Shown here in pieces: positions 1 to 64,000 of a stretch of 64,000 nucleotides of DNA. The position numbers and the translations under genes are program-made. The stretch comes from Pseudomonadota bacterium (GTDB lineage: Bacteria > Pseudomonadota > Gammaproteobacteria > Burkholderiales > SG8-39). How positions within the stretch are numbered: position 1 is the stretch's first letter; each line of letters starts with the position of its first letter. The notes beneath the pieces are model-generated. The model had not been told where the DNA came from. It saw nothing but the letters and a program-made list of their open reading frames with translations, and did not search any database. The stretch spans positions 6,265 through 70,264 of the forward strand of contig JANXRV010000094.1 in the NCBI GenBank assembly GCA_025356665.1. The letters are read 5' to 3'.

Positions 1-574
1 CATACATGCCGCCATAAAGACGCGCGCGCGTCTGCGCCAACGCCGGCTCGATGGCAACGCATTCATCCGGAGCAAGCAAACGAGCCTCAAGACCCAGTCC
101 GTTTAGCAAAGCGGCCTCATCGCGCGCGCGCTCAAACAGTCGCGGCTCGGTGTAAAAATGCAAAATACCCCGGGTATTCTGCCCGTAGGCTATTCCTGTC
201 TCGAGGCGCAATTGCTGCAGGCGCTCGCGGCTGTAAAGGGCGAGTGCGAAGGCCTGCCGGGTATTTGAGCGGCTGCGCCAAGGCAGGCATTCCAGCAAGA
301 AACGCGCGCCCCACAGCCATTGGTCAATATCGGCGCGCGGACGGAACAGCAGCGGCGCATCCTCACGCCCCAACCACTGCATAAGCTTTAGCGGCGCGCT
401 GGGATTGGCCCAGGGTTCTGCATGACTCACCGATATCTGGCCGCCATTGGCGAAGCTCGTCTCCATCCCCGCCTCGGGCTGACGGTCAAGCACAGAAACC
501 TTATGGCCGGCCGCCGCGAGATACCAGGCGCTCGCAACACCGACAACCCCGGCACCCAGCACAATGACCCTCAT
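1..574 (-). CDS. dadA: D-amino acid dehydrogenase, N-terminal ~191 aa (gene runs off the left edge)
   Basis: Reverse-strand reading from the ATG at 574 gives MRVIVLGAGVVGVASAWYLAAAGHKVSVLDRQPEAGMETSFANGGQIS..., which is a GxGxxG FAD fold plus the conserved DadA N-terminus. It stays open to position 1, so it is absent from the ORF track (no stop in the window). Confidence 0.8.
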   Translation of the reverse strand, partial: MRVIVLGAGVVGVASAWYLAAAGHKVSVLDRQPEAGMETSFANGGQISVSHAEPWANPSAPLKLMQWLGREDAPLLFRPRADIDQWLWGARFLLECLPWRSRSNTRQAFALALYSRERLQQLRLETGIAYGQNTRGILHFYTEPRLFERARDEAALLNGLGLEARLLAPDECVAIEPALAQTRARLYGGMY

Positions 575-626
575 AACTTAAGCTTCCAGTCTCCCGGCGA
601 GTGTGCGTCGCCATGCATAAAAATGA

Positions 627-657
627 AAAGGGGCAGCACCTTTCGGCCTGCCCCTTT
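627..657 (-). terminator. Rho-independent terminator after the FAH/SDR gene pair
   Basis: 10-bp stem aaaggggcag/ctgccccttt with an 11-nt loop. On the minus strand it is followed by TCATTTTTAT and lies 22 nt after the stop at 679. Confidence 0.5.
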
Positions 658-678
658 GATCTGACAAACGGCGAAAAA

Positions 679-1524
679 TTATTTCGCTGGCACGACCTTC
701 TGGCGCTGTTCGCCGAGCCCCTGGACACCGAGGGTAACGATGTCGCCGGGCTTGAGGAACTTGGGCTCGGGCTTGATGCCAAGTCCAACGCCCGGGGGCG
801 TGCCGGTGGTGATGATGTCGCCGGGCAACAAGGTCATGTAGTTCGAGACGTGCGAAACAATTTTCGCGCAGTTGAAAATCATCGTGCGCGTGTTGCCCGT
901 CTGCATGCGCTGGTCGTTCACGTCCAGCCACATTTCGAGCGACTGCGGATCGCTTATCTCATCGGTCGTCACAAGCCAGGGGCCGATCGGACCAAAACTG
1001 TCATTGCTCTTGCCCTTGTCCCACTGACTGGTAACAAGCTGGAATGCGCGCTCAGAAACGTCATTGACAATGCAGTATCCGGCGACATAGTTGAGCGCCT
1101 TTTCCTCGGATACATATTGCGCCTTGGTGCCGATGACGATAGCCAATTCGACCTCCCAGTCGAGCTTGGTGGAGTTGCGCGGCTGGATGATGTCGTCGTT
1201 AGGGCCGGAAATGCAGGTGGTCGCCTTCATGAACACCACCGGCTCCGAAGGGATCGGCATACCGGCTTCCTTGGCATGGTCCGAATAGTTCAAGCCGATC
1301 GCGACAAATTTTGAAATGCCGGTGTAGGGCACACCAAGGCGCGGCTCGCCTTTTACCAGCGGCAGGGTCTCGGGCTTGATTTTTTTCAGCTTCGCCAGAC
1401 CCGCCGGCGACAGCGTTGCCTGGTCAATATTGGGCAACACATGGGACAAGTCACGCAACTGTCCCTGCGCATCGATCATGCCTGGTTTTTCGAATCCACT
1501 CTTGCCATAGCGACACAATTTCAT
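679..1524 (-). CDS. Fumarylacetoacetate hydrolase (FAH) family protein, probable 2,4-diketo-3-deoxy sugar-acid hydrolase
   Basis: Track ORF 679..1551. I prefer the ATG at 1524 (MKLCRYG...), which has GGAGAA 6 nt upstream. The body (GLNYSDHAKE, VELAIVIG, PGDIITTGTPPGVG) is typical FAH family. It sits next to an SDR and acid-sugar dehydratases. Confidence 0.85.
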   Translation of the reverse strand: MKLCRYGKSGFEKPGMIDAQGQLRDLSHVLPNIDQATLSPAGLAKLKKIKPETLPLVKGEPRLGVPYTGISKFVAIGLNYSDHAKEAGMPIPSEPVVFMKATTCISGPNDDIIQPRNSTKLDWEVELAIVIGTKAQYVSEEKALNYVAGYCIVNDVSERAFQLVTSQWDKGKSNDSFGPIGPWLVTTDEISDPQSLEMWLDVNDQRMQTGNTRTMIFNCAKIVSHVSNYMTLLPGDIITTGTPPGVGLGIKPEPKFLKPGDIVTLGVQGLGEQRQKVVPAK

Positions 1525-1718
1525 ATTTTTCTCCGAATTTTCTGCTCCCACGGACAGCCGAGGATTATAGCAATCGCGCCCCGGAATCTGTAGCTAAATC
1601 GCTCATAAATCGTGCCTGTTCAGCGCAAGTTACTGTATATAAATAGTATTTTTAGATAAGCTCGCGCTACAGCAATGCCGTATCCCGCCATACCGATAAA
1701 AGCCGGCTGCACCGCCTC

Positions 1719-2459
1719 CTAGATCGTCATTCCACCGTCAACGGAAAAGGCCCCCCCGGTGGCAAACAACGATTCGTCCGAGGCGAGATAGATAAATATA
1801 GGCACCATATCCTCGACCGTGCCCAGACGCCCCATCGGCTGGCGCTCGATGAAATCCTTGCGCGCCTGGACAGGATTGGCAAACGCGTTGATCCGCCCCT
1901 CAAGCGAAGGCGTTGCGATGGTGCCCGGACACACTGCGTTGCAACGCACACCCTGTTTGACATAATCGGCGGCAATCGCCTTGGTCAGCCCGATGACCGC
2001 CGCCTTGCTCGCGCCATAAGCAAGGCGGTTGGGCAGCCCCTTTATGCTCGACGCAATCGACGACATATTGATGATGCTGCCCTTGTTCTTCTTCAGCATC
2101 CCAGGCAAGAATGCGCGGGTGGTGAAAAACATCGCTCGCACGTTGATATCGAAACTTTTGTCCCAGTCCTCCGGCGTGCAATCAAGGGCGCTGCCATGCG
2201 CAACCCAACCGGCGCAGTTAAACAGCACGTCCACAGCACCAACCTCGTCCGCGATGCGCGCGATCGCTGCGTCATCGGTCACATCAAGCTGCCGTGTCTT
2301 TATACCGGGCACGCCTTCCAGCTCGGCCAGCAATTTCGCGTTCACATCAGTCGCCCAGACGCTGGCGCCCTCCTTGGCGAACGCCACCGCAGCCGCGCGT
2401 CCCATACCCTGCGCCGCCGCCGTAATGAATGCAATTTTCCCTTCCAGTCTGCCGCTCAT
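1719..2459 (-). CDS. Short-chain dehydrogenase/reductase (SDR), candidate 2-keto-3-deoxy sugar-acid dehydrogenase
   Basis: Track ORF 1719..2630. The realistic start is the ATG at 2459 (MSGRLEGKIAFITAAAQGMG = TGxxxGxG). The catalytic YGASKAAV motif is present. About 247 aa. Confidence 0.85.
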   Translation of the reverse strand: MSGRLEGKIAFITAAAQGMGRAAAVAFAKEGASVWATDVNAKLLAELEGVPGIKTRQLDVTDDAAIARIADEVGAVDVLFNCAGWVAHGSALDCTPEDWDKSFDINVRAMFFTTRAFLPGMLKKNKGSIINMSSIASSIKGLPNRLAYGASKAAVIGLTKAIAADYVKQGVRCNAVCPGTIATPSLEGRINAFANPVQARKDFIERQPMGRLGTVEDMVPIFIYLASDESLFATGGAFSVDGGMTI

Positions 2460-2607
2460 CCCATCCCCTTTCAATGTTGATGTTTCTCGATGTTTTTTGT
2501 ACAAACCAGACCGGACCAACAAATCACACAGACACGAACACAAACGAACACAAATGCAATTTACGCAGTGCATTTGTGGTGCGCCGCAGCATCCGATGCG
2601 CATTACA

Positions 2608-2624
2608 AATTGGTCTGACCACTT
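2608..2624. promoter_or_regulatory. Putative GntR/FadR-family operator (AATTGGTCTGACCACTT)
   Basis: Near-palindrome TGGTC-T-GACCA embedded in AATTGGT-N3-ACCA. This is the t.GT-N-AC.a pattern used by FadR-subfamily GntR regulators such as PdhR and LldR. It lies in the divergent region between the SDR (start 2459) and the GntR gene (start 2695). Confidence 0.4.
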
Positions 2625-2694
2625 GACCAAAGTGTAACGCGCTCGTTAAGCTGACGTCCACCCCTCGCAGACAGCCCATAAGAATTCCAAGACT

Positions 2695-3396
2695 ATGCCG
2701 CTGCAAACCGTAGAGACACGCCGCCTATACCGGCAGATCGCCGACCAGATTCACGCGCTCATCGTCGGCGGAGAATACGCCCCCGGCTCACGCCTGCCGC
2801 CCGAGCGCACCTTGGCAAAGCAGCTTGGCGTGTCAAGACCGTCGGTGCGCGAAGCGCTGATCGCTCTTGAAGTCGAGGGCATGCTCGACGTGCGCGTTGG
2901 TTCGGGTATCTATGTGACACAACCGGGCGAGCGCGGCGGGCACGAACCCCTGAATGACCCCACCGGCCCATTCGAGGTCATCAGCGCACGCGGACTGATA
3001 GAAGGCGAGTGCGCCGCGCTCGCGGCAAAAAACGCCAGCACCCTGCAGATGCGCGCCATCCGCGGCGCCCACGCCGGCATGCTGGCGGAGAGCAAAAAGC
3101 ACCACAACCCGCTTGATGCCGACCGGCTTTTCCATGTGCGCCTCGCAGAGGCAAGCGGCAACAGTGCTCTGGTGCTCGTTGTGCAAACGCTGTGGGACCA
3201 GCGCATCGGCCCGCTATACCGCAGCCTCGAACGCAAGCTCGAATATCCCCGAATGGCCGCTGAAACCATGCGCGAGCATCAGTCCATAGTCAACGCAATC
3301 GTCAAGCGCGATGCGCGCGGCGCAAGGGCCGCAATGCGCCAGCACATGAAAAAAACCCACCAACGCTACATCAAGGAATGGAGTGCGGAAAGCTAG
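2695..3396 (+). CDS. GntR-family transcriptional regulator (FadR subfamily)
   Basis: N-terminal winged HTH ([41 protein letters not shown]) plus an all-helical FCD-like C-terminal domain. Confidence 0.9.
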
Positions 3397-3397
3397 C

Positions 3398-4450
3398 ATG
3401 GCCACAGTCACGCTCAGAGATGTACGCAAGTCCTTTGGCAGCACGCCGGTGGTGCATGGCGTCGATATCCTCATTGAGGATGGAGAATTCTGCGTCCTCG
3501 TCGGTCCTTCCGGATGCGGCAAGTCGACGCTGCTGCGCATGATCGCGGGACTGGAAGAAATATCCGCTGGCGAGATCCTGATCGGCGAGCGCGTGGTGAA
3601 CAATGTCGCGCCAAAGGAACGCGACATTGCCATGGTGTTCCAGAACTATGCGCTGTATCCGCACATGACCGTGCGCGACAATATGGCATTCAGCCTGAAG
3701 CTCGCACGCACGCCGAAAGAACAGATGCAGCAGCGCGTGGCCGAGGCTGCGAGCATTCTCGGGCTGACCGATTACCTTGAGCGCTATCCGCGCCAGCTCT
3801 CGGGCGGCCAGCGCCAGCGCGTGGCCATGGGTCGCGCCATCGTCAGGAAGCCCCAGGTGTTCCTCTTCGATGAACCGCTCTCCAACCTGGATGCCAAGCT
3901 GCGCGTATCGATGCGCACCGAGATCAAGGCACTGCACCAGCGGCTCAAAACAACTTCGGTTTATGTCACGCACGACCAAATCGAGGCAATGACCATGGCC
4001 GACAGGATCGTGGTTATGAACGCGGGCAGGGTCGAACAGATCGGCTCGCCGCTGGACCTTTACGACAACCCGGCCAACCTGTTCGTCGCCGGTTTCATCG
4101 GCTCGCCGGCAATGAACTTTGTTCCCGGAAAGGCGACCGGGAACGGCAGCATTTCGGTTGCGCAAGGCCATGATATCCCGCTGAACGCGGGAGTGAGGGT
4201 CGAAGCCGGCCGCGACGTCATCGTCGGCGTGCGTCCGGAGCACCTCGCGGTGTCGGCAAGCGGCCTGCCGGTGGAAGTTGTGGTGGTCGAACCCACCGGC
4301 GCCGACACCCAGATCTTTTGCAAGCTTGCTGGCGTCGACATCACCGCTGTCGTGCGCGAGCGTCATGAGTTCCATCCCGGCGAAACGATCCGCTTGGCGC
4401 CCCAACTGACGTTCCTTTTCGACCCCGCGAGCGGGGCAAGGCTCGCCTGA
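3398..4450 (+). CDS. ABC sugar-type transporter ATP-binding protein (MalK/UgpC-like)
   Basis: Walker [10 protein letters not shown], signature LSGGQRQR and Walker [12 protein letters not shown], followed by a C-terminal MalK-type regulatory domain. The ATG at 3398 is 1 nt after the GntR stop. Confidence 0.9.
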
Positions 4451-4477
4451 GAACTTAAATCACCAAAGGAGGAAAAC

Positions 4478-5797
4478 ATGAGCATGATGAAACGCAGGGA
4501 TTTTCTGAAAACCACCGTCGGTATCGCCGCTGGGGCAGCCGCTCCGGTGGCCTTGATGAAGGAGGCGCAGGCCCAGCAGTGGACCGGCCAGCCCGAGAAG
4601 GGCGCAAAGCTACGCGTACTGCGCTGGAGCCGCTTCGTGCAGGGCGACATCGACCAGTACATGAAGAACGTCGCCGCCTTCAGCCAGAAATACGGCATCG
4701 AGGTGCGTGTCGACAACGAGGGCTGGGAAGACGTGCGTCCCAAGGCTGCAGTCTCTGCCAACACCGGCGCGGGCCCGGACATCATCCTGTCGACCAACGA
4801 CGATGCCAACCTCTACCCCGATAAACTGCTCGACGTAACCGACCTCGGTGAATACCTGGGCAAGAAATACGGCGGCTGGTTCCCCGCCGCACAGGCATTC
4901 AACCGCCCCGACGGCAAGAAGTGGATCGCCATCCCGCTCGGCTCAGCCGGCGCGATGATGGTCTACCGCGAGAGCATGCTCAAAGCAGCCGGCTTCAACA
5001 GCTTCCCGAAGACCACGGACGACTTCCTGAAAATGATGAAGGCGCTGCACGCCAAGGGCACTCCCGGCGGCTTTGCCCTAGGCAACGCGACCGGCGACGG
5101 CATGTGGTGCAACTGGCTGATCTGGGCCTTCGGCGGCAAGCTCGTCAACGAGAAAAACCAGGTCGTGATCGACAGCCCGGAAACACTGAAGGCGCTCGAG
5201 TACGGCAAGGAACTCTACGCCACGTTTATCCCGGGCACGCTGTCCTGGCTCGACCCGAACAACAACAAGGCCTTCCTTGACGGCCAGATTTCGGTCACCA
5301 ACAACGGCATTTCGATCTACTACGCAGCGAAGAACGCCACGGATCCGAAGGTCAAGGAATTGCAGGCAGACATCCAGCACGCCTCGTTCCCCATAGGGCC
5401 CGTGGGCGTAGCCACCGAGTCCCACCTGTTCTTCAACCAGATGATCATGAAGCACACCAAGTACCCGAAGGCGGCCAAGGAGTTCCTGCGCTTCATGATG
5501 GAGAAGGAACAATTCGAGCCCTGGATGACGGCCTCGGGCGGCTACACCGCCCCGCCGCTCGCCGACTACACGAAAGCCGCGATCTGGACATCTGACGTGA
5601 AAAACACGCCATACCGCGACGCCGTGAAAAATCTGCGTCCTGCGGGCTTTGCCGGCAAGCTCGGCTACGCCTCTGCGGGTGCAGCAGCAGATTTCATTGT
5701 TATCAACATGGTGGCCGAAGCTATCAGCGGTGCGAAGACACCGAAGGAAGCCGCGGAGCGCGCGCAAAAACGCGCCGAGCGCTACTACAAGGTGTAA
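4478..5797 (+). CDS. ABC transporter extracellular solute-binding protein (family 1)
   Basis: Twin-arginine-like signal MKRRDFLKTTVGIAAGAAAPVALM. The 439-aa size and composition are typical of sugar-binding proteins. It sits between the ATPase and two permease genes. Confidence 0.9.
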   Translation: MSMMKRRDFLKTTVGIAAGAAAPVALMKEAQAQQWTGQPEKGAKLRVLRWSRFVQGDIDQYMKNVAAFSQKYGIEVRVDNEGWEDVRPKAAVSANTGAGPDIILSTNDDANLYPDKLLDVTDLGEYLGKKYGGWFPAAQAFNRPDGKKWIAIPLGSAGAMMVYRESMLKAAGFNSFPKTTDDFLKMMKALHAKGTPGGFALGNATGDGMWCNWLIWAFGGKLVNEKNQVVIDSPETLKALEYGKELYATFIPGTLSWLDPNNNKAFLDGQISVTNNGISIYYAAKNATDPKVKELQADIQHASFPIGPVGVATESHLFFNQMIMKHTKYPKAAKEFLRFMMEKEQFEPWMTASGGYTAPPLADYTKAAIWTSDVKNTPYRDAVKNLRPAGFAGKLGYASAGAAADFIVINMVAEAISGAKTPKEAAERAQKRAERYYKV

Positions 5798-5811
5798 GCA
5801 GGATCTATCGA

Positions 5812-6711
5812 GTGAGTCGCTGGCTTAACAACAGGAACGTCCTCGGGCTGCTATTCATGCTGCCCGCGGGCCTCCTGTTGCTCGTTTTCCTAACCTACCC
5901 GCTCGGTCTGGGCACCTGGCTGGGCTTTACCGACGCCAAGGTCGGGCGCTCCGGCGAGTGGGTGGGCACGGAGAATTTCGAATTCCTGTTCGGCGACAGT
6001 GTCGCGCGCCTGTCGCTCTTCAATACCTTGTTCTACACCGTCGTCGCGAGCATCATGAAGTTCGCGTTCGGACTGTGGCTCGCGTTGCTCCTTAACAAGG
6101 ACCTGCCGGTCAAGGCCTTCCTGCGTGCCATCGTGCTGCTGCCCTTCATTGTCCCGACCGCCCTGTCGGCGCTCGCGTTCTGGTGGCTTTATGACTCGCA
6201 ATTCTCGGTCATCTCTTGGGCGTTCATGAAGATGGGCCTCATAAACCAGTACATCGACTTCCTCGGCGATCCCTGGATGGCGCGCCTTGCCACCATCGCC
6301 GCCAACGTCTGGCGCGGCGTCCCCTTTGTCGCCATCACGCTGCTGGCCGGACTGCAGACCGTGTCGCCCTCCCTGTACGAAGCCGCCTCACTCGACGGCG
6401 CCACAGAATGGCAGAAATTCCGGCACGTCACGCTACCAATGCTCACGCCCATCATCGCAGTAGTGATGACCTTCTCGGTGCTGTTCACCTTTACCGACTT
6501 CCAGCTGATCTACGTGCTGACCCGTGGCGGCCCGCTCAACGCCACCCACCTCATGGCGACGCTCTCCTTCCAGCGCGCCATTTCCGGCGGCGCGCTAGGC
6601 GAAGGTGCGGCGCTCGCCACCGCGATGGTGCCATTCCTGCTCGCTGCAATCATGTTCAGCTACTTCGGCCTGCAGCGCCGCGCCTGGCAGCAGGGCGGAA
6701 CCGATAAATAG
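5812..6711 (+). CDS. ABC transporter permease (MalF/UgpA-like)
   Basis: Multi-pass membrane protein carrying the EAA-type loop (EAASLDGATEWQKFRHVTLPML). Confidence 0.9.
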   Translation: MSRWLNNRNVLGLLFMLPAGLLLLVFLTYPLGLGTWLGFTDAKVGRSGEWVGTENFEFLFGDSVARLSLFNTLFYTVVASIMKFAFGLWLALLLNKDLPVKAFLRAIVLLPFIVPTALSALAFWWLYDSQFSVISWAFMKMGLINQYIDFLGDPWMARLATIAANVWRGVPFVAITLLAGLQTVSPSLYEAASLDGATEWQKFRHVTLPMLTPIIAVVMTFSVLFTFTDFQLIYVLTRGGPLNATHLMATLSFQRAISGGALGEGAALATAMVPFLLAAIMFSYFGLQRRAWQQGGTDK

Positions 6712-6727
6712 AAATGCAGGAAAACCC

Positions 6728-7603
6728 GTGAGCCAAAACGAAACCCAGGACTCCGCCGGAATGGCCTATCTCGACTCGCGCCTGCGGCGCTGGGTCACGG
6801 TCTACCTCCCCCTGCTCGCCTTCCTGTTCGTACTACTGTTCCCTTTCTACTGGATGGGGATGACCGCGTTCAAGCCGAACGAGGAACTCGTATCCAAGGC
6901 GGCAAACCCGTTCTGGATTAACAACCCGACAATCGTCCATTTTGAAAAACTGCTGTTCCACACCTCCTATCCGCAGTGGATGTGGAACACGGTGGTGGTC
7001 TCCGTTATCGCCACATTCACCTCGCTCGCCGCAAGCGTGTTCGCCGCCTATGCCATCGAGCGCCTGCGCTACAAGGGATCCAGGCAGGTCGGTCTGGCCA
7101 TTTTTCTCGCCTATCTGGTGCCCCCGTCCATCCTGTTCATTCCACTGGCCGCGATCGTGGTCCAGCTCGGCCTGTACGACACCAGGTGGGCGCTGATCCT
7201 CACCTACCCGACCTTCCTGATTCCGTTCTGTACCTGGCTGCTGATGGGGTACTTCCGTTCGATCCCCTATGAGCTGGAGGAATGCGCGCTGATCGACGGC
7301 GCAACGCGCTGGCAGGTGCTCATCAAGATCATCCTGCCGCTCGCTGTGCCAGGGCTGATATCGGCGGGCATATTCGCCTTCACGCTGTCGTGGAACGAGT
7401 TCATCTACGCGCTAACATTCATCTCCTCCTCGGAAACCAAGACGGTGCCGGTTGGCGTAGTAACCGAACTGGTGGAAGGCGACGTCTATCACTGGGGCCC
7501 GCTGATGGCCGGCGCGCTACTCGGCTCGCTGCCAGTGGCGGTGCTGTATTCCTTCTTCGTCGAGTACTACGTATCGGGCATGACCGGGGCGGTCAAGGAG
7601 TAG
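6728..7603 (+). CDS. ABC transporter permease (MalG/UgpE-like)
   Basis: Track ORF 6605..7603 overlaps the previous gene. The likely start is the GTG at 6728 (AGGAAAA upstream), with the ATG at 6761 as an alternative. EAA loop EECALIDGATRWQVLIKIILPLA. Confidence 0.85.
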   Translation: MSQNETQDSAGMAYLDSRLRRWVTVYLPLLAFLFVLLFPFYWMGMTAFKPNEELVSKAANPFWINNPTIVHFEKLLFHTSYPQWMWNTVVVSVIATFTSLAASVFAAYAIERLRYKGSRQVGLAIFLAYLVPPSILFIPLAAIVVQLGLYDTRWALILTYPTFLIPFCTWLLMGYFRSIPYELEECALIDGATRWQVLIKIILPLAVPGLISAGIFAFTLSWNEFIYALTFISSSETKTVPVGVVTELVEGDVYHWGPLMAGALLGSLPVAVLYSFFVEYYVSGMTGAVKE

Positions 7604-7686
7604 GCCCGGCCCGTTGGGTTCGCAATTTTCTATGCGCGCATGGATACCACACGCTGTTTTAGCTCATTCACAAACAACCAAAGGTT

Positions 7687-8442
7687 TTGCATATGAATCA
7701 ACTTGATTTTAAGGACCGCACGGCCATTGTCACCGGCGGCGCGACAGGCATCGGCCTCGCCATCGTCAAACGTCTGCTCGCCTCTGGTGCCAAGGTTCGG
7801 ATCTGGGATCGTGATGCGCAGACATTGCAACAGACGCTGACATCGCTGGCCAACCCCGGCGCAAGCGGTGCCAATGTCGATGTGTCCGATGCGCAGTCGG
7901 TGGCCAAAGCCACAGAGGATGCCGCCGCCACGCTGGGCAAAATAGACGTCCTGGTCAATAACGCCGGCATCGCCGGCATCAACACCCCGGTGATCGACTA
8001 CCCCGTCGATGAATGGGAACGCGTGCTAAAGGTCAATCTCACCGGCCCGTTCCTGTGCTGCCGCGCCGTCGCTCCACACATGGTGAAAAACAAGTACGGT
8101 CGCATCGTCAATATCGCATCCGTCGCCGGCAAGGAGGGCAATCCCAATGCGGTCGCCTACTCCGCCTCAAAAGCCGGCGTGATCTCGCTCACAAAATCGC
8201 TCGGCAAGGAGTTGGCGCAAACGGGTGTGCTGGTCAATTGCGTCACCCCGGCGGCGGCAAAAACGGCGATCTTCGACCAGATGACTGAGCAGCATATCAA
8301 CTACATGCTGTCAAAAATTCCCATGAACCGGTTTGTACAGGTGGATGAAATCGCCGCGCTGGTCGGCTGGCTCGCATCACAGGATTGCTCGTTCTCCACG
8401 GCGGGCGTGTTCGATATTTCCGGCGGTCGCGCGACTTACTGA
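7687..8442 (+). CDS. Short-chain dehydrogenase/reductase (SDR)
   Basis: TGGATGIG cofactor motif, NNAG and catalytic YSASKAGV. 251 aa. Confidence 0.85.
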   Translation: MHMNQLDFKDRTAIVTGGATGIGLAIVKRLLASGAKVRIWDRDAQTLQQTLTSLANPGASGANVDVSDAQSVAKATEDAAATLGKIDVLVNNAGIAGINTPVIDYPVDEWERVLKVNLTGPFLCCRAVAPHMVKNKYGRIVNIASVAGKEGNPNAVAYSASKAGVISLTKSLGKELAQTGVLVNCVTPAAAKTAIFDQMTEQHINYMLSKIPMNRFVQVDEIAALVGWLASQDCSFSTAGVFDISGGRATY

Positions 8443-8455
8443 ACCTGATTCTCAT

Positions 8456-10189
8456 ATGGCAAAAAAACCCATCAAGAAACTGCGAAGCCAGGCCTGGTTC
8501 GGACGCGAGGATATTTACGGTTTTATCTACCGATCCTGGACGAAAAACCGCGGCATCCCTCATGACCAGTTTGACGGCAGGCCGGTTATCGGCATTTGCA
8601 ACACCTGGTCTGAACTGACCCCGTGCAATTCTCATTTCCGCGCACTTGCGGAGCACGTGCGCAACGGGATTCTGGAAGCGGGCGGGTTTCCACTCGAGTT
8701 CCCTGTAATGTCGTTGGGCGAAACATTGCTGCGTCCGACGGCGATGATGTTTCGCAACCTCGCCAGCATGGATGTCGAGGAATCAATTCGAGCCAATCCC
8801 CTCGACGGCGTCGTTCTGCTGGTCGGTTGCGACAAGACCACCCCTGCCTTGCTGATGGGCGCGGCCAGTGTCGATGTGCCGGCCATCGCCGTTTCTGGCG
8901 GCCCGATGCTCTCGGGAAAATACCGTGGCACCGACATTGGGTCGGGCACCAACACCTGGTCGATGTCCGAGGATGTGCGCGCCGGCAAGATGACGCTCGA
9001 CGAGTTCCATGAGGCGGAGTCATGCATGCACCGCTCCCACGGCCATTGCATGACCATGGGCACCGCCTCAACCATGGCGAGCATGGTCGAGGCGCTTGGC
9101 ATAGGCATGCCGGGCAACGCCGCTTTCCCCGCCGTGGATGCCCGGCGCAATGTGCTCGCACGCATGGCCGGCCGGCGCATCGTTGACATGGTCAAAGAAG
9201 ACCTGACCATATCGAAAATCCTCACCCGGCAGGCGTTTGAGAATGCCATCCGCACCAACGCCGCCATCGGCGGCTCGACCAACGCGGTGATTCACCTGAT
9301 CGCCCTTGCCGGCCGCCTCGGCGTCAAGTTGGACCTCGACGATTGGGACCGCCTCGGCAGCGGCGTACACACCCTGCTCAACCTGATGCCCAACGGCAAG
9401 TTTCTGATGGAGGATTTTTGCTACGCCGGTGGCCTGCCCGTGGTGCTGCGCGAACTGGGTAAGAACGGCCTGCTGCACAAAAAGGCACTGACGGTAAATG
9501 GCCAGACAATCTGGGAAAACAACAAGAACGCCGAGTGCTTCAATCGCGACGTCATCACCCCGTTTGAAAAGCCGTTCAAGAAAAACACCGGTATCGCCGT
9601 ACTGCGCGGTAACCTGTGTCCTGACGGCGCAGTCATAAAGCCCTCGGCGGCGACCCCCAGACTGATGAAGCACAAAGGCCGCGCCGTGGTATTCAAGAGC
9701 ATCGACGATTTCCACGCGCGCATTGACGATCCGAAACTCGACATCGATGAGAACTGCGTCATGGTGCTGCAAAACTGCGGCCCCAAGGGCTATCCGGGCA
9801 TGGCCGAGGTGGGAAACATGCCCCTGCCTCCCAAGGTCTTGAAAAAAGGCATCACCGACATGGTGCGCATCTCGGACGCCCGCATGAGCGGCACGGCTTA
9901 CGGCACGGTTGTGCTGCACGCGGCCCCGGAAGCGGCGGCCGGCGGCGCGCTGGGCCTGGTGCAAGATGGCGACATCGTCGAACTGGACGTGGCAAAGCGC
10001 AAGCTCCACCTGCATGTTTCCGACGAAGAACTCGAACGCCGGCGAAAGAAATGGAAAGCACCAAAAGCACCGATGCAGCGCGGCTACTACAAACTGTATG
10101 TGGATCACGTATTGCAGGCCAATCAGGGGGCCGATCTGGATTTCCTGGTCGGGAAAAGCGGATCAGATATCCCGAAAGACAACCACTAA
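8456..10189 (+). CDS. IlvD/Edd-family dehydratase (pentonate/hexonate acid-sugar dehydratase type)
   Basis: Track ORF 8333..10189. The realistic start is the ATG at 8456 (MAKKPIKKLRSQAWFG...). The IlvD/Edd hallmarks CDKTTPALLMGAA and SDARMSGTAYG are present. 577 aa. Confidence 0.9.
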   Translation: MAKKPIKKLRSQAWFGREDIYGFIYRSWTKNRGIPHDQFDGRPVIGICNTWSELTPCNSHFRALAEHVRNGILEAGGFPLEFPVMSLGETLLRPTAMMFRNLASMDVEESIRANPLDGVVLLVGCDKTTPALLMGAASVDVPAIAVSGGPMLSGKYRGTDIGSGTNTWSMSEDVRAGKMTLDEFHEAESCMHRSHGHCMTMGTASTMASMVEALGIGMPGNAAFPAVDARRNVLARMAGRRIVDMVKEDLTISKILTRQAFENAIRTNAAIGGSTNAVIHLIALAGRLGVKLDLDDWDRLGSGVHTLLNLMPNGKFLMEDFCYAGGLPVVLRELGKNGLLHKKALTVNGQTIWENNKNAECFNRDVITPFEKPFKKNTGIAVLRGNLCPDGAVIKPSAATPRLMKHKGRAVVFKSIDDFHARIDDPKLDIDENCVMVLQNCGPKGYPGMAEVGNMPLPPKVLKKGITDMVRISDARMSGTAYGTVVLHAAPEAAAGGALGLVQDGDIVELDVAKRKLHLHVSDEELERRRKKWKAPKAPMQRGYYKLYVDHVLQANQGADLDFLVGKSGSDIPKDNH

Positions 10190-10284
10190 GCGTCAAAGGC
10201 GGGGGGGGTAGGGCTTTAACCCGCATCGATTGAAACGGCTGGGAAAAGCCGTTTAATCCGCACAGAGATACTAGAGGAGGGGAC

Positions 10285-10869
10285 ATGGCAACACATGCGC
10301 CGGATCTGGACAATCGTGACGAACACGTGCTCGGAGACGACGGGGAGTTTCACGTCACAGATGAGCCAGTGGACCTTTCGATTTACCGTCTTGAGGACTG
10401 GATTGCGTTCGGCTTTTTCTGGGTGCTTGCGGCCACCGTTTTTTACCAGTTCTTCACCCGCTACGCCCTTAACGATTCGGCGTCCTGGACGGAGGAAATC
10501 GCGCGCTACCTGCTGATCTGCCTGGTATTCATCGGCGCGGCAATAGGCGTGCGCAAAAACACCCACATCCAGGTCGATATTTTCTACCGCTTCATGGCGC
10601 CGGCTCTGGCGCGCACTCTCTCAACCCTCGTCGACGTGGTACGGGTGCTGTTCTTCAGCTACGCCATTTACCTCACCTATTCCCTGATGCAAAAAATAGG
10701 CAAACAGCCCATGGCCATCGTCGACTGGCCGATCGGACTGATTTACGCCATGGTCATGCTCGGTTTTGCGCTGATGTGCTTTCGCGCCGTGCAGGCCCTC
10801 ATCGGGCACTGGCGCCAGGGCTATAGCGTGCTCGAGCGGCCTGAAGTGGCCGGGGAGGAAGGCGCATGA
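10285..10869 (+). CDS. TRAP transporter small permease (DctQ-type)
   Basis: About 190 aa with four predicted helices. Its stop overlaps the start of the following DctM-type gene (ATGA at 10866-10869). Confidence 0.85.
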   Translation: MATHAPDLDNRDEHVLGDDGEFHVTDEPVDLSIYRLEDWIAFGFFWVLAATVFYQFFTRYALNDSASWTEEIARYLLICLVFIGAAIGVRKNTHIQVDIFYRFMAPALARTLSTLVDVVRVLFFSYAIYLTYSLMQKIGKQPMAIVDWPIGLIYAMVMLGFALMCFRAVQALIGHWRQGYSVLERPEVAGEEGA

Positions 10870-12269
10870 CCTCGGCCCTGCTCGCCTCCTTCCTCGCGCT
10901 AATGTGTGCGGGGCTGCCGGTTGCCCTGGCGATGGCCTTCGCATCGCTGCTTTACGTCATGCTTTCGGGCAACGTGCCCGATTTTGTGGTGATCCACCGC
11001 GTGGTCAACGGCATTGACTCGTTCCCGCTGCTGGCCGTACCTTTTTTCATCATGGCTGGCAACCTGATGAATTCGGCCGGCATCACCAACCGCATTTATA
11101 ACTTCGCCCTGGCGCTGGTCGGCTGGCTCAAGGGCGGACTCGGCCACGTCAACGTGCTCGGCTCGGTCATTTTCGCCGGCATGTCGGGCACCGCCATCGC
11201 CGACGCTGCGGGCCTTGGCACCATCGAGATCAAGGCAATGAAGGATCACGGCTACAGCACCGAATTTGCCGTCGGCGTGACCGCCGCATCGGCCACCCTC
11301 GGTCCGATCATCCCGCCATCGCTGCCCTTCGTCATTTACGCCATGTTCGCCAATGTGTCGGTAGGCAAGCTGTTCCTCGCCGGCATCCTGCCCGGCGCTG
11401 TCATGGCGCTGCTGATGATGTGCACCGTCGCCTATTACGCCCACAAAAACAAATGGGGAAATGACGTCCCGTTCAGCTGGCCCAAGCTCAACAAGGCGGT
11501 GCTGGAACTGATCGTGGTCGTGGCGTTCCCAACAGCGATCTGGGCCGCCACCGAAATGGGCACCGACCCGGCACCGACATTCTTTGCCGCAATGGCGGTG
11601 CTGCTCGCCGCCGACCGCATGTTCCGCTTTAACGCGGTCCTGCCGATCATGACGCCGGTGCTGCTCATAGGCGGCATGACCTCCGGGGTTTTTACCGCCA
11701 CCGAGGGGGCCATCGCCGCCTGCGTCTGGTCCTTGTTCCTCGGTCTGGTCTGGTACCGCACCATGAACTGGAAAATGCTGATCAAGGTGTCGATGGACAC
11801 CATCGAGACGACATCTACGGTACTGCTGATCGTCGCCTCGGCTTCCATTTTCGGCTGGCTGCTGACGGTGACCAAGGTCACCGACGCGGTAGCCGCCCTC
11901 GTGCTCTCGTATACCCACAACCCGGATATGTTCCTCTTGCTCGCCAACCTGCTGATGCTTTTCGTTGGCTGCTTTCTTGAGCCCACGGCGGCCATCACCA
12001 TCCTCGTGCCCATTCTGCTGCCCATCTGCCTGCAACTGGGCATCGACCCGGTGCATTTCGGATTGGTGATGGTACTCAACCTGATGATAGGCCTGCTGCA
12101 TCCGCCTATGGGCATGGTGCTGTTCGTGCTGGCGAGGGTGGCGAAACTTTCGGTCGAGCGAACGACCGTCGCCATATTGCCCTGGTTGTTTCCGCTGCTG
12201 GCCAGCCTAGTCCTGATCACTTACGTGCCGAGCATTTCGATGTGGCTGCCGCGGACGCTGATGCCCTGA
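10866..12269 (+). CDS. TRAP transporter large permease (DctM-type)
   Basis: 467-aa polytopic membrane protein with DctM-like motifs (FFIMAGNLMNSAGIT, GMSGTAIADAA, GPIIPPS). Confidence 0.9.
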   Translation: MTSALLASFLALMCAGLPVALAMAFASLLYVMLSGNVPDFVVIHRVVNGIDSFPLLAVPFFIMAGNLMNSAGITNRIYNFALALVGWLKGGLGHVNVLGSVIFAGMSGTAIADAAGLGTIEIKAMKDHGYSTEFAVGVTAASATLGPIIPPSLPFVIYAMFANVSVGKLFLAGILPGAVMALLMMCTVAYYAHKNKWGNDVPFSWPKLNKAVLELIVVVAFPTAIWAATEMGTDPAPTFFAAMAVLLAADRMFRFNAVLPIMTPVLLIGGMTSGVFTATEGAIAACVWSLFLGLVWYRTMNWKMLIKVSMDTIETTSTVLLIVASASIFGWLLTVTKVTDAVAALVLSYTHNPDMFLLLANLLMLFVGCFLEPTAAITILVPILLPICLQLGIDPVHFGLVMVLNLMIGLLHPPMGMVLFVLARVAKLSVERTTVAILPWLFPLLASLVLITYVPSISMWLPRTLMP

Positions 12270-12403
12270 GCCAAGGTCAGGCGCCGAGAGTAGAATAATC
12301 CGCGCGGCCTGATGAAGCTTAGTACGTTCCCTCCCCCGTCGAGGGGAGGGGGTAAATTGGTCACGGTTTAGAAGACGTCATGATTCACGAAAGAGACCTC
12401 ACC

Positions 12404-13927
12404 ATGCTCCAAGCCGCCGACATAACGATTCGCCTTCACCCCGATGACGATGTGGTCATCGCACGGGTGGGGATTCCGGGCGGGACCACGCTGCCCAAAG
12501 AAGGCAATATACGCCTTGCCGGCGCCATCCCCGCCGGACACAAAGTCGCCGTTCGCGATGTGGCGGCGGGACAACCGGTGCGCCGCTACAACCAGATCAT
12601 CGGCTTTGCCACCCGCGACATCAAAGCCGGTGAGCATATTCACGTACACAACCTCGGCATGGGCGATTTTGAACGCGATTACGCCTATTGCTCCGATGTC
12701 AAACCAACGCAATTTGCCCATCCGCAGGCCAGCTTCGAGGGAATCGTGCGCGCCGACGGCCGTGTTGCCACGCGCAACTACATCGGCATCCTCACCAGCG
12801 TGAACTGCTCAGCCACCGTGGCGCGCATGATCGCCGATCATTTCCGCGCCAGGCTGGATGCCTACCCCAACGTCGATGGCGTGGTCGCGCTGACGCACAA
12901 ATCCGGTTGCGGCATGGCGAGCGAAGGCGAGGGCATCGACATGCTGCGCCGGACCATGGCCGGCTACGCGCGTCATCCAAATTTTTTCGGCACCCAGTTG
13001 GTGGGGCTAGGCTGCGAATCCAACCAGATCAACAGTCTGATGGCTGTACACAAACTGCAGCGCAGCGATAAGCTCGCCGCTTACACCATCCAGGAAAAAG
13101 GCGGCACGATGAAAGCCGTGCGCGAAGGCATTGCGCGCATAGAGGCCATTCTTCCAGAAGCCAACAAAGCCAAACGGCAAACGGTGCCGGCCTCACACCT
13201 CACCCTTGCCCTGCAATGCGGCGGTTCCGACGGTTATTCGGGTATTTCAGCCAACCCCGCACTCGGGGCTGCGGTGGATTTGCTGGTCAGGCACGGCGGC
13301 ACGGCGATCCTGTCTGAAACACCGGAAATCTACGGCGCGGAGCACCTTCTGACCCGCCGTGCCGTAACACGCGAAGTCGGGGAAAAGCTCGTGCGCCGTA
13401 TCAAGTGGTGGGAGGACTACACCGCGCGCAATGGCAATGAAATGAACAATAACCCGTCGCCGGGCAACAAGGCAGGGGGGCTGACGACCATTCTTGAAAA
13501 ATCCCTAGGCGCGGTCGCCAAGGGCGGCACCACCAATCTGGTCGAAGTGTATGAATACGCCGAACCGGTCACGGCACGCGGGTTTGTTTACATGGATACG
13601 CCGGGTTTCGACCCTGTCGCCGCGACCGGTCAGGTCGCCGGCGGGGCCAACATGGTCTGCTTCACCACCGGACGCGGCTCGGCCTATGGATGCAAGCCGG
13701 CACCCTCGCTCAAACTCGCAACCAACTCCGCGCTCTATGCCCACCAGGAAGAGGATATGGACTTTAACTGTGGCACGATTGTCGACGGCAAGGAATCGAT
13801 CGAAGAGTCTGGCCACAGGTTCTTTGAGCTCATGCTCAAAACCGCATCGGGCCAAAAGACCCGTAGCGAACAATGGGGTTATGGTGAGGATGAATTCGCG
13901 CCGTGGATTGTCGGCGCCACTATGTAG
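12404..13927 (+). CDS. UxaA/GarD-family (altronate/galactarate-type) acid-sugar dehydratase
   Basis: The N-terminal SAF-like segment and the body align by eye with E. coli GarD (NYIGILTSVNC, YPNVDGVVALTH, LQCGGSD, NPSPGNKAGGLTT, FTTGRGS). I prefer the ATG at 12404 over the track start at 12380. Confidence 0.9.
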   Translation: MLQAADITIRLHPDDDVVIARVGIPGGTTLPKEGNIRLAGAIPAGHKVAVRDVAAGQPVRRYNQIIGFATRDIKAGEHIHVHNLGMGDFERDYAYCSDVKPTQFAHPQASFEGIVRADGRVATRNYIGILTSVNCSATVARMIADHFRARLDAYPNVDGVVALTHKSGCGMASEGEGIDMLRRTMAGYARHPNFFGTQLVGLGCESNQINSLMAVHKLQRSDKLAAYTIQEKGGTMKAVREGIARIEAILPEANKAKRQTVPASHLTLALQCGGSDGYSGISANPALGAAVDLLVRHGGTAILSETPEIYGAEHLLTRRAVTREVGEKLVRRIKWWEDYTARNGNEMNNNPSPGNKAGGLTTILEKSLGAVAKGGTTNLVEVYEYAEPVTARGFVYMDTPGFDPVAATGQVAGGANMVCFTTGRGSAYGCKPAPSLKLATNSALYAHQEEDMDFNCGTIVDGKESIEESGHRFFELMLKTASGQKTRSEQWGYGEDEFAPWIVGATM

Positions 13928-13936
13928 GAGCCGGAC

Positions 13937-14305
13937 ATGAGGGGATTGCGCGTAGTCCTTTGCATCGTCATTTCGATGGCGCCCTTGTCGTGCGCAATGG
14001 CCAACGCACAAAAATTCAAGTCCACCAAGGCCAACGGCGCCATTGCCTATCATCGTGCATCGGGCAATTATGGTTACGCCATCGACAGAGTCAGTGCGCG
14101 TGACGCCAAGACAGAAGCCCTGCGCCAATGTGCTCATGCAAAATGCGAAGTGGTGACCAGCTTTCGCAACGCCTGCGGTGCCGTCGCCAACGGGCCCAAG
14201 AAATTTGCCGCGATGAGCGGAATGACAAGGCAAGAGGCGGAGACAAAGGCGCTGCGAAAATGCGGCGAAGCCTGTGAAGTCACCGTATGGGCCTGTACCA
14301 GATAG
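13937..14305 (+). CDS. Secreted DUF4189-like protein
   Basis: Signal peptide (MRGLRVVLCIVISMAPLSCAMA). It is followed by two copies of the DUF4189-style unit: GAIAY..G.YGYA...A...AL..C....C.V...FRN.CGA, then ....EAE.KAL.KCG..C.V..W.C. Confidence 0.65.
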   Translation: MRGLRVVLCIVISMAPLSCAMANAQKFKSTKANGAIAYHRASGNYGYAIDRVSARDAKTEALRQCAHAKCEVVTSFRNACGAVANGPKKFAAMSGMTRQEAETKALRKCGEACEVTVWACTR

Positions 14306-14327
14306 CCTCGTAAAATCCGGGGCCAAA

Positions 14328-14362
14328 AGCTGAAAACCCGCGACTGACGCGGGTTTTCAGCT
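14328..14362. terminator. Bidirectional hairpin terminator between convergent genes
   Basis: Perfect 15-bp stem agctgaaaacccgcg/cgcgggttttcagct with a 5-nt loop. A and T runs inside the arms give U-tracts on both strands. A second 9-bp hairpin, ggccaccgc-atc-gcggtggcc, lies at 14381-14401. Confidence 0.6.
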
Positions 14363-14410
14363 GTTATGCAGGTTTATTCCGGCCACCGCATCGCGGTGGC
14401 CTCACCGGTA

Positions 14411-16269
14411 CTAGGCGGCGATGCCTGACTCCGAGCGAGAAGCGCGCTTGCGATCATGCTCGAGAAGATGGCGCTTGCGAATGCGTATGCACTTCGGGGT
14501 GATCTCGACCAACTCGTCATCGGCAATAAACTCCACCGCCTTTTCCAGTGTGAGTTCGACCGGCGGCACCAGACGCACGGCTTCGTCGGTACCCGAAGAG
14601 CGCACGTTAGTCAGCTGCTTGCCTTTGATCGGGTTCACCACCAAATCGTTGTCGCGCGAATGGATGCCGATGATCATGCCCTCATACAGCGCCTCGCCGG
14701 GGGACACGAACATGCGACCGCGATCCTGCAACTTCCACAATGCATAGGCGACCGCGGCGCCATCATCCTGGCTGATCAGCACGCCGTTGCGGCGGTCTTC
14801 CATATCACCCTTGATCGGACCGTAGTCGTCAAAAATGTGGCTGGCCAGTCCGGTTCCGCGCGTCAGCGTAAGGAACACGCCCTGGAAACCGATCAGGCCG
14901 CGAGCCGTGATACGGTACTCAAGACGAACACGACCCTTGCCGTCGGGCTGCATGTCGGTCAAATCACCCTTGCGCCGGCCCAACTCCTCCATCACCGCGC
15001 CCTGGTGCGTATCTTCTACGTCGACCGTCAGCAACTCGTAGGGCTCCTGTTTCACCCCGTCAATTTCCTTGAGCACCACGCGTGGCCGACCGACCGCCAT
15101 CTCGTAGCCTTCGCGGCGCATATTTTCGAGCAGGATGGTCAGGTGCAATTCACCGCGACCCGACACGATAAACGTGTCCGAGTCAGAGGTGAACTCGACC
15201 TTGAGTGCCACGTTACTTTTGAGTTCGCGCTCAAGGCGCTCGCGCAACTGGCGGCTGGTGACAAACTTGCCCTCACGGCCGGCAAGTGGCGAGCTGTTGA
15301 CCATGAAGTTCATGGTCAAGGTCGGCTCGTCCACGCGCAGCAGCGGCAGCGCATCAAGGTGCTCCGGGTGGCAGATCGTCGAACCGATGCCAATTTCATC
15401 AATGCCGTTGATCAACACGATGTCACCGGCGCGTGCCTCCTCGGACACCACGCGCTCGAGTCCCTCGAATGTCAGCACCTGATTGATACGGCCCTTGATG
15501 GGGGTCGAGCCCGGGCCGTTCATCACCACCACCTCCTGCAAGGTGCGGACGCGGCCGCGGGTGATGCGGCCGATGCCGATTTTGCCCACGTAGCTTGAGT
15601 AGTCGAGCGAGCAAATCTGCAGTTGCAGCGGACCGTCGGCATCATCGTCACGGACTGGAACGTACTTGAGAATGGCATCAAACAAGGGACGCATGCTGTG
15701 CTTGCCCTCGATGACCTCCTCGGCTGATGTCGGTGCATCCTTGAGATCAGAAACCGCCCAACCATTGAGTGCGGAGGCATAGACCACCGGAAAATCGAGC
15801 TGCTCCTCGGTGGCGCCCAGTTTGTCGAACAGGTCAAAGGTGTGATTGACCACCCAGTCGGGCCGCGATGCAGGACGGTCGACCTTGTTCACCACGACAA
15901 TGTCTTGAGGCCAAGCGCGAGTGCCTTGCGCGTGACGAAACGCGTCTGTGGCATGGGACCCTCCACCGCATCAACCAGCAGCAACACACTGTCCACCATC
16001 GACAACACGCGCTCCACTTCGCCGCCAAAATCGGCGTGACCCGGGGTGTCGACGATATTGATGTGCGTGCCCTCGTAGGTCACCGCGCAATTCTTGGCCA
16101 GGATGGTAATACCGCGCTCCCGCTCCAGGTCATTGGAATCCATGACGCGCTCGGTCATTTGTTGGTGCGCGGCGAAGGTGCCCGCCTGCTGCAGCAACTT
16201 GTCGACAAGCGTGGTCTTGCCGTGGTCGACGTGGGCAATGATGGCGATGTTGCGGATGGCGCGTGACAT
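14411..16269 (-). pseudogene. typA: Translational GTPase TypA/BipA, interrupted by an apparent 1-nt deletion near 15901-15904
   Basis: Two track ORFs together cover one TypA. ORF 15889..16269 carries G1-G3 ([17 protein letters not shown]) and ends ...[16 protein letters not shown] 14411..15895 starts in another frame at VNKVDRP (the G4 NKVD motif). Intact TypA reads GLKPIVVxNKVDRP across this junction. Confidence 0.8.
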
Positions 16270-16394
16270 GAGGTATTACCGTTGACAAAAGGTGGCGAAT
16301 TCTACAGCAAATACCATCCCGGGCGCCGTTTTTTTGTGCAGTGCATCAGCGACTGGCAAGCTCGCACGAATCGACGTCCTGATAGAATTCCTTC

Positions 16395-17135
16395 ATGAAA
16401 TCAGTTAAATCCAGCTCCACGCCCCGGCTTTACATCAGCCAGTGCTTGCGCCAAGGCAGCGAAATCGCACTCCCTGAAGACGCCCGCGCCCATGCCGCTG
16501 CGCTCAGGCTCAAGGCGGGCTGGGCGGTGCGCCTGTTTGACGGTAGCGGCGGCGAATATGCCGCAGTACTGGTTCAGGACGGTCGCAAGCTGCGCGCCAG
16601 CATCGGTACATTCACCAATTCAAGCCTTGAGTCACCCTTGCGTGTACGCCTGGCCCAATGCCTGTCCAGCGGCGACCGTATGGATATCACGCTGCAAAAG
16701 GCCACGGAACTGGGTGTAACTGCGATTCAGCCGCTGCAAAGCGAACGAAGCATCATTCACCTGGATGACGAGCGCATGGCACGCCGCCTGACCCACTGGC
16801 AGAACGTCGTGATCTCAGCCTGCGAACAATGTGGTCGCAACAGCGTGCCCACGGTCGCGCCAACGGCAGATTTGTTGCCTTGGCTGGGCGGCGCGTCAAA
16901 CGACGGGCTGCGGCTGATGCTATCTCCGGAGGCGACGACCGGACTACGGGACCTTGAGCGCACAACTGCGATCACGCTGTTGGTCGGCCCCGAGGGCGGT
17001 CTCTCGCCGCAAGAACAACAGGCAGCGCAGGCCGCCGGCTTTATCGGAATCCGCCTTGGGCCACGGGTGCTGCGTACCGAGACCGCGCCACTGGCCGCAA
17101 TGGCCGCATTGCAGTCGATGTGGGGGGATTTGTAA
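16395..17135 (+). CDS. rsmE: 16S rRNA (uracil1498-N3)-methyltransferase
   Basis: 246 aa with an N-terminal PUA-like segment (PRLYISQ...) and a C-terminal SPOUT knot region (LLVGPEGGLSPQE, LGPRVLRTETA). Confidence 0.85.
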   Translation: MKSVKSSSTPRLYISQCLRQGSEIALPEDARAHAAALRLKAGWAVRLFDGSGGEYAAVLVQDGRKLRASIGTFTNSSLESPLRVRLAQCLSSGDRMDITLQKATELGVTAIQPLQSERSIIHLDDERMARRLTHWQNVVISACEQCGRNSVPTVAPTADLLPWLGGASNDGLRLMLSPEATTGLRDLERTTAITLLVGPEGGLSPQEQQAAQAAGFIGIRLGPRVLRTETAPLAAMAALQSMWGDL

Positions 17136-17214
17136 TTGCGGCAACGCACACCCGCACGGCCCGGCACCTGCCGCGCATATTGCTAGCGTCCCCATTGGCG
17201 TAGAATCGCACCCC

Positions 17215-18531
17215 ATGGCCACGTCACCCAACGCACAGTTTGTCGCCTGGTTCCGCTCCGCGGCGCCATACTTTCATTCGTTTCGCGGCAAAACCCTCGT
17301 CATCGCGTTCGGCGGCGAAGTCGTCGAGGAGGGAAAATTCGCTGTACTTGCGAACGACATAAACCTGCTTTACAGCGCTGGAATACGGCTGGTACTGGTG
17401 CATGGTGCAAGGCCGCAGATCGAAGCGCAGTTGCGCCAGCGCAAGGCACGATCCCGATTTGCCAACGACGTGCGCATCACCGATCCGACGACTCTCGAAT
17501 GCGTCAAAGAGGCGGTCGGCATCCTGCGCATGGACATCGATGCGCTGCTGTCGCAGGGGCTGCCAAACTCGCCCATGGCAGGCGCTCCGATCAACACAGT
17601 GTCGGGAAATTTCATCACCGCCCAGCCAATGGGGGTGGTCAATGGTGTTGATTACCAGTACTCGGGAACGGTGCGCAAGGTCGATACCGCGGCGATTGAA
17701 TCCTGCCTCGACGGCGGCAATATCGTCATTATTTCCAATGTCGGTTACTCGCCCACCGGCGAGGTATTCAATCTTCAGATGGAAGACGTGGCGGTTGTCA
17801 CGGCGCGGGCGTTAAAGGCGGAGAAACTCGTATTCATGACTGATGCGCCGGTCGAGGACAACCGCGGTCGGCCGATTGTTGCGCTGTCGGGCGACGAAGC
17901 CGACAAATTGCTCGAAAAAAGCAAAGGGCTGACCGACGACACAAGACTCTATCTCGCCCATGCGGTCGAGGCTGTGCGTGGCGGCGTGGCGCGCTCCCAC
18001 TTGATCACGCACAAAGTGGATGGCGCGCTGCTGATCGAACTGTTTACACACGCCGGATCGGGCTGCATGATTACCTCCGACAAGGTGGAGCGGTTGCGTC
18101 CGGCCAATATCGATGACATCGGCGGCATTCTGCAATTGCTTGAGCCGCTGGAGGCTGACGGCACCCTGGTCTATCGCGGGCGGGAACGCCTCGAGCGGGA
18201 GATTCAGCGTTTCTTTGTGCTTGAATACGACAAGCTTATCGTCGGCTGCGCGGCACTTTACCCGTTTCCGGAGGGAAAATCGGCGGAGCTGGCGGCGGTC
18301 GCGGTGCGCCCCGAATTCCGTCGCCTCGGCCATGGCGACAAGCTACTCGAGCACGGTATGACGGTGGCAAAAAAGCTGGGCTACCGGAAAATATTTGTCC
18401 TCACCACACGCACCACGCATTGGTTTATCGAACGCGATTTTTCCGAGGCCGGCATCGAACAACTGCCTGAGCCAAAACGCTCGCTTTACAACTGGCAACG
18501 CCGTTCGAAGGTCCTGGTCAAGCCAATCTAG
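17215..18531 (+). CDS. argA: Amino-acid N-acetyltransferase (N-acetylglutamate synthase)
   Basis: The track ORF 16954..18531 has an implausible N-extension that overlaps rsmE. The ATG at 17215 gives [34 protein letters not shown]..., an amino-acid-kinase fold followed by a C-terminal GNAT domain. 438 aa. Confidence 0.9.
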
Positions 18532-18568
18532 GCGCCGGCACCACCGCCCACACTTTCAGGAGAATCAC

Positions 18569-18841
18569 ATGGCACGCATGGTCAACTGCATCAAACTGGG
18601 AAAGGAAGCCGAAGGGCTCGACCTCCCGCCCTATCCGGGCGAGCTTGGCAAAAAGATTTTTGAAAGCGTATCAAAGGAAGCCTGGCAGGGCTGGATCAAA
18701 CATCAAACCATGCTGATAAACGAGAATCGACTGAGCCTTGCCGACGCCCGTGCACGCAAATACCTCGCCGAACAGCTGGAAAAACACTTTTTTGGCGATG
18801 GCGCAGATGCGGCGCAAGGCTACGTTCCACCAACCAAGTAA
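18569..18841 (+). CDS. yggX: Fe(2+)-trafficking protein YggX
   Basis: [55 protein letters not shown] matches the YggX family over its full 90 aa. The track ORF start at 18395 lies inside argA. Confidence 0.85.
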
Positions 18842-18861
18842 GTCTGCTCAAAAGCCGCAAC

Positions 18862-18891
18862 AAAAAGGGCCGCTCGAAGCGGCCCTTTTTT
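18862..18891. terminator. Bidirectional Rho-independent terminator (yggX / phoU convergent)
   Basis: The sequence aaaaa-gggccgc-tcgaa-gcggccc-tttttt gives a 7-bp GC stem flanked by an A-run and a T-run. Confidence 0.6.
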
Positions 18892-18913
18892 GTTACTGCA
18901 AGCGCCAGGGCGC

Positions 18914-19615
18914 CTAAGCAAGCTGTTTGGCCAATCCGTCCAATGAAAGGTGGCGCACATCGCGCCCCTCAACCATGTAAATGACATATTCCGCCATGTT
19001 CTTGGAATGATCGCCGATCCGCTCCAGAGCCTTGGCTATAAACAACATCTCAAGACAGCGCGAAATAGTCCGCGGGTCTTCCATCATGAAGGTGATGAGC
19101 TGGCGCAAGACCGAACGGAACTCGTCATCCACAAGCTCGTCGGCAACAACAACCTGGCCAGCCGCCGTGGTGTCAAGCCGGGCGAACGAGTCCAGTGCCT
19201 TTCTTAGCATCGAAACCGCGTGGCCGGCCATATGCTTCATCTCAAGCCGGGGCATGTGCATTTTTTCTGCCGAATGGATCAGCTTGGCCATGCGGGCAAT
19301 TTTTGCCGCCTCATCGCCGATGCGCTCTAAGTCGGTGATCGTCTTGATCACGGCGATGATCAACCGCAAATCACTTGCCGCCGGCTGACGTCGCGCGATG
19401 ATATGGCTGCAAGCCTCATCAAGCTCCACCTCAAGTCTATTGACGCGATGGTCGTCTTCGATAACGCGCTCGATGCTTGCCATGTCGCCCGCGCCCAGCG
19501 CGTCGATCGCCTTGACGATCTGCTCCTCGACAAGCCCGCCCATTTGCAGCACGCGCGTGCGAACCGCCTCCAACTCGGCGTCGAACTGTTTTGAAATATG
19601 CTCGGACAGGTTCAT
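18914..19615 (-). CDS. phoU: Phosphate signalling complex protein PhoU
   Basis: 233 aa with two PhoU repeats (DxxxD-type helices; IERVIEDDHRVNRLEVELDE, ITDLERIGDEA, ALERIGDHSKN). Confidence 0.9.
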   Translation of the reverse strand: MNLSEHISKQFDAELEAVRTRVLQMGGLVEEQIVKAIDALGAGDMASIERVIEDDHRVNRLEVELDEACSHIIARRQPAASDLRLIIAVIKTITDLERIGDEAAKIARMAKLIHSAEKMHMPRLEMKHMAGHAVSMLRKALDSFARLDTTAAGQVVVADELVDDEFRSVLRQLITFMMEDPRTISRCLEMLFIAKALERIGDHSKNMAEYVIYMVEGRDVRHLSLDGLAKQLA

Positions 19616-19655
19616 TTCATTAGCGTATCACGGCTTTATGACAGCCACATGTCAA

Positions 19656-20318
19656 TTAGCCCTTGGCCTTAAGCGTTTTGACGCCTTGCGCCGTGCCAAG
19701 CAGGGCGATATCCGCGCCACGGCGGGCGAACAGGCCGCAGGTGACGACACCGGCGATCTGATTGATCGCGGATTCAAGCTCCATCGGCTTCAGGATAGAA
19801 AGGCCGTACACATCGAGAATCAGATTGCCATTGTCCGTGGTGAAACCCTGGCGCAGTTCGGGACGACCTCCCAACTTGACCATTTCACGACCGACATAGG
19901 AACGCGCCATGGGCAGCACCTCAATGGGCAGAGGGAACTTGCCGAGCACCCCAACCAGCTTTGATTCATCGGCGATGCAAATGAATTTACGTGAGACGGC
20001 GGCGACAATTTTTTCCCGTGTCAGCGCGCCGCCCCCGCCCTTGATCATCGCCATGTGCTCGGTGATCTCATCCGCGCCATCCACATAAACCGGAATCTCG
20101 CTGACGCTGTTCAGGTCAATGACACGAATGCCGTTGGCCTTCAGGCGTTCGGCTGACTTTTCCGAACTCGCCACGGCGCCGTCGATGCGCCCCTTTATTT
20201 TTCCCAGTTCATCGATGAAAAAATTCGCCGTCGATCCGGTTCCCACTCCAACGATGGAATCCTGCACGTACTTGATAGCCTCGCGCGCCACCGCCTGCTT
20301 GAGTTCGTCCTGGGTCAT
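19656..20318 (-). CDS. rpiA: Ribose-5-phosphate isomerase A
   Basis: [18 protein letters not shown]...[17 protein letters not shown]...DGADE... is canonical RpiA. The ATG at 20318 overlaps the lpdA stop (ATGA). Confidence 0.9.
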
Positions 20319-22069
20319 GATGGTTTTCTCTTGACTGCGGGAAGATCGGTGCATACGCCTTCATAAAGCTCGGCGGCCATGCCCACCGACTCCCCGAGCG
20401 TCGGGTGCGGATGGATCGTCCTGCCTATATCAGTCGCATCGGCGCCCATTTCAATCGCCAACGCCAGTTCGCTGATCAGGTCACCCGCTCCAGTACCGAC
20501 GATCCCGCCGCCAACCACCCGGTGCGTCTCCTCGTTGACGATCAGCTTGGTGAAGCCCTCGTCACGACCGTTGGCAATGGCACGCCCCGAAGCGGCCCAG
20601 GGAAACTTCCCGACGCCGACCTTGATACCCTGATTTTTCGCCTCCTCTTCGGTGAGCCCAACCCAGGCGATTTCCGGATCGGTATAAGCCACAGACGGGA
20701 TGACAGAAGCATCGAAAAACGATTTTTGTCCGGCTGCCACCTCGGCCGCCACATGCCCCTCGTGCACCGCCTTGTGCGCCAGCATGGGCTGGCCGACGAT
20801 GTCGCCGATGGCAAAAATATGCGGCACATTGGTGCGCATCTGGCCGTCCACCGGGATGAAGCCGCGCTCACTTACGTTGATGCCGGCGGCGGCGGCGGCT
20901 ATTTTCCCACCGTTGGGCACGCGACCGACCGAAACCAGCACGAGATCGTAAAGCTTCGGCTCCGCCGGCGCGTTTTCGCCCTCAAACCACACCTTGATCC
21001 CCTCCCTTAACGCCTCGACCTTGGTGGTGCGGGTCTTGAGCATGATTTTATCAAAACGCTTGGCGTTGAAAGTCTGCCAGACCTTCACGAGGTCGCGGTC
21101 GGCGCCGGCCATCAACCCGTCCATCATCTCGACCACGTCGAGGCGCGCACCAAGCGTCGAATAAACCGTGCCCATTTCCAGGCCGATGATGCCACCGCCT
21201 ATCACCAACATGCGCTTGGGCCTGGAACGCAACTCCAGCGCCCCGGTCGAGTCGACAATGCGCGGATCATCGGGCATGGTCGGGATTTTCGAAGCCTGTG
21301 ATCCGGCCGCGATAATGGCATTCTTGAACGCGACAAGCTTGCGCCCTTCTTTGGTCTCGACCGTCAGGTGCTTGGGGCCGGCGAAGGTTCCCAAGCCCTG
21401 CAACACGGTGACCTTGCGCGCCTTGGCCATGCCGGACAGCCCGGAAGTGAGCTTGCCCACAACCTTTTCCTTCCAGTTGCGTAATTTGTCGATGTCCACC
21501 TCAGGTTTGCCAAAGACAATGCCATGCTCGGATATGTTCTGCGCCTCGTCCATCACTGCGGCAACATGGAGCAAGGCCTTGGACGGAATGCAACCCACGT
21601 TGAGGCACACGCCGCCAAGCGTGGCATAGCGCTCGACCAGAACGACAGACATGCCAAGATCGGCTGCGCGAAATGCCGCCGAATATCCGCCTGGGCCGGC
21701 GCCAAGCACAAGCACATCGCAACTCAGATCTGCAGGGCCGCCGAAGGCCGCGACGGCGGGCGAGGGTGCCGGGGATGATGACGGCGGCGCCAAGTTCACA
21801 GGCAAGGCAGTGGCCGGGGCCACGGCACCGCTCGATTCCTCGAGCATGAGCACAGTCGCCCCTTGCGACAGTTTGTCCCCGACCTTGACACGCAACTCTT
21901 TGACCACGCCCGCATGGGGTGAGGGAATTTCGATGGTCGCCTTGTCCGATTCGAGCGAAAGCAGGGACTGCTCTTTCTCAACCTGGTCACCAGCCTTTAC
22001 CAGCACCTCGACGACGTCGACATCCTTGAAATCCCCGATATCCGGAATTTTTACTTCTATGAGGCTCAT
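20315..22069 (-). CDS. lpdA: Dihydrolipoyl dehydrogenase (E3) with N-terminal lipoyl domain
   Basis: N-terminal lipoyl domain ([13 protein letters not shown]), then an Ala/Pro linker, then the E3 body with GAGPGGY and the redox-active disulfide [13 protein letters not shown]. 584 aa. Confidence 0.9.
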
Positions 22070-22641
22070 GACTTTGCTTTCAGTTTGATCGAGTGCACAT
22101 GCAGCGGTGCACCTGAGTTCTTGTCAAATTCAATCCCCGCCATGACGCCGGCCCGGGCGACTTCAGCCGCGCTTTTTGCACGCCCCCAGACGGTGTACAT
22201 GGCGCCGAGGGAAAAATTACGCCCTGACCCAACCGCCCAGAACCGTTCGAAATCGAACACTTCCCGATAAGAATAAACCGCATATATACCGCTCGCATTG
22301 GCGATCACCGCGGTAATCTGCGAAGACTCATAAGGGTCGTCGTCGTCTTCCTTTGGATTCAAAAAAGCCTGCTCCTTGAGCAGCGGGTGCAGAACCCTGA
22401 AAGACTCATAGACCTCGGCGCGGCTGCCCAGCTTAAGGTCCCTGTGTTTGGCGAATAGATTTTCGAGCACAAGGTGATGCGCAGAACTGCCGCACACGCC
22501 GACATAAGAGCCGTTGTAACGCAAAACCTTGTCATGGACCCGTTTATACGGGTCCGCGACCCGCGTGTCGCCGAAGGTCGTCAGCGTGTCGGCCGCCATG
22601 GCAACCGATCCGTTCCTCCTGGCTATGCAGATGGTGGTCAT
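22066..22641 (-). CDS. HslV/proteasome-beta-like Ntn hydrolase (possibly the BPH family)
   Basis: MTTICIARRNGSVAMAADT... parallels the HslV N-terminus MTTIVSVRRNGHVVIAGDG (Thr1 and Asp17 equivalents present). A Lys sits near position 33-38, and AVGSGRNFSLGAMY matches the HslV motif AIGSGGPYA. The stop overlaps the lpdA ATG (ATGA). Confidence 0.6.
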   Translation of the reverse strand: MTTICIARRNGSVAMAADTLTTFGDTRVADPYKRVHDKVLRYNGSYVGVCGSSAHHLVLENLFAKHRDLKLGSRAEVYESFRVLHPLLKEQAFLNPKEDDDDPYESSQITAVIANASGIYAVYSYREVFDFERFWAVGSGRNFSLGAMYTVWGRAKSAAEVARAGVMAGIEFDKNSGAPLHVHSIKLKAKS

Positions 22642-22749
22642 TTGTTGGTGAATGGGAATTGGGAAATGGTGAAAAGGAGATCGCGATGGGCTATCGGCGG
22701 CCGATCACCATTTACGATTCACCATTTTCCATACACCGATTATCGATTG

Positions 22750-24078
22750 TTAGAGCAGGGAGCGCCTGATGTCGGAGAGCACCGACGCCAGATACGATGT
22801 AAACCGCGCCGCCGATGCCCCGTCGATAACACGGTGATCATAGGACAGGGACAAAGGCAGCATCAGCCTTGGCACAAACTCCTTGCCATTCCAGACCGGA
22901 CGCATCGCCGCCTTGGACACCCCGAGTATCGCCACCTCGGGCGCGTTAATGATCGGCGTGAAGGCGCTGCCGCCGATACCGCCGAGGCTGGAGATCGAAA
23001 AACATCCGCCCTGCATGTCACCGGGCTTTAATTTTTTATCCCGCGCCAGCTTGGAAATTTCTGACAACTCGCGAGCCAGGTCGAACACCCCCTTGCGGTC
23101 CGCATCGCGAATCACCGGAACCACCAAGCCATCGGGCGTGTCGACGGCGACGCCGACGTGAAAATATTTTTTCAGGATCAAATTTTCGCCCGTCTTGTCG
23201 AGAGAGGCGTTGAAGTCCGGATAGTGCCGGAGGGCGGTGACGCTGGCCTTGATCAGGAACGCCAACATGGTCAGTTTGAACCCCTGCTTTTCCGTCTCGG
23301 CGGTGTTCGACTTGCGGAACGCCTCAAGATCGGTAATGTCGGCATCATCAAATTGCGTCACGTGTGGGATGCCGACCCAGTTGCGGTGCAGATTGGCACC
23401 GGACAGCTTTTTGATGCGCGACAGCGGCTTGGGCTCGACCGGACCGAACTTGGCAAAATCGACATTGGGCCACTCAGGCAGGTTAAATCCGTAACCACCC
23501 GGCACGGTTGCACCGGAGGCAAGCGCCGGCGTGCCGTTAATGACACCTTTGACAAAACCGTGCACGTCCTGCTGCGTCACCCGGCCTTTGGGTCCGCTGC
23601 CCCTTACCTTGGCCAGGTCAACACCAAGTTCGCGCGCGAATTTTCGAATGCTGGGGCTGGCATGCGGCTTGAAGGTGGCCGACTCAAACACCGGCTCGAA
23701 CGGTACCGGTGCGGGCGGGGCGATCAGCGCAGGGGTCGGGGCGGTGGCGGGGGCGATTGTGACCGGCGCCGGCGCAGCCGCGGCCGCAGCCTTGGGCGCG
23801 CTTGGCGCCGCCACGGCTAAGGCAAGCTCACCGCCCCCAGTCTCGTCGAGCAAGAGCAACAGGCTGCCCTCGCACACCTTGTCGCCGACTTTTATTTTTA
23901 ATTCCTTGACCACACCCGCGGCGGGCGAGGGAATTTCCATGGTGGCCTTGTCCGACTCGACCGAGATCAGCGACTGCTCGGGCTTTACGACATCGCCTAC
24001 GCTGACCAGAACCTCCACAACATCAACTTCCTTGAAGTCACCGATGTCGGGAACATGCACCTCTCTGATACCAGCCAT
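22750..24078 (-). CDS. aceF: Dihydrolipoyllysine-residue acetyltransferase (PDH E2)
   Basis: Lipoyl domain ([13 protein letters not shown]), Ala/Pro linker, E3-binding domain ([16 protein letters not shown]) and a catalytic domain with DHRVIDGA. Confidence 0.9.
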
Positions 24079-24174
24079 TTATTTTCCTTGCTTGTTGTTG
24101 CGTCGCAGGTACATCGCGGTTGCGTCAGCGGAGGCGCAGGCCGCCCCTCCAACTTCCAAATAGTCAGACTTGTT

Positions 24175-26859
24175 TCAAACCGATAACGGGTTCGGCTTCG
24201 AGGGGTCGAGGCCGTATTTCTTTATCGCATCAGCCACCACAGACGGTTTGATCGCGCCCTCATCGGCAAGCGCTTTGAGTGCCGTTACCACAACCCAATG
24301 CCGGTTGACCTCGAAGTGGCGGCGCAACTGCTCGCGGGTGTCGGAACGCCCGAAACCATCTGTTCCCAGTACGCGGAAGCTGCGCCCCTTGGGCATAAAC
24401 GGGCGGATCTGGTCGGCAAACGCCTTCATGTAGTCCGTCGACGCAATCACCGGGCCATCGTGTTTTTCCAGACTTTGTTCGACATAGCTCTTTTTTGCCG
24501 TTTCTGTCGGGTGCAACAAATTCCAACGCTCCACATCATGCCCTTCGCGTCGCAACTCGGTGAAACTTGGGCAACTCCAGATATCGGATGCGACATCCCA
24601 TTCCTTCTCCAGCAGATCGGCGGCCGCAATGACCTCACGCAGGATGGTGCCCGAGCCCATCAGTTGCACCTTGTTCTTTTTCTTACCCGCCTCCTTGAAC
24701 AGATACATACCCTTCAAAATACCCTGGTTCGTACCCGGAGCGGTCGGTAGCGCAGGGTGGATGTAGTTCTCGTTCATCACGGTGATGTAATAGAACACGT
24801 CCTCCTGGTTGGTCACCATGCGGCGCAGGCCGTCATGAATGATGACCGCAAGCTCATAGCCGAAGCTAGGATCGTAGGACACGCAGTTGGGAATGACTGA
24901 CGACAGCACATGACTGTGGCCGTCCTCATGCTGCAGTCCCTCGCCATTCAGCGTGGTGCGGCCGGCGGTCCCGCCAAGCAGGAAACCGCGCGCACGCTGG
25001 TCGCCCGCCGCCCAGGCAAGGTCGCCAATGCGCTGCATGCCGAACATCGAATAAAAAATATAAAACGGCACGGTGACGACGTTGGTTGTGCTGTAGGAAG
25101 TGGCGGCGGCAATCCATGAAGAAAAAGCACCGGCCTCGTTGATGCCTTCTTCAAGAATCTGTCCCGCCTTGTCCTCGCGGTAATACATCACCTGGTCTTT
25201 GTCGACCGGCTCGTATTTCTGCCCCTCAATGGAGAAAATGCCCAACTGGCGGAACATGCCCTCCATACCAAAGGTGCGCGCCTCATCCGGGACGATAGGC
25301 ACGATGTGCTTGCCGATGTTTTTATCCCGCACCAGCGCGGTGAGAATGCGCACGAAGGCCATCGTCGTGCTGATTTCCCGATCTGTCGCCTTGAGCACCT
25401 GATCGAACGCGGCCAGCTCGGGAACCTGCGGCACCGCCTCCGACTTGCGCCGGCGCTGCGGCAGGTAGCCGCCCAGCGCCTTGCGCCGTTCCTGCAGGTA
25501 AATCATTTCGGGCGAATCGGCGGCCGGTTTATAAAACGGCAGGGATTCAAGCTGGTCATCCGGAATCGGGATGTTGAAACGGTCGCGAAACTGGCGGATG
25601 GACACCAGGTCCATTTTTTTCTGCTGGTGCGTCGTGTTCTTGCCCTCGCCGATTTTGCCCATGCCGTAACCCTTTACGGTCTTGGCGAGAATGACCGTGG
25701 GCTGCCCCTTGTGCTGCGTCGCAGCGGCATAAGCGGCGTAAATTTTGTGCGGATCATGGCCGCCACGATTGAGGCGCCAGATGTCGTCATCAGTCATGCG
25801 CGACACCATCTCCAGTGTCTTTGGATTCTTACCAAAGAAATTCTTCCTGACAAATGCCCCATCATTGGCCTTGAAATTCTGGTACTCGCCATCGACGGTC
25901 TCCTCCATGATCTTGAGCAGCACACCGTCCTTGTCACGGGCCAGCAGCGGATCCCAGTATGAACCCCAGATCAGCTTGATGACATTCCAGCCGGCGCCAC
26001 GGAACTCACCTTCGAGCTCCTGGATAATCTTGCCGTTACCGCGCACCGGACCATCTAGGCGCTGCAGGTTGCAATTGATAACGAATATGAGGTTGTCGAG
26101 CTTTTCGCGTGCGGCCATGCCGATCGCCCCGAGTGATTCGGGTTCATCCGTCTCTCCGTCGCCAAGGAAGGCCCAGACCTTGCGGTTGGACGTGTCAGCG
26201 AAACCGCGGGCATGCAGATACTTGAGGTAACGCGCCTGGTAAATCGCTTGCAGCGGTCCGAGCCCCATCGACACCGTCGGGAACTGCCAGAAATCGGGCA
26301 TCAGCCAAGGATGCGGATATGAGGTGACGCCCTTGCCCTCGACATCGCGGCGAAAATTGGTGATCTGCTCCTCGGTCAGGCGCCCCTCGAGAAAAGCGCG
26401 CGCATAGACGCCGGGGGCGGAGTGGCCCTGGAAATAGATAAGGTCGCCGCCATGCCCCTCGTGAGGCGCATTCCAGAAATGATTGAATCCGATCCCAAAG
26501 AGCGTGCCGACCGATGCAAAGCTGGCAATGTGGCCACCCAGGTCACCTTCGACCTTGTTCGCCTTGGCCACCATGACCATGGCATTCCAGCGCGCGTAGG
26601 AGCGAATGCGCTCCTCCAGGGCATGGTCGCCGGGGGAGCGCTGCTCCATGTGCGGCGGTATGGTATTGAGATAGGCAGTCTGCGCGTTATAGGGCAGATA
26701 CGCGCCAGAACGACGCGCTTTATCGATGAGTTTTTCCAGCAGGTAGTGCGCGCGGTCTGCGCCCTCACGCTCGAGTACGGCCTCCATTGCGTCGAGCCAC
26801 TCCTTGGTCTCAAGCGTATCGGGGTCGTTGGCGGCGGGAAATTCGGGGATTGCGGACAT
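24175..26859 (-). CDS. aceE: Pyruvate dehydrogenase E1 component (homodimeric type)
   Basis: 894 aa. N-terminus DPDTLETKEWLDAMEAVLEREG and a ThDP motif region (GDGETDEPES...N) are typical of AceE. Confidence 0.95.
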   Translation of the reverse strand: MSAIPEFPAANDPDTLETKEWLDAMEAVLEREGADRAHYLLEKLIDKARRSGAYLPYNAQTAYLNTIPPHMEQRSPGDHALEERIRSYARWNAMVMVAKANKVEGDLGGHIASFASVGTLFGIGFNHFWNAPHEGHGGDLIYFQGHSAPGVYARAFLEGRLTEEQITNFRRDVEGKGVTSYPHPWLMPDFWQFPTVSMGLGPLQAIYQARYLKYLHARGFADTSNRKVWAFLGDGETDEPESLGAIGMAAREKLDNLIFVINCNLQRLDGPVRGNGKIIQELEGEFRGAGWNVIKLIWGSYWDPLLARDKDGVLLKIMEETVDGEYQNFKANDGAFVRKNFFGKNPKTLEMVSRMTDDDIWRLNRGGHDPHKIYAAYAAATQHKGQPTVILAKTVKGYGMGKIGEGKNTTHQQKKMDLVSIRQFRDRFNIPIPDDQLESLPFYKPAADSPEMIYLQERRKALGGYLPQRRRKSEAVPQVPELAAFDQVLKATDREISTTMAFVRILTALVRDKNIGKHIVPIVPDEARTFGMEGMFRQLGIFSIEGQKYEPVDKDQVMYYREDKAGQILEEGINEAGAFSSWIAAATSYSTTNVVTVPFYIFYSMFGMQRIGDLAWAAGDQRARGFLLGGTAGRTTLNGEGLQHEDGHSHVLSSVIPNCVSYDPSFGYELAVIIHDGLRRMVTNQEDVFYYITVMNENYIHPALPTAPGTNQGILKGMYLFKEAGKKKNKVQLMGSGTILREVIAAADLLEKEWDVASDIWSCPSFTELRREGHDVERWNLLHPTETAKKSYVEQSLEKHDGPVIASTDYMKAFADQIRPFMPKGRSFRVLGTDGFGRSDTREQLRRHFEVNRHWVVVTALKALADEGAIKPSVVADAIKKYGLDPSKPNPLSV

Positions 26860-27171
26860 GATTACCTCATCGACGGCGGGATACTGGAAACAACACCGGA
26901 ATCAGCGTGCATTCAAAAGTAACTCAATACGCGGCCAGGGGCGCGGCATACTCATGGCCGACTTGGAAAAAGCGCGGAAAAAGCGCTTTTTCACGCTGCA
27001 AAACAACAAGCACATCATACAATCAACCTCCAAGCTCGTTCAAGCCTTGTCCTTGTATCCTTGTAAAGGGCCTTGCCCTTGGCAAATCAAGCGCAGCCCT
27101 GCTGGTACAATGCCCGCCCCTCTCCCTTCTCTCCGGTTGCTTTCCCTCGGTTGCACCAAATTTTTTCAGGC

Positions 27172-28032
27172 ATGCAGACTCGAATTATCGATGGCGCCGC
27201 GATTGCGCGCGCAATTCGCGAAAAGCTGAAACTGCGCGTGATGCAAATGGCCGCGGGCGGGTGTGTGCCCGGCCTTGCCGTAATCCAGATCGGAGAGAAC
27301 CCCGCATCCGCCGTTTACGTGCGAAACAAATTCCGCGCCTGCGCCGAGGCCGGGCTGCATTCGCAACTGGTTGCGCTGCCCCTTGGCGCGACAACGGAGC
27401 ATTTACTCACCCGTATCGCAGACTTGAACGCCGATCCAAAAATTCACGGCATCCTGCTGCAACTGCCCTTGCCCGAGCAGATCGACGAGGACGCCGCCCT
27501 GCGCGCCATAGACCCGGCCAAGGATGTGGATGGATTTCATCCGCAAAACGCCGGTGCGCTTCTGGCGGGGAAACCGGTTTTTCTCCCTTGCACCCCCTAT
27601 GCCGTGATGAAATTGCTTGAACACGAGGGCATTGCGGTCGCCGGCCGACACGCCGTTGTCATCGGCCGCTCCACTCTCGTCGGCAAACCAGCGGCGCTGC
27701 TGCTCTTGCAAGCGGGCGCAACCGTCACCGTATGCCACTCCCAGACCCCCGATCTACCCTTGTTCACGCGCCAGGCCGACATTTTGGTGACCGCGACGGG
27801 CAAGCTGAACCTGCTCGACGGGGCCATGATCAAACCCGGGGCGGTCGTCATCGACGTCGGCATCAACCGCACAGCGGAGGGCAAACTGGCGGGGGACTGC
27901 GATTTTGCCAGTCTGCTCGGCAAGGCCGGCTGGATAACGCCGGTTCCGGGCGGGATTGGACCGATGACGGTGGCCATGCTGTTGCTCAACACACTCCAGG
28001 CGGCGGAGCGCAGCCTGCACAACGCAGCCTAG
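27172..28032 (+). CDS. folD: Bifunctional methylenetetrahydrofolate dehydrogenase/cyclohydrolase
   Basis: The ATG at 27172 gives [19 protein letters not shown]...[17 protein letters not shown]...ILLQLPLP...DVDGFHP...GRSTLVGKP...PGGIGPMT. The track ORF start at 27073 is an upstream extension. Confidence 0.9.
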
Positions 28033-28118
28033 CCGGAAGAAAATCCCGCAAGAGTCTTGTTAAACCGTGAACCGGCCCGTTACGTTAGAGGGTCTTACCG
28101 TTGACTGGAAGGAAAAGC

Positions 28119-30155
28119 ATGAGCACCAACCCGCTACTCGATTTCAACGGCCTGCCGCGATTTGCAACAATCCGCACCGAGCACATCACGCCCGCAGTGG
28201 AAACCTTGCTGACAGAAAATCGCGCGCTGATCAAACGCCTGACAGCCACGTCTGTCGCCGTCACCTGGGACAGCTTTGTCGCGCCCCTGGAGGACGCCAA
28301 CGAGCGCCTTGGCCGCGCCTGGGGTGTGGTGGGCCACCTGCACGGCGTGCTCGATTCGCCCGAATTGCGCGAAGCCTACAACGCAAACCAGCCCGGCATA
28401 GTCCAGTACTGGACCGAGCTTGGCCAGAATCTCGCGCTGTTTGAAAAGTACAAGGCCCTCCGGGCCTCGGCTGGATTTGCCTCGCTCAAAGGCCAGCAAC
28501 AAAAAATCATCGACAACGAAATTCGCGACTTCCGCCTGTCCGGCGCCGAACTTTCAGAGGAAAAAAAGCAACGCTACGCCCAAATCATGGATGAACTGGC
28601 GCGGCTGTCGACGAAATTTTCGGAAAATGTACTCGACGCCACGAACGCTTTTTCCACCACGGTGGAAGACCTGGCCGATGTCGCGGGCATCCCCGAAGAC
28701 AGCCTGGAACTGGCCGCGCAAGCGGCGCAAAAAGCCGGGGCAAAAGGCTGGAAATTTACCCTCCATGCCCCCTCCTACATGCCGGTCATGCAATATGCGG
28801 ATAATCGCGACCTGCGCGCAAGGATTTATCGCGCCCACGTCACCAGGGCAAGCGAGTTTGGCAAGCCCGACTGGGACAACACGCCGTTGATCGCCCAAAT
28901 CCTCAAACTGCGCAATGAAGCGGCGCAACTGCTCGGCTACAGCAGCCACGCCAAAGTCTCGCTGGCGACGAAAATGGCCGAATCGCCACGCCAGGTTGTC
29001 GACTTTCTCGAGGATCTCGCCGCCAAGGCCAAACCCTTCGCACTAAAGGACTGGGATGAGCTCAACGCCTTTGCCGCAAACGAACTTGGCATCGCCCAGA
29101 TGCAGGCTTGGGATAGCTCGTATGCGTCCGAGAAACTGCGCCTGCGCCGGTATGACTTCTCCGACCAGGAAGTAAAACAATATTTCCCGGAACCCAAGGT
29201 CATGCAGGGCATGTTTCGTGTGATCGAAACCATTTACGGCCTGCACATCGAGTCCGAACAAGCCGAAGCCTGGGATCCGAATGTGCGCTTTTATCGCATC
29301 AGCGAGAAGGATGGCACCGTCATCGGGCGCTTCTATGTCGACTTGTACGCGCGTGAAACCAAACGCGGCGGCGCCTGGATGGATGAGGCGATAACGCGCC
29401 GCTTGGTCGGTGCCACCGTACAAACTCCGGTCGCCTACCTCAATTGCAATTTCCCATCGCCGGCAGGCGACAAGCCGGCAACCTTCTCGCACGATGACGT
29501 GATCACGCTGTTTCACGAATTCGGTCATGGCTTGCACCACATGCTCACGCGCGTCGATTACCTCGGTGTGTCGGGCATCCGCGGCGTTGAGTGGGATGCC
29601 GTCGAACTGCCGAGCCAGTTCATGGAAAATTTCTGCTGGGAATGGGATGTGCTCTCGCACATGACCGCCCACGTCGATACCGGCGCCCCGCTACCGCGCG
29701 CGCTGTTCGACAAGATGGTCGCGGCAAAGAATTTTCAGAGCGGCATGCAAATGGTGCGACAAGTCGAATTCTCGCTCTTCGACATGCTGCTTCACGACGA
29801 GTTCGACCCGGAAAGCGGCAAGACTGCACAACACCTGCTCGATGAGATCCGCAGCAAAGTCGCGGTGTCGGTGCCCCCCGTCTGGAACCGCTTCCCGAAT
29901 AATTTTTCGCATATTTTTTCCGGCGGCTACAGCGCAGGCTATTACAGTTACAAGTGGGCGGAGGTGTTATCAGCCGACGCCTACAGCGCGTTTGAAGAGA
30001 GCGGCGTGCTGGATCCGGGCACAGGCGCGCGGTTTCGTGAAGAAATTCTCGCTGTCGGCGGCAGCCGACCGGCCATTGAATCGTTCAAAGCTTTCCGCGG
30101 GCGCGAACCCTCGGTGGATGCCCTCATGCGGCACAGTGGTATGATTTCCGCATGA
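28119..30155 (+). CDS. prlC: Oligopeptidase A (M3 metallopeptidase)
   Basis: MSTNPLLDFNGLPRF resembles the E. coli PrlC N-terminus. The zinc motif HEFGHGLHH is present. About 678 aa from the ATG at 28119. Confidence 0.9.
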   Translation: MSTNPLLDFNGLPRFATIRTEHITPAVETLLTENRALIKRLTATSVAVTWDSFVAPLEDANERLGRAWGVVGHLHGVLDSPELREAYNANQPGIVQYWTELGQNLALFEKYKALRASAGFASLKGQQQKIIDNEIRDFRLSGAELSEEKKQRYAQIMDELARLSTKFSENVLDATNAFSTTVEDLADVAGIPEDSLELAAQAAQKAGAKGWKFTLHAPSYMPVMQYADNRDLRARIYRAHVTRASEFGKPDWDNTPLIAQILKLRNEAAQLLGYSSHAKVSLATKMAESPRQVVDFLEDLAAKAKPFALKDWDELNAFAANELGIAQMQAWDSSYASEKLRLRRYDFSDQEVKQYFPEPKVMQGMFRVIETIYGLHIESEQAEAWDPNVRFYRISEKDGTVIGRFYVDLYARETKRGGAWMDEAITRRLVGATVQTPVAYLNCNFPSPAGDKPATFSHDDVITLFHEFGHGLHHMLTRVDYLGVSGIRGVEWDAVELPSQFMENFCWEWDVLSHMTAHVDTGAPLPRALFDKMVAAKNFQSGMQMVRQVEFSLFDMLLHDEFDPESGKTAQHLLDEIRSKVAVSVPPVWNRFPNNFSHIFSGGYSAGYYSYKWAEVLSADAYSAFEESGVLDPGTGARFREEILAVGGSRPAIESFKAFRGREPSVDALMRHSGMISA

Positions 30156-30177
30156 TGCTTCGGTCAACGGGGAACAG

Positions 30178-30741
30178 ATGACAAGACTTCTGGTTCTTGT
30201 ACTTATGCTAGTGGCCAGCAGCGCATCGGCGCAGTTCTATCGCTGGATCGATCAGGCGGGAAAGGTCCATTACACCGATGCGCCACCGCCCCCGTCCGCC
30301 GCCAAAAGCGTGGAGCAGAAAAAGCTGGGCGGTAGCGTGATCGAAACCAGCCAGGCGCCCTATCAGCTGACCGAAGCGGTGCGCATTTACCCGGTGGTTC
30401 TATATACCTCGCCGTCTTGCAAGGACGGTTGTCCGCAGGCGCGGGAACTGCTGGGCAAGCGCGGCGTTCCGTTCCGCGAGGTCAGCGTAGCCGATGATGA
30501 AAGCAACGCGCTGCTCAAAAAAGCCTCCGGCACAAACCAGGTGCCGACCCTGACCGTGGGCTCGCAGGTGCAAGTCGGCTATGAACCGGGGGGCTTCAAC
30601 AGCCTGCTCGACACGGCGGGCTATCCCAAGAACGCGATCAACCTGCCGGGCGCAACCAAGGCCATGGCACCGGCAACAGCCGCAAAGCCACAAGCCCCCG
30701 CCGCGACAGCCCTGCCGGGCAACGTCAAGACCGCGCCGTAA
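30178..30741 (+). CDS. Secreted DUF4124 / glutaredoxin-like fusion protein
   Basis: Signal peptide, then the DUF4124 motif FYRWIDQAGKVHYTDAPPP, then a thioredoxin-fold-like segment (VVLYTSPSCKDGCPQARELLGKRGVPFREVSV) and an Ala/Pro tail. Confidence 0.6.
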   Translation: MTRLLVLVLMLVASSASAQFYRWIDQAGKVHYTDAPPPPSAAKSVEQKKLGGSVIETSQAPYQLTEAVRIYPVVLYTSPSCKDGCPQARELLGKRGVPFREVSVADDESNALLKKASGTNQVPTLTVGSQVQVGYEPGGFNSLLDTAGYPKNAINLPGATKAMAPATAAKPQAPAATALPGNVKTAP

Positions 30742-30807
30742 AAATTTCAACCAAGGTCTTGAATCCGTGCCGCAGCCGGGGTACGGAACACATGAAACGA
30801 ACCACCC

Positions 30808-31572
30808 ATGAAACTCGCCACCTGGAACGTCAACTCACTCAAGGTCCGCCTGCCGCATGTGCTCGACTGGCTGGGCAAAAACCAGCCGGACGCGCTGTGC
30901 CTGCAAGAGCTGAAAATGGAGGATGCAAAATTTCCGCTGGCGGATATCCAAGCCGCCGGCTACCACGCGGCCTTCCTCGGACAAAAAACCTATAACGGCG
31001 TCGCCATTCTTTCGCGCATCCCGGCCGAGGATGTCGTGCACAACATCCCAGATCACGCCGACGAACAAAAGCGCGTCATCGGCGCGACGATTGCCGGCGT
31101 ACGCGTCATTTGCGCCTACGTTCCCAACGGGCAATCGATCGGCTCCGACAAATACGCCTACAAACTAAACTGGTTGGCGGCATTTCACCGCTGGCTGGCG
31201 CAAGAGGCGGAACGCCACCCGCGCATCGCCGTTCTGGGCGACTACAACATCGCCCCGGAAGACCGCGACGTACACGACCCCAAAGCCTGGGAGGGCCAGG
31301 TTCTGGTGAGCGAACCGGAACGCGAGGCCTTTCGGGGCCTCATCGCGCTCGGTTTCACTGACAGCTTTCGCCTCTTTGATCAACCGGAAAAATCCTTCAC
31401 TTGGTGGGACTACCGCATGAACGGATTCAAGCGCAATCTGGGTATGCGCATCGACCACATTTTATTATCAAAAAAACTGGCAGAACAGTGCGCGCACTGC
31501 GCGGTTGATCTGGAACCGAGAAAACTTGAGCGTCCGTCAGACCACACCCCACTGGTGTGCGAACTGCGCTGA
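30808..31572 (+). CDS. xthA: Exodeoxyribonuclease III
   Basis: [15 protein letters not shown]...LCLQELK...[12 protein letters not shown]...RIDHILLS...SDHTPL are canonical Xth/APE1-family motifs. Confidence 0.9.
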
Positions 31573-31648
31573 CCGGGGCGCCCCGCACGAGGGACTCTCC
31601 AACCTCGAGCGCATACCCTTGGCGCTTCGAACTTAAATCGAAAATAGC

Positions 31649-31679
31649 CTGGAAACCCACGCCAGTAGGCGCTTTCCAG
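31649..31679. repeat. REP-like imperfect palindromic element, copy A
   Basis: CTGGAAAcccacGCCagtaGGCgcTTTCCAG followed by CTTATC. Related copies lie at 46283-46315 and 58227-58256. Confidence 0.5.
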
Positions 31680-31891
31680 CTTATCGCCTAGAGCGGGCTA
31701 TGGCCTGTTTTCACGGCGAACGCACTACGCAATCACTTTGCGCACCCCTACAAAACGGAAGACGGCCTTCCCCGCGACGATTCCACTGCCGGACCTGCGC
31801 GCGCATCACACATCACCCCGCAGCATTTATGCCGCGTATTGGCAGTTATTGGCGGCTAACAAAGGGAATAATATTTCACGATACGCTTTAT

Positions 31892-31939
31892 TTTCCATAT
31901 TATGAAATTTACTGTCATTAATTTCCATATTATGAGATT
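31892..31939. repeat. Two 18-bp direct repeats (TTTCCATATTATGARATT) spaced 30 bp apart in an AT-rich island
   Basis: 31892-31909 and 31922-31939 are identical at 17 of 18 positions. The surrounding ~100 bp is far more AT-rich than the window average. Confidence 0.7.
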
Positions 31940-32061
31940 GAATTCCTGACGATAAAATCCTGTGCTAGTCTGCGTTTTCTGTCTTTGGTCCGGCAAACAT
32001 CCAAGCCATCGCGACCCACGCCGCGCAAACCTGGCAAAGACAGCACAAACGGAGGATTCAA

Positions 32062-33141
32062 ATGAACAAGACATACAAAATATTAATTATGGGTGCGTCC
32101 TACGGCTCATTGCTCGCGACCAAACTCGTGCTCGCCGGACACACCGTAAAAATGATCTGCCTCGCAGCCGAAGCCGAGGTATTCAACAAGGAAGGGGCCA
32201 TCGTGCGCCTGCCGATCAAAGGGCGCGCCGGGCTGGTCGAGATCGATTCACGCAAATTGCCCGGCAAGCTCTCCGCCGAGGCCCCCGGGACGGTCAAGCC
32301 CGCCGACTACGATCTCATCGCACTTGCCATGCAAGAGCCGCAATACCGTTCACCCGGCGTGCGCGAATTGCTCGAGGCCGTTGCGAAATCAAAAGTCCCG
32401 TGCATGTCGATCATGAACATGCCGCCATTGCCGTATGTGGCGCGCATCCCCGGAGTCGACGTCAACGCCTGCCGCGGCGCCTACACCGACCCCACCGTCT
32501 GGGACAGCTTTGATCCGGCACTGCTCACACTTTGCAGCCCGGACCCGCAGGCATTCCGCCCGCCGGAGGAAAAAGTCAATGTGCTGCAGGTCCGCCTGCC
32601 CACCAATTTCAAGGCGGCACGCTTCGATTCGGACGCACACACCGCCATCCTGCGCCAGCTGGAAGCCGATATTGAAGCGGCGCGCTTCGACACGCCGGAA
32701 GGAAAGATTGAATTGCCGGTGAAACTCAAGGTGCATGACTCGGTGTTCGTGCCGCTAGCCAAGTGGAGCATGCTCATGGCGGGCAACTACCGCTGCATCA
32801 CCGCCAAGGGCATGCGCCCCATCCAGGAAGCGGTGCACTCGGATATTGAAGCCTCACGGGCCGTCTACAGTTGGGTGGCCAAACTTTGCATGTCCTTGGG
32901 TGCCGCAGAGAAGGATCTGGTGCCTTTCGAGAAGTATGCCAATGCCGCGCAAGGGCTCGCCAGTCCGTCGTCGGCGGCGCGCGCACTGTTTGGCGGTGCC
33001 CAGAACATCGAACGCGTCGACCGGCTGGTGCAGACGATCGCGGCGCAAAAAGGCATGCGTTGCGCCGATATCGATGAGGTGGTGGCCCTGGTCGATGCAA
33101 AACTCGAATCCAATCGCGCGGCCGCTGCAGCGGTAAAGTAG
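32062..33141 (+). CDS. Hypothetical protein with a Rossmann-like N-terminus (ketopantoate-reductase-like at best)
   Basis: 359-aa ORF with a good RBS (GGAGGA 7 nt upstream). N-terminus KILIMGASYGSLLATKLVLAGHTV looks like a dinucleotide-binding beta-alpha-beta unit. I could not assign the rest of the protein to a family. Confidence 0.5.
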   Translation: MNKTYKILIMGASYGSLLATKLVLAGHTVKMICLAAEAEVFNKEGAIVRLPIKGRAGLVEIDSRKLPGKLSAEAPGTVKPADYDLIALAMQEPQYRSPGVRELLEAVAKSKVPCMSIMNMPPLPYVARIPGVDVNACRGAYTDPTVWDSFDPALLTLCSPDPQAFRPPEEKVNVLQVRLPTNFKAARFDSDAHTAILRQLEADIEAARFDTPEGKIELPVKLKVHDSVFVPLAKWSMLMAGNYRCITAKGMRPIQEAVHSDIEASRAVYSWVAKLCMSLGAAEKDLVPFEKYANAAQGLASPSSAARALFGGAQNIERVDRLVQTIAAQKGMRCADIDEVVALVDAKLESNRAAAAAVK

Positions 33142-33218
33142 GCAACCCTCCTGCGGGGACTTGCGCCTTTACGCGCGCCGTCCTCGCAGGACTACCGGCA
33201 GAACAGCACCCAACAGCA

Positions 33219-34634
33219 TCAGGCCTCTTCGGCCCGATTGCCCTTGTCTTCCAGACCGAGCTCCTGAATTTTGCGCGTAATGGTGTTGCGGCCGATGCCC
33301 AGCAAATTGGCCGCTTCAATGCGCCTCCCGCCGGTATGTGCCAGCGCCTTGGCGATAAGCACTTTTTCAAATTTTCGCGACAACGAATCCATGATGCCCG
33401 ACTCGCCGCGGGCGAGGGCTTTTTCCGCCTCGCGCGACAGCGCGCCAATCCAATCAGAACCCTGCACACGCGAAGATTCTTCACGCAACTCTGGCGGCAG
33501 ATCGTTGATTTCTATCGACTGCCCCGCCGCCATCACCGTCAGCCAGTGACAGACGTTCTCAAGCTGGCGCACGTTGCCCGGAAAGTCATGTGCGCTCAGA
33601 TAATTCATTGCCGCTTCGGTAAGACGCTTGGCCTCCATGCCAAGATCTTTCGCGCTCTTCGCCAGGAAATGACGCGCCAGCAGCGGAATATCCTCGCGCC
33701 GTTCGCGCAGTGACGGCAGGCGCAGACGAATGACGTTCAAGCGATGATAAAGGTCCTCGCGAAATTGTCCGTCCTTGACCCGCGCCTCAAGATTCTGGTG
33801 GGTCGCGGCAATGACACGCACATTGGACTTGATAGGTTGATGACCGCCGACGCGGTAAAAATTGCCGTCTGAAAGAACCCGTAACAGCCGCGTCTGCAAA
33901 TCAGGTGGCATGTCGCCGATCTCATCGAGAAACAGCGTCCCGCCTTCGGCCTGCTCAAAACGGCCACGGCGCATGGCTTGAGCACCGGTGAACGCGCCGC
34001 GCTCGTGACCAAACAGCTCGGACTCAAGCAGGTCCTTGGGCATTGCCGCGGTGTTGATTGCGACAAACGGCTTGGACGCGCGCGCACTATGTCGGTGCAG
34101 AGCTTGGGCGACCAACTCTTTGCCAGAACCCGATTCGCCGGTGATCAGCACCGTCGCATTGGATTGGGAAAGCCGACCGATGGCCCGAAACACTTCCTGC
34201 ATCGAAGGCGCCTGGCCGAGAATTTCCGGCGAGGTCTGAGCAACCTCAGCCACCTCGTCCTCGCGCATCGATTCATCGATTGCGCGCCTGATCAACTCGA
34301 CCGCCTGGTCGACATCGAAGGGTTTGGGCAGGTACTCAAACGCCCCGCCCTGAAACGCCGCCACCGCCGACTCCAGATCAGAATACGCGGTCATGATAAT
34401 CACCGGCAGCGTCGGATATCTTTGCTTGATGTTTTGCAACAAATCCAGGCCGGAAGTGCCCGGCATGCGAATGTCCGAAACGAGCACCTGCGGCGCCCCC
34501 GAGGCGAGCGCATCGATTGCATCCTGGGCAAGGGCGAAAGTCTTGTAGGGAATGCCCTCGCGCGTCAGCGCTTTTTCGAACACCCAGCGTATGGACTTGT
34601 CGTCATCAACGACCCAGACTGGTTTCATATTCAT
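33219..34634 (-). CDS. ntrC: Nitrogen regulation protein NR(I), sigma-54-dependent response regulator
   Basis: Receiver domain ([13 protein letters not shown]...SDIRMPG), AAA+ sigma-54 interaction domain ([22 protein letters not shown]) and a C-terminal Fis-type HTH. Confidence 0.9.
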
Positions 34635-34655
34635 TGGTTCTTTCTCATAATTCCG

Positions 34656-35738
34656 TCAGGGGAAAGGCAGCACGATGCGAAAACACGTTCTGCCAGGCTG
34701 GCTCTCCGCTTCGATGACGCCGTGATGATGCTGCACGAAGGTTTGCGCCAGCGTGAGGCCCAGGCCGGTCCCGCCTTCCCGACCGGAAACGAGCGGATAG
34801 AAGACTCGATCACGGATTTCAGGAGGAATTCCCGGCCCATCATCGATCACTTGCAATTCTAATGCCAGCCGATAACGCTTCCTCGCCAGCGTGACCTGCC
34901 GCACGACACGCGTGCGCAGCTCAATCACCCCGGAGCCCGAAAGTTGCGGCCACGTGGCCGGTTGTGCTGCAATCGCCTGTGCTGCGTTACGTGCGATATT
35001 CAGGATGACTTGAATCAGCTGTTCACGATCTCCCTGGATCTCCGGCAGGCTGGTGTCATAGTTACGACGAATCCGGATGCCGTTTGGAAACTCGGCCAGG
35101 ATCAGGCTGCGCACCCGCTCGCATACCTCGTGAATGTTGAGCGGGCCGATATGCGGCGGCCGGTGCGGCGTGAGCATGCGATCCATCAAGGACTGCAGCC
35201 GGTCCGCCTCCTTGATGATCACCTGGGTGTATTCGCGCAGTTCGGGGCGATCGAGCTCGCGTTCAAGCAACTGTGCCGAACCGCGCAAGCCGCCCAGCGG
35301 ATTCTTGATCTCGTGCGCCAGATTCCGGATCAGCTCGCGATTGGCCAGATGCTGGTTGAGCTGCTGCTCCTCGCGCTCGATACGCAGCTGCTGCTCAATC
35401 GGGCGCAACTCCATGATCAACTGAAAAGACCCGTTGTCCACCGGCGTCACAATGCAGTTGAGCGCAAGCGGCTCCAGTCCGGCGCGTCCGAGAATGCGCT
35501 CCTGCTCGGCAAACCCCCAACCGCTACCAATCGACTGACGCAGCTTCGCCTCGAATTCACCGGCATCTGTAAAGAGGTCAAGGAAAGGCTGGCCGAGAAT
35601 GCTCTTCTGGCCAACGTCAAAGAGCGCCTCGGCCGCAGGATTGAGGTATTGGACCGACAGACGCCCGTCTAGCGTCACCACCGCCGTGGCGAGCAGATCG
35701 AGTCCCGCATAGGACGGAGCAAGCATGCGCTTCAGCAA
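34656..35738 (-). CDS. ntrB: Nitrogen regulation sensor histidine kinase NR(II)
   Basis: PAS-like N-terminus, H-box LAHEIKNPLGGLRGSAQLL and an ATPase domain (DDGPGIP, GGTGLGL). It sits directly upstream of ntrC. Confidence 0.9.
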   Translation of the reverse strand: MLKRMLAPSYAGLDLLATAVVTLDGRLSVQYLNPAAEALFDVGQKSILGQPFLDLFTDAGEFEAKLRQSIGSGWGFAEQERILGRAGLEPLALNCIVTPVDNGSFQLIMELRPIEQQLRIEREEQQLNQHLANRELIRNLAHEIKNPLGGLRGSAQLLERELDRPELREYTQVIIKEADRLQSLMDRMLTPHRPPHIGPLNIHEVCERVRSLILAEFPNGIRIRRNYDTSLPEIQGDREQLIQVILNIARNAAQAIAAQPATWPQLSGSGVIELRTRVVRQVTLARKRYRLALELQVIDDGPGIPPEIRDRVFYPLVSGREGGTGLGLTLAQTFVQHHHGVIEAESQPGRTCFRIVLPFP

Positions 35739-35766
35739 CAGGCCGCGCAGCGACGCGCAGCGTTGC

Positions 35767-36255
35767 TTATTTGAGGGTGGAAAGTTCCTTTTGCAGCGCC
35801 TGGATGTTTTTCTGGTGCTGGTCTACCCTGTCCTTGAATGGCTGCAAACGTTCCGTCACCTTGGCGAAATTGCGCTCGTCGCCATTGCGCACCTGCTCCT
35901 GCTCGACGAGCTTCTGCTGCGCGTCCTTGAGAAACTGCTGCTCTGCGCCGAGTTCGGTTTGCAGTATCTTTCGTCTGCCGTCGTCGCGCGATTTTTGCGT
36001 CGCGACATCCACGCGCGGAAAGCCCGCCGGCGTCGTGGCAGCACGTGACGTCTGGCCGGCCGGTGCCGCCGGTATCGGTGGCACCACCGAAACCTCCCGG
36101 CTTACTGCCGTACATTTTTTGCCCGACATCTCTTCCTTGACATTGGTGTAAGTCGAACGCCCGTTTTCGTCCTTGCACAAATAAGTTGTGCCGGCACCTT
36201 GTGCCATCGACCAGGAGCTGGCGCAGATCAGAACCAAAACACTTGAATAGCGCAT
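35767..36255 (-). CDS. Secreted DUF4124-like coiled-coil protein
   Basis: I prefer the ATG at 36255 (MRYSSVLVLICASSWSMAQG signal peptide). A DUF4124-like segment (TYLCKDENGRSTYTN) is followed by a Pro-rich linker and a Gln/Glu-rich helical tail. It lies between glnA and ntrB. Confidence 0.6.
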   Translation of the reverse strand: MRYSSVLVLICASSWSMAQGAGTTYLCKDENGRSTYTNVKEEMSGKKCTAVSREVSVVPPIPAAPAGQTSRAATTPAGFPRVDVATQKSRDDGRRKILQTELGAEQQFLKDAQQKLVEQEQVRNGDERNFAKVTERLQPFKDRVDQHQKNIQALQKELSTLK

Positions 36256-36406
36256 GACATTCATCAGGAAATCGCCCGAGCGACACATCATCAAAAGAGT
36301 GCATGAAGTCTAGGCCAGAACCCACGTGATTTCAAACCTTTTACGGCTGCATTAATGAAAACGGGGGCAGCAATGCCCCCGTTGGAAAAAACATCCAAAC
36401 GATTGA

Positions 36407-37822
36407 TTACAGACTGTAATACATATCAAACTCGATCGGATGCGTGGTCATGCGGAAACGCGTGACCTCGTCCATCTTGAGTGTGATGTAGGCATCGAGC
36501 ATATCGTCGGAGAACACACCACCCTTGGTCAGGAAAGCGCGATCTTTGTCGAGTTCGGCCAGAGCCTGATCGAGCGAATGGCAGACGGTCGGAACCTTTG
36601 CCGCTTCTTCCGGCGGCAGGTGATACAAGTCCTTGTCGATCGGCTCGCCCGGATGGATTTTGTTCTGCACACCATCGAGGCCTGCCATCAACAACGCGGC
36701 AAACGCCATGTAGGGGTTGGCAGTGGGATCCGGGAAACGAACCTCTACACGACGCCCCTTGGGATCCGTGACATAGGGAATACGGCAAGCCGCCGAACGA
36801 TTGCGCGCAGAGTAAGCCAGGTTGATCGGCGCCTCGAAGCCCGGAACCAGGCGCTTGTAGCTGTTGGTACCCGGGTTGGTGATGGCGTTGAGCGCTTTGG
36901 CGTGCTTGATCACACCTCCGATGTAATACAGCGCGAAATCCGACAGCCCTGCATAACCGTCGCCGGCAAACAGGTTTTTGCCGTCCTTCCATACCGACTG
37001 GTGCACGTGCATGCCCGAACCATTGTCACCCACAACCGGCTTGGGCATGAAAGTGGCGGTCTTGCCATAGGACGCGGCAACCATGTGGACCGTGTACTTT
37101 AGAATCTGGTTCCAGTCGGCACGTTTTACCAGGCTGTTGAAACGCGTGCCGATTTCGCACTGGCCGGCCGTGGCGACTTCGTGGTGATGCACCTCGACTT
37201 CAACGCCCTGCGCTTCGAGCGCAAGCGACATCGCGTTACGGATGTCCTGCAGCGTATCGGTCGGCGGAACGGGGAAGTAACCGCCTTTTACCGGGGCGCG
37301 GTGCGCCATGTTGCCGCCGTCGTACTCGATGCCGCTCGACCAGGGCGCCTCTTCGGAACTGATTTTCACGAAGGATCCGGACATGTCCGCGGCCCAGGTG
37401 ACGGAATCAAAAATGAAAAATTCCGGCTCGGGGCCAAAGTAAGCCACATCGCCCAGTCCGCTGGACTTGAGATAAGCCTCGGCACGCTTGGCAAGCGAGC
37501 GCGGATCGCGGTCGTACCCTTTGCCGGTGGACGGCTCGATCACATCGCAAGTGATGTTAAGCGTGGTTTCATCGGTGAACGGATCGATGCGCGCCGAATC
37601 CGGATCCGGGTACAGCAGCATGTCTGAAGCTTCGATGCCCTTCCAGCCGGCGATCGATGAGCCGTCGAAGGCATGGCCGCTGTCGAACTTGTCCTGGGTA
37701 AATTGCTTGGAGGGCACCTGAACGTGTTGCTCCTTGCCCCGGGTGTCGGTGAATCGGATATCAACGAACTTGACTTCCTGATCCTTGATCATCTTCAGTA
37801 CATCGGCGGCAGACAATGCCAT
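36407..37822 (-). CDS. glnA: Glutamine synthetase type I
   Basis: 471 aa with canonical GSI motifs ([15 protein letters not shown], the adenylylation-loop region NLY-type, [10 protein letters not shown]). Confidence 0.95.
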
Positions 37823-37967
37823 TTTTTTCTCCTAAAGTACGGGTTACGTGAAAATCGTCGGACGGGGCGTGATTGGGCGTATGCGCAAAGTCACCAAACA
37901 TCATCTGCGAACGGACTCTGCCTGCGTATATTTCCAAACACATTGTGAGTAAGTGGAATAGAAATCA

Positions 37968-37982
37968 GCAGAAAGCATGCCA
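37968..37982 (-). promoter_or_regulatory. Sigma-54 (-24/-12) promoter of glnA
   Basis: The minus strand reads TGGCATGCTTTCTGC, with GG and GC at the canonical 10-bp spacing of TGGCAC-N5-TTGC. It lies ~146 nt upstream of the glnA ATG. Confidence 0.55.
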
Positions 37983-38046
37983 TCGTCAAAAACAGGGGCA
38001 ATCATTGTGCCACAAGCCTGCATGCTGAATTAGCTCCCAATTTACC

Positions 38047-38093
38047 GCACCATTATGGTGCTCTTGTGTTGAATAATGCAATATTACGGTGCG
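38047..38093. promoter_or_regulatory. Tandem NtrC-type enhancer sites
   Basis: GCACCATTATGGTGC (38047-38061) is a perfect palindrome matching TGCACC-N5-GGTGCA. TGCAATATTACGGTGCG (38077-38093) is a weaker copy. The centres are 31 bp apart, about -97 and -128 relative to the predicted glnA start site. Confidence 0.5.
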
Positions 38094-38155
38094 GACGTGG
38101 ACAGTCGCACCATACAGGTTCATTTTTACAACCTACAGAAAGACTCAAGTTTTTT

Positions 38156-38608
38156 ATGGAAACGCCTGAAGCCCTGTTTGAAAAAGCCCGGCAGCGCGCC
38201 CTTGAAGCGCGCTTGCCGTATGCCGGCGCCTTGCTACCAGATGAAGTACAAGCGCTGTTGCAATCGAATGTCGGCGCGCGCTTGGTGGATGTGCGCACAA
38301 AAGCAGAACTCGAATGGGTCGGCCGCGTGCCGGGCGCAATCGAAATCGAGTGGAACAGCTGGCCCGGCAGCCAACCCAATGCCAGCTTCATCGCGCAATT
38401 GCAGGCCGCGGTTCCGGCCGGTACCCCCTTGCTGTTCATGTGCCGCAGCGGTGTTCGCTCACACAATGCCGCGACTGCCGCAACGCAGGCCGGATTTGCG
38501 CAGAGTATTAATGTGCTGCAAGGATTTGAGGGCGACAAGGATCCGCTGGGCCAGCGCAACAACATTGGCGGGTGGCGCAAAGCCGGCCTGCCCTGGACGC
38601 AGTCATAA
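38156..38608 (+). CDS. Rhodanese-domain protein
   Basis: The ATG at 38156 gives METPEALFEKARQ... It has a rhodanese fold with the active-site loop FMCRSGVRS. The track start at 38066 lies inside the glnA enhancer and is unlikely. Confidence 0.8.
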   Translation: METPEALFEKARQRALEARLPYAGALLPDEVQALLQSNVGARLVDVRTKAELEWVGRVPGAIEIEWNSWPGSQPNASFIAQLQAAVPAGTPLLFMCRSGVRSHNAATAATQAGFAQSINVLQGFEGDKDPLGQRNNIGGWRKAGLPWTQS

Positions 38609-39111
38609 ATACCTGAACGCCTGAAAATCCGGACGCGCGTCCCTTGCGCTATTCCTGCAACACAAGTAGGCGAAGGCGCTCGATGACCGCCTGAGCAATG
38701 CGCGAGGGAGTTTTGACGCCGCCTGCTTCGCCCAGGAATGGCGCGATGACGCCGGCACCTGGTTTCGCTCCGAGGACAATGAGAACTGGTAATGCGACGC
38801 GTCGGACCTGATGCGCCGGCGCATCGCCAGCATCGGCGACCCGCGCATCAGCGCCGCTTAACACCAGTGTCGTTGTCAATGGCAGCCGGGCCACCGCCAC
38901 GATGACCATCCGCGGCTTTCCAACCTCCGCTTGCAAGCCCGTCAAAAATAGTCCGCCCCGCGCCGGTGCGCGCACGCACCAACTCGAACGCCGGTAGCTT
39001 GGTTTGCAGCCAGTCGCGTTCGCGTGAATGTGTTTCACAATATGACAAACTTCAACGAACCCGTTATCGCACAAGCACTTATCCGTCCGACAAGCGGAAG
39101 CGCAAACGACT

Positions 39112-39126
39112 TGGCACGGTTGATGC
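39112..39126 (+). promoter_or_regulatory. Sigma-54 (-24/-12) promoter upstream of cynA
   Basis: TGGCACGGTTGATGC has GG/GC spacing exactly as in TGGCACG-N4-TTGC. It lies 43 nt upstream of the GTG at 39169. Confidence 0.55.
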
Positions 39127-39168
39127 GAAGCCTCAATGACATACATAAAATTATTGAGGAGAAACAAG

Positions 39169-40554
39169 GTGTCGGCATTTGGCAATCCATTCAATTCCAA
39201 AGTGCGCCTCGGCGCATCCGCCTGCACTTGCGGCCGGCATGCGAGCCAGTCTGAGCACGAGTTCGAGGCACCGGCGATCGACGAGCCGCAATCAAACGAC
39301 ATCGACACGCTCAACCACCGGGTGATCGAATCAGCGTTGATGCGCGCGCTCTTTCCGCAGGACGCCACCCGTCGGCGTTTTCTCGAGGCCGTCGGCTCGT
39401 CGACCGCAATGGCCGCGATCGCCAGCGTACTGCCGATAGGCGCGCTCTCGGCCATGGCTCAGGACAAGGGGCCTCTGGAAAAAAAGGACCTCAAGATCGG
39501 CTTTATCGCCATCACTTGCGCCACGCCACTGATCATGGCCGATCCGCTGGGCTTCTACAAAAAGGAAGGCCTCAACATCCAATTGATGAAAACGGCCGGC
39601 TGGGCGTTGATTCGCGACAAAATGCTCAACAAGGAGCATGACGCCAGCCACTTTCTTTCGCCCATGCCGCTTGCCATCTCGATGGGGCTGGGCTCCTCGG
39701 CGCAAGCTATGAGCATCGCAACCATCCAGAACGTCAACGGACAAGCGATCACGCTGCACAACAAGCACAAGGACAAGCGCGACCCCAAGCAGTGGAAGGG
39801 CTTCAAGTTCGCCGTGCCCTTCGAATACTCGATGCACAACTTCCTGTTGCGCTATTACGTCGCCGAACACGGCCTCGATCCGGATACCGACATCCAGATC
39901 CGCGTGACGCCGCCGCCGGAGATGGTGGCCAACCTGCGCGCCGGAAACATTGACGGCTTTCTTGGACCCGATCCCTTCAACCAGCGCGCCGTGTACGACG
40001 AGGTGGGCTTCATCCACATGCTTTCCAAGGAACTGTGGGATGGCCATCCCTGCTGCGCCTTCGGGACATCGGAAGCCTTTATCAAGGAAAATCCCAACAC
40101 CTTCGCCGCCCTCTACCGCGCCGTGCTCACCGCCGCCGCCATGGCGCGCGAACCGCGCAACCGCTCGCTCATCGCCAAGGTCATCGCACCGCCGAACTAC
40201 CTCAACCAGCCCGAGACGGTGATCGAGCAGGTGCTCACCGGAAAATTCGCCGACGGCCTGGGCAACATCAAGAATGTGCCCGACCGCGCCGACTTCGACC
40301 CCTTCCCGTGGCAATCGATGGCAGTGTGGATGCTGACGCAGATGAAGCGCTGGGGCTACGTCAAGGGCGATGTCAATTACAAGGCCATTGCCGAAAAGGT
40401 CTTTCTTGCCACCGACGCAAGAAAACGCATGGCCGAGCTGGGCCAAAAGGCGCCGGCCACCAGTTACGCCAAGTTCAAGGTCATGGGCAAGGAATTTGAT
40501 CCGGCGTCCCCGGACAAGTACCTGGCAAGCTTCGCCATCAAGAAATCCGCCTGA
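39169..40554 (+). CDS. cynA: NrtA/CynA-family ABC transporter substrate-binding protein (cyanate/nitrate type)
   Basis: The GTG at 39169 is preceded by GAGGAG. The protein has a Tat motif (TRRRFLEAVGSSTAMAA) and an NrtA-like body. The gene is followed by a permease, an ATPase and cyanase. Alternative starts are 39136 (track) and 39340. Confidence 0.75.
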   Translation: MSAFGNPFNSKVRLGASACTCGRHASQSEHEFEAPAIDEPQSNDIDTLNHRVIESALMRALFPQDATRRRFLEAVGSSTAMAAIASVLPIGALSAMAQDKGPLEKKDLKIGFIAITCATPLIMADPLGFYKKEGLNIQLMKTAGWALIRDKMLNKEHDASHFLSPMPLAISMGLGSSAQAMSIATIQNVNGQAITLHNKHKDKRDPKQWKGFKFAVPFEYSMHNFLLRYYVAEHGLDPDTDIQIRVTPPPEMVANLRAGNIDGFLGPDPFNQRAVYDEVGFIHMLSKELWDGHPCCAFGTSEAFIKENPNTFAALYRAVLTAAAMAREPRNRSLIAKVIAPPNYLNQPETVIEQVLTGKFADGLGNIKNVPDRADFDPFPWQSMAVWMLTQMKRWGYVKGDVNYKAIAEKVFLATDARKRMAELGQKAPATSYAKFKVMGKEFDPASPDKYLASFAIKKSA

Positions 40555-40571
40555 AGCGCGCGCCCTAGCCG

Positions 40572-41408
40572 ATGTTCTCGTCCACCGCTTTCAAGGCAGC
40601 GCTGCTGTCGCTGCTGTTCCTCGTCATCCTGCTCGGCGCATGGCATCTCGCGACGCTGCCCAAGGCGGAGGCGCAAGGCGCCAACGACGAATACGCCAAG
40701 CTGATGGGCAAGGGCGCGAAAAAATCCGATGGGTTCCCCACACCGGCGCAATTTGGCGATGCCATCGCCAGGAACCTCGCCGAACCGTTTTACGACCGCG
40801 GCAGCAACGACAAGGGCATAGGCATCCAGCTGGGCCACTCGCTCGCCCGCGTCGGACTTGGCTACCTGCTCGCCATGCTGCTGGCGATTCCGCTTGGCTT
40901 TGTCATCGGCATGTCGCCGCTGATTTATCGCGCACTCGATCCGTTCATCCAGATCCTCAAGCCCATATCCCCGCTGGCCTGGATGCCGATCGCGCTCTAC
41001 ACCATCAAGGACTCCTCCTTGTCGGGGATATTCGTCATATTCATCTGTTCGGTCTGGCCGATGCTGATCAACACCGCCTACGGCGTCGCCGCAGTAAGGC
41101 GCGAATGGCTCAACGTCGCCAAGACGCTGGAAGTGCGGCCATTGCGCAAGGCCTTCCTCGTCATCCTGCCCGCCGCCGCGCCGACGATTCTCACCGGCAT
41201 GCGTATTTCCATGGGCATCGCCTGGCTGGTGATCGTCGCCGCCGAAATGCTGGTCGGCGGCACCGGCATCGGCTACTTTGTCTGGAATGAATGGAACAAC
41301 CTCAATCTCACCAACGTGATGTTTGCCATCCTGGTGATCGGCGTTGTCGGCATGGCGCTCGACCTGGCCATCGGCCGGCTGCAAAAATTCGTCACCTACG
41401 TCGATTAA
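40572..41408 (+). CDS. cynB: NrtB/CynB-type ABC transporter permease
   Basis: 278-aa membrane protein of the binding-protein-dependent permease fold (region with [30 protein letters not shown]). Confidence 0.8.
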
Positions 41409-41418
41409 GAACGGACCC

Positions 41419-42333
41419 GTGGCCTTTCTCGAAATCCAGGACTTGAAAAAAACCTATCCGACTGCGGATGGCAAGGGCGTCACCGTGTTCGAGAACGTCA
41501 ACTTCAACATCGAAAAGGGCGAGTTCGTCTGCATCATCGGCCATTCGGGCTGCGGCAAGACCACCATACTCAACGTCCTCGCCGGCCTCGACCAGGCCAG
41601 CGACGGCGTGGTGGTGATGGACGACCGCGAGGTGTCCGGTCCATCACTGGAACGCGGCGTGGTCTTCCAGGGCCACGCGCTGATGCCCTGGCTGTCGGTG
41701 ATGAAGAACATCGCCTTCGCCGTAAAGAGCAAATGGCCCGAATGGAACGCCATACAGGTGCAGACACATTGCCAGAAGTTCATAGAAATGGTCGGGCTCA
41801 CCGGCGCCGAACACAAGAAACCGTCGGAACTTTCAGGCGGCATGAAGCAGCGTGTCGGCATCGCCCGCGCCTTCGCCATCCAGCCCAAAATGCTACTGCT
41901 TGACGAGCCCTTCGGGGCGCTTGACGCGCTGACGCGCGGCACCATCCAGGATGAGCTGCTGCGCATCGTCCAGGCCACCCACCAGACGGTGTTCATGATC
42001 ACGCACGATGTCGACGAGTCGATTCTGCTCGCCGACAAGATCATGCTCATGTCCAACGGCCCTCGCGCCGCGATTGCGGAAATCGTCGAGAACACCATGC
42101 CGCGCGACCGCACGCGCACCGACATGCACCACAACCCGCAGTACTACAAAATCCGCAACCATCTGGTCGATTTTCTCATCAACCGCTCAAAGCAATTTCA
42201 GAGCGGCTCGATCCAGAAGGGCGAAACCCAGCGCCCGTCACAACCGCTGGTCGTGCGACCAGGACTGGCCGCGGATGACACACCCGATGCGGGGGCCCGA
42301 CTCGCAGACAACGTGGTCAAGCTCAGACACTGA
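41419..42333 (+). CDS. cynD: NrtD/CynD-type ABC transporter ATP-binding protein
   Basis: The GTG at 41419 gives [13 protein letters not shown]... Walker [10 protein letters not shown], signature LSGGMKQRV and Walker [12 protein letters not shown] are present. The track start at 41344 overlaps cynB. Confidence 0.8.
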
Positions 42334-42356
42334 CATCACATTTAAAGGAGAACACA

Positions 42357-42830
42357 ATGAAAAAATCCACCAGCCTGATGAAACCGATGAAACGCGGGGA
42401 CATCACCGACCTCATCGCCTTTCGCAAGGTCACCCTGGGCATCAAATGGGCCGCCGTGGCCAAAAAAGTCGGCCAAAGCAAGGAATGGGTCACCGCCGCC
42501 TGCCTCGGCCAGATGCAAATGACCCAGAAACAGGCCGAAACGGTGGGCAAGATTTTCGACCTGCCCGAAGAGGCCGTGCTTATACTGCAGACAGTCCCCT
42601 ACAAGGGTTCCCTGCCCACGGCTGTGCCGACCGACCCGCTGATTTACCGCTGGTACGAAATCGTCAGTGTCTACGGCACCACCATCAAGGAACTGATTCA
42701 CGAGGAGTTCGGCGACGGCATCATGAGCGCGATCGACTTTTCCATGGACATACAGCGCCAGCCCGATCCGAAAGGAGACCGGGTGCATGTCGAACTGTCG
42801 GGCAAGTTCCTGCCTTACAAGACGTATTGA
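42357..42830 (+). CDS. cynS: Cyanate hydratase (cyanase)
   Basis: 157 aa. The C-terminal half PTDPLIYRWYEIVSVYGTTIKELIHEEFGDGIMSAIDF...GKFLPYK closely parallels the E. coli CynS sequence [38 protein letters not shown]. Confidence 0.9.
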   Translation: MKKSTSLMKPMKRGDITDLIAFRKVTLGIKWAAVAKKVGQSKEWVTAACLGQMQMTQKQAETVGKIFDLPEEAVLILQTVPYKGSLPTAVPTDPLIYRWYEIVSVYGTTIKELIHEEFGDGIMSAIDFSMDIQRQPDPKGDRVHVELSGKFLPYKTY

Positions 42831-42960
42831 AGCCGGACGCGGCTTGCCCGCGCCGGTTTAATTCCGCACGAATGGGTGGACAGCCTTCGGGCCACTGCTC
42901 ATCGCGCGGTGATTGCATGCCACAAATGCTGTTTTCTCATCATTCTTTCCCGGAGGCTTT

Positions 42961-44067
42961 ATGAATCGCAGAAAATTCCTGACCCAAGCGGGCGCCGGCG
43001 TTGTTACAGCCACGGCCGCAGCGCAAGCCGTCGCCCAAACACCAGGCTTGCCCGAGGTACGCTGGCGCTGCGCTTCGAGCTTTCCCAAAAGCCTCGATAC
43101 CATTTACGGCGGCGGCGAGACTATCGCCAAGCGCGTTGCTGCCATCACCGGCGGCAAGTTCCAGATCCGCGTGTTCGGTGCGGGCGAGATCGTGCCGGCC
43201 TTCGGCACGGTCGACGCGGTGCAGCAGGGCACGGTCGAGTGCACGCATACGGCGAGTTATTACTTCGTCGGCAAGAACAAGACCTTTGCCTTTGACACCA
43301 CGCTGCCCTTCGGCATGAACCAGCGCCAGCAAAACGCCTGGATCTACTACGGCGGCGGACTGGAACTGGTGCGCGAATTCTTCCGCGAGTTCAACATCAT
43401 TTCCTTCCCGGCCGGCAACACCGGCTGCCAGATGGGCGGTTGGTTCAGGAAGGAAGTGAAGACCGTCAAGGACCTGAAAGGCATCAAGATGCGCATCGCC
43501 GGACTGGGCGGCGAGGTCATGGCCCGCCTGGGAGCGGTTCCGCAGCAGCTGCCCGGCGGCGACATTTACCCGGCGCTTGAGCGCGGCACCATCGACGCCG
43601 CTGAATGGGTCGGGCCTTACGACGACGAGAAACTCGGCTTCTACAAAATCGCCCCGCATTACTACTACCCCGGGTGGTGGGAAGCCGACTCGATGTATTC
43701 CCTGTTCGTCAACACCAAGGAATGGGAAAAGCTGCCCAAGGAATACCAGGCCGCCATCGAGGCCGCCTCCTACGAAGCCAATACCGACATGATGGCCAAG
43801 TACGACTTCCAGAATCCGCAGGCACTGCTGCGGCTTGTCAAGAACGGCGTCAAGCTGCACGCCTTTTCGCCCGAAATCATGAAAGCGGCACACAAGGCCT
43901 CATTTGAACTCTATGAGGAAGAGGCCGTCAAGAACCCATCGTGGAAAAAGATCTACGAACCGTGGAAGAAATTCCGCCAGGACGAATTCCTCTGGCACCG
44001 GGTGGCCGAACAGACGCTTAATACCTTCCTGCTTAACAACCCGGATCCGATTCCAGGCAAGAAATAG
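42961..44067 (+). CDS. TRAP transporter substrate-binding protein (DctP/TakP-like, Tat signal)
   Basis: The ATG at 42961 gives MNRRKFLTQAGAGVVTATAAAQAVAQ, preceded by CGGAGG. About 368 aa. It converges on the DctM/DctQ genes. Confidence 0.85.
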   Translation: MNRRKFLTQAGAGVVTATAAAQAVAQTPGLPEVRWRCASSFPKSLDTIYGGGETIAKRVAAITGGKFQIRVFGAGEIVPAFGTVDAVQQGTVECTHTASYYFVGKNKTFAFDTTLPFGMNQRQQNAWIYYGGGLELVREFFREFNIISFPAGNTGCQMGGWFRKEVKTVKDLKGIKMRIAGLGGEVMARLGAVPQQLPGGDIYPALERGTIDAAEWVGPYDDEKLGFYKIAPHYYYPGWWEADSMYSLFVNTKEWEKLPKEYQAAIEAASYEANTDMMAKYDFQNPQALLRLVKNGVKLHAFSPEIMKAAHKASFELYEEEAVKNPSWKKIYEPWKKFRQDEFLWHRVAEQTLNTFLLNNPDPIPGKK

Positions 44068-44081
44068 CCGGTGCGGGTGAT

Positions 44082-44109
44082 AAAAAGGCCCCGTAATCGG
44101 GGCCTTTTT
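44082..44109. terminator. Bidirectional Rho-independent terminator
   Basis: The sequence aaaaaggccccg-taat-cggggccttttt gives a 12-bp stem including A/T runs. It lies between the convergent genes ending at 44067 and 44130. Confidence 0.65.
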
Positions 44110-44129
44110 ATTTAGCATGTTTCCCGGAG

Positions 44130-45628
<1,499 letters not shown>

Positions 45629-45629
<1 letters not shown>

Positions 45630-46168
45630 TACAACGCCTCCTTCTTGTGTTCAGCCGGATTGGGAATCAGGCCTTGCAAAAAAGCCGCGCGCTTGATGAT
45701 CTCGGACACGCCCTGCAGCGCCAGCATGCTGAACGCGACAGGAATAAGCAGCCGCACCGGCCAGCGAATCAGGCCGCCATTATCTGAGGACATTTCACTG
45801 ATTTGGAACGAATTGACCAGCGTCGGCCAGCTGTACCAGATGATGATTAACACCATAGGCAACAGGGCGAACAGGCTGCCGACAATGTCGATCCATGCCT
45901 GGACCCGCGGCGACAAGCGCCCGGCGATGACGTCGATGCGCACATGATCATTGCGCTTTAGCGCGTAGGCGGCCACCAGCAGAAACATCGCCGAATTGAG
46001 ATACCACTGGATCTCCAGCCAGCCGTTGGAACTCAGATTGACGGTATAGCGCACCAGGGCGTTGGCGGTGCAAATGACCACTGCAGCAAGAATCAGCCAG
46101 GCCGAGGCCTTGCCGATACGCTCGTTGACAAGATCGATAAAACGCGAAAAGCGCAGAAGTGAGGACAT
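45629..46168 (-). CDS. TRAP transporter small permease (DctQ-type)
   Basis: 179 aa with four predicted helices. It is immediately upstream of, and overlaps, the DctM-type gene. Confidence 0.8.
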
Positions 46169-46282
46169 GGATGGCAGACCAGGTTAAGGGCAACAAATCA
46201 TGCTTGAAGCTTAAGCAATCAGCATGCCGATCATACCCGTTTCCCTGTCAGTAAAACCCAACTAAGTGGGGAGTGCACACCT

Positions 46283-46315
46283 GCTGAAAAGGCGCGCCAA
46301 TCGGGCATTTCCAGC
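46283..46315. repeat. REP-like imperfect palindromic element, copy C
   Basis: GCTGAAAAGGCGCGCCAATCGGGCATTTCCAGC followed by TTATC. It shares TTTCCAGCTTATC with copy A. Confidence 0.4.
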
Positions 46316-46369
46316 TTATCCACTGCATCTGCCTTACAATTCCGGATCCCTCCTACTGTTGGCGTCATC

Positions 46370-47971
46370 ATGATCAATTCAATCCGCGGTACCCGTGGCA
46401 TGGCCGTCGCACCCCATGCCCTCGCCAGCCAGTCCGCCCTCGCCGTGCTGCGCGAAGGCGGCAATGCCATCGAGGCCATGATCAGCGCTGCCGCGACAAT
46501 CGCAGTGGTCTATCCGCACATGAACTCGATTGGCGGCGACAGCTTCTGGTTACTGTCGACGCCGGGCAAGGCACCGGGCGCCATCGATGCCTGCGGCGCC
46601 GCCGCGCAGGCCGCCTCCATCGACTGGTACCGCGAGCGCCAAGTCACTACCAGCATCCCGTTTCGCGGCGGCATCGCCGCCAACACTGTGGCGGGCACCA
46701 TTTCGGGCTGGGGCGCGGCGCACACGCTGTCGAGCGAATCCCTCAATGGCCGCATGCCGCTGTCGCGCCTGCTCGAGGATGCGATTCACTACGCCGAAAA
46801 CGGCATACCGGTGACGCGCAGCCAGATGATGAACACCACGGGCAAGAAAGCCGAACTACTGCCGCAACCGGGCTTCGCCGAAACCTTCCTCGTCGATGGC
46901 AAGGTTCCGGCCACCGGCAGCCTGTTTGTGCAAAAGCGCATCGGCGCCACCTTGCGGCGCATCGCCGAGGCCGGCACCGATGACTACTACCGCGGCGAAC
47001 TGGCGCATTCCATCGCCGCCGACCTCAAACGCGCCGGCAGCCCGATCGCACTGGCTGACCTGAAAAACCACCGGGCCGGCCTGCGCGACCCCATGCATCT
47101 CGCCCACTCCGCCGGGGACGTCTACAACATGACGCCACCGACACAGGGCGTGATCTCGCTGCTGATCCTGGGCATCATGGACGAGCTGGGCGTGCATCGC
47201 GTCGATGCCGCGGGCGCCGATTACGTCCACCTTTGCGTCGAGGCCACTAAACAGGCCTTTCGGGTGCGCGACCAATACGTAACCGACCCGGCCTTCATGT
47301 CCGTCGACCCGCGCGAGCTGCTGCAGCCCGGACACATCCGTGAACTGGCGGCCAAGGTCGACCGCAACCGCGCCGCGCCCTGGGGCGCGGGCAAAGGCCC
47401 GGGCGACACGGTCTGGATGGGCGTCATCGACGGCGAGGGCCGTATGGTGTCGTTTATCCAGAGCATTTATCACGAGTTCGGTTCAGGCGTGGTGCTCAAG
47501 GAGTCGGGCATCAACTGGCAGAACCGTGGCTGCAGTTTCGCGCTCGATCCGGCCAAGCTCAACAGCCTGCGCCCCGGGCGCAAACCCTTTCACACCCTCA
47601 ACCCGGCGATGGCCCGCCTCAAGGACGGCCGCAGCATGGTCTACGGCACGATGGGGGGTGACGGCCAGCCGCAAACCCAGTCGGCGCTATTCAGCCGCAT
47701 CGTCGGCTTCGGCATGGCGCCGCAGCAGGCGGTCAGCGCGCCGCGCTGGCTGCTTGGACGCACCTGGGGGCAGGTGAGTGAGACGCTCAAACTCGAATCG
47801 CGCTTTCCCGCCGAGCTCATCGCCAAACTCAGCGCCATGGGCCACGACACCGAAGTACTGGGCGAGTACGATGAAACCGTTGGTCACGCCGGCGCCATCG
47901 TGCGCCATCCCAACGGCGTGCTCGAGGGCGGCGCCGATCCGCGCAGCGACGGCAGTGTGGCGGCCTTCTAG
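46370..47971 (+). CDS. Gamma-glutamyltransferase-family (Ntn hydrolase) protein with no obvious signal peptide
   Basis: GGT-like N-terminus (GMAVAPHALASQSALAVLREGGNAIEA) and an autoprocessing-type Thr region (GDTVWMGVIDGEG). 533 aa. Confidence 0.85.
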   Translation: MINSIRGTRGMAVAPHALASQSALAVLREGGNAIEAMISAAATIAVVYPHMNSIGGDSFWLLSTPGKAPGAIDACGAAAQAASIDWYRERQVTTSIPFRGGIAANTVAGTISGWGAAHTLSSESLNGRMPLSRLLEDAIHYAENGIPVTRSQMMNTTGKKAELLPQPGFAETFLVDGKVPATGSLFVQKRIGATLRRIAEAGTDDYYRGELAHSIAADLKRAGSPIALADLKNHRAGLRDPMHLAHSAGDVYNMTPPTQGVISLLILGIMDELGVHRVDAAGADYVHLCVEATKQAFRVRDQYVTDPAFMSVDPRELLQPGHIRELAAKVDRNRAAPWGAGKGPGDTVWMGVIDGEGRMVSFIQSIYHEFGSGVVLKESGINWQNRGCSFALDPAKLNSLRPGRKPFHTLNPAMARLKDGRSMVYGTMGGDGQPQTQSALFSRIVGFGMAPQQAVSAPRWLLGRTWGQVSETLKLESRFPAELIAKLSAMGHDTEVLGEYDETVGHAGAIVRHPNGVLEGGADPRSDGSVAAF

Positions 47972-48033
47972 CTGGGCGGCCGGCGCTGCGCCTCCTGCGC
48001 GAAACGGCGCCGGAAGAGTACACTCGCCGAGTC

Positions 48034-50847
48034 ATGGACGAGACCACCCGCATCCTGATCGACGCCGACAAAGTGCTTGCGGTGGTTACCGCCGTGGCCA
48101 AAGAAGCGCGTCCGCACGTCGCGCTGCACGCCACGCTCGACAGCTCGCTGGAAAAAGAACTGGGGCTCGATAGCCTGGCGCGCGTCGAGCTGGTGCTGCG
48201 CCTGGAAAAGGAGTTCGGCGCCAGCCTGCCCGAACAGGCGCTGGCAAGCAGCGAATCAGCGCGCGACCTACTTCGCTTCCTGTTCGCCTCGGTCGGCCAT
48301 GCGCCGCGCGCCGCCGACACCCGTGTCGCCAGCCTGGTGCAGGAGGGCGGCGTGCGCCCGCCCTCGGAGACGCAGGCGCGCACCCTGGTCGAGGCGCTGG
48401 AGTACCACGTCGAGCACCAGCCCGACCGCCTGACGGTGTTCATGTACGAGGAGCGCGAGGAGTTCCCGCTCAGCTACCGCGCGCTCTGGGACGGCGCCGC
48501 CGGCTATGCCGCGCGGCTCGCCGACGCCGGCCTGCGGCCGGGACAAATGGCGGCGATCATGCTGCCCACCTGCAAGGAGTACCTCTACGCCTTTTACGGC
48601 GTGCTGCTGGCCGGCGGCGTGCCGGTTCCGCTGTACCCGCCGGCGCGGCTGACGACCATCGAAGACCACATGAAGCGCCACGTCGGCATACTGCAAAGCG
48701 CCGGCGCGGTGATGATGATCACCATTGCCGAGGCGCGGCCGCTCGCCTACCTGTTGCGCGCCCAGGTCGACTCGCTGCAAAAGGTGCTGGTGCCGGCCGA
48801 CCTCGCCGGCCCGCCTGACGCCAACTTCATTGCCGCGCGCGGCAAGCCCGGCGACACCGGCTTTTTGCAATACACCTCGGGTAGCACCGGCAATCCCAAG
48901 GGTGTGGTGCTGTCGCACGCCAACCTCATGGCCAACGTGCGCGCCATGGGCGCGGCGGTCAATACCAACCGCGAGGACGTGTTCGTCAGCTGGCTGCCGC
49001 TCTACCACGACCTCGGCCTGATCGGCGCCAACTTCGCCTCGCTGGTGCTGGGCTTCCCGACGGTGCTGATGTCCCCGCTCGCCTTCCTGTCGCGGCCCTC
49101 GAGCTGGATGCGCGCCATCCACCGCCACCGCGGCACCCTCTCCGGCGGGCCGAATTTTTCGTTCGAGCTGTGCCTGCGCCGTATTCCAGACGAGGAAATG
49201 CAGGGCATAGACTTGTCGAGCTGGCGCTTTGCCTTTAACGCCGCCGAGCCGGTGAGCCCGGACACCATCGTCGCCTTCGAAAAACACTTTGGCCGCTACG
49301 GCCTGCGCAAGAACTGCCTGTCGCCCTCGTATGGCCTCGCAGAATCCTCGGTCGGCGTGGCGATCACCACGCCGGGCACGCCCTGGCGCGCCGACCGCCT
49401 CGACCGCGAGCGCTTCACGCGCAGCGGCGAGGCGGTGCCGGCGCCCCCCGACGACGCGTCGCCGCTGCGGGTGATCGGTTGCGGTACGCCGATTCCCGGC
49501 CATGACCTGCGCGTGGTTGATGCGGCGGGCCTCGAGCTGCCCGACCGCCAGGAGGGGCAACTGCAGTTTCGCGGCCCCTCCTCCACCTCGGGCTATTACC
49601 GCAACCCGCAGGCGACGCGCACCCTGTTCGACGGTGACTGGGTCAACACCGGCGACCGCGCCTACCTGTCGGACGGCATCCTGTTTATCACCGGGCGCGA
49701 GAAAGACATCATTATCCGTGGCGGCCGCAACATCAGTCCCTATGAGCTCGAGCAAGCGGTGAGCGACCTCGCCGGCATCCGCCGCGGCTGCGTCGCGGTG
49801 TTCGGCAGCAACGACCCTGCCGCCGGCACCGAACGCGTGGTGGTGCTGGCAGAAATGCGCGACAAGGACAGCACCCGCCACGATGACTTGAAGCGCATGA
49901 TCAACGAGCTCGCGCTGCGCCTGATCGGTGCGCCGGCCGATGACATCGTGCTCGCACCCGCCGGTACCGTGCCCAAGACCTCAAGCGGCAAAATCCGCCG
50001 CGTCGCGGCGCGTGAATTCTACGAGCGCGGCCCCACCGCGGTGAAACGCCACGCGGTATGGCTGCAGTTCGCGCGCCTGCTGCTCGCCGGCGCCGCGCCG
50101 CAACTGCGCCGCGGACTGCGCGCCTTCGGCGGTGTGTTGTTCGCGCTGCGCGCCTACCTGGCGCTCGCCGCGCTGCTGCCGCTGGCGTTTTTCGCCGCGC
50201 TGCTGCTGCCGGTGAAACCGTGCTGGAACACCGGCCGCATGGTGGCCAGGCTGTTCCTGAAATTTTCCGGTATCGCGGTCGCGGTGCGCGGCCTCGAGCA
50301 CCTGCACGCGGGCAAGACCGTCGCCCTTGCGGTCAATCACACCAGCTACCTTGACGCGCTGGTGCTGTTGTCCATACTGGAATACCGTGGCTACGCCTTT
50401 GTCGCCAAACGCGAGTTCGAAAGCAATATGCTCATGCGCACTCTGCTCGAGGGCTTTGGCACGCACTTTGTCGAGCGCTTCGACGTCGCCAAAAGCGCGG
50501 AACACGCCGGCGACCTGACCACCGCCGCCAAGCGCGGCGTCTCGCTGATCGTGTTTCCCGAGGGCACGCTGGTGCGCAATTCAGGACTCATGGCGTTTCG
50601 CACCGGCGCTTTCCAGGCCGTGGCCGAGGCCGGCATCGCGGTGGTGCCGGTCGCGCTGCGCGGCCTGCGCTCGGTGCTGCGCGACGGCACCTGGTACCTG
50701 CGCCGCGCCCCGGTGACCGTGACCATAGGCGCGCCGCTCCTGCCCGAGGGCAGCGACTGGGCCGCGGCGGTGAAGCTGCGCGACGCGGTGCGCGCCGAAA
50801 TCCTCAAGTCCTGCGGCGAACCCGACCTTGCCGGGGGCAAACACTAG
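48034..50847 (+). CDS. Tri-domain fusion: phosphopantetheine carrier domain, fatty-acyl-AMP ligase, TM segment and PlsC-type acyltransferase
   Basis: Carrier motif LGLDSLARVEL. Adenylation motifs LQYTSGSTGNPKGVVLSH, WLPLYHDLGLI, TGDRAY, GREKDIIIRGGRNISP and PKTSSGKIRR. A hydrophobic stretch follows at ~aa 690-740. LPLAT motifs are NHTSYLDALV (HX4D) and FPEGT. Confidence 0.8.
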   Translation: MDETTRILIDADKVLAVVTAVAKEARPHVALHATLDSSLEKELGLDSLARVELVLRLEKEFGASLPEQALASSESARDLLRFLFASVGHAPRAADTRVASLVQEGGVRPPSETQARTLVEALEYHVEHQPDRLTVFMYEEREEFPLSYRALWDGAAGYAARLADAGLRPGQMAAIMLPTCKEYLYAFYGVLLAGGVPVPLYPPARLTTIEDHMKRHVGILQSAGAVMMITIAEARPLAYLLRAQVDSLQKVLVPADLAGPPDANFIAARGKPGDTGFLQYTSGSTGNPKGVVLSHANLMANVRAMGAAVNTNREDVFVSWLPLYHDLGLIGANFASLVLGFPTVLMSPLAFLSRPSSWMRAIHRHRGTLSGGPNFSFELCLRRIPDEEMQGIDLSSWRFAFNAAEPVSPDTIVAFEKHFGRYGLRKNCLSPSYGLAESSVGVAITTPGTPWRADRLDRERFTRSGEAVPAPPDDASPLRVIGCGTPIPGHDLRVVDAAGLELPDRQEGQLQFRGPSSTSGYYRNPQATRTLFDGDWVNTGDRAYLSDGILFITGREKDIIIRGGRNISPYELEQAVSDLAGIRRGCVAVFGSNDPAAGTERVVVLAEMRDKDSTRHDDLKRMINELALRLIGAPADDIVLAPAGTVPKTSSGKIRRVAAREFYERGPTAVKRHAVWLQFARLLLAGAAPQLRRGLRAFGGVLFALRAYLALAALLPLAFFAALLLPVKPCWNTGRMVARLFLKFSGIAVAVRGLEHLHAGKTVALAVNHTSYLDALVLLSILEYRGYAFVAKREFESNMLMRTLLEGFGTHFVERFDVAKSAEHAGDLTTAAKRGVSLIVFPEGTLVRNSGLMAFRTGAFQAVAEAGIAVVPVALRGLRSVLRDGTWYLRRAPVTVTIGAPLLPEGSDWAAAVKLRDAVRAEILKSCGEPDLAGGKH

Positions 50848-50916
50848 GCCGGTACAACGCGCAACCGGCATAGCGATGCATTCAGGCCTGCGCGATATCC
50901 CGGCAAGTGCGGTTGC

Positions 50917-52854
50917 CTAAGCGCCGGCAAGGCGTACGCGCAAGGCCCGCAGCGAGCCCAGAATCAGCCGTCCCACCGAACTTTCTTCCGCCGTCACTTT
51001 TTCCACGCTGTCAGGCTTGTCAACCTTCTGTTGCAGCAGCAACTTGGGCTGCGCCTTGTATTTCTGGAATTGCGCCATCGCGGCGGCAACGTGCTGCTGC
51101 AAGGTCGGCAGCTTCAACGGTTTGTTCAGGAAGCGGAAAATCTGCGCCTGGTTGATCAACTCGATCACCAGATCCGAGTCCGAGGCGGCGGTCATCGCGA
51201 TGGTAAGAATCTGCGGATGTTCGCGCTTGAGCATCTTGAACAGCGTACGGTTGTCCTGCTGGCTGCCCTCGATGTCGGCCACAAGGACGGCGACCGATTC
51301 GTCGCGCAATACGTCGAGCGCACTCAGCAGGTCCGGCGCGTGCAGTATGCGATATTGCGTTCCAAACAAGTCGCGCGCGGCCAGATAGATTTCCCGGTCG
51401 TCATCAACGATCAGCACCGCCTCGCCGGGCTTCGCGCCGCCAACCACCGCCGCCGGCGCGTCCTCGAGCGCAAGGCCGATTGCCGCCGCGTCCGACAGCA
51501 GGGTACGGATTTCAGCCGTGTTCCAAGGCTTGTTGGCAAAGCGGTAGACCTCGCCTTCGTTGATCGAACCGATGATTGCCGCCAGATCGGAGTATCCGGT
51601 CAGCAGGATGCGCACGGTATTGGGCGAGGTCATCTTCGCCTTGGAGAGCAGCTCGGTGCCATTCATGTTGGGCATGCGCTGGTCGCTAACCAGGACGTGA
51701 AAATGCCGCTCCTTGAGCCACACCAGCGCCTGTGCCGCATCGGTCGTGACGTGCACGTCGTAATGCTGCTTGAACAGCAGCTTGAGCGCCGAAAGAATGC
51801 GCTCGTCGTCGTCGACAAACAGCACGCTGGGACGCACCGTCTGCGCGCCTGCCGCGACACCGGGCAGGGTGGTGCGCGCAGCAGAGGTGTCGATCTTGCG
51901 TGTCACCGAGGTAAAGTCGATTTTGCGTATCGCCCCCGGCGTCATCACCGTACGCAGCGGCAGCGGCGTCATATGCGTCATATGCGTCAGCTGCACGGTC
52001 TGATCCGGATCGGCGATGCCATCCCAGATCTCGCCGTCAAAAGCCGCATCCATGGCCCTGGCAAAAGCCTCCGCGTCAATGAACCGATCGACTGATTTGA
52101 CCGCCAGCGCCTTGAGCAACACCGCGTCGAACGCGCTGTGCAAATCAGGATTAACCTCGCTCGGCGGCACCGGCGGCGTATGCAGCACCGCGTGCATAAG
52201 CGCGCCGAGCGAGTCGCCGATGAACGGCTTGCGTCCGGTCAGCAATTCATACAGGGCGACACCGGCGGAAAAAATGTCCGCGCGGGCGTCGATGGCCTGC
52301 CCCTGAAACTGCTCGGGCGACATGTAACTGGGGGTGCCCAGGACCGTACCCATCTGCGTCAGTTTTAACGAGTCGATCTGGGCGATGCCAAAGTCGGACA
52401 CCTTGACGCGCCAATCGGTCGTCATCATCAGATTGGAGGGCTTGATATCACGGTGCACCACGCCTTGGCCGTGCGCAAAAAACAGCGCCCCCAGGATCTG
52501 CCCGACCAGCGGACGCGCCCGGTCGGCGGCCAGCGGCACGCCCGGCGTGAGGTATTCGTTCAGCCCGCGCCCGTCGACGAACTCCATGGCGATGTAGGCA
52601 TGCTCGCCATCTTCACCGTACTCGTACACGCTGACTATGTTCGGGTGCAGCAGCCGGCCGGCCGCCTGCGCTTCCCGCTTGAAACGATCGAGCAGGTCCT
52701 GCGCTTCGGCCGGATCGAGCAGGCGCTTGATCACCGTCTTTAGCGCCACCGGGCGCTGGATTACCGGGTCGAGGGCGCGGTAGACGACGCCCATGCCGCC
52801 GCGGCCCAACTCGCGCTCGATGGTGTATTTGCCGATTTTTTGCGGGAGGGTCAT
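50917..52854 (-). CDS. Hanks-type Ser/Thr protein kinase fused to two receiver (REC) domains
   Basis: Kinase motifs GRGGMGVVY, ALK, HRDIKPSN, DFGIA and SPEQ. REC1 has FVDDDERIL...VLVSDQRMP...LLTGY...NKPW. REC2 has IVDDDREIY...VLVADIEG...AMTAAS...NKPL. The start overlaps the upstream kinase stop (ATGA). Confidence 0.85.
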   Translation of the reverse strand: MTLPQKIGKYTIERELGRGGMGVVYRALDPVIQRPVALKTVIKRLLDPAEAQDLLDRFKREAQAAGRLLHPNIVSVYEYGEDGEHAYIAMEFVDGRGLNEYLTPGVPLAADRARPLVGQILGALFFAHGQGVVHRDIKPSNLMMTTDWRVKVSDFGIAQIDSLKLTQMGTVLGTPSYMSPEQFQGQAIDARADIFSAGVALYELLTGRKPFIGDSLGALMHAVLHTPPVPPSEVNPDLHSAFDAVLLKALAVKSVDRFIDAEAFARAMDAAFDGEIWDGIADPDQTVQLTHMTHMTPLPLRTVMTPGAIRKIDFTSVTRKIDTSAARTTLPGVAAGAQTVRPSVLFVDDDERILSALKLLFKQHYDVHVTTDAAQALVWLKERHFHVLVSDQRMPNMNGTELLSKAKMTSPNTVRILLTGYSDLAAIIGSINEGEVYRFANKPWNTAEIRTLLSDAAAIGLALEDAPAAVVGGAKPGEAVLIVDDDREIYLAARDLFGTQYRILHAPDLLSALDVLRDESVAVLVADIEGSQQDNRTLFKMLKREHPQILTIAMTAASDSDLVIELINQAQIFRFLNKPLKLPTLQQHVAAAMAQFQKYKAQPKLLLQQKVDKPDSVEKVTAEESSVGRLILGSLRALRVRLAGA

Positions 52855-54704
52855 GCGGCGAGCTGCACGGTTTTCGCCAGCTCGGCCTGCTGCGTGACAT
52901 CGGCGGGCAGCGTGATGGTAAAGCGCGTCCCCCGTCCGATCACCGAATCCACTTCAATACGGCCGCTGTGCTCGGCAATGATCTTGTAGGCAATCGACAA
53001 TCCCAGTCCGGTACCTTCGCCGACTTTTTTGGTCGTAAAGAACGGGTCGAATATTTTTGGCAACACCTCCGCGGGTATGCCGCTGCCGTTATCCTCTATT
53101 TCGACGCATACGCTGGCACCACGCAGCACCGTGCGCAGCGTAATGACGCCGTTGTCCCCGGTTGCCTGCGCTGCATTGGAGATCAGGTTGAGGAACACCT
53201 GGTTGATCTGCGACGGGGAGCCGGTGATGTGCGCATACGGCGCGAGTTCTTTCTTGATAATTTTGGTCTTGACCAGGTTCTTGGCAATGACCAGCGTGCT
53301 CTCAAGGCCTTCATTGAGGTCGAATCGCGCGGTTTTGGCGCGATCCGGGCGGCTGAAGTTTTTCAGGTTGAGCACGATTTCCGAAATCTGGTCGATGCCG
53401 TACAAGCCGTCCTTTACCAGGTTCGAAAGTTCGGCGGCGCCGTGGCCCTGCTCCGCTGCAAGGCAAAGATCCCGAACGCGCGCAAACTGCGCGGAAATCC
53501 TGTCCTCGGACGCCTCGCCCGAACTGAGCAGATCAAGCAGTTGGCGCGTTTCGACAGCCATCTCGGAGGCGTGCGGCAGTTGCTCTTCCAGCACCTCAAG
53601 CCCGCTGCGCACGTAGGCCAGCGGCGTATTGATTTCATGCGCCACCCCGGCAATCATCTGTCCGAGGGAGGACATTTTTTCCGACTGGATGAGCGCGCTC
53701 TCCGAGTCCTTGAGGTGCTGCAGCGCGTCAGCCAGTTCCGTCGTGCGCTCGGTCACGCGATGCTCAAGATTCTCGTTGACCGACGCAAGCTCGGCGTTCT
53801 TTCTCTGGATGAGCTGGTAACTGTGCGCCAGCCGCCAGGCCAGCCAGACCATCAGCGCGAGCACAATCGCCGAATAACCGATCAACAACGTACGGTAAAA
53901 GTTCGTCGCCTCGGTTATCTGCTGCTTTTCCGACTCGAGCGCCCGCTCAAGCGCGACCAGGCGCTGCTGCGTCGGCAGCGCGGCAATCTCGTTGAGGATG
54001 CCGTCTTCGATGGCTTTTTGCTTTTGCACGCTGCGAAACTTCTCTATCAGCGCGGTTACCGTGGGTCCGACATCGCCCGGAGAGGCGGCGACCTTGCCGC
54101 CAAGGTCGTTCAGGCTCGAATCAATGCGCGGCAACGCCGATGCGTCGTTGAGAAGGTTGTACTTGAGCGTTTCGGTGAGCAACTCGTTGATGCGCAGCCC
54201 GAGCGTGGAATACGACTCGGCCATTTGCACGCCCTTGGGGCCCTTTACCTGCGCCGCGTCACTCTGCAGTTCGCGCAATTGGGCCAAAAACTCCTGGCTC
54301 TCGTCGGTAACAAAGCGCAGCGACTCCTTGAGAATCTTGTTTTGTTCAGCAAAGCGCGTGGTGACCGCCTTTTTCTGTGCAAATACTTCAGCCAACCCGG
54401 CGGCGCCGTCGACCGCAGCGGACAACCCAAGGGCAGCGGCCGCCGCGCTCAGCTTGACGGTGGATTCGCGCACCCGATCAGCCGGCGCCTGGCCGGCGGC
54501 GTAGTTGCGGTTGATACCGGTCTTGGCACGCAGGGAATCAACCGTCCATTCCGCATCGAGGGCCTCCAACTCGCGCAAGTCGGCAATGAGCGCATCTTCG
54601 CGCAGGAATTGGGTGGCCTGGGTCTTGGCATAAAGAAACCAGAGCACTCCGGCAAGCGCCAGGACGAGGCCGAAAGTCGCCAGTTGGCGAAGTTTTTTCA
54701 TCAC
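52851..54704 (-). CDS. Membrane sensor histidine kinase with a large helical extracytoplasmic domain
   Basis: TM1 (FGLVLALAGVLWFLY), then ~270 aa rich in Ala/Leu/Glu/Gln, then TM2 (LLIGYSAIVLALMVWLAW). A coiled coil follows, then the H-box AGVAHEINTPLAYV and ATPase motifs (NLISNA, DNGSGIP, GTGLGLS). The GTG at 54704 is followed immediately by the ATG at 54701. Confidence 0.85.
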   Translation of the reverse strand: MMKKLRQLATFGLVLALAGVLWFLYAKTQATQFLREDALIADLRELEALDAEWTVDSLRAKTGINRNYAAGQAPADRVRESTVKLSAAAAALGLSAAVDGAAGLAEVFAQKKAVTTRFAEQNKILKESLRFVTDESQEFLAQLRELQSDAAQVKGPKGVQMAESYSTLGLRINELLTETLKYNLLNDASALPRIDSSLNDLGGKVAASPGDVGPTVTALIEKFRSVQKQKAIEDGILNEIAALPTQQRLVALERALESEKQQITEATNFYRTLLIGYSAIVLALMVWLAWRLAHSYQLIQRKNAELASVNENLEHRVTERTTELADALQHLKDSESALIQSEKMSSLGQMIAGVAHEINTPLAYVRSGLEVLEEQLPHASEMAVETRQLLDLLSSGEASEDRISAQFARVRDLCLAAEQGHGAAELSNLVKDGLYGIDQISEIVLNLKNFSRPDRAKTARFDLNEGLESTLVIAKNLVKTKIIKKELAPYAHITGSPSQINQVFLNLISNAAQATGDNGVITLRTVLRGASVCVEIEDNGSGIPAEVLPKIFDPFFTTKKVGEGTGLGLSIAYKIIAEHSGRIEVDSVIGRGTRFTITLPADVTQQAELAKTVQLAA

Positions 54705-54766
54705 GCTCCCTTTTTATGGCGCTCCCGCCACCGGCCGCCACGGCCGGGGGAACGGGGGCGAGTGAA

Positions 54767-55051
54767 TCAGGACTTGGGAGCAGGCGCCGAGGCCGGGGTC
54801 GCCGCAGCCAGTTTACCGCCGACTTTCAGGCAGGTTCCTTTGGCGACATAAGACCATTCGTCGGGAGCATTATCGGTTTTGGAGTAACCGGCACAGGCGT
54901 GCACCGAATTGGCGCACGAATTTTTACCGGCCTTGGATACACCGAAACATTTTTCCTTGGCGGCTTTGTCATCGGCCGCAGAGGCGGCAGAAACAACACC
55001 GAGGGCAAGAAAACCGGCAAGGGCGGAACGGATGATCAGATTGTGGTTCAT
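54767..55051 (-). CDS. Secreted DUF2282-type Cys-rich peptide (bufferin BufA1-like precursor)
   Basis: A Sec signal peptide ([25 protein letters not shown]) is followed by [47 protein letters not shown]. This is the four-Cys DUF2282 signature. RBS AAGGAA lies 8 nt upstream. Confidence 0.7.
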
Positions 55052-55188
55052 GGCTTTGGATTCCTTATTCGAGGACGAGGACGAGCTTGGTCAAGGATGA
55101 TTCCGACTTCTGACCGTTGGTCGCATCCGGCCGCCATGCATTACAAAACTTTATAAAAATAGAAATTTTTATTTCTGAATAACCACTT

Positions 55189-55210
55189 GTGCGTCAAATG
55201 TGCGTCAAAT
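55189..55210. repeat. Perfect 11-bp tandem duplication (GTGCGTCAAAT x2)
   Basis: 55189-55199 equals 55200-55210. On the minus strand this reads ATTTGACGCAC x2, i.e. two TTGACG hexamers one helical turn apart, ~140-160 nt upstream of the DUF2282 gene. Confidence 0.7.
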
Positions 55211-55281
55211 GACGCTTCGCACCGGGAGACCGGTGGCCATTGGCCGTGCCTGACAATGGGCGGGATGGGGCGGTGCTACCC

Positions 55282-56166
55282 CTATAAACACTCGAAGGTG
55301 ATGGCGTCAGCCGCACCGCTACCCGGAACGCCCAGGCTGACGCTGCCACTGGCGCGCAACAGCACCGAATCGCGGCGGATCATGAGTTCCTGCTCCGACC
55401 CGATTGATACATAAGTGCCGTTGGTCGAATCGTCCACAAGAAAGAACTGCACGCCCCTGCGCTCTATCCGCGCGTGCTTGCGCGAGGCCGTTTTTTCGTG
55501 AATCACCAGTTCGCAGCCCTTGTCGCGCCCCAGCCACAGCGCCGCCTTGTCCGGGGGAAACTCCATGCCCGCGCCGCCATGCGTCAGCTTGAGCCGGCCC
55601 TGCGCCTGCGGCCCGCGTACCGGTCGGAACACCTGCGTTGATTCCAGATCGTCCTCCCAGACAACCTCGAAAATGCGCAACGCGTCCTGCTTGCCCTTGA
55701 CGTTAAGGGCGTCAAGGTCGCGGGTCGCTGCACGCAATTCCGGCCCAAGGGCATCTACGCTGGCGCCACTGGTGAGGATCTGCCTGCGGCGGGCGAGGCC
55801 GGCCAGCCGCGCCGCCGTATTCACCCCGTCGCCCCAGAAGTCGTTCTTGTCTTCAAGGACCTGGCCGTAGTGAAAGCCGATCTTGATCGCGAGGCTCACG
55901 CCCCCGGTGATTGGCAGCCCGTCCACCGCTGCCTGCATCGCCTTGGCCGCCTCACAGGCCGCATCTGCGCTGGGAAAGGCCGCCATAATCTCATCGCCGA
56001 TGGTCTTGACCACCGCTCCCTGCCAGAGCGACACGTGCCTTGCGAGAACCTCAAGACAGGCGTCGATGGCCTGCGCCGCCGGTTTGTCGCCCAGCAATTC
56101 GTACAACGCGGTGCTGTCAGTGACGTCAGCGAACAAAATCGCGCGCTGTTTGGAGACAAGCGTCAT
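55282..56166 (-). CDS. Class III adenylate/guanylate cyclase fused to a C-terminal FHA domain
   Basis: Cyclase motifs FADVTDSTALYE, KTIGDEIMAAF and WGDGVNTAARL. FHA motifs GRDKGCELVI...SRKHARI...DDSTNGTYV. Confidence 0.85.
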   Translation of the reverse strand: MTLVSKQRAILFADVTDSTALYELLGDKPAAQAIDACLEVLARHVSLWQGAVVKTIGDEIMAAFPSADAACEAAKAMQAAVDGLPITGGVSLAIKIGFHYGQVLEDKNDFWGDGVNTAARLAGLARRRQILTSGASVDALGPELRAATRDLDALNVKGKQDALRIFEVVWEDDLESTQVFRPVRGPQAQGRLKLTHGGAGMEFPPDKAALWLGRDKGCELVIHEKTASRKHARIERRGVQFFLVDDSTNGTYVSIGSEQELMIRRDSVLLRASGSVSLGVPGSGAADAITFECL

Positions 56167-56235
56167 GATCTACTCAAATACAGTTGGCAAGGCAACCGGC
56201 ACATCAGCGAAAAAGTCTGCGGCGCTTTCCTTGTG

Positions 56236-56565
56236 CTATTTCATTTTTGAATAGGAGGTCGGCGCGAGCATGGAGTTTTCCACGCGCACAACGATCTGGC
56301 CGTCTTCCTCGGTTTTGGCACGCGCCTTGTGCCAGGCCGGATCGGCCGCAAACTTGTTCCACTTTTCCTCGCGCTCGGCGAGGCTCTTCCATTCAAGGAT
56401 GTAAGTCAGCTTGTTGTTGCAGTTGTCGCCGATGTAGTCGGTGAAAAACCCGACCTGGCGGATGCCGTGCTTTTTCCACATCTTGAGCGTGACATTGGCA
56501 AAGCGCGCGTTAAGCGCGGCCAGGCGGCCCGGAAGGGTATGGTAGATGCGCATTTCATAAATCAT
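56236..56565 (-). CDS. NIPSNAP-family protein
   Basis: 109 aa. MIYEMRIYHTLPGRLAALNARF...W...GIRQVGFF... is the typical NIPSNAP dimeric alpha-beta-barrel pattern. Confidence 0.7.
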   Translation of the reverse strand: MIYEMRIYHTLPGRLAALNARFANVTLKMWKKHGIRQVGFFTDYIGDNCNNKLTYILEWKSLAEREEKWNKFAADPAWHKARAKTEEDGQIVVRVENSMLAPTSYSKMK

Positions 56566-56742
56566 GACGGGCTTTCCTATAGCGGTGTGGTGGGGATGCT
56601 CCGATTTCCGGGGCGTACATCAATCAATTGCAGCTGCGGCCTGCAAGTCTAGCGCAAGGCTTGGGTATGGTATGCCTAAAGTCACCGTCAGACCGGAGAC
56701 TCAATCCCCCGTTGCGCCGCAGCCGATGCACTAACATCAGGC

Positions 56743-57375
56743 ATGCGCCAAAAGCAGGAACCTCTCGCCATGCAACAAAGTCCCCGGTTCGCAGCCGCCG
56801 CCATGCGCCGCATCTTCTTGCTGATCACGCTCGTGTTGGTTTGCGCGCCGCAGGTCCGCGCCGACGCCATCGCCGATGCCGCGCGCAGCGGTGGGGTGGC
56901 CCTGTTGATGCGCCATGCCACCGCGCCGGGCACCTTTGATCCGGACGGCTTCCGGCTGAACGATTGCCCGACCCAGCGCAACCTTTCTGACGCCGGACGG
57001 GACGAGGCGCGGCGCATTGGCGCCCACCTGAAGAAACGCGGCATCATCCCCGGCGAAGTACTGACCAGCCAATGGTGCCGCTGCCGGGAAACCGCCACGC
57101 TGGCGTTTGGCGCGGCACGCGACTGGCCGGCGCTGAATTCATTCGTGAGCAACCGCGACAGCGAGGCGCAGCAGGTTGCCGAAGTGCTCGAACGCCTCGC
57201 CAGAATGAAACCGGGTGACAAGCCTCTGGCGTTGGTAACCCACCAAGTCATCGTAACGGGGGTCAGCGGCGTATATCCGGAATCGGGTGAGGTTATCGTG
57301 ATGACGGCCGCGCGCCAGGACGGCAAGGTAGTCGTGAAGGTAATCGGCAGCATCAAGCCGAACGAGGCGAAATAG
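56743..57375 (+). CDS. Histidine phosphatase (SixA/PGM-like) family protein, probably exported
   Basis: Signal-like MRRIFLLITLVLVCAPQVRA, then the RH catalytic motif LLMRHATAPG and LVTHQVIV. The start is uncertain (56743, 56770 or 56803). Confidence 0.7.
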   Translation: MRQKQEPLAMQQSPRFAAAAMRRIFLLITLVLVCAPQVRADAIADAARSGGVALLMRHATAPGTFDPDGFRLNDCPTQRNLSDAGRDEARRIGAHLKKRGIIPGEVLTSQWCRCRETATLAFGAARDWPALNSFVSNRDSEAQQVAEVLERLARMKPGDKPLALVTHQVIVTGVSGVYPESGEVIVMTAARQDGKVVVKVIGSIKPNEAK

Positions 57376-57492
57376 GCAAAGGTTTGCCCCCGATCAACAG
57401 GCGCGGCCAGCGCGAGAAAAGTTACCCGGTTTTCCCACTACAATGCCCCCACTTTCTCCAATCCGCAGCCCCACCTTGAAAGCGCATAGGCC

Positions 57493-58191
57493 ATGTTGAA
57501 GTACTACTACAACGCCTCACCCAACCCGATGAAGACCACCCTGATGCTCGAGGAGCTGGGTCTGCCCTATGAGGCGATCGCCATCGACACACGCAAGGGC
57601 GAGCAATTCTCCGCCGAATTGCTCAAGGTCAACCCTAACGCCAAGGTGCCCGCGATTGTGGACGGTACTGTTCGCGTGTTCGACAGCAACGCCATCCTGC
57701 TCTACCTCGGTGACAAGGAAAAACGCTTTGTCGCGCCGGTCAGCGACAACGCCGCGCGCGGCGAGATGCTGTCCTGGCTGATGTTTATCGCCACGGGCGT
57801 GGGCCCGTTCTCGGGGCAATCGGTCCACTTTCGCCATGCCGCCCCCGAGCCCAAGGAATACGCCCTCAACCGCTACGACTTCGAGGCGCACCGCCACTGG
57901 AAGATTGTCGAGGAGCGCCTCGGCGCTTCGCGCTACATGGCGGGCAAGGAATACTCGATCGTCGACATGGCCTGCTGGGGCTGGGCACGCATGATGCCCT
58001 ACGTGCTGGGCACCGGCGACGCCACCTGGGCCACCTACCCGAACATCAAGCGCCTGCTCGATGAAATCAACGCCCGCCCCGCCATGGCGCGCGTTGAAGC
58101 CCTGCGGACGCGCCAGGCATTCAAGGCCGAAATGGACGACGAGGCCAAGCGCTTCCTGTTCCCGCAAAACAGCCGGCTGAAGAAGGGCTAA
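57493..58191 (+). CDS. Glutathione S-transferase family protein
   Basis: Thioredoxin-like N-domain (NPNAKVPAIVDG...VFDSNAILLYL) and a helical C-domain. 232 aa. Confidence 0.85.
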   Translation: MLKYYYNASPNPMKTTLMLEELGLPYEAIAIDTRKGEQFSAELLKVNPNAKVPAIVDGTVRVFDSNAILLYLGDKEKRFVAPVSDNAARGEMLSWLMFIATGVGPFSGQSVHFRHAAPEPKEYALNRYDFEAHRHWKIVEERLGASRYMAGKEYSIVDMACWGWARMMPYVLGTGDATWATYPNIKRLLDEINARPAMARVEALRTRQAFKAEMDDEAKRFLFPQNSRLKKG

Positions 58192-58226
58192 GCCAGCACG
58201 AATCGTCGCGCTCATCCGGAAATCGG

Positions 58227-58256
58227 CTGGAAACGCCCTCTGGCGCGGGTTTCGAG
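58227..58256. repeat. REP-like imperfect palindromic element, copy B (opposite orientation)
   Basis: CTGGAAACGCCCTCTGGCGCGGGTTTCGAG aligns with the reverse complement of copy A (GCTGGAAAGCGCCTACTGGCGTGGGTTTCCAGG). Confidence 0.45.
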
Positions 58257-58329
58257 GGGCTAAGCGGGCCGGCTTTCGTGGTCATGCGCGTGAAACCGAC
58301 GACGTCGCGACCCGTACTCGTCAGCCGGG

Positions 58330-58800
58330 TTATTTTTTCGCCGGCCGTTTTTTGTATTCCTCGATGTCTTTTTTCAGGTCACGATACTCCTCGCAACTCA
58401 GAAAACAGATCTTGTCGAGCGCGGCGAGGTGCTCCTCGGCCTTGGGCAGGTTGTTGACCAGCAGGTAGGCCTCGCCGACATACTCGTGCGCGCCCTTGTG
58501 CTTGGGGTCGAGGCGCAAGGCCTCAGCGTAACTCTTGAACGCGGCGTCCAGATTGTCCGACTTGCGGTAGGCATAGCCAAGATAATTGTGGATGTCGGCG
58601 TTGCCAGGGTCACGCGCCGCGGCCCGGCCAAAGTAATCGAGCGCGGACTTCCAGTTTTTTGACTCGATGGCTTTTTTCCCGGCGTCGTAGTCCGCGTCGC
58701 GCGCTACCGCCGCCGGCGGGTCCCCGGCCGCGAGCGCAACAGGTGCCGTCGGAGCGGCAAAAAACAAAAACAGCACGGCAATCAATAGCGTGGCTTTCAT
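58330..58800 (-). CDS. Secreted tetratricopeptide-repeat protein
   Basis: The ATG at 58800 gives MKATLLIAVLFLFFAAPTAPVALA, with AAGGAG upstream. TPR units follow (ALDYFGRAAARDPGNADIHNYLGYAYRKSDNLDAAFKSYAEALRLDP...). Confidence 0.75.
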   Translation of the reverse strand: MKATLLIAVLFLFFAAPTAPVALAAGDPPAAVARDADYDAGKKAIESKNWKSALDYFGRAAARDPGNADIHNYLGYAYRKSDNLDAAFKSYAEALRLDPKHKGAHEYVGEAYLLVNNLPKAEEHLAALDKICFLSCEEYRDLKKDIEEYKKRPAKK

Positions 58801-59055
58801 CGTCTGCTCCTTGGGGTGAATTGGCGGGCGGGCGCTCTGCGACAAGCCGGGGCGCGATGTCATTAACGACTACGATGCTAACACTCGGGCAGGACGCCCT
58901 ATTCCAAGCCCGCAGTGAATCCGGCGGGGATTACCTGTGGCGCTTCGGCTTGCTCCGCGCAATGACAATCCAGATCCAGCGCCAAATTCACCCTGCAATG
59001 GAACGCCCCCTTGCAGGACGCGGCCGACACGCCGAGGCCATGGCTTTCCGGCCTG

Positions 59056-59877
59056 TCACGCCGTCCAGTTCACCGCCCCGCTCCAGGCCGTGCCCAGCAC
59101 CACCAATCCAAAGGCGATGCGGTACCAGGCAAAAATGGTGAAATCGTGGGTGGCGATATAGCGCAGCAGCCAGCGCACGCACAGGAACGCCGAGGCGAAG
59201 GCGGCGACAAAACCGACCGCCCACATGCCGATGTCGTCCATCGAGAGCAGCGCCCGTTCCTTGTACAACTGGTAGCCAGTGGCCACGAACAGCGTCGGGA
59301 TGGCGAGAAAAAACGAGAACTCGGTCGAGGCCTTGCGCGATAGGCCGAAAAACAGGCCGCCGATGATGGTGGCCCCGGAGCGTGATGTGCCGGGTATCAG
59401 CGCCAACGCCTGGGCGAACCCGAGTTTGAGCGCATCGCGCCAGCCGATGTCATCAACGCTTTGTACCGTGATACTGTGCTCGCGCCGCTCGGCCCACAAG
59501 ATGATGAAGCCCCCGACAATGAAGGCGAGCGCCACCGGCACCGGCTGGAACAAGTAGGCCTTGATGGTCTTGCCAAAAGCGAGGCCCAGCACCGCCAGCG
59601 GCATGAAGGCAATGGCGATGTTGAGGACAAAGCGCCGCGCCGCCGGCTGCGAACCCAGGCCGCCCAGAACGGAAAGTATTTTCACGCGGTATTCCCAGCA
59701 CACCGCGAGGATGGCGCCGCACTGGATGACGATTTCGAACAACTTGCCGCGCTCGTCGTTAAAGTCGAGCAGGTCGCCGGCAAGGATCAAGTGGCCGGTG
59801 GAAGACACCGGCAGAAATTCAGTCAGCCCCTCGACGACGCCGAGAATGAGGGCTTTGAGCAGGAGGGGCATATCCAT
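59056..59877 (-). CDS. uppP: Undecaprenyl-diphosphate phosphatase
   Basis: [30 protein letters not shown] matches the E. coli UppP N-terminus ([19 protein letters not shown]). PGTSRSG is also present. 273 aa from the ATG at 59877. Confidence 0.9.
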
Positions 59878-60014
59878 GTAGTAAGAAACCAACGGGCGGG
59901 TTTGCAATCGCGCCGCGCGAGCGGCGCATTAAACAGTGCCCCGATTATAGTGGAGGAACGGCGCCACACCCCCGGTTGGTCGCCGCTTGTCCCCTTTGGA
60001 TGAAGCCTGCCGCC

Positions 60015-61352
60015 TCAGCCGCCCTGCTCGAGCAGATGCGCAAGCTTCGGATCCGCGGCCAATTGTGCGAGGTCCGCCTCTTCATCCACGTCCCAGCGTA
60101 CCGGCAGCTCCAGCCAGTCCCAGGCGAGTTCGCACAGCCGTTCACGCGTCTGCGCCATCACCTGCGGCGTGCTCCAGGCAATGCTCTCGAACAGGCGCGG
60201 ATCATGCCGGCGCAGGCCGATCAGGGCATAGCCGCCGTCTAGCGTCGGCACAAACACCGCATCGCGCCCAGCCGCCAGCGCCGCCAGCGCGGCAGTAATG
60301 TCGTCCACCGTGATTGACGGCACATCCGAACCGATGAGCAGCACGGCATCGGCCTCCCCCAGCGCGGCGCGCAGGGCGGCACTCATGCGCAAACCTATAT
60401 CGCCGTCCGCTTGCGCATGCAGGCTCACGCCCCATTCGGCCTGCGCCTGGGCAAAAAACGCATGCGTCACCCCGGGGGCACACCACAACTGCACCGCACC
60501 CGACAGGGCTTGCACGGCGGTCGCAATGCACTGCCGCGCCATGGCGCCGTAAAGACGCATCGCACCCTCTGCGCCCAATGCGGGGATCAGGCGCGTCTTG
60601 ACCTCGCCCGCCACCGGTGCCCGGGCGAACACCAGGATACGGGATGCGATTTTGCCACTGCGGTAAGCGCGCGCCAGGCGTCCGGGCGACACGCCGAAAA
60701 AGTATTGCAGGCGCAACCACCACATCAACACTACGGTGCGCAGCACGCCGTTTTTCTCCCAGCGACGCCCGGAAGTGGTGACCCTGTCGTAAAGGCAAAG
60801 CGGCGGCGAAATCCGATTTAGCCTGCCGCTGACGGCAATGTCCTCCATCAGCTCAATCGGCGGAAAGCCGCCGACCGCATCAAACGCCGCACGCGTCATG
60901 AACAAGGCCTGGTCGCCGGTGGCAATGCCGCTCCAGCGCGAGCGCAGGTTCATCATGCCGGCAACCACCCTGAGCAGGGGATGCCGCCCCTCAATGCGCA
61001 CATCAAAGCGGCCCCAGGCACGGCCGCTTGCCGCGAGCCCTGCGCGGATCAGCGCGTCCGCCTTTTCGGGCAGGCGCGTGTCGGCGTGAAGAAACAACAA
61101 TATGTCGCCCTGGGCCGCCGCCGTACCGGCGTTCATCTGGCTGGCGCGGCCGCGCGTAGCGACCAGCACCCGGTCTGCCGATCCGCGGGTAAGTTCAGCC
61201 GTGGCATCGCGGCTGCCGCCATCTACGACCAGCACTTCGCAGCCGCGCGCGCGAAAGTCGCGCAAGGCCGCCAGCATGCCGGGCACCATGGCCGCCTCGT
61301 CAAGGACCGGGACGATGATGGAAATCGGGGCCGCGCGGCTATTTCCCGGCAT
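60015..61352 (-). CDS. Apparent fusion of a family-2 glycosyltransferase (TIGR04283-like) and a DUF2064 transferase (TIGR04282-like)
   Basis: The ATG at 61352 gives MPGNSRAAPISIIVPVLDEA...LFLHADTRLP (GT2). The frame continues without a stop into SRILVFARAPVAGEVKTRL...IGSDVP...DGGYALIG (DUF2064). The first ~216 aa of track ORF 60015..62000 overlap the DUF547 gene out of frame and are not real. Confidence 0.7.
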   Translation of the reverse strand: MPGNSRAAPISIIVPVLDEAAMVPGMLAALRDFRARGCEVLVVDGGSRDATAELTRGSADRVLVATRGRASQMNAGTAAAQGDILLFLHADTRLPEKADALIRAGLAASGRAWGRFDVRIEGRHPLLRVVAGMMNLRSRWSGIATGDQALFMTRAAFDAVGGFPPIELMEDIAVSGRLNRISPPLCLYDRVTTSGRRWEKNGVLRTVVLMWWLRLQYFFGVSPGRLARAYRSGKIASRILVFARAPVAGEVKTRLIPALGAEGAMRLYGAMARQCIATAVQALSGAVQLWCAPGVTHAFFAQAQAEWGVSLHAQADGDIGLRMSAALRAALGEADAVLLIGSDVPSITVDDITAALAALAAGRDAVFVPTLDGGYALIGLRRHDPRLFESIAWSTPQVMAQTRERLCELAWDWLELPVRWDVDEEADLAQLAADPKLAHLLEQGG

Positions 61353-62157
61353 CGTTGAGCGACCAGTCATATTCGGCAAACGCCAGCATGGCCTGCTGCG
61401 CGCTGATGCGCCCTTGCTGCAGCGGGTCGTCGGTGAGCAGGCCGGCGTAGCGCCCAAAATACTGTTCGCGTGAGTTGATGCCCTTGAAGCCGCTTGTCCA
61501 GTCCTCTTTGTACCAGTCAAAAATTTTCGATACCACGAGCTTGTCGGCGGCGGCATCAAAGCGGTTGCGCGTGCGGTCGGAAAGAAAACGCCGCGCCTGC
61601 TCCTCGATTTGCGCCTCAAGGCGCGACGCCACGTACGCCTCCTCGCGCAGCATCGGGCAGCCGATCGACGCGCAATTGACGGCAAAATGCACGCGCGGTT
61701 CGTCGAACACGCCTTTCGCGCGCAACCTGCCGTGCTCGAGGCCGTCGAGCGAGGCTTCGGCGCCGAGCAGGCGGAAGAATTTGTCCTTCCAGGGATTGCC
61801 GAACACCGTGCCAAAATCGCGTATGGACTTGAGATCGGGATAACGGCCAAGCACTTTTTCGACGGTAAACGCGTTGTAGGCATTGATGAGAAAGGCCATC
61901 TGCTGCGCGCGGCTCCAGAGGCCGTACTCGGTCTCGTCGACCGCCGAGAGCGCGGCAAGATAAGTTTTGAGCGCGACCCGGTCGGCGGCAAACCCGGCAT
62001 AGCGCACCTGCGAGGCCTTGCCGCCGTCCAGCAGCACGATGTGCTTTTTCAGCAGGGCGTTCCAGGCGGCATGGGCATGGTCGAACTGCGCCTTCGCCTG
62101 CGACCAGACGAGCAGGCAAAACAAAGTCGCAAGCAACCGGCCGGCGATGCTTTTCAC
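61339..62157 (-). CDS. DUF547-domain protein with signal peptide
   Basis: The signal MKSIAGRLLATLFCLLVWSQAKA is followed by DUF547 hallmarks (AFLINAYNAFT, HFAVNCASIGCP, FDWY). Confidence 0.8.
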   Translation of the reverse strand: MKSIAGRLLATLFCLLVWSQAKAQFDHAHAAWNALLKKHIVLLDGGKASQVRYAGFAADRVALKTYLAALSAVDETEYGLWSRAQQMAFLINAYNAFTVEKVLGRYPDLKSIRDFGTVFGNPWKDKFFRLLGAEASLDGLEHGRLRAKGVFDEPRVHFAVNCASIGCPMLREEAYVASRLEAQIEEQARRFLSDRTRNRFDAAADKLVVSKIFDWYKEDWTSGFKGINSREQYFGRYAGLLTDDPLQQGRISAQQAMLAFAEYDWSLNDAGK

Positions 62158-62160
62158 GAC

Positions 62161-64000
62161 CTACCCGCGCATCCAGGCATTAAAACGGCCGACCCAGGCG
62201 AGCAGTTTTTGCGGCGCGTGAGCGCGTTTCCAGTTGCCCGCCGCGTATTTGTTCGCTTCGGCCATGGTCGGGTAGATGTGGATGGTGCCGAGGATCTTGT
62301 TCAAGCCGAGGCCGTGGCGCATCGCCAGCACATACTCCGCGATGAGGTCGCCGGCATGCTCGCCGGCGATGGTGACGCCGAGGATGCGGTCCTTGCCCGG
62401 CACGGTCAGCACCTTGACCAGCCCGTGCGCCTCTTCGTCGGCGATGGCGCGATCGAGGTCGTCGATGCCGTAAGTGGTCACCTCGCAGGCAATGCCTTTT
62501 TCCTTCGCCTCGGTTTCATTCAGGCCGACCCGCGCCACCTCGGGGTCGGTGAAAGTCGCCCAGGGAATGACGGAAAAATCGGCGCGAAATTTCTTGAACG
62601 ACCCGAACAGCCCGTTGACCGCGGCATACCAGGCGGTGTGCGCCGCGGTGTGGGTGAACTGGTAGGGGCCGGCGACATCGCCGCAGGCAAGGATGTTGGG
62701 GTAGATGGTCTGCATGTATTCGTTCACTTCGACGGTGCGCGCCTTGGTCACCGGAATGCCGAGGTCCTCAAGTCCATAGCCCGCGGTGTTGGCGACGCGG
62801 CCGACCGCGCACAACAGCGCGTCGAAGGCAATGCGCACTTCGCCGCCGTCGCTTTCGGCATAGAGGACTTTTTCACCGGCCTCGACGGCAAAGCGCACCG
62901 CCTTGTGCCCGACCAGCACCTCGACGCCCTCGTCGCGGAATTTCTGCATCACCATGGCGGAGAATTCCGCGTCTTCGCGCATCATCAGGCGCGGCAGCAT
63001 TTCCACCTGCGTGACCTTGCTGCCCAGCCGGGCAAAGCATTGCGTCAGCTCACAGCCAATCGGCCCGCCGCCCAGCACCAGCAGGCGCGCCGGCAACTCA
63101 CGCAGGTCCCAGACCGTGTCAGAGGTCAGGCAACCGACTTCTTCTATTCCAGGAATGGACGGCACAAAGGGGCGCGCGCCGGTGGCAATAACGATGGCGC
63201 GGCTGGTCAGGCGCCGCGTGACGCCATCGGCCTGTTTGATCTCGACCTCCCAGGGCGTGAGCATGCGCGCCTCGCCGGCGACGCACTCCACCCCCAGTTC
63301 GGTGTAGCGCGCCACCGAATCGTGCGGCTCGACCGTGCGCACCACGCGCTGCACGCGTTCCATGACATCGGCGAAATCGAAGGTCGCACCGGCCTGGGCG
63401 ATACCGTATTCCTTCGCCCTGCCGATTTGCGACAGCACGCGGGCGGTCTTGATCAGCGCCTTGGACGGCACACAGCCGGTGTTGAGGCAGTCGCCGCCCA
63501 TCTTGTGTTTTTCCACCAGCGTCACTTTGGCCTTGACCACGGCGGCGATGTAGGAGGTCACCAGCCCGGCCGAGCCGGCGCCTATCACCACCAGGTTGCG
63601 GTCAAAAGTCTTGGGCTTCAAGTGCGCCCAGCGCACGTAGACCCGCCGCACCTTGACCACGTCGACGATTTTCTTGGCGATCAGCGGAAACAGCCCGAGC
63701 AACACGAAGGAGCCAAGCAGCAGCGGCGAGAGAATGCCGCGCGGTGAATCGATTTGCGCCAGCTGCGTGCCGGCGTTCACAAAGACCAGCGTACCGGCCA
63801 GCATGCCAAGCTGGCTGACCCAGTAAAACGTCCAGGTTCGTATCGGCGTGAGGCCCATCACCAGGTTGATGACAAAAAACGGGAACGCCGGCACCAGCCG
63901 CAGCGTGAACAGATAAAATCCGCCCTCGCGCTCGACACCCTTGTTGATCGCGGCTATCTTGTCGCCGAATTTTTTCTGGATCAGGTCGCGAAACAGCAAA
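62161..64000 (-). CDS. DedA/TVP38-type membrane domain fused to a pyridine-nucleotide-disulfide oxidoreductase (mercuric/glutathione reductase-like); 5' end outside the window
   Basis: Membrane segment (LRLVPAFPFFVINLVMG...), then FAD motif VIGAGSAGL, redox disulfide GGDCLNTGCVPSK, NAD motif VLGGGPIGCE and a dimerisation domain (HIYPTMAE). The frame is open to the right edge. Confidence 0.8.
   Translation of the reverse strand, partial: LLFRDLIQKKFGDKIAAINKGVEREGGFYLFTLRLVPAFPFFVINLVMGLTPIRTWTFYWVSQLGMLAGTLVFVNAGTQLAQIDSPRGILSPLLLGSFVLLGLFPLIAKKIVDVVKVRRVYVRWAHLKPKTFDRNLVVIGAGSAGLVTSYIAAVVKAKVTLVEKHKMGGDCLNTGCVPSKALIKTARVLSQIGRAKEYGIAQAGATFDFADVMERVQRVVRTVEPHDSVARYTELGVECVAGEARMLTPWEVEIKQADGVTRRLTSRAIVIATGARPFVPSIPGIEEVGCLTSDTVWDLRELPARLLVLGGGPIGCELTQCFARLGSKVTQVEMLPRLMMREDAEFSAMVMQKFRDEGVEVLVGHKAVRFAVEAGEKVLYAESDGGEVRIAFDALLCAVGRVANTAGYGLEDLGIPVTKARTVEVNEYMQTIYPNILACGDVAGPYQFTHTAAHTAWYAAVNGLFGSFKKFRADFSVIPWATFTDPEVARVGLNETEAKEKGIACEVTTYGIDDLDRAIADEEAHGLVKVLTVPGKDRILGVTIAGEHAGDLIAEYVLAMRHGLGLNKILGTIHIYPTMAEANKYAAGNWKRAHAPQKLLAWVGRFNAWMRG

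Follow-up and report, generated by a model that had tools for sequence, protein, structure and literature searches.

A predicted bufA1-S/histidine kinase/Hanks kinase operon next to a separate cyclase-FHA gene

The 64 kb stretch of DNA analyzed here (the window) contains a minus-strand locus which, judged by its sequence, consists of two units: an operon of a bufferin 1 precursor gene (bufA1-S), a DAHL sensor histidine kinase (HK) gene and a gene for a Hanks Ser/Thr kinase with two receiver domains (STK-REC-REC), and a separate gene for a class III cyclase with an FHA domain. In the model preferred here, to which we give an even chance, the operon is transcribed from a sigmaF-like promoter and the neighboring FHA-cyclase serves as the reader of phosphothreonine. 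Since, in one lineage, a stress-type promoter is common to the HK-STK pair and a bufferin gene, and the FHA-cyclase is usually found beside them, four signalling chemistries may be linked.

Gene organization and domains of the locus

All four minus-strand ORFs of the original prediction were found at their predicted coordinates in an ORF check of the window, with lengths of 294, 94, 617 and 645 aa. The Pfam profile matches of the four proteins were judged against the gathering cut-offs, and every predicted domain (cyclase, FHA, DUF2282, HK, Hanks kinase, REC) scored above them; the search with Pfam and NCBIfam upheld the FHA, REC and cyclase calls.

The four genes had been described as one tight block. 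They are indeed co-directional, but 230 bp separate the cyclase gene from the peptide gene and 62 bp the peptide gene from HK, and HK overlaps STK by 4 bp; only bufA1-S, HK and STK are thus truly tight. Two units are proposed instead of a single block, since the 230-bp spacer contains a motif of the ECF promoter type for the last three genes only. The cyclase gene is convergent with STK in four relatives and co-transcription is therefore not a conserved property. The window is otherwise an ordinary chromosomal region with glnA-ntrBC, transporter genes and uppP. An Rfam scan of positions 50000-57500 gave no match, and a scan for sigma-70 promoters and intrinsic terminators yielded nothing informative. 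All-against-all ORF clustering found no extra conserved neighbors of HK-STK; what it recovered was synteny within lineages (e.g., purD) and spurious ORFs of high GC content.

The HK gene (52851..54704, minus strand) has a GTG start with an ATG 3 nt downstream. Its product consists of TM1, a periplasmic DAHL domain, TM2, HisKA and HATPase_c, with Pfam scores of 102.5, 32.6 and 99.2 bits for DAHL, HisKA and HATPase_c, respectively. The helical extracytoplasmic domain of ~270 aa that had been predicted is this DAHL (double all-helical) domain of the Tlp10 type (PF19443, cut-off 38 bits), which covers residues 37-271 and is flanked by two TM helices read from the sequence. A comparison of the domain with the PDB by sequence gave no meaningful match and no solved homologue. 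The phospho-acceptor His is located in the H-box AGVAHEINTPL.

The STK gene (50917..52854, minus strand) encodes a response regulator with a Hanks Ser/Thr kinase output, as determined with Pfam and NCBIfam. The kinase domain (residues 10-276; Pkinase, 168 bits) is followed by a Thr-rich linker with the motif RKIDFT(S/A)V, by REC1 (344-452) and by REC2 (~490-600), which together match Response_reg in two stretches with 110 bits. The kinase residues K39, E61, D136, N141 and D154 are present, and K39, D136, N141 and D154 are invariant in an alignment of 16 sequences. In REC1, D348, D349, D391, T419 and K442 are invariant in the 16 sequences; in REC2 this is the case for D527 and T555 and nearly so for K578, while the acidic pair is variable in the family and present in the window. 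The acidic pocket and the Asp, Thr and Lys residues could thus be found in both domains, in agreement with the two apparently intact receivers of the original prediction. The two REC domains are similar to receivers of the RpfG/NosR type (NCBIfam NF053512, 7e-59, below the cut-off).

The HK stop and the STK start overlap as ATGA (gccgcATGAccctc), as had been noted before. More than 7,900 homologues of STK were found, mainly in Burkholderiales and other Betaproteobacteria. The pattern of the full-length STK alignment corresponds to the generic HRDIKPSN, and 79 of the 80 loci obtained in a scan with this alignment belong to unrelated Hanks kinases. For the collection of HK-STK loci from metagenome contigs, a REC2-specific alignment was used. 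In all 59 informative metagenome and genome loci, HK is located immediately upstream of STK, at a distance estimated as −22 to +35 nt and down to ~40% identity. The order is the same in five further loci with called genes (L164, L165, L166, L171 and L173). Together with the overlap, this adjacency makes the proposed pairing of HK and REC the strongest inference for the locus, and gene order thus argues for HK-to-REC-STK coupling, which is strongly supported.

The bufferin gene and the ECF-type promoter motif

The first gene of the operon, bufA1-S (54767..55051, minus strand), had been described as coding for a secreted Cys-rich peptide. The match to Pfam PF10048 (DUF2282/BufA1; 72.1 bits, cut-off 22.4, E 3.6e-20) assigns this peptide to a known family: it is predicted to be a stand-alone precursor of bufferin 1, a Sec-exported copper-chelating RiPP. 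Bufferins were first described in 2024 and are characterized by Cys-derived 5-thiooxazoles and Cu binding. Bufferin 1 precursors need an MNIO (BufB) and a DUF2063 (BufC) maturase. [quoted passage not shown] Its four Cys residues (C35, C46, C53 and C74) are conserved in every orthologue. Signal peptide, Cys residues and length fit the description of bufferin 1 precursors, which have a Sec signal peptide, four conserved Cys and 80-120 aa (PMC11626156). The suggestion that the peptide is possibly metal-loaded also fits, since the bufferin 1 (BufA1) family comprises periplasmic copper-binding RiPPs (PMC11626156).

When the 64 kb window was searched by tblastn for MbnB and HvfC (two queries each) and for DoxX (one query), none of these genes was found. 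BufA1-S may therefore be unmodified here. In five of seven lineages (L001, L164, L165, L171 and L173), MbnB/HvfC-type bufferin clusters lie at most 7 kb from the locus. Stand-alone bufferin precursor genes have already been recorded in the family (PMC12452194).

Orthologues of bufA1-S with the motif KEKC[FY]G..KAGKNSC…HACAGY are located directly upstream of HK in L001, L085, L164, L165, L171 and L173. In all seven lineages of the window's clade, in which STK is 69-77% identical among the six measured, the gene before HK codes for a distinct BufA1 paralogue. The sister lineages L002 and L166 have HK-STK without bufA1-S, and no BufA1 was found upstream of HK in ~55 more distant loci (HMM, E<1). 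Conservation of the neighborhood thus holds in part: HK-STK is kept in all informative loci, but the positions of bufA1-S and cyclase-FHA beside it are limited to one clade. The periplasmic DAHL motifs are conserved in relatives with 62-79% identity, equally in the lineages without BufA1-S. Because L002 and L166 keep these motifs, BufA1-S, which had been suggested as a possible ligand of the sensor, is probably not the primary ligand of HK.

The spacer between bufA1-S and HK contains a GC-rich stem-loop (CCGGCCG-UGG-CGGCCGG; 54731..54747, minus strand) in the centroid structure. A comparable hairpin is found in five of six orthologous spacers. As the z-scores are weak (−0.7 to −1.8), it may at most be a partial terminator or stabilizer.

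The ECF sigma-type promoter-like motif TGTAATG-N15-CGAC (that is, the sigmaF-like TGTAA-N17-CGAC; 55120..55145, minus strand) was identified by motif match ~70 nt upstream of bufA1-S. It is the sole match in the 64 kb window, which taken alone is not significant (0.26 expected; 21% of shuffles yield at least one match); the background is 20 matches in 1.26 Mb. The motif was also found at the equivalent site in L001, L085, L164, L165 and L171 and directly upstream of HK in the bufA1-less L002 and L166. Overall, it precedes the operon in 9 of 9 clade loci with an STK at least 62% identical, including the two without bufA1-S. The L173 operon has a perfect GTAACC-N16-CGAA, which is the Caulobacter sigmaF site (PMC3511200). 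Compared to this consensus, the window has the variant GTAATG-N15-CGAC, which is also carried by relatives. Furthermore, the motif is found in front of bufA1-bufB-bufC (L171), of BufA2-like/MbnB/HvfC clusters (L001 and L164) and of an AhpC/Redoxin gene. In Caulobacter, the buf operons are driven by SigF (PMC11626156, PMC3511200). From the sigmaF-like promoter motif we therefore propose that the operon and the bufferin clusters are members of one envelope metal/oxidant-stress regulon.

To our knowledge, the only regulators of bufferins described so far are ECF sigma/anti-sigma pairs. A scan of candidate ORFs of the window detected no ECF sigma gene and no such pair, and the cognate pair could be encoded elsewhere in the genome. 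In L165, an ECF sigma and a zf-HC2 anti-sigma gene are located upstream of bufA1-bufB-bufC.

The cyclase-FHA gene and the proposed signalling route

The separate transcription unit (55282..56166, minus strand) encodes a class III cyclase (Guanylate_cyc, 45.6 bits, cut-off 21.9) with a C-terminal FHA domain (45.1 bits, cut-off 20.7), both identified with Pfam. In nine orthologues, the cyclase residues D14, D58, K54, D109, N116 and R120 are invariant, which represent the metal Asp, the substrate pair and the transition-state Asn/Arg. By register with Rv1625c, we take the K/D pair to be ATP-specifying (adenylate type), which may serve as a lead. The FHA residues G213-R214, S228-R229-x-H231 and N249-G250 correspond to the GR, SxxH and NG motifs (PMC1262709), of which G213-R214, S228-x-x-H231 and N249-G250 are likewise invariant in nine orthologues.

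The gene lies next to STK in the window and in L001, L085 and L084/L088, and in L164 with a single gene in between; it is adjacent in five of seven informative clade lineages and usually convergent. It is not adjacent in L171, L165/L167, L168, L170 and the P0125 contig. In L171, the closest relative, no cyclase-FHA gene was found within 6 kb downstream. Orthologues of the cyclase-FHA protein at 58-71% identity sit in unrelated neighborhoods. For these reasons the FHA link is clade-limited, with adjacency as its evidence. The predicted step from STK to the FHA-cyclase is thus plausible within the clade, but these orthologues and L171 speak against a more general one. In its favor, both genes occur together in assembly GCA_965188965.1, though on separate contigs. 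The cyclase-FHA protein is our candidate for the most likely reader of STK phosphothreonine in this clade.

The gene structure, the domains with their intact catalytic residues, the HK-STK pairing, the clade-specific position of bufA1-S and the common promoter motif are the observations on which the proposed route builds. From them we infer every phosphotransfer step, the stimulus, the maturation of the peptide and the FHA-STK contact. The DAHL domain of HK would sense a periplasmic cue, upon which HK would autophosphorylate and then phosphorylate Asp391 in REC1, possibly also Asp527 in REC2, of the translationally coupled STK. Phosphorylation of REC would switch the N-terminal Hanks kinase, and the His-Asp input would in this way become Ser/Thr phosphorylation. 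BufA1-S would be exported by Sec, undergo maturation in trans by BufB/BufC from genes at other sites and, co-expressed with HK and STK, buffer copper in the periplasm; it may also tune HK in the way known from ZraP and CpxP. Docking of the FHA domain would control the dimerization or activity of the cyclase and hence cAMP.

It is somewhat unlikely, in our estimate, that the HK/STK-REC-REC pair alone is functional, with bufA1-S as a passenger of the regulon, STK acting on other substrates and an unrelated cyclase-FHA protein that reads another kinase. The orthologues in unrelated contexts favor this explanation, as do the ~55 distant HK-STK loci, in which no FHA or cyclase gene was found within reach, and the position of the gene beside hslVU in several lineages, which suggests a lineage-specific syntenic anchor. 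However, Hanks kinases are few in a betaproteobacterium, so that an FHA protein beside one of them is, from general knowledge, hardly expected by chance, and the adjacency persists through two arrangements and different outer flanks with cyclases that are only 51-57% identical. The linear circuit of the original prediction, with the metal-loaded peptide as DAHL ligand and HK, REC, STK and FHA-cyclase as one dedicated pathway to cAMP, must be considered unlikely. The peptide gene is first in the sensor operon in 7 of 7 lineages, bufferins bind periplasmic copper (PMC11626156) and the cyclase gene is adjacent in the five lineages mentioned, all of which this circuit would explain; it is at odds with the retention of promoter and periplasmic motifs in L002 and L166, with a separate and often convergent cyclase gene whose orthologues occur without HK-STK, and with a window lacking a maturase.

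That the locus serves in defence against phages, be it kinase-based (PD-T4-6) or cyclase-based (Pycsar), is highly improbable. Of the PADLOC models, PD-T4-6 and mad6 match the kinase domain with E-values down to 4e-91, and PycC matches the cyclase weakly (2.8e-9), but these matches cover generic catalytic domains only and an effector gene is missing. The pair is vertically inherited in housekeeping synteny in an ordinary chromosome context and always coupled to a periplasmic sensor HK. With similarity at the domain level only, the defence reading was rejected.

In the preferred two-unit model, the widespread DAHL-HK/STK-REC-REC pair would be a clean natural case of a two-component input leading to Ser/Thr phosphorylation. 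A dedicated bufferin paralogue at the head of a sensor-kinase operon with the same promoter type may point to an additional level of regulation in the copper/oxidant response or to a sensing role of a RiPP, and the FHA-cyclase neighbor offers a concrete hypothesis for the control of cAMP by a bacterial Hanks kinase. Due to the few parts and the soluble domains, the proposed steps are accessible to in vitro assays. Quite unlikely is a further possibility, in which Cu-loaded or oxidized BufA1-S is a co-receptor read by DAHL and the signal runs from HK via the Hanks kinase and the FHA-cyclase to cAMP within a sigmaF-type regulon. If this were true, a single metal/oxidant cue at the envelope would be relayed by His-Asp, Ser/Thr and cyclic-nucleotide signalling in turn.

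Comparison with known systems

In the literature on STK-REC-REC proteins, DAHL histidine kinases and kinase-bufferin links, no characterized example and no experiment on any member was found. A small exported metal-binding or stress protein that is encoded and co-regulated with a sensor HK is also found in ZraP-ZraSR and CpxP-CpxA. There, ZraP and CpxP are accessory periplasmic metal/stress proteins which modulate their sensor kinase. In contrast to them, BufA1-S is of the RiPP type and has no sequence relationship to either, and the partner regulator is a Ser/Thr kinase instead of a transcription factor.

The locus is similar to the bufferin 1 system of Caulobacter vibrioides (bufA1BCD, regulated by SigF/NrsF; PMC11626156, PMC12452194) with respect to the DUF2282/BufA1 signature, the Sec signal and the four Cys residues, the sigmaF-like motif upstream and the MbnB-HvfC(-DoxX) clusters next door in relatives. 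Unlike in bufA1BCD, the precursor gene heads a signalling and not a biosynthetic operon, with no maturase within 64 kb. A term search of PMC11626156 and PMC12452194 revealed no link between bufferins and kinases.

For P. aeruginosa, PA3346 is cited in PMC12189002 as a REC-PP2C phosphatase activated by the HK PA2824. In both cases His-Asp phosphotransfer, here proposed, would control an enzyme acting on phospho-Ser/Thr, whereas the output in the window is a Hanks kinase N-terminal to two REC domains.

The FHA domain with intact motifs beside a Hanks kinase resembles the FHA-STK partnerships of Mycobacterium (GarA/OdhI, FhaA/FhaB, EmbR-PknH) and of the T6SS (Fha1-PpkA). It differs from these in its fusion to a class III cyclase, in a locus with no PP2C gene and in an adjacency found in one clade only.

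Hanks kinase and class III cyclase domains near azole-type RiPP systems are also described by TIGR03903 (TOMM system kinase/cyclase fusion protein) and TIGR04510 ("peptide modification system cyclase"). The window proteins reach 135.7 bits for TIGR03903 (cut-off 705.75) and 26.6 bits for TIGR04510 (cut-off 400), and since these scores are far below the family cut-offs, the homology is at the domain level only. In contrast to TIGR03903, kinase and cyclase are separate proteins here.

Histidine kinase and Hanks kinase pair

All four minus-strand open reading frames of the original prediction were present, and every domain call exceeded the Pfam gathering threshold in an HMM check. They encode a class III cyclase with Guanylate_cyc and FHA domains (cyclase-FHA; 56166-55282), a peptide with the DUF2282 domain, currently named BufA1 in Pfam (55051-54767), a sensor histidine kinase with DAHL, HisKA and HATPase_c domains (HK; 54704-52851) and a Hanks kinase with a Pkinase domain and two Response_reg stretches, REC1 and REC2 (STK; 52854-50917). 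The cyclase and peptide genes are 230 bp apart, the peptide gene and HK 62 bp apart, and the ATGA overlap of the HK stop and the STK start was found as predicted. The observation was confirmed in this way and its interpretation was partly supported.

The window is ordinary chromosome, with glnA-ntrBC, TRAP and ABC transporters, GGT, an Aas-like acyltransferase, GST and UppP; an Rfam scan gave no match. The cluster glnA-ntrB (PAS-HisKA-HATPase)-ntrC (REC-sigma54 activator-HTH_8) at 33219-37822 (minus) is canonical and has no relation to the signalling module. A defence-system reading was rejected because the PADLOC matches were limited to generic catalytic domains.

The expected residues of the STK are intact in the kinase (K39, E61, D136, N141, D154), in REC1 (D348, D349, D391, T419, K442) and in REC2 (D527, T555, K578). 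The acidic pair of REC2, complete in the window protein, varies over the family, and some members may therefore have a regulatory pseudo-receiver at this position. The linker between kinase and REC1 (residues 280-340) is Thr-rich; its RKIDFT(S/A)V motif, kept throughout the clade with STKs at least 60% identical, is a candidate site of autophosphorylation or docking.

More than 7,900 STK-REC-REC homologues were found, chiefly in Burkholderiales and other Betaproteobacteria (e.g., Polaromonas, Ramlibacter and Pelomicrobium). Scanning metagenomes with an alignment specific for REC2 and looking up individual homologues yielded 84 loci, of which 59 were informative in that their contig includes the STK N-terminus. 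In all 59 the STK gene is directly preceded by that of a DAHL-HK homologue, with estimated gaps of −22 to +35 nt and identities down to ~40%; the same order was found in the relatives L164, L165, L166, L171 and L173. This pairing strongly supports the proposed action of HK on the REC domains, with HK as their cognate kinase, and shows that a two-component pathway has the Hanks kinase as its predicted output. The definition of DAHL comes from Tlp10, a chemoreceptor of Campylobacter (Elgamoudi et al., 2021, cited in PMC9796306). No paper on the DAHL-HK/STK-REC-REC architecture was found in a literature search, and the pair represents a new, widespread and uncharacterised two-component system with Ser/Thr-kinase output.

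Cyclase-FHA as a possible output

The single four-gene block proposed originally was not upheld. Cyclase-FHA is a separate unit, since it lies upstream of the spacer with the putative promoter and 70 bp downstream of a NIPSNAP-family gene (56236-56565, minus). Its cyclase (D14, D58, K54, D109, N116, R120) and FHA residues (G213-R214, S228-x-x-H231, N249-G250) are intact and invariant among nine orthologues.

The cyclase is convergent with the STK and directly downstream of it in the related loci L001 and L085, and in L164 with one intervening gene. In two decayed loci (L084, 1-3153; L088, 2737-5820), a REC2 remnant remains beside cyclase-FHA and hslUV, HK and most of the STK being replaced by an IS91-like transposase fragment and a 284-aa secreted protein; a frameshift splits the L084 cyclase gene. 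Adjacency is kept in two arrangements with differing outer flanks, and its persistence through rearrangement, flank change and divergence of the cyclases to 51-57% mutual identity argues for a functional coupling to the STK. Against this, the cyclase of GCA_965188965.1 is on a separate contig adjoining hslVU, orthologues with 58-71% identity stand in unrelated neighbourhoods, and neither an FHA nor a cyclase gene was found near any distant HK-STK locus. In L171, the closest relative, neither the 6 kb downstream nor the 10 kb upstream contains a cyclase gene; a NIPSNAP gene (20265-20288) lies ~6 kb from its STK, at the edge of the DNA examined. Adjacency of cyclase-FHA to the STK is limited to the clade of the BufA1-S lineages described below. 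There, FHA-cyclase is a plausible output of the STK, and the step between them is rated slightly short of an even chance.

A bufferin paralogue and its putative promoter

Proteins with DUF2282 are precursors of the BufA1 type, RiPPs exported by Sec. The MNIO enzyme BufB, together with its DUF2063 partner BufC, turns their central Cys into 5-thiooxazoles; the mature bufferins chelate copper in the periplasm, and SigF/NrsF, an ECF pair, controls those of Caulobacter (PMC11626156). Stand-alone precursor genes have been noted (PMC12452194). The window peptide, with a signal peptide and four Cys, is secreted and Cys-rich as predicted but belongs to this known family. No MbnB, HvfC or DoxX homologues and no copper genes were found in the 64 kb window.

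With three BufA1 sequences as the basis of an HMM, a distinct paralogue (BufA1-S; core KEKC[FY]G..KAGKNSC…HACAGY.K..N.P.EW) was detected. Its gene lies directly upstream of HK in seven of seven clade lineages (window, L001, L085, L164, L165, L171, L173), which are separate taxa and not near-duplicates since HK and STK are 67-79% identical; none was detected at ~55 more distant loci. A dedicated bufferin paralogue heading a predicted operon with HK and STK is new. A complete bufferin cluster lies at most 7 kb away in five of the seven, divergent from bufA1-S in L171 and L173. Sec-signal, Cys-rich peptides of 105 aa (L001, 3416-3733; no match in a Pfam scan) and 103 aa (L164, 308-619; no Pfam match recorded), encoded upstream of MbnB-HvfC, are probably BufA2-type precursors. 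L165 encodes a protein with a YHS domain, a putative copper-binding domain, between bufC and bufA1-S (6094-6546).

The ECF-type, promoter-like motif TGTAA(N2)-N15/16-CGAC is conserved in an alignment of the DNA upstream of bufA1-S. It occurs once in the window (55145-55120, minus), without significance when the window is taken alone, and at the equivalent position in L001, L085, L164, L165 and L171; the background was 20 matches per 1.26 Mb of locus DNA (both strands). L173 has GTAACC-N16-CGAA, the very sequence established by experiment as the sigmaF site of Caulobacter (PMC3511200). In L002 and L166, sister lineages without bufA1, the motif is found ~50 nt upstream of HK, and none was found at loci of ~40% identity. 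It also precedes the divergent bufA1-bufB-bufC cluster of L171, where two motifs stand back to back in the 232-bp spacer to bufA1-S-HK-STK (9769-10000), and the BufA2-like/MbnB/HvfC clusters of L001 and L164, upstream of the Cys-rich peptide genes. An AhpC/Redoxin-family gene recurs beside the module (L001, 10994-11665, minus; L164, 5865-6575; L085, 4374-4829), and its own TGTAACG-N15-CGAC motif in L001 and L164 suggests that this peroxiredoxin belongs to the same regulon. An ECF sigma and a zf-HC2 anti-sigma gene head the neighbouring bufferin cluster in L165; in the window, no sigma gene turned up among the candidate ORFs scanned. The shared motifs point to a single bufA1-S-HK-STK transcription unit within a sigmaF-like metal/oxidant-stress regulon; we also infer that bufA1-S was inserted between promoter and HK in the clade ancestor. 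The predicted membership of the HK-STK pair in this regulon, in one branch, is likewise new.

Just upstream of the ECF-like −35 element lie a perfect tandem direct repeat (55189-55210, minus; ATTTGACGCAC twice) and an AT-rich stretch containing AGAAAT-AAAA-ATTTCT as an inverted repeat (55161-55176, minus). They could form an additional regulator site and are not kept upstream in relatives. A GC-rich hairpin lies 3′ of bufA1-S in five of six spacers, with weak statistical support.

Relation of the peptide to the sensor

The suggestion that the peptide is the HK ligand is unproven. The periplasmic DAHL motifs of HK (ALDAEWTVDSLRAKTGINR, EQNKILKESLRFVTDES, LGLRINELLTETLKYNLL and EDGILNEIAALP) are all equally kept in L002 and L166, which lack bufA1-S; lineages with and without the peptide therefore probably share their primary stimulus. 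More likely, BufA1-S is co-expressed to buffer copper. It could modulate its sensor in a manner analogous to ZraP or CpxP; a direct signalling role appears rather unlikely.

Follow-up and report, generated by a model that had tools for sequence, protein, structure and literature searches.

The 64-kb stretch of DNA analysed here (the window) carries on its minus strand, in the direction of transcription, a NIPSNAP gene, a gene for a nucleotidyl cyclase with an FHA domain (cyclase-FHA), an AT-rich spacer of 230 nt, a small peptide gene, a spacer of 62 nt, a gene for a histidine kinase with a DAHL sensor (DAHL kinase) and a Hanks-type kinase gene. The peptide gene is an open reading frame (ORF) of 94 aa at 54767-55051 (minus strand), with an ATG start and an AAGGA ribosome-binding site 8-9 nt 5' of it. 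Its product belongs to a clade that we name BufA* and that is defined by the signature KAGKN[S/A]C-x4-HACAGY. The features of the locus are the following:

56236-56565, minus strand: NIPSNAP gene
55282-56166, minus strand: class III nucleotidyl cyclase with a C-terminal FHA domain (Pfam Guanylate_cyc, E 7.8e-12; FHA, E 1.4e-11)
55189-55210, minus strand: direct repeat of two tandem copies of ATTTGACGCAC, beside an AT-rich palindrome and 45-65 nt 5' of the promoter motif
55120-55145, minus strand: ECF (sigmaF-type) promoter motif TGTAAT-N16-CGAC, a sequence match that starts 94 nt before the bufA* ATG
54977-55051, minus strand: Sec-type signal peptide of BufA*, residues 1-25, read by eye from the sequence
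54767-54976, minus strand: BufA* core peptide and stop codon, residues 26-94, DUF2282 domain with KAGKNSC-x4-HACAGY
54705-54766, minus strand: bufA*-kinase spacer of 62 nt; it holds a GC-rich stem-loop (CCGGCCG-UGG-CGGCCGG) that lacks a U tract and, ahead of the kinase start, a GGGAG ribosome-binding site
52851-54704, minus strand: sensor histidine kinase (Pfam DAHL, E 3.6e-29; HATPase_c, 2.4e-28; HisKA, 8.4e-08)
50917-52854, minus strand: Hanks-type Ser/Thr kinase with two receiver domains (Pkinase, E 3.5e-49; Response_reg, E 8.6e-32, in two stretches)

The initial annotation had described the peptide gene as flanked by a cyclase-FHA and a histidine kinase, and the Pfam matches at 55282-56166 and 52851-54704 agree with this description. 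The start of the Hanks-kinase gene overlaps the stop of the histidine-kinase gene by 4 nt.

The peptide matched the Pfam family PF10048 (DUF2282/BufA1) over profile positions 1-52 of 53, with an E value of 3.6e-20 and 72.1 bits at a cut-off of 22.4, so that its earlier placement in DUF2282 was borne out. A purpose-built HMM of the BufA core recognised it with an E value of 8.7e-26, and NCBIfam gave only a sub-threshold BufA2 match (23 bits versus a cut-off of 60). When the window was searched for a second copy, the peptide proved to be its sole DUF2282 gene. In the signal peptide, an n-region with Arg8, a hydrophobic core and the residues A-S-A at positions -3 to -1 could be discerned by eye, with a putative cleavage between A-S-A and the following Ala, after residue 25, and a signal region of this type is conserved across the BufA* clade. 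Bufferin precursors are exported by Sec and cleaved at such an A-S-A-type site (PMC11626156). The Cys residues of the peptide are spaced C35-x10-C46-x6-C53-x20-C74. Alignment with MNIO-linked BufA1 precursors of related loci, in which x10, a central loop of x6, x7 or x8, and x20 are found, gave the same spacing, and the four-Cys register assumed in the initial annotation is therefore kept. An AF2 model of the peptide built from 33 sequences was of moderate quality (mean pLDDT 61, pTM 0.38) and had four short strands with no helix called; the bufferin 1 fold with which it was compared consists of a two-stranded sheet, a short helix and a CysI-CysIV disulfide. A sequence search of the PDB found no solved structure matching the peptide. 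The ORF encodes a true bufferin precursor of the BufA1 type that belongs to a rare clade of its own, and, judged from its sequence, the peptide works as a bufferin precursor.

A protein search recovered 17 distinct relatives with the motif KAGKN[S/A]C-x4-HACAGY, and 27 columns were invariant in the alignment of BufA* (16 clade members). In neighbour-joining trees, which were computed on short alignments, the 18 unique BufA* cores formed a clean, monophyletic clade among 204 unique BufA cores. The window protein has the signature, falls inside this clade and is followed, 62 nt 3', by the DAHL kinase. BufA* is rare: among 185,579 species genomes its DNA signature matched only 2, and it matched a single contig of the metagenome collection; most of the additional contexts are short metagenome contigs that were reached by look-ups of the exact protein. 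In the closest relative, L083, the kinase is 79% identical and the peptide, directly before the kinase, 75% identical; this locus additionally contains a divergent canonical bufA-bufB-bufC, and outside the three-gene module no synteny was observed between it and the window. In relatives that do not share the signature, P0035 for example, an MNIO gene lies downstream. Clade-specific changes lie beside both target Cys residues of BufA*, with D replaced by S before CysII and Q replaced by Y after CAG. However, NSC and HACAGY are each present in precursors adjacent to an MNIO gene (L006, L177), and therefore no residue of the signature excludes modification. The dN/dS values of the BufA* core were 0.03-0.2 where dS was not saturated, and they were 0.06-0.09 when the window was compared with other lineages without an adjacent MNIO gene (L164, L255). 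The gene is therefore functional without a neighbouring MNIO gene, and the low ratios indicate that the BufA* core is under strong purifying selection, also where no MNIO gene adjoins it.

Bufferins are Sec-exported RiPPs in which two central Cys residues are converted to 5-thiooxazoles by an MNIO enzyme and its DUF2063 partner and the outer Cys residues form a disulfide; the signal peptide is dispensable for the modification, and copper binding by Buf1 needs the thiooxazoles (PMC11626156). According to their discoverers, they are the largest MNIO-modified RiPP family. In a bufABCD cluster the MNIO gene adjoins the precursor gene and is accompanied by DUF2063 and DoxX genes, and in the canonical relatives (at least 160 loci) bufB was found directly 3' of the precursor, within about 100-500 nt, bar a few truncated contigs. 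In contrast, none of these partners was detected within the 64 kb around the peptide. A tblastn search of the window with bufB, bufC and bufD of the canonical Methyloversatilis operon (L004) as queries gave only matches with E > 0.5. Likewise, when all six frames of the window were searched with profile HMMs made from related-locus sequences (83 BufB, 70 BufC, 37 BufD), the best E values were 1.6 for BufB, 0.66 for BufC and 0.04 (10 bits) for BufD. Among 44 proteins of the window, namely the peptide and 43 other large ORFs, Pfam identified no MNIO, DUF2063 or DoxX. The 64-kb window thus contains no BufB/MNIO, BufC/DUF2063 or BufD/DoxX gene, as the initial annotation had maintained. Neither homologs of the buf-type sigma and anti-sigma genes of L163 and L250 nor AhpC were found in the 64-kb window, nor did the 44 scanned proteins include an ECF sigma factor or the product of a metal gene. 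By Pfam, the content of the window is that of an ordinary chromosome, with the pyruvate dehydrogenase complex, typA, rpiA, phoU, argA, folD, prlC, ntrBC-glnA, transporters and gamma-glutamyltranspeptidase, and the GC content of the module (57-64%) is like that of the window (60%).

The orphan status of the precursor, noted when the sequence was first inspected, is real, but it is not a novelty on its own, because stand-alone Buf1 precursors have already been reported (PMC12452194). In that survey of the MNIO landscape, Buf1 precursors that are not beside an MNIO gene make up a 'sizeable proportion', and tandem as well as stand-alone precursor genes are common in the family; the flanks of the stand-alone ones are described as single-gene units or as not conserved, and modification from another locus and lack of modification are both left possible. 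An MNIO gene was missing in only 21 of 4072 genomes with DUF2282 genes, about 0.5% (PMC12452194). The BufA* gene is likewise a DUF2282 gene apart from an MNIO gene, but, unlike the stand-alone precursors of the survey, it has a downstream flank (DAHL kinase, Hanks kinase-REC-REC) that is conserved in all 12 members examined. With the precursor of bufferin 1 (CCNA_03363 of C. vibrioides, in buf1ABCD; PMC11626156) it shares the domain, the four-Cys register, a length within 80-120 aa and an ECF sigmaF-type promoter motif 5' of the gene, and its N-terminus reads by eye as a Sec signal peptide like that of the bufferin 1 precursor; it differs in lacking bufB, bufC and bufD in 64 kb, in belonging to a separate clade and in being operonic with a sensor kinase. 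In the literature we found no paper tying DUF2282 to a DAHL kinase or to any two-component system. What looks undescribed is, then, the lineage BufA* and not the orphan state.

The pairing of BufA* with the kinase was examined in 12 contexts (the window, L083, L090, L163, L164-167, L250-252, L253, L254, L255/256, L257, L259 and L260). A DAHL kinase lies directly 3' of BufA* in all 12, after a spacer of 0-116 nt, and co-transcription is favoured because this spacer is short in all relatives. The BufA*-linked kinase orthologs are 57-83% identical, and wherever the contig extends far enough the Hanks kinase-REC-REC gene comes next after the DAHL kinase. The cyclase-FHA gene adjoins the module in five lineages. 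In the window and L259 it lies upstream on the strand of the module; in L163, L164-167 and L250/252 it lies downstream and is convergent; none was found within 6 kb of the module in L083. The outer flanks vary by lineage and include the cyclase, buf1 or buf2 clusters, AhpC, YCII and a cNMP-binding protein. The closest relatives came from a query with the kinase, of which orthologs turned up in Burkholderiales, and from a clade-specific DNA pattern, not from the genome scans with peptide patterns; among the matches listed from the two peptide-based genome scans, a DAHL kinase occurred in none of the 160 canonical loci. In every context examined, the gene arrangement shows BufA* as the first gene of a predicted operon with a DAHL-sensor histidine kinase.

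In the tree of the kinases, L090 was basal and was followed by a BufA*-linked clade composed of (window, L083) and (L163, L164, L250), and a second clade consisted of kinases without BufA* (Polaromonas, Ramlibacter). This tree mirrors that of BufA*, which fits an old pairing of the two genes and a single loss in the Polaromonas/Ramlibacter clade. The proposal that the peptide had been recruited into a signalling context, already made in the initial annotation, is strengthened by this conserved pairing (12/12) and by the co-diversification of the peptide with the kinase. The sensor can do without the peptide, since eight close kinase orthologs have no BufA* gene in front of them and yet function. 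The stem-loop in the spacer between bufA* and the kinase gene was no more stable than shuffled sequence (z -0.84), and a scan for promoters and terminators in this spacer gave nothing useful. An attenuator at this place is not claimed.

The upstream regions of the BufA* genes are otherwise unalignable and have in common a TGTAA[T/G/C]-N16-CGAC or GTAACC-N16-CGAA element. The latter form is exactly the sigmaF site of C. crescentus, which has been mapped by 5'RACE before the two DUF2282 operons of this bacterium (PMC3511200), and the motif of the window resembles that site. The pattern TGTAA-N17/18-CGA[AC] was found 70-135 nt upstream in 12 of 12 BufA* genes and, 76-204 nt before the start, upstream of 89 of the 195 bufA genes in the related loci listed, at a background of 0.007 per 300 nt. 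In L163, L250, L083 and L090 nearly every occurrence of the motif is the start of a buf transcription unit. Since about one match per window is expected by chance (about 0.69 to 2 matches in 64 kb), the argument from the motif rests on its position and its conservation. A second match in the window (38104-38130, minus strand, TGTAAA), which lies in the glnA control region, was treated as chance. Seven kinase orthologs without BufA* also have the motif, 50-80 nt before the kinase start, one of them (L087) only under a relaxed pattern; because these orthologs keep the motif, the kinase operon itself appears to be in the bufferin ECF regulon. The matching sigma and anti-sigma factors would be encoded elsewhere in the genome, since none are present in the window and in L163/L250 they lie beside the buf1 cluster. 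Upstream of the promoter motif, the tandem direct repeat of the window is a possible regulator site; it is not conserved in L083.

The histidine kinase is composed of a first transmembrane helix (residues 8-26), the DAHL domain (37-271), a second transmembrane helix (272-290) and then HisKA and HATPase_c, according to Pfam and a hydropathy scan. Because the two helices enclose it, the DAHL sensor should be periplasmic, and the signal peptide on one side and the two transmembrane helices on the other place both BufA* and the sensor, by prediction, in the periplasm. Neither Cys nor His occurs in the DAHL sensor of any BufA*-linked kinase, no alignment column with conserved Cys, His or Met exists, and the sensor is without obvious means of its own to bind copper. 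Among solved structures, the kinase core is closest to ZraS (E 5.3e-31 in a PDB sequence search), and the same search found no match for the DAHL domain. As read from the sequences, the Hanks protein keeps the VALK, HRD, DFG and SPE motifs and the Asp residues of its receivers, and the cyclase keeps its metal-binding Asp residues and, in the FHA domain, the GR, SxxH and NG motifs. A chain from the histidine kinase to the receiver-Ser/Thr kinase and on to the FHA-cyclase through phospho-Thr is plausible, and the FHA-cyclase is likely to be the downstream partner of the Ser/Thr kinase.

The initial annotation was right in that no modification partners are encoded locally, but the gene is not cut off from bufferin biology, in view of the buf-type ECF motif and of the MNIO/DUF2063 genes that lie beside the BufA* module in five lineages (L083, L090, L257, L163 and L250). 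These genes are divergent from the module in L083, L090 and L257 and co-directional with it in L163 and L250. The order in the last two begins with the sigma/anti-sigma genes and BufA1-MNIO-HvfC-DoxX, continues with a BufA2-like gene with 6 Cys and a second MNIO-HvfC pair, and then reaches BufA* and the kinase. No MNIO gene was seen in the other six of the 11 informative lineages, namely in the window (64 kb), in L164-167 (10 kb upstream) and on the short contigs L253, L255, L259 and L260. The kinase of two Polaromonas genomes has a canonical bufABCD directly upstream of it and no BufA*. The kinase is thus tied to bufferin genes in three layouts.

We tentatively favour, with confidence somewhat short of even, the reading that BufA* is a paralog of the bufferin regulon which would be modified in trans and coupled to the kinase as a metal-reporting partner. 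The genes for BufA*, the histidine kinase and the Ser/Thr kinase would be transcribed by the ECF sigma factor of the bufferin regulon, itself encoded at another site of the genome, when the cell meets metal (copper) stress. C46 and C53 would be converted in trans to thiooxazoles by an MNIO enzyme and its DUF2063 partner from a canonical buf cluster at another locus, Sec would export the peptide, C35 and C74 would form a disulfide, and the mature peptide would bind copper in the periplasm. There, it would act as the metal-reporting partner, as ligand or co-sensor, of the all-helical DAHL sensor free of Cys and His. The kinase would then phosphorylate the receiver domains of the Ser/Thr kinase, and the phospho-Thr mark set by the latter would be read by the FHA domain of the cyclase, leading to a cyclic-nucleotide output. 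Against this reading count the lack of MNIO, DUF2063, DoxX and buf-type sigma/anti-sigma genes in the 64 kb, the kinase orthologs that do without BufA*, and the missing cyclase beside the module in L083. Induction of the operon together with the bufferin regulon is the best supported of the three inferences contained in this reading. The second is modification in trans by MNIO/DUF2063 enzymes encoded elsewhere in the genome, which probably takes place, given the prior of 0.5%, the relatives and the permissive signature residues. The role of the peptide as a partner of DAHL comes last in this order of support. That BufA* is a RiPP metallophore turned periplasmic co-sensor, the copper-loaded or the apo form of which would be the ligand of DAHL, is a more doubtful proposition.

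Two kinds of known systems resemble the arrangement that we favour. ZraP-ZraS and CpxP-CpxA come from two-component systems of the envelope or metal type that have a small accessory protein in the periplasm, and by analogy BufA* would be a small exported protein beside a sensor kinase, proposed as a periplasmic modulator. The folds and families are unrelated, however, BufA* would be a RiPP-type metallophore, and the output would pass through a Ser/Thr kinase and a cyclase at the BufA* locus, whereas it passes through a DNA-binding regulator in ZraP-ZraS and CpxP-CpxA. In the nisin (NisA-NisK/NisR) and subtilin (SpaS-SpaK) systems, RiPPs are sensed by a histidine kinase encoded in their cluster. 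The likeness would lie in a modified ribosomal peptide and a sensor kinase in one cluster, with the peptide as the signal of the kinase. Nisin and subtilin, though, are secreted lantibiotics of Gram-positive bacteria which switch on their own operon by way of a DNA-binding response regulator, whereas BufA* would stay in the periplasm, be transcribed from an ECF-sigma promoter and relay its signal to a Hanks kinase and an FHA-cyclase.

Bufferins are so far known only as passive copper buffers, and stand-alone precursor genes have been noted and left unexplained. The locus shows that at least one lineage of such precursors is no random debris, being the conserved first gene of a predicted stress-induced signalling operon. 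The locus raises three hypotheses, namely modification in trans, a bufferin as co-sensor of a histidine kinase, and a signal for the DAHL domain, and it outlines an unusual putative relay from an ECF sigma factor through a histidine kinase and a Hanks kinase with receivers to an FHA-cyclase. If the co-sensor role is true, the metal load of the periplasm would be converted by His-Asp transfer, the Ser/Thr kinase and the FHA-cyclase into a signal, and BufA* would be the first bufferin with a role in signalling and the first ligand assigned to a DAHL domain.

The main alternative is that BufA* is a co-regulated paralog, modified in trans, which only buffers periplasmic copper, and that the kinase responds to another signal, with no interaction between the two. 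We regard this as possible, if rather doubtful. Simple co-regulation would likewise predict that the adjacency is conserved and the promoter shared, and the direct evidence at hand (motif and adjacency) concerns co-expression and not interaction. Moreover, kinase orthologs that lack BufA* evidently manage on their own and still have the ECF motif, and tandem and stand-alone precursor genes are common in the family. On the other hand, BufA* is a distinct clade with invariant residues of its own which occurs only before the DAHL kinase (12/12), and it has co-diversified with this kinase while all outer flanks changed. A redundant buffer is expected neither to be glued to one signalling operon nor to keep the signature of its clade at dN/dS values of 0.03-0.2, and the linkage of the kinase to bufferin genes in three layouts also speaks against this alternative. 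If the peptide were no more than a co-regulated spare buffer, the result would still help to annotate the bufferin regulon of Burkholderiales.

It is less likely that BufA* escapes MNIO action altogether and works unmodified, as a small disulfide-bonded periplasmic protein that would be a ligand or modulator of the kinase, or a weak metal binder through C46, H51 and C53. The lack of an MNIO gene beside the module in 6 of the 11 informative lineages, which covers 64 kb in the window and 10 kb in L164, would be accounted for in this way, the literature allows for unmodified stand-alone precursors (PMC12452194), and the clade-specific substitutions adjoin both target Cys residues. Nevertheless, each residue of the signature also occurs in MNIO-adjacent precursors, MNIO/DUF2063 genes lie beside the same module in five lineages, and the core is equally conserved with and without an adjacent MNIO gene. 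The ECF promoter motif, in turn, implies a bufferin regulon in the genome, genomes with DUF2282 but no MNIO gene amount to about 0.5% (PMC12452194), and copper binding by Buf1 requires the thiooxazoles (PMC11626156).

Finally, some relatives have modifying genes next to the module and the window has none, which could suggest a decaying remnant of a bufferin cluster, left over with its enzymes deleted and with no present function. This is very improbable, since the ORF, its ribosome-binding site, its putative signal peptide and all invariant residues are intact, dN/dS against other MNIO-less lineages is 0.06-0.09, the order cyclase-BufA*-kinase also occurs in the independent lineage L259, and an identical protein occurs in further sequencing runs.

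In the signalling operon of the window, two-component and eukaryote-like kinase signalling are combined in an unusual way in the protein encoded next to the DAHL-sensor histidine kinase:

50917-52854, minus strand: Hanks-type Ser/Thr kinase fused to two receiver domains

This gene is translationally coupled to the histidine kinase gene, its product lacks a DNA-binding output, and the protein is found with 35-76% identity over many loci of Proteobacteria. As regards operons encoding the DAHL kinase and the Hanks kinase without the peptide, a bufferin-type ECF motif is retained 50-80 nt ahead of the kinase start in seven related loci (L084, L085, L088, L089, L091, L093 and L087, the last counted only by a relaxed form of the pattern). 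Its presence in peptide-less operons suggests that the bufferin/metal-stress regulon of Comamonadaceae-like Burkholderiales generally includes this signalling pair, as a member so far undescribed.

The module, that is, the gene of the DUF2282/BufA1 precursor (BufA*) and the two kinase genes, has bufferin-type genes beside it in these related loci, among others:

L163 7718-8035 and L250 5127-5447: secreted six-Cys protein of 105-106 aa
L090 144-2829, minus strand: atypical bufferin cluster in the order bufB-bufC-bufA-bufD

The six-Cys protein has no match in Pfam and resembles bufferin precursors of the BufA2 (6-Cys) type. In both loci its gene follows an ECF motif of its own and precedes a second MNIO-HvfC pair, and the BufA*-kinase module lies directly downstream of this region. 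The L090 cluster, divergent from BufA*-kinase, has the enzyme genes bufB-bufC before the precursor gene bufA, with one ECF motif before bufB and another before the internal bufA.

Other neighbours of the module in relatives were the following:

L163 15296-15967, minus strand: AhpC/redoxin gene, own ECF motif at 16023
L164 8941-9396: AhpC/redoxin gene beside the module
L255 2-421, minus strand: cyclic-nucleotide-binding (CAP-type) domain protein, divergent upstream neighbour in one BufA* lineage

As AhpC/redoxin adjoins the module in two lineages, in one of them with its own ECF motif, there is a hint that thiol-redox enzymes are part of the regulon. The CAP-type neighbour, a single case, would fit a cNMP output of the module's cyclase.

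Two elements closely precede the ECF promoter motif of the window:

55189-55210, minus strand: perfect tandem direct repeat, ATTTGACGCAC x2
55160-55175: AT-rich palindrome AGAAATAAAAATTTCT, after the repeat

The palindrome contrasts with the 60% GC of the genome. The arrangement is not conserved in L083, the closest relative; it may serve to bind a regulator or be the scar of an insertion.

A second ECF-motif match in the window was taken as chance. It falls within the glnA control region, which also contains an NtrC-like site (TGCACC-N5-GGTGCG) and a sigma-54 promoter (TGGCAC-N5-TTGC):

37990-38130, minus strand: glnA control region, upstream of glnA (36407-37822)
34656-35738: ntrB, downstream of glnA
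33219-34634: ntrC, downstream of glnA

The window also encodes other fusion proteins. In a protein of 937 aa (48034-50847, plus strand), whose gene is convergent with the signalling operon, a carrier-protein domain is joined to an AMP-binding acyl ligase and a PlsC-type acyltransferase. A glycosyltransferase-2/DUF2064 fusion (60015-62000, minus strand) adjoins a pyridine-nucleotide disulfide oxidoreductase fused to a VTT/DedA-type membrane domain (62161-63999, minus strand), which extends past the window end.
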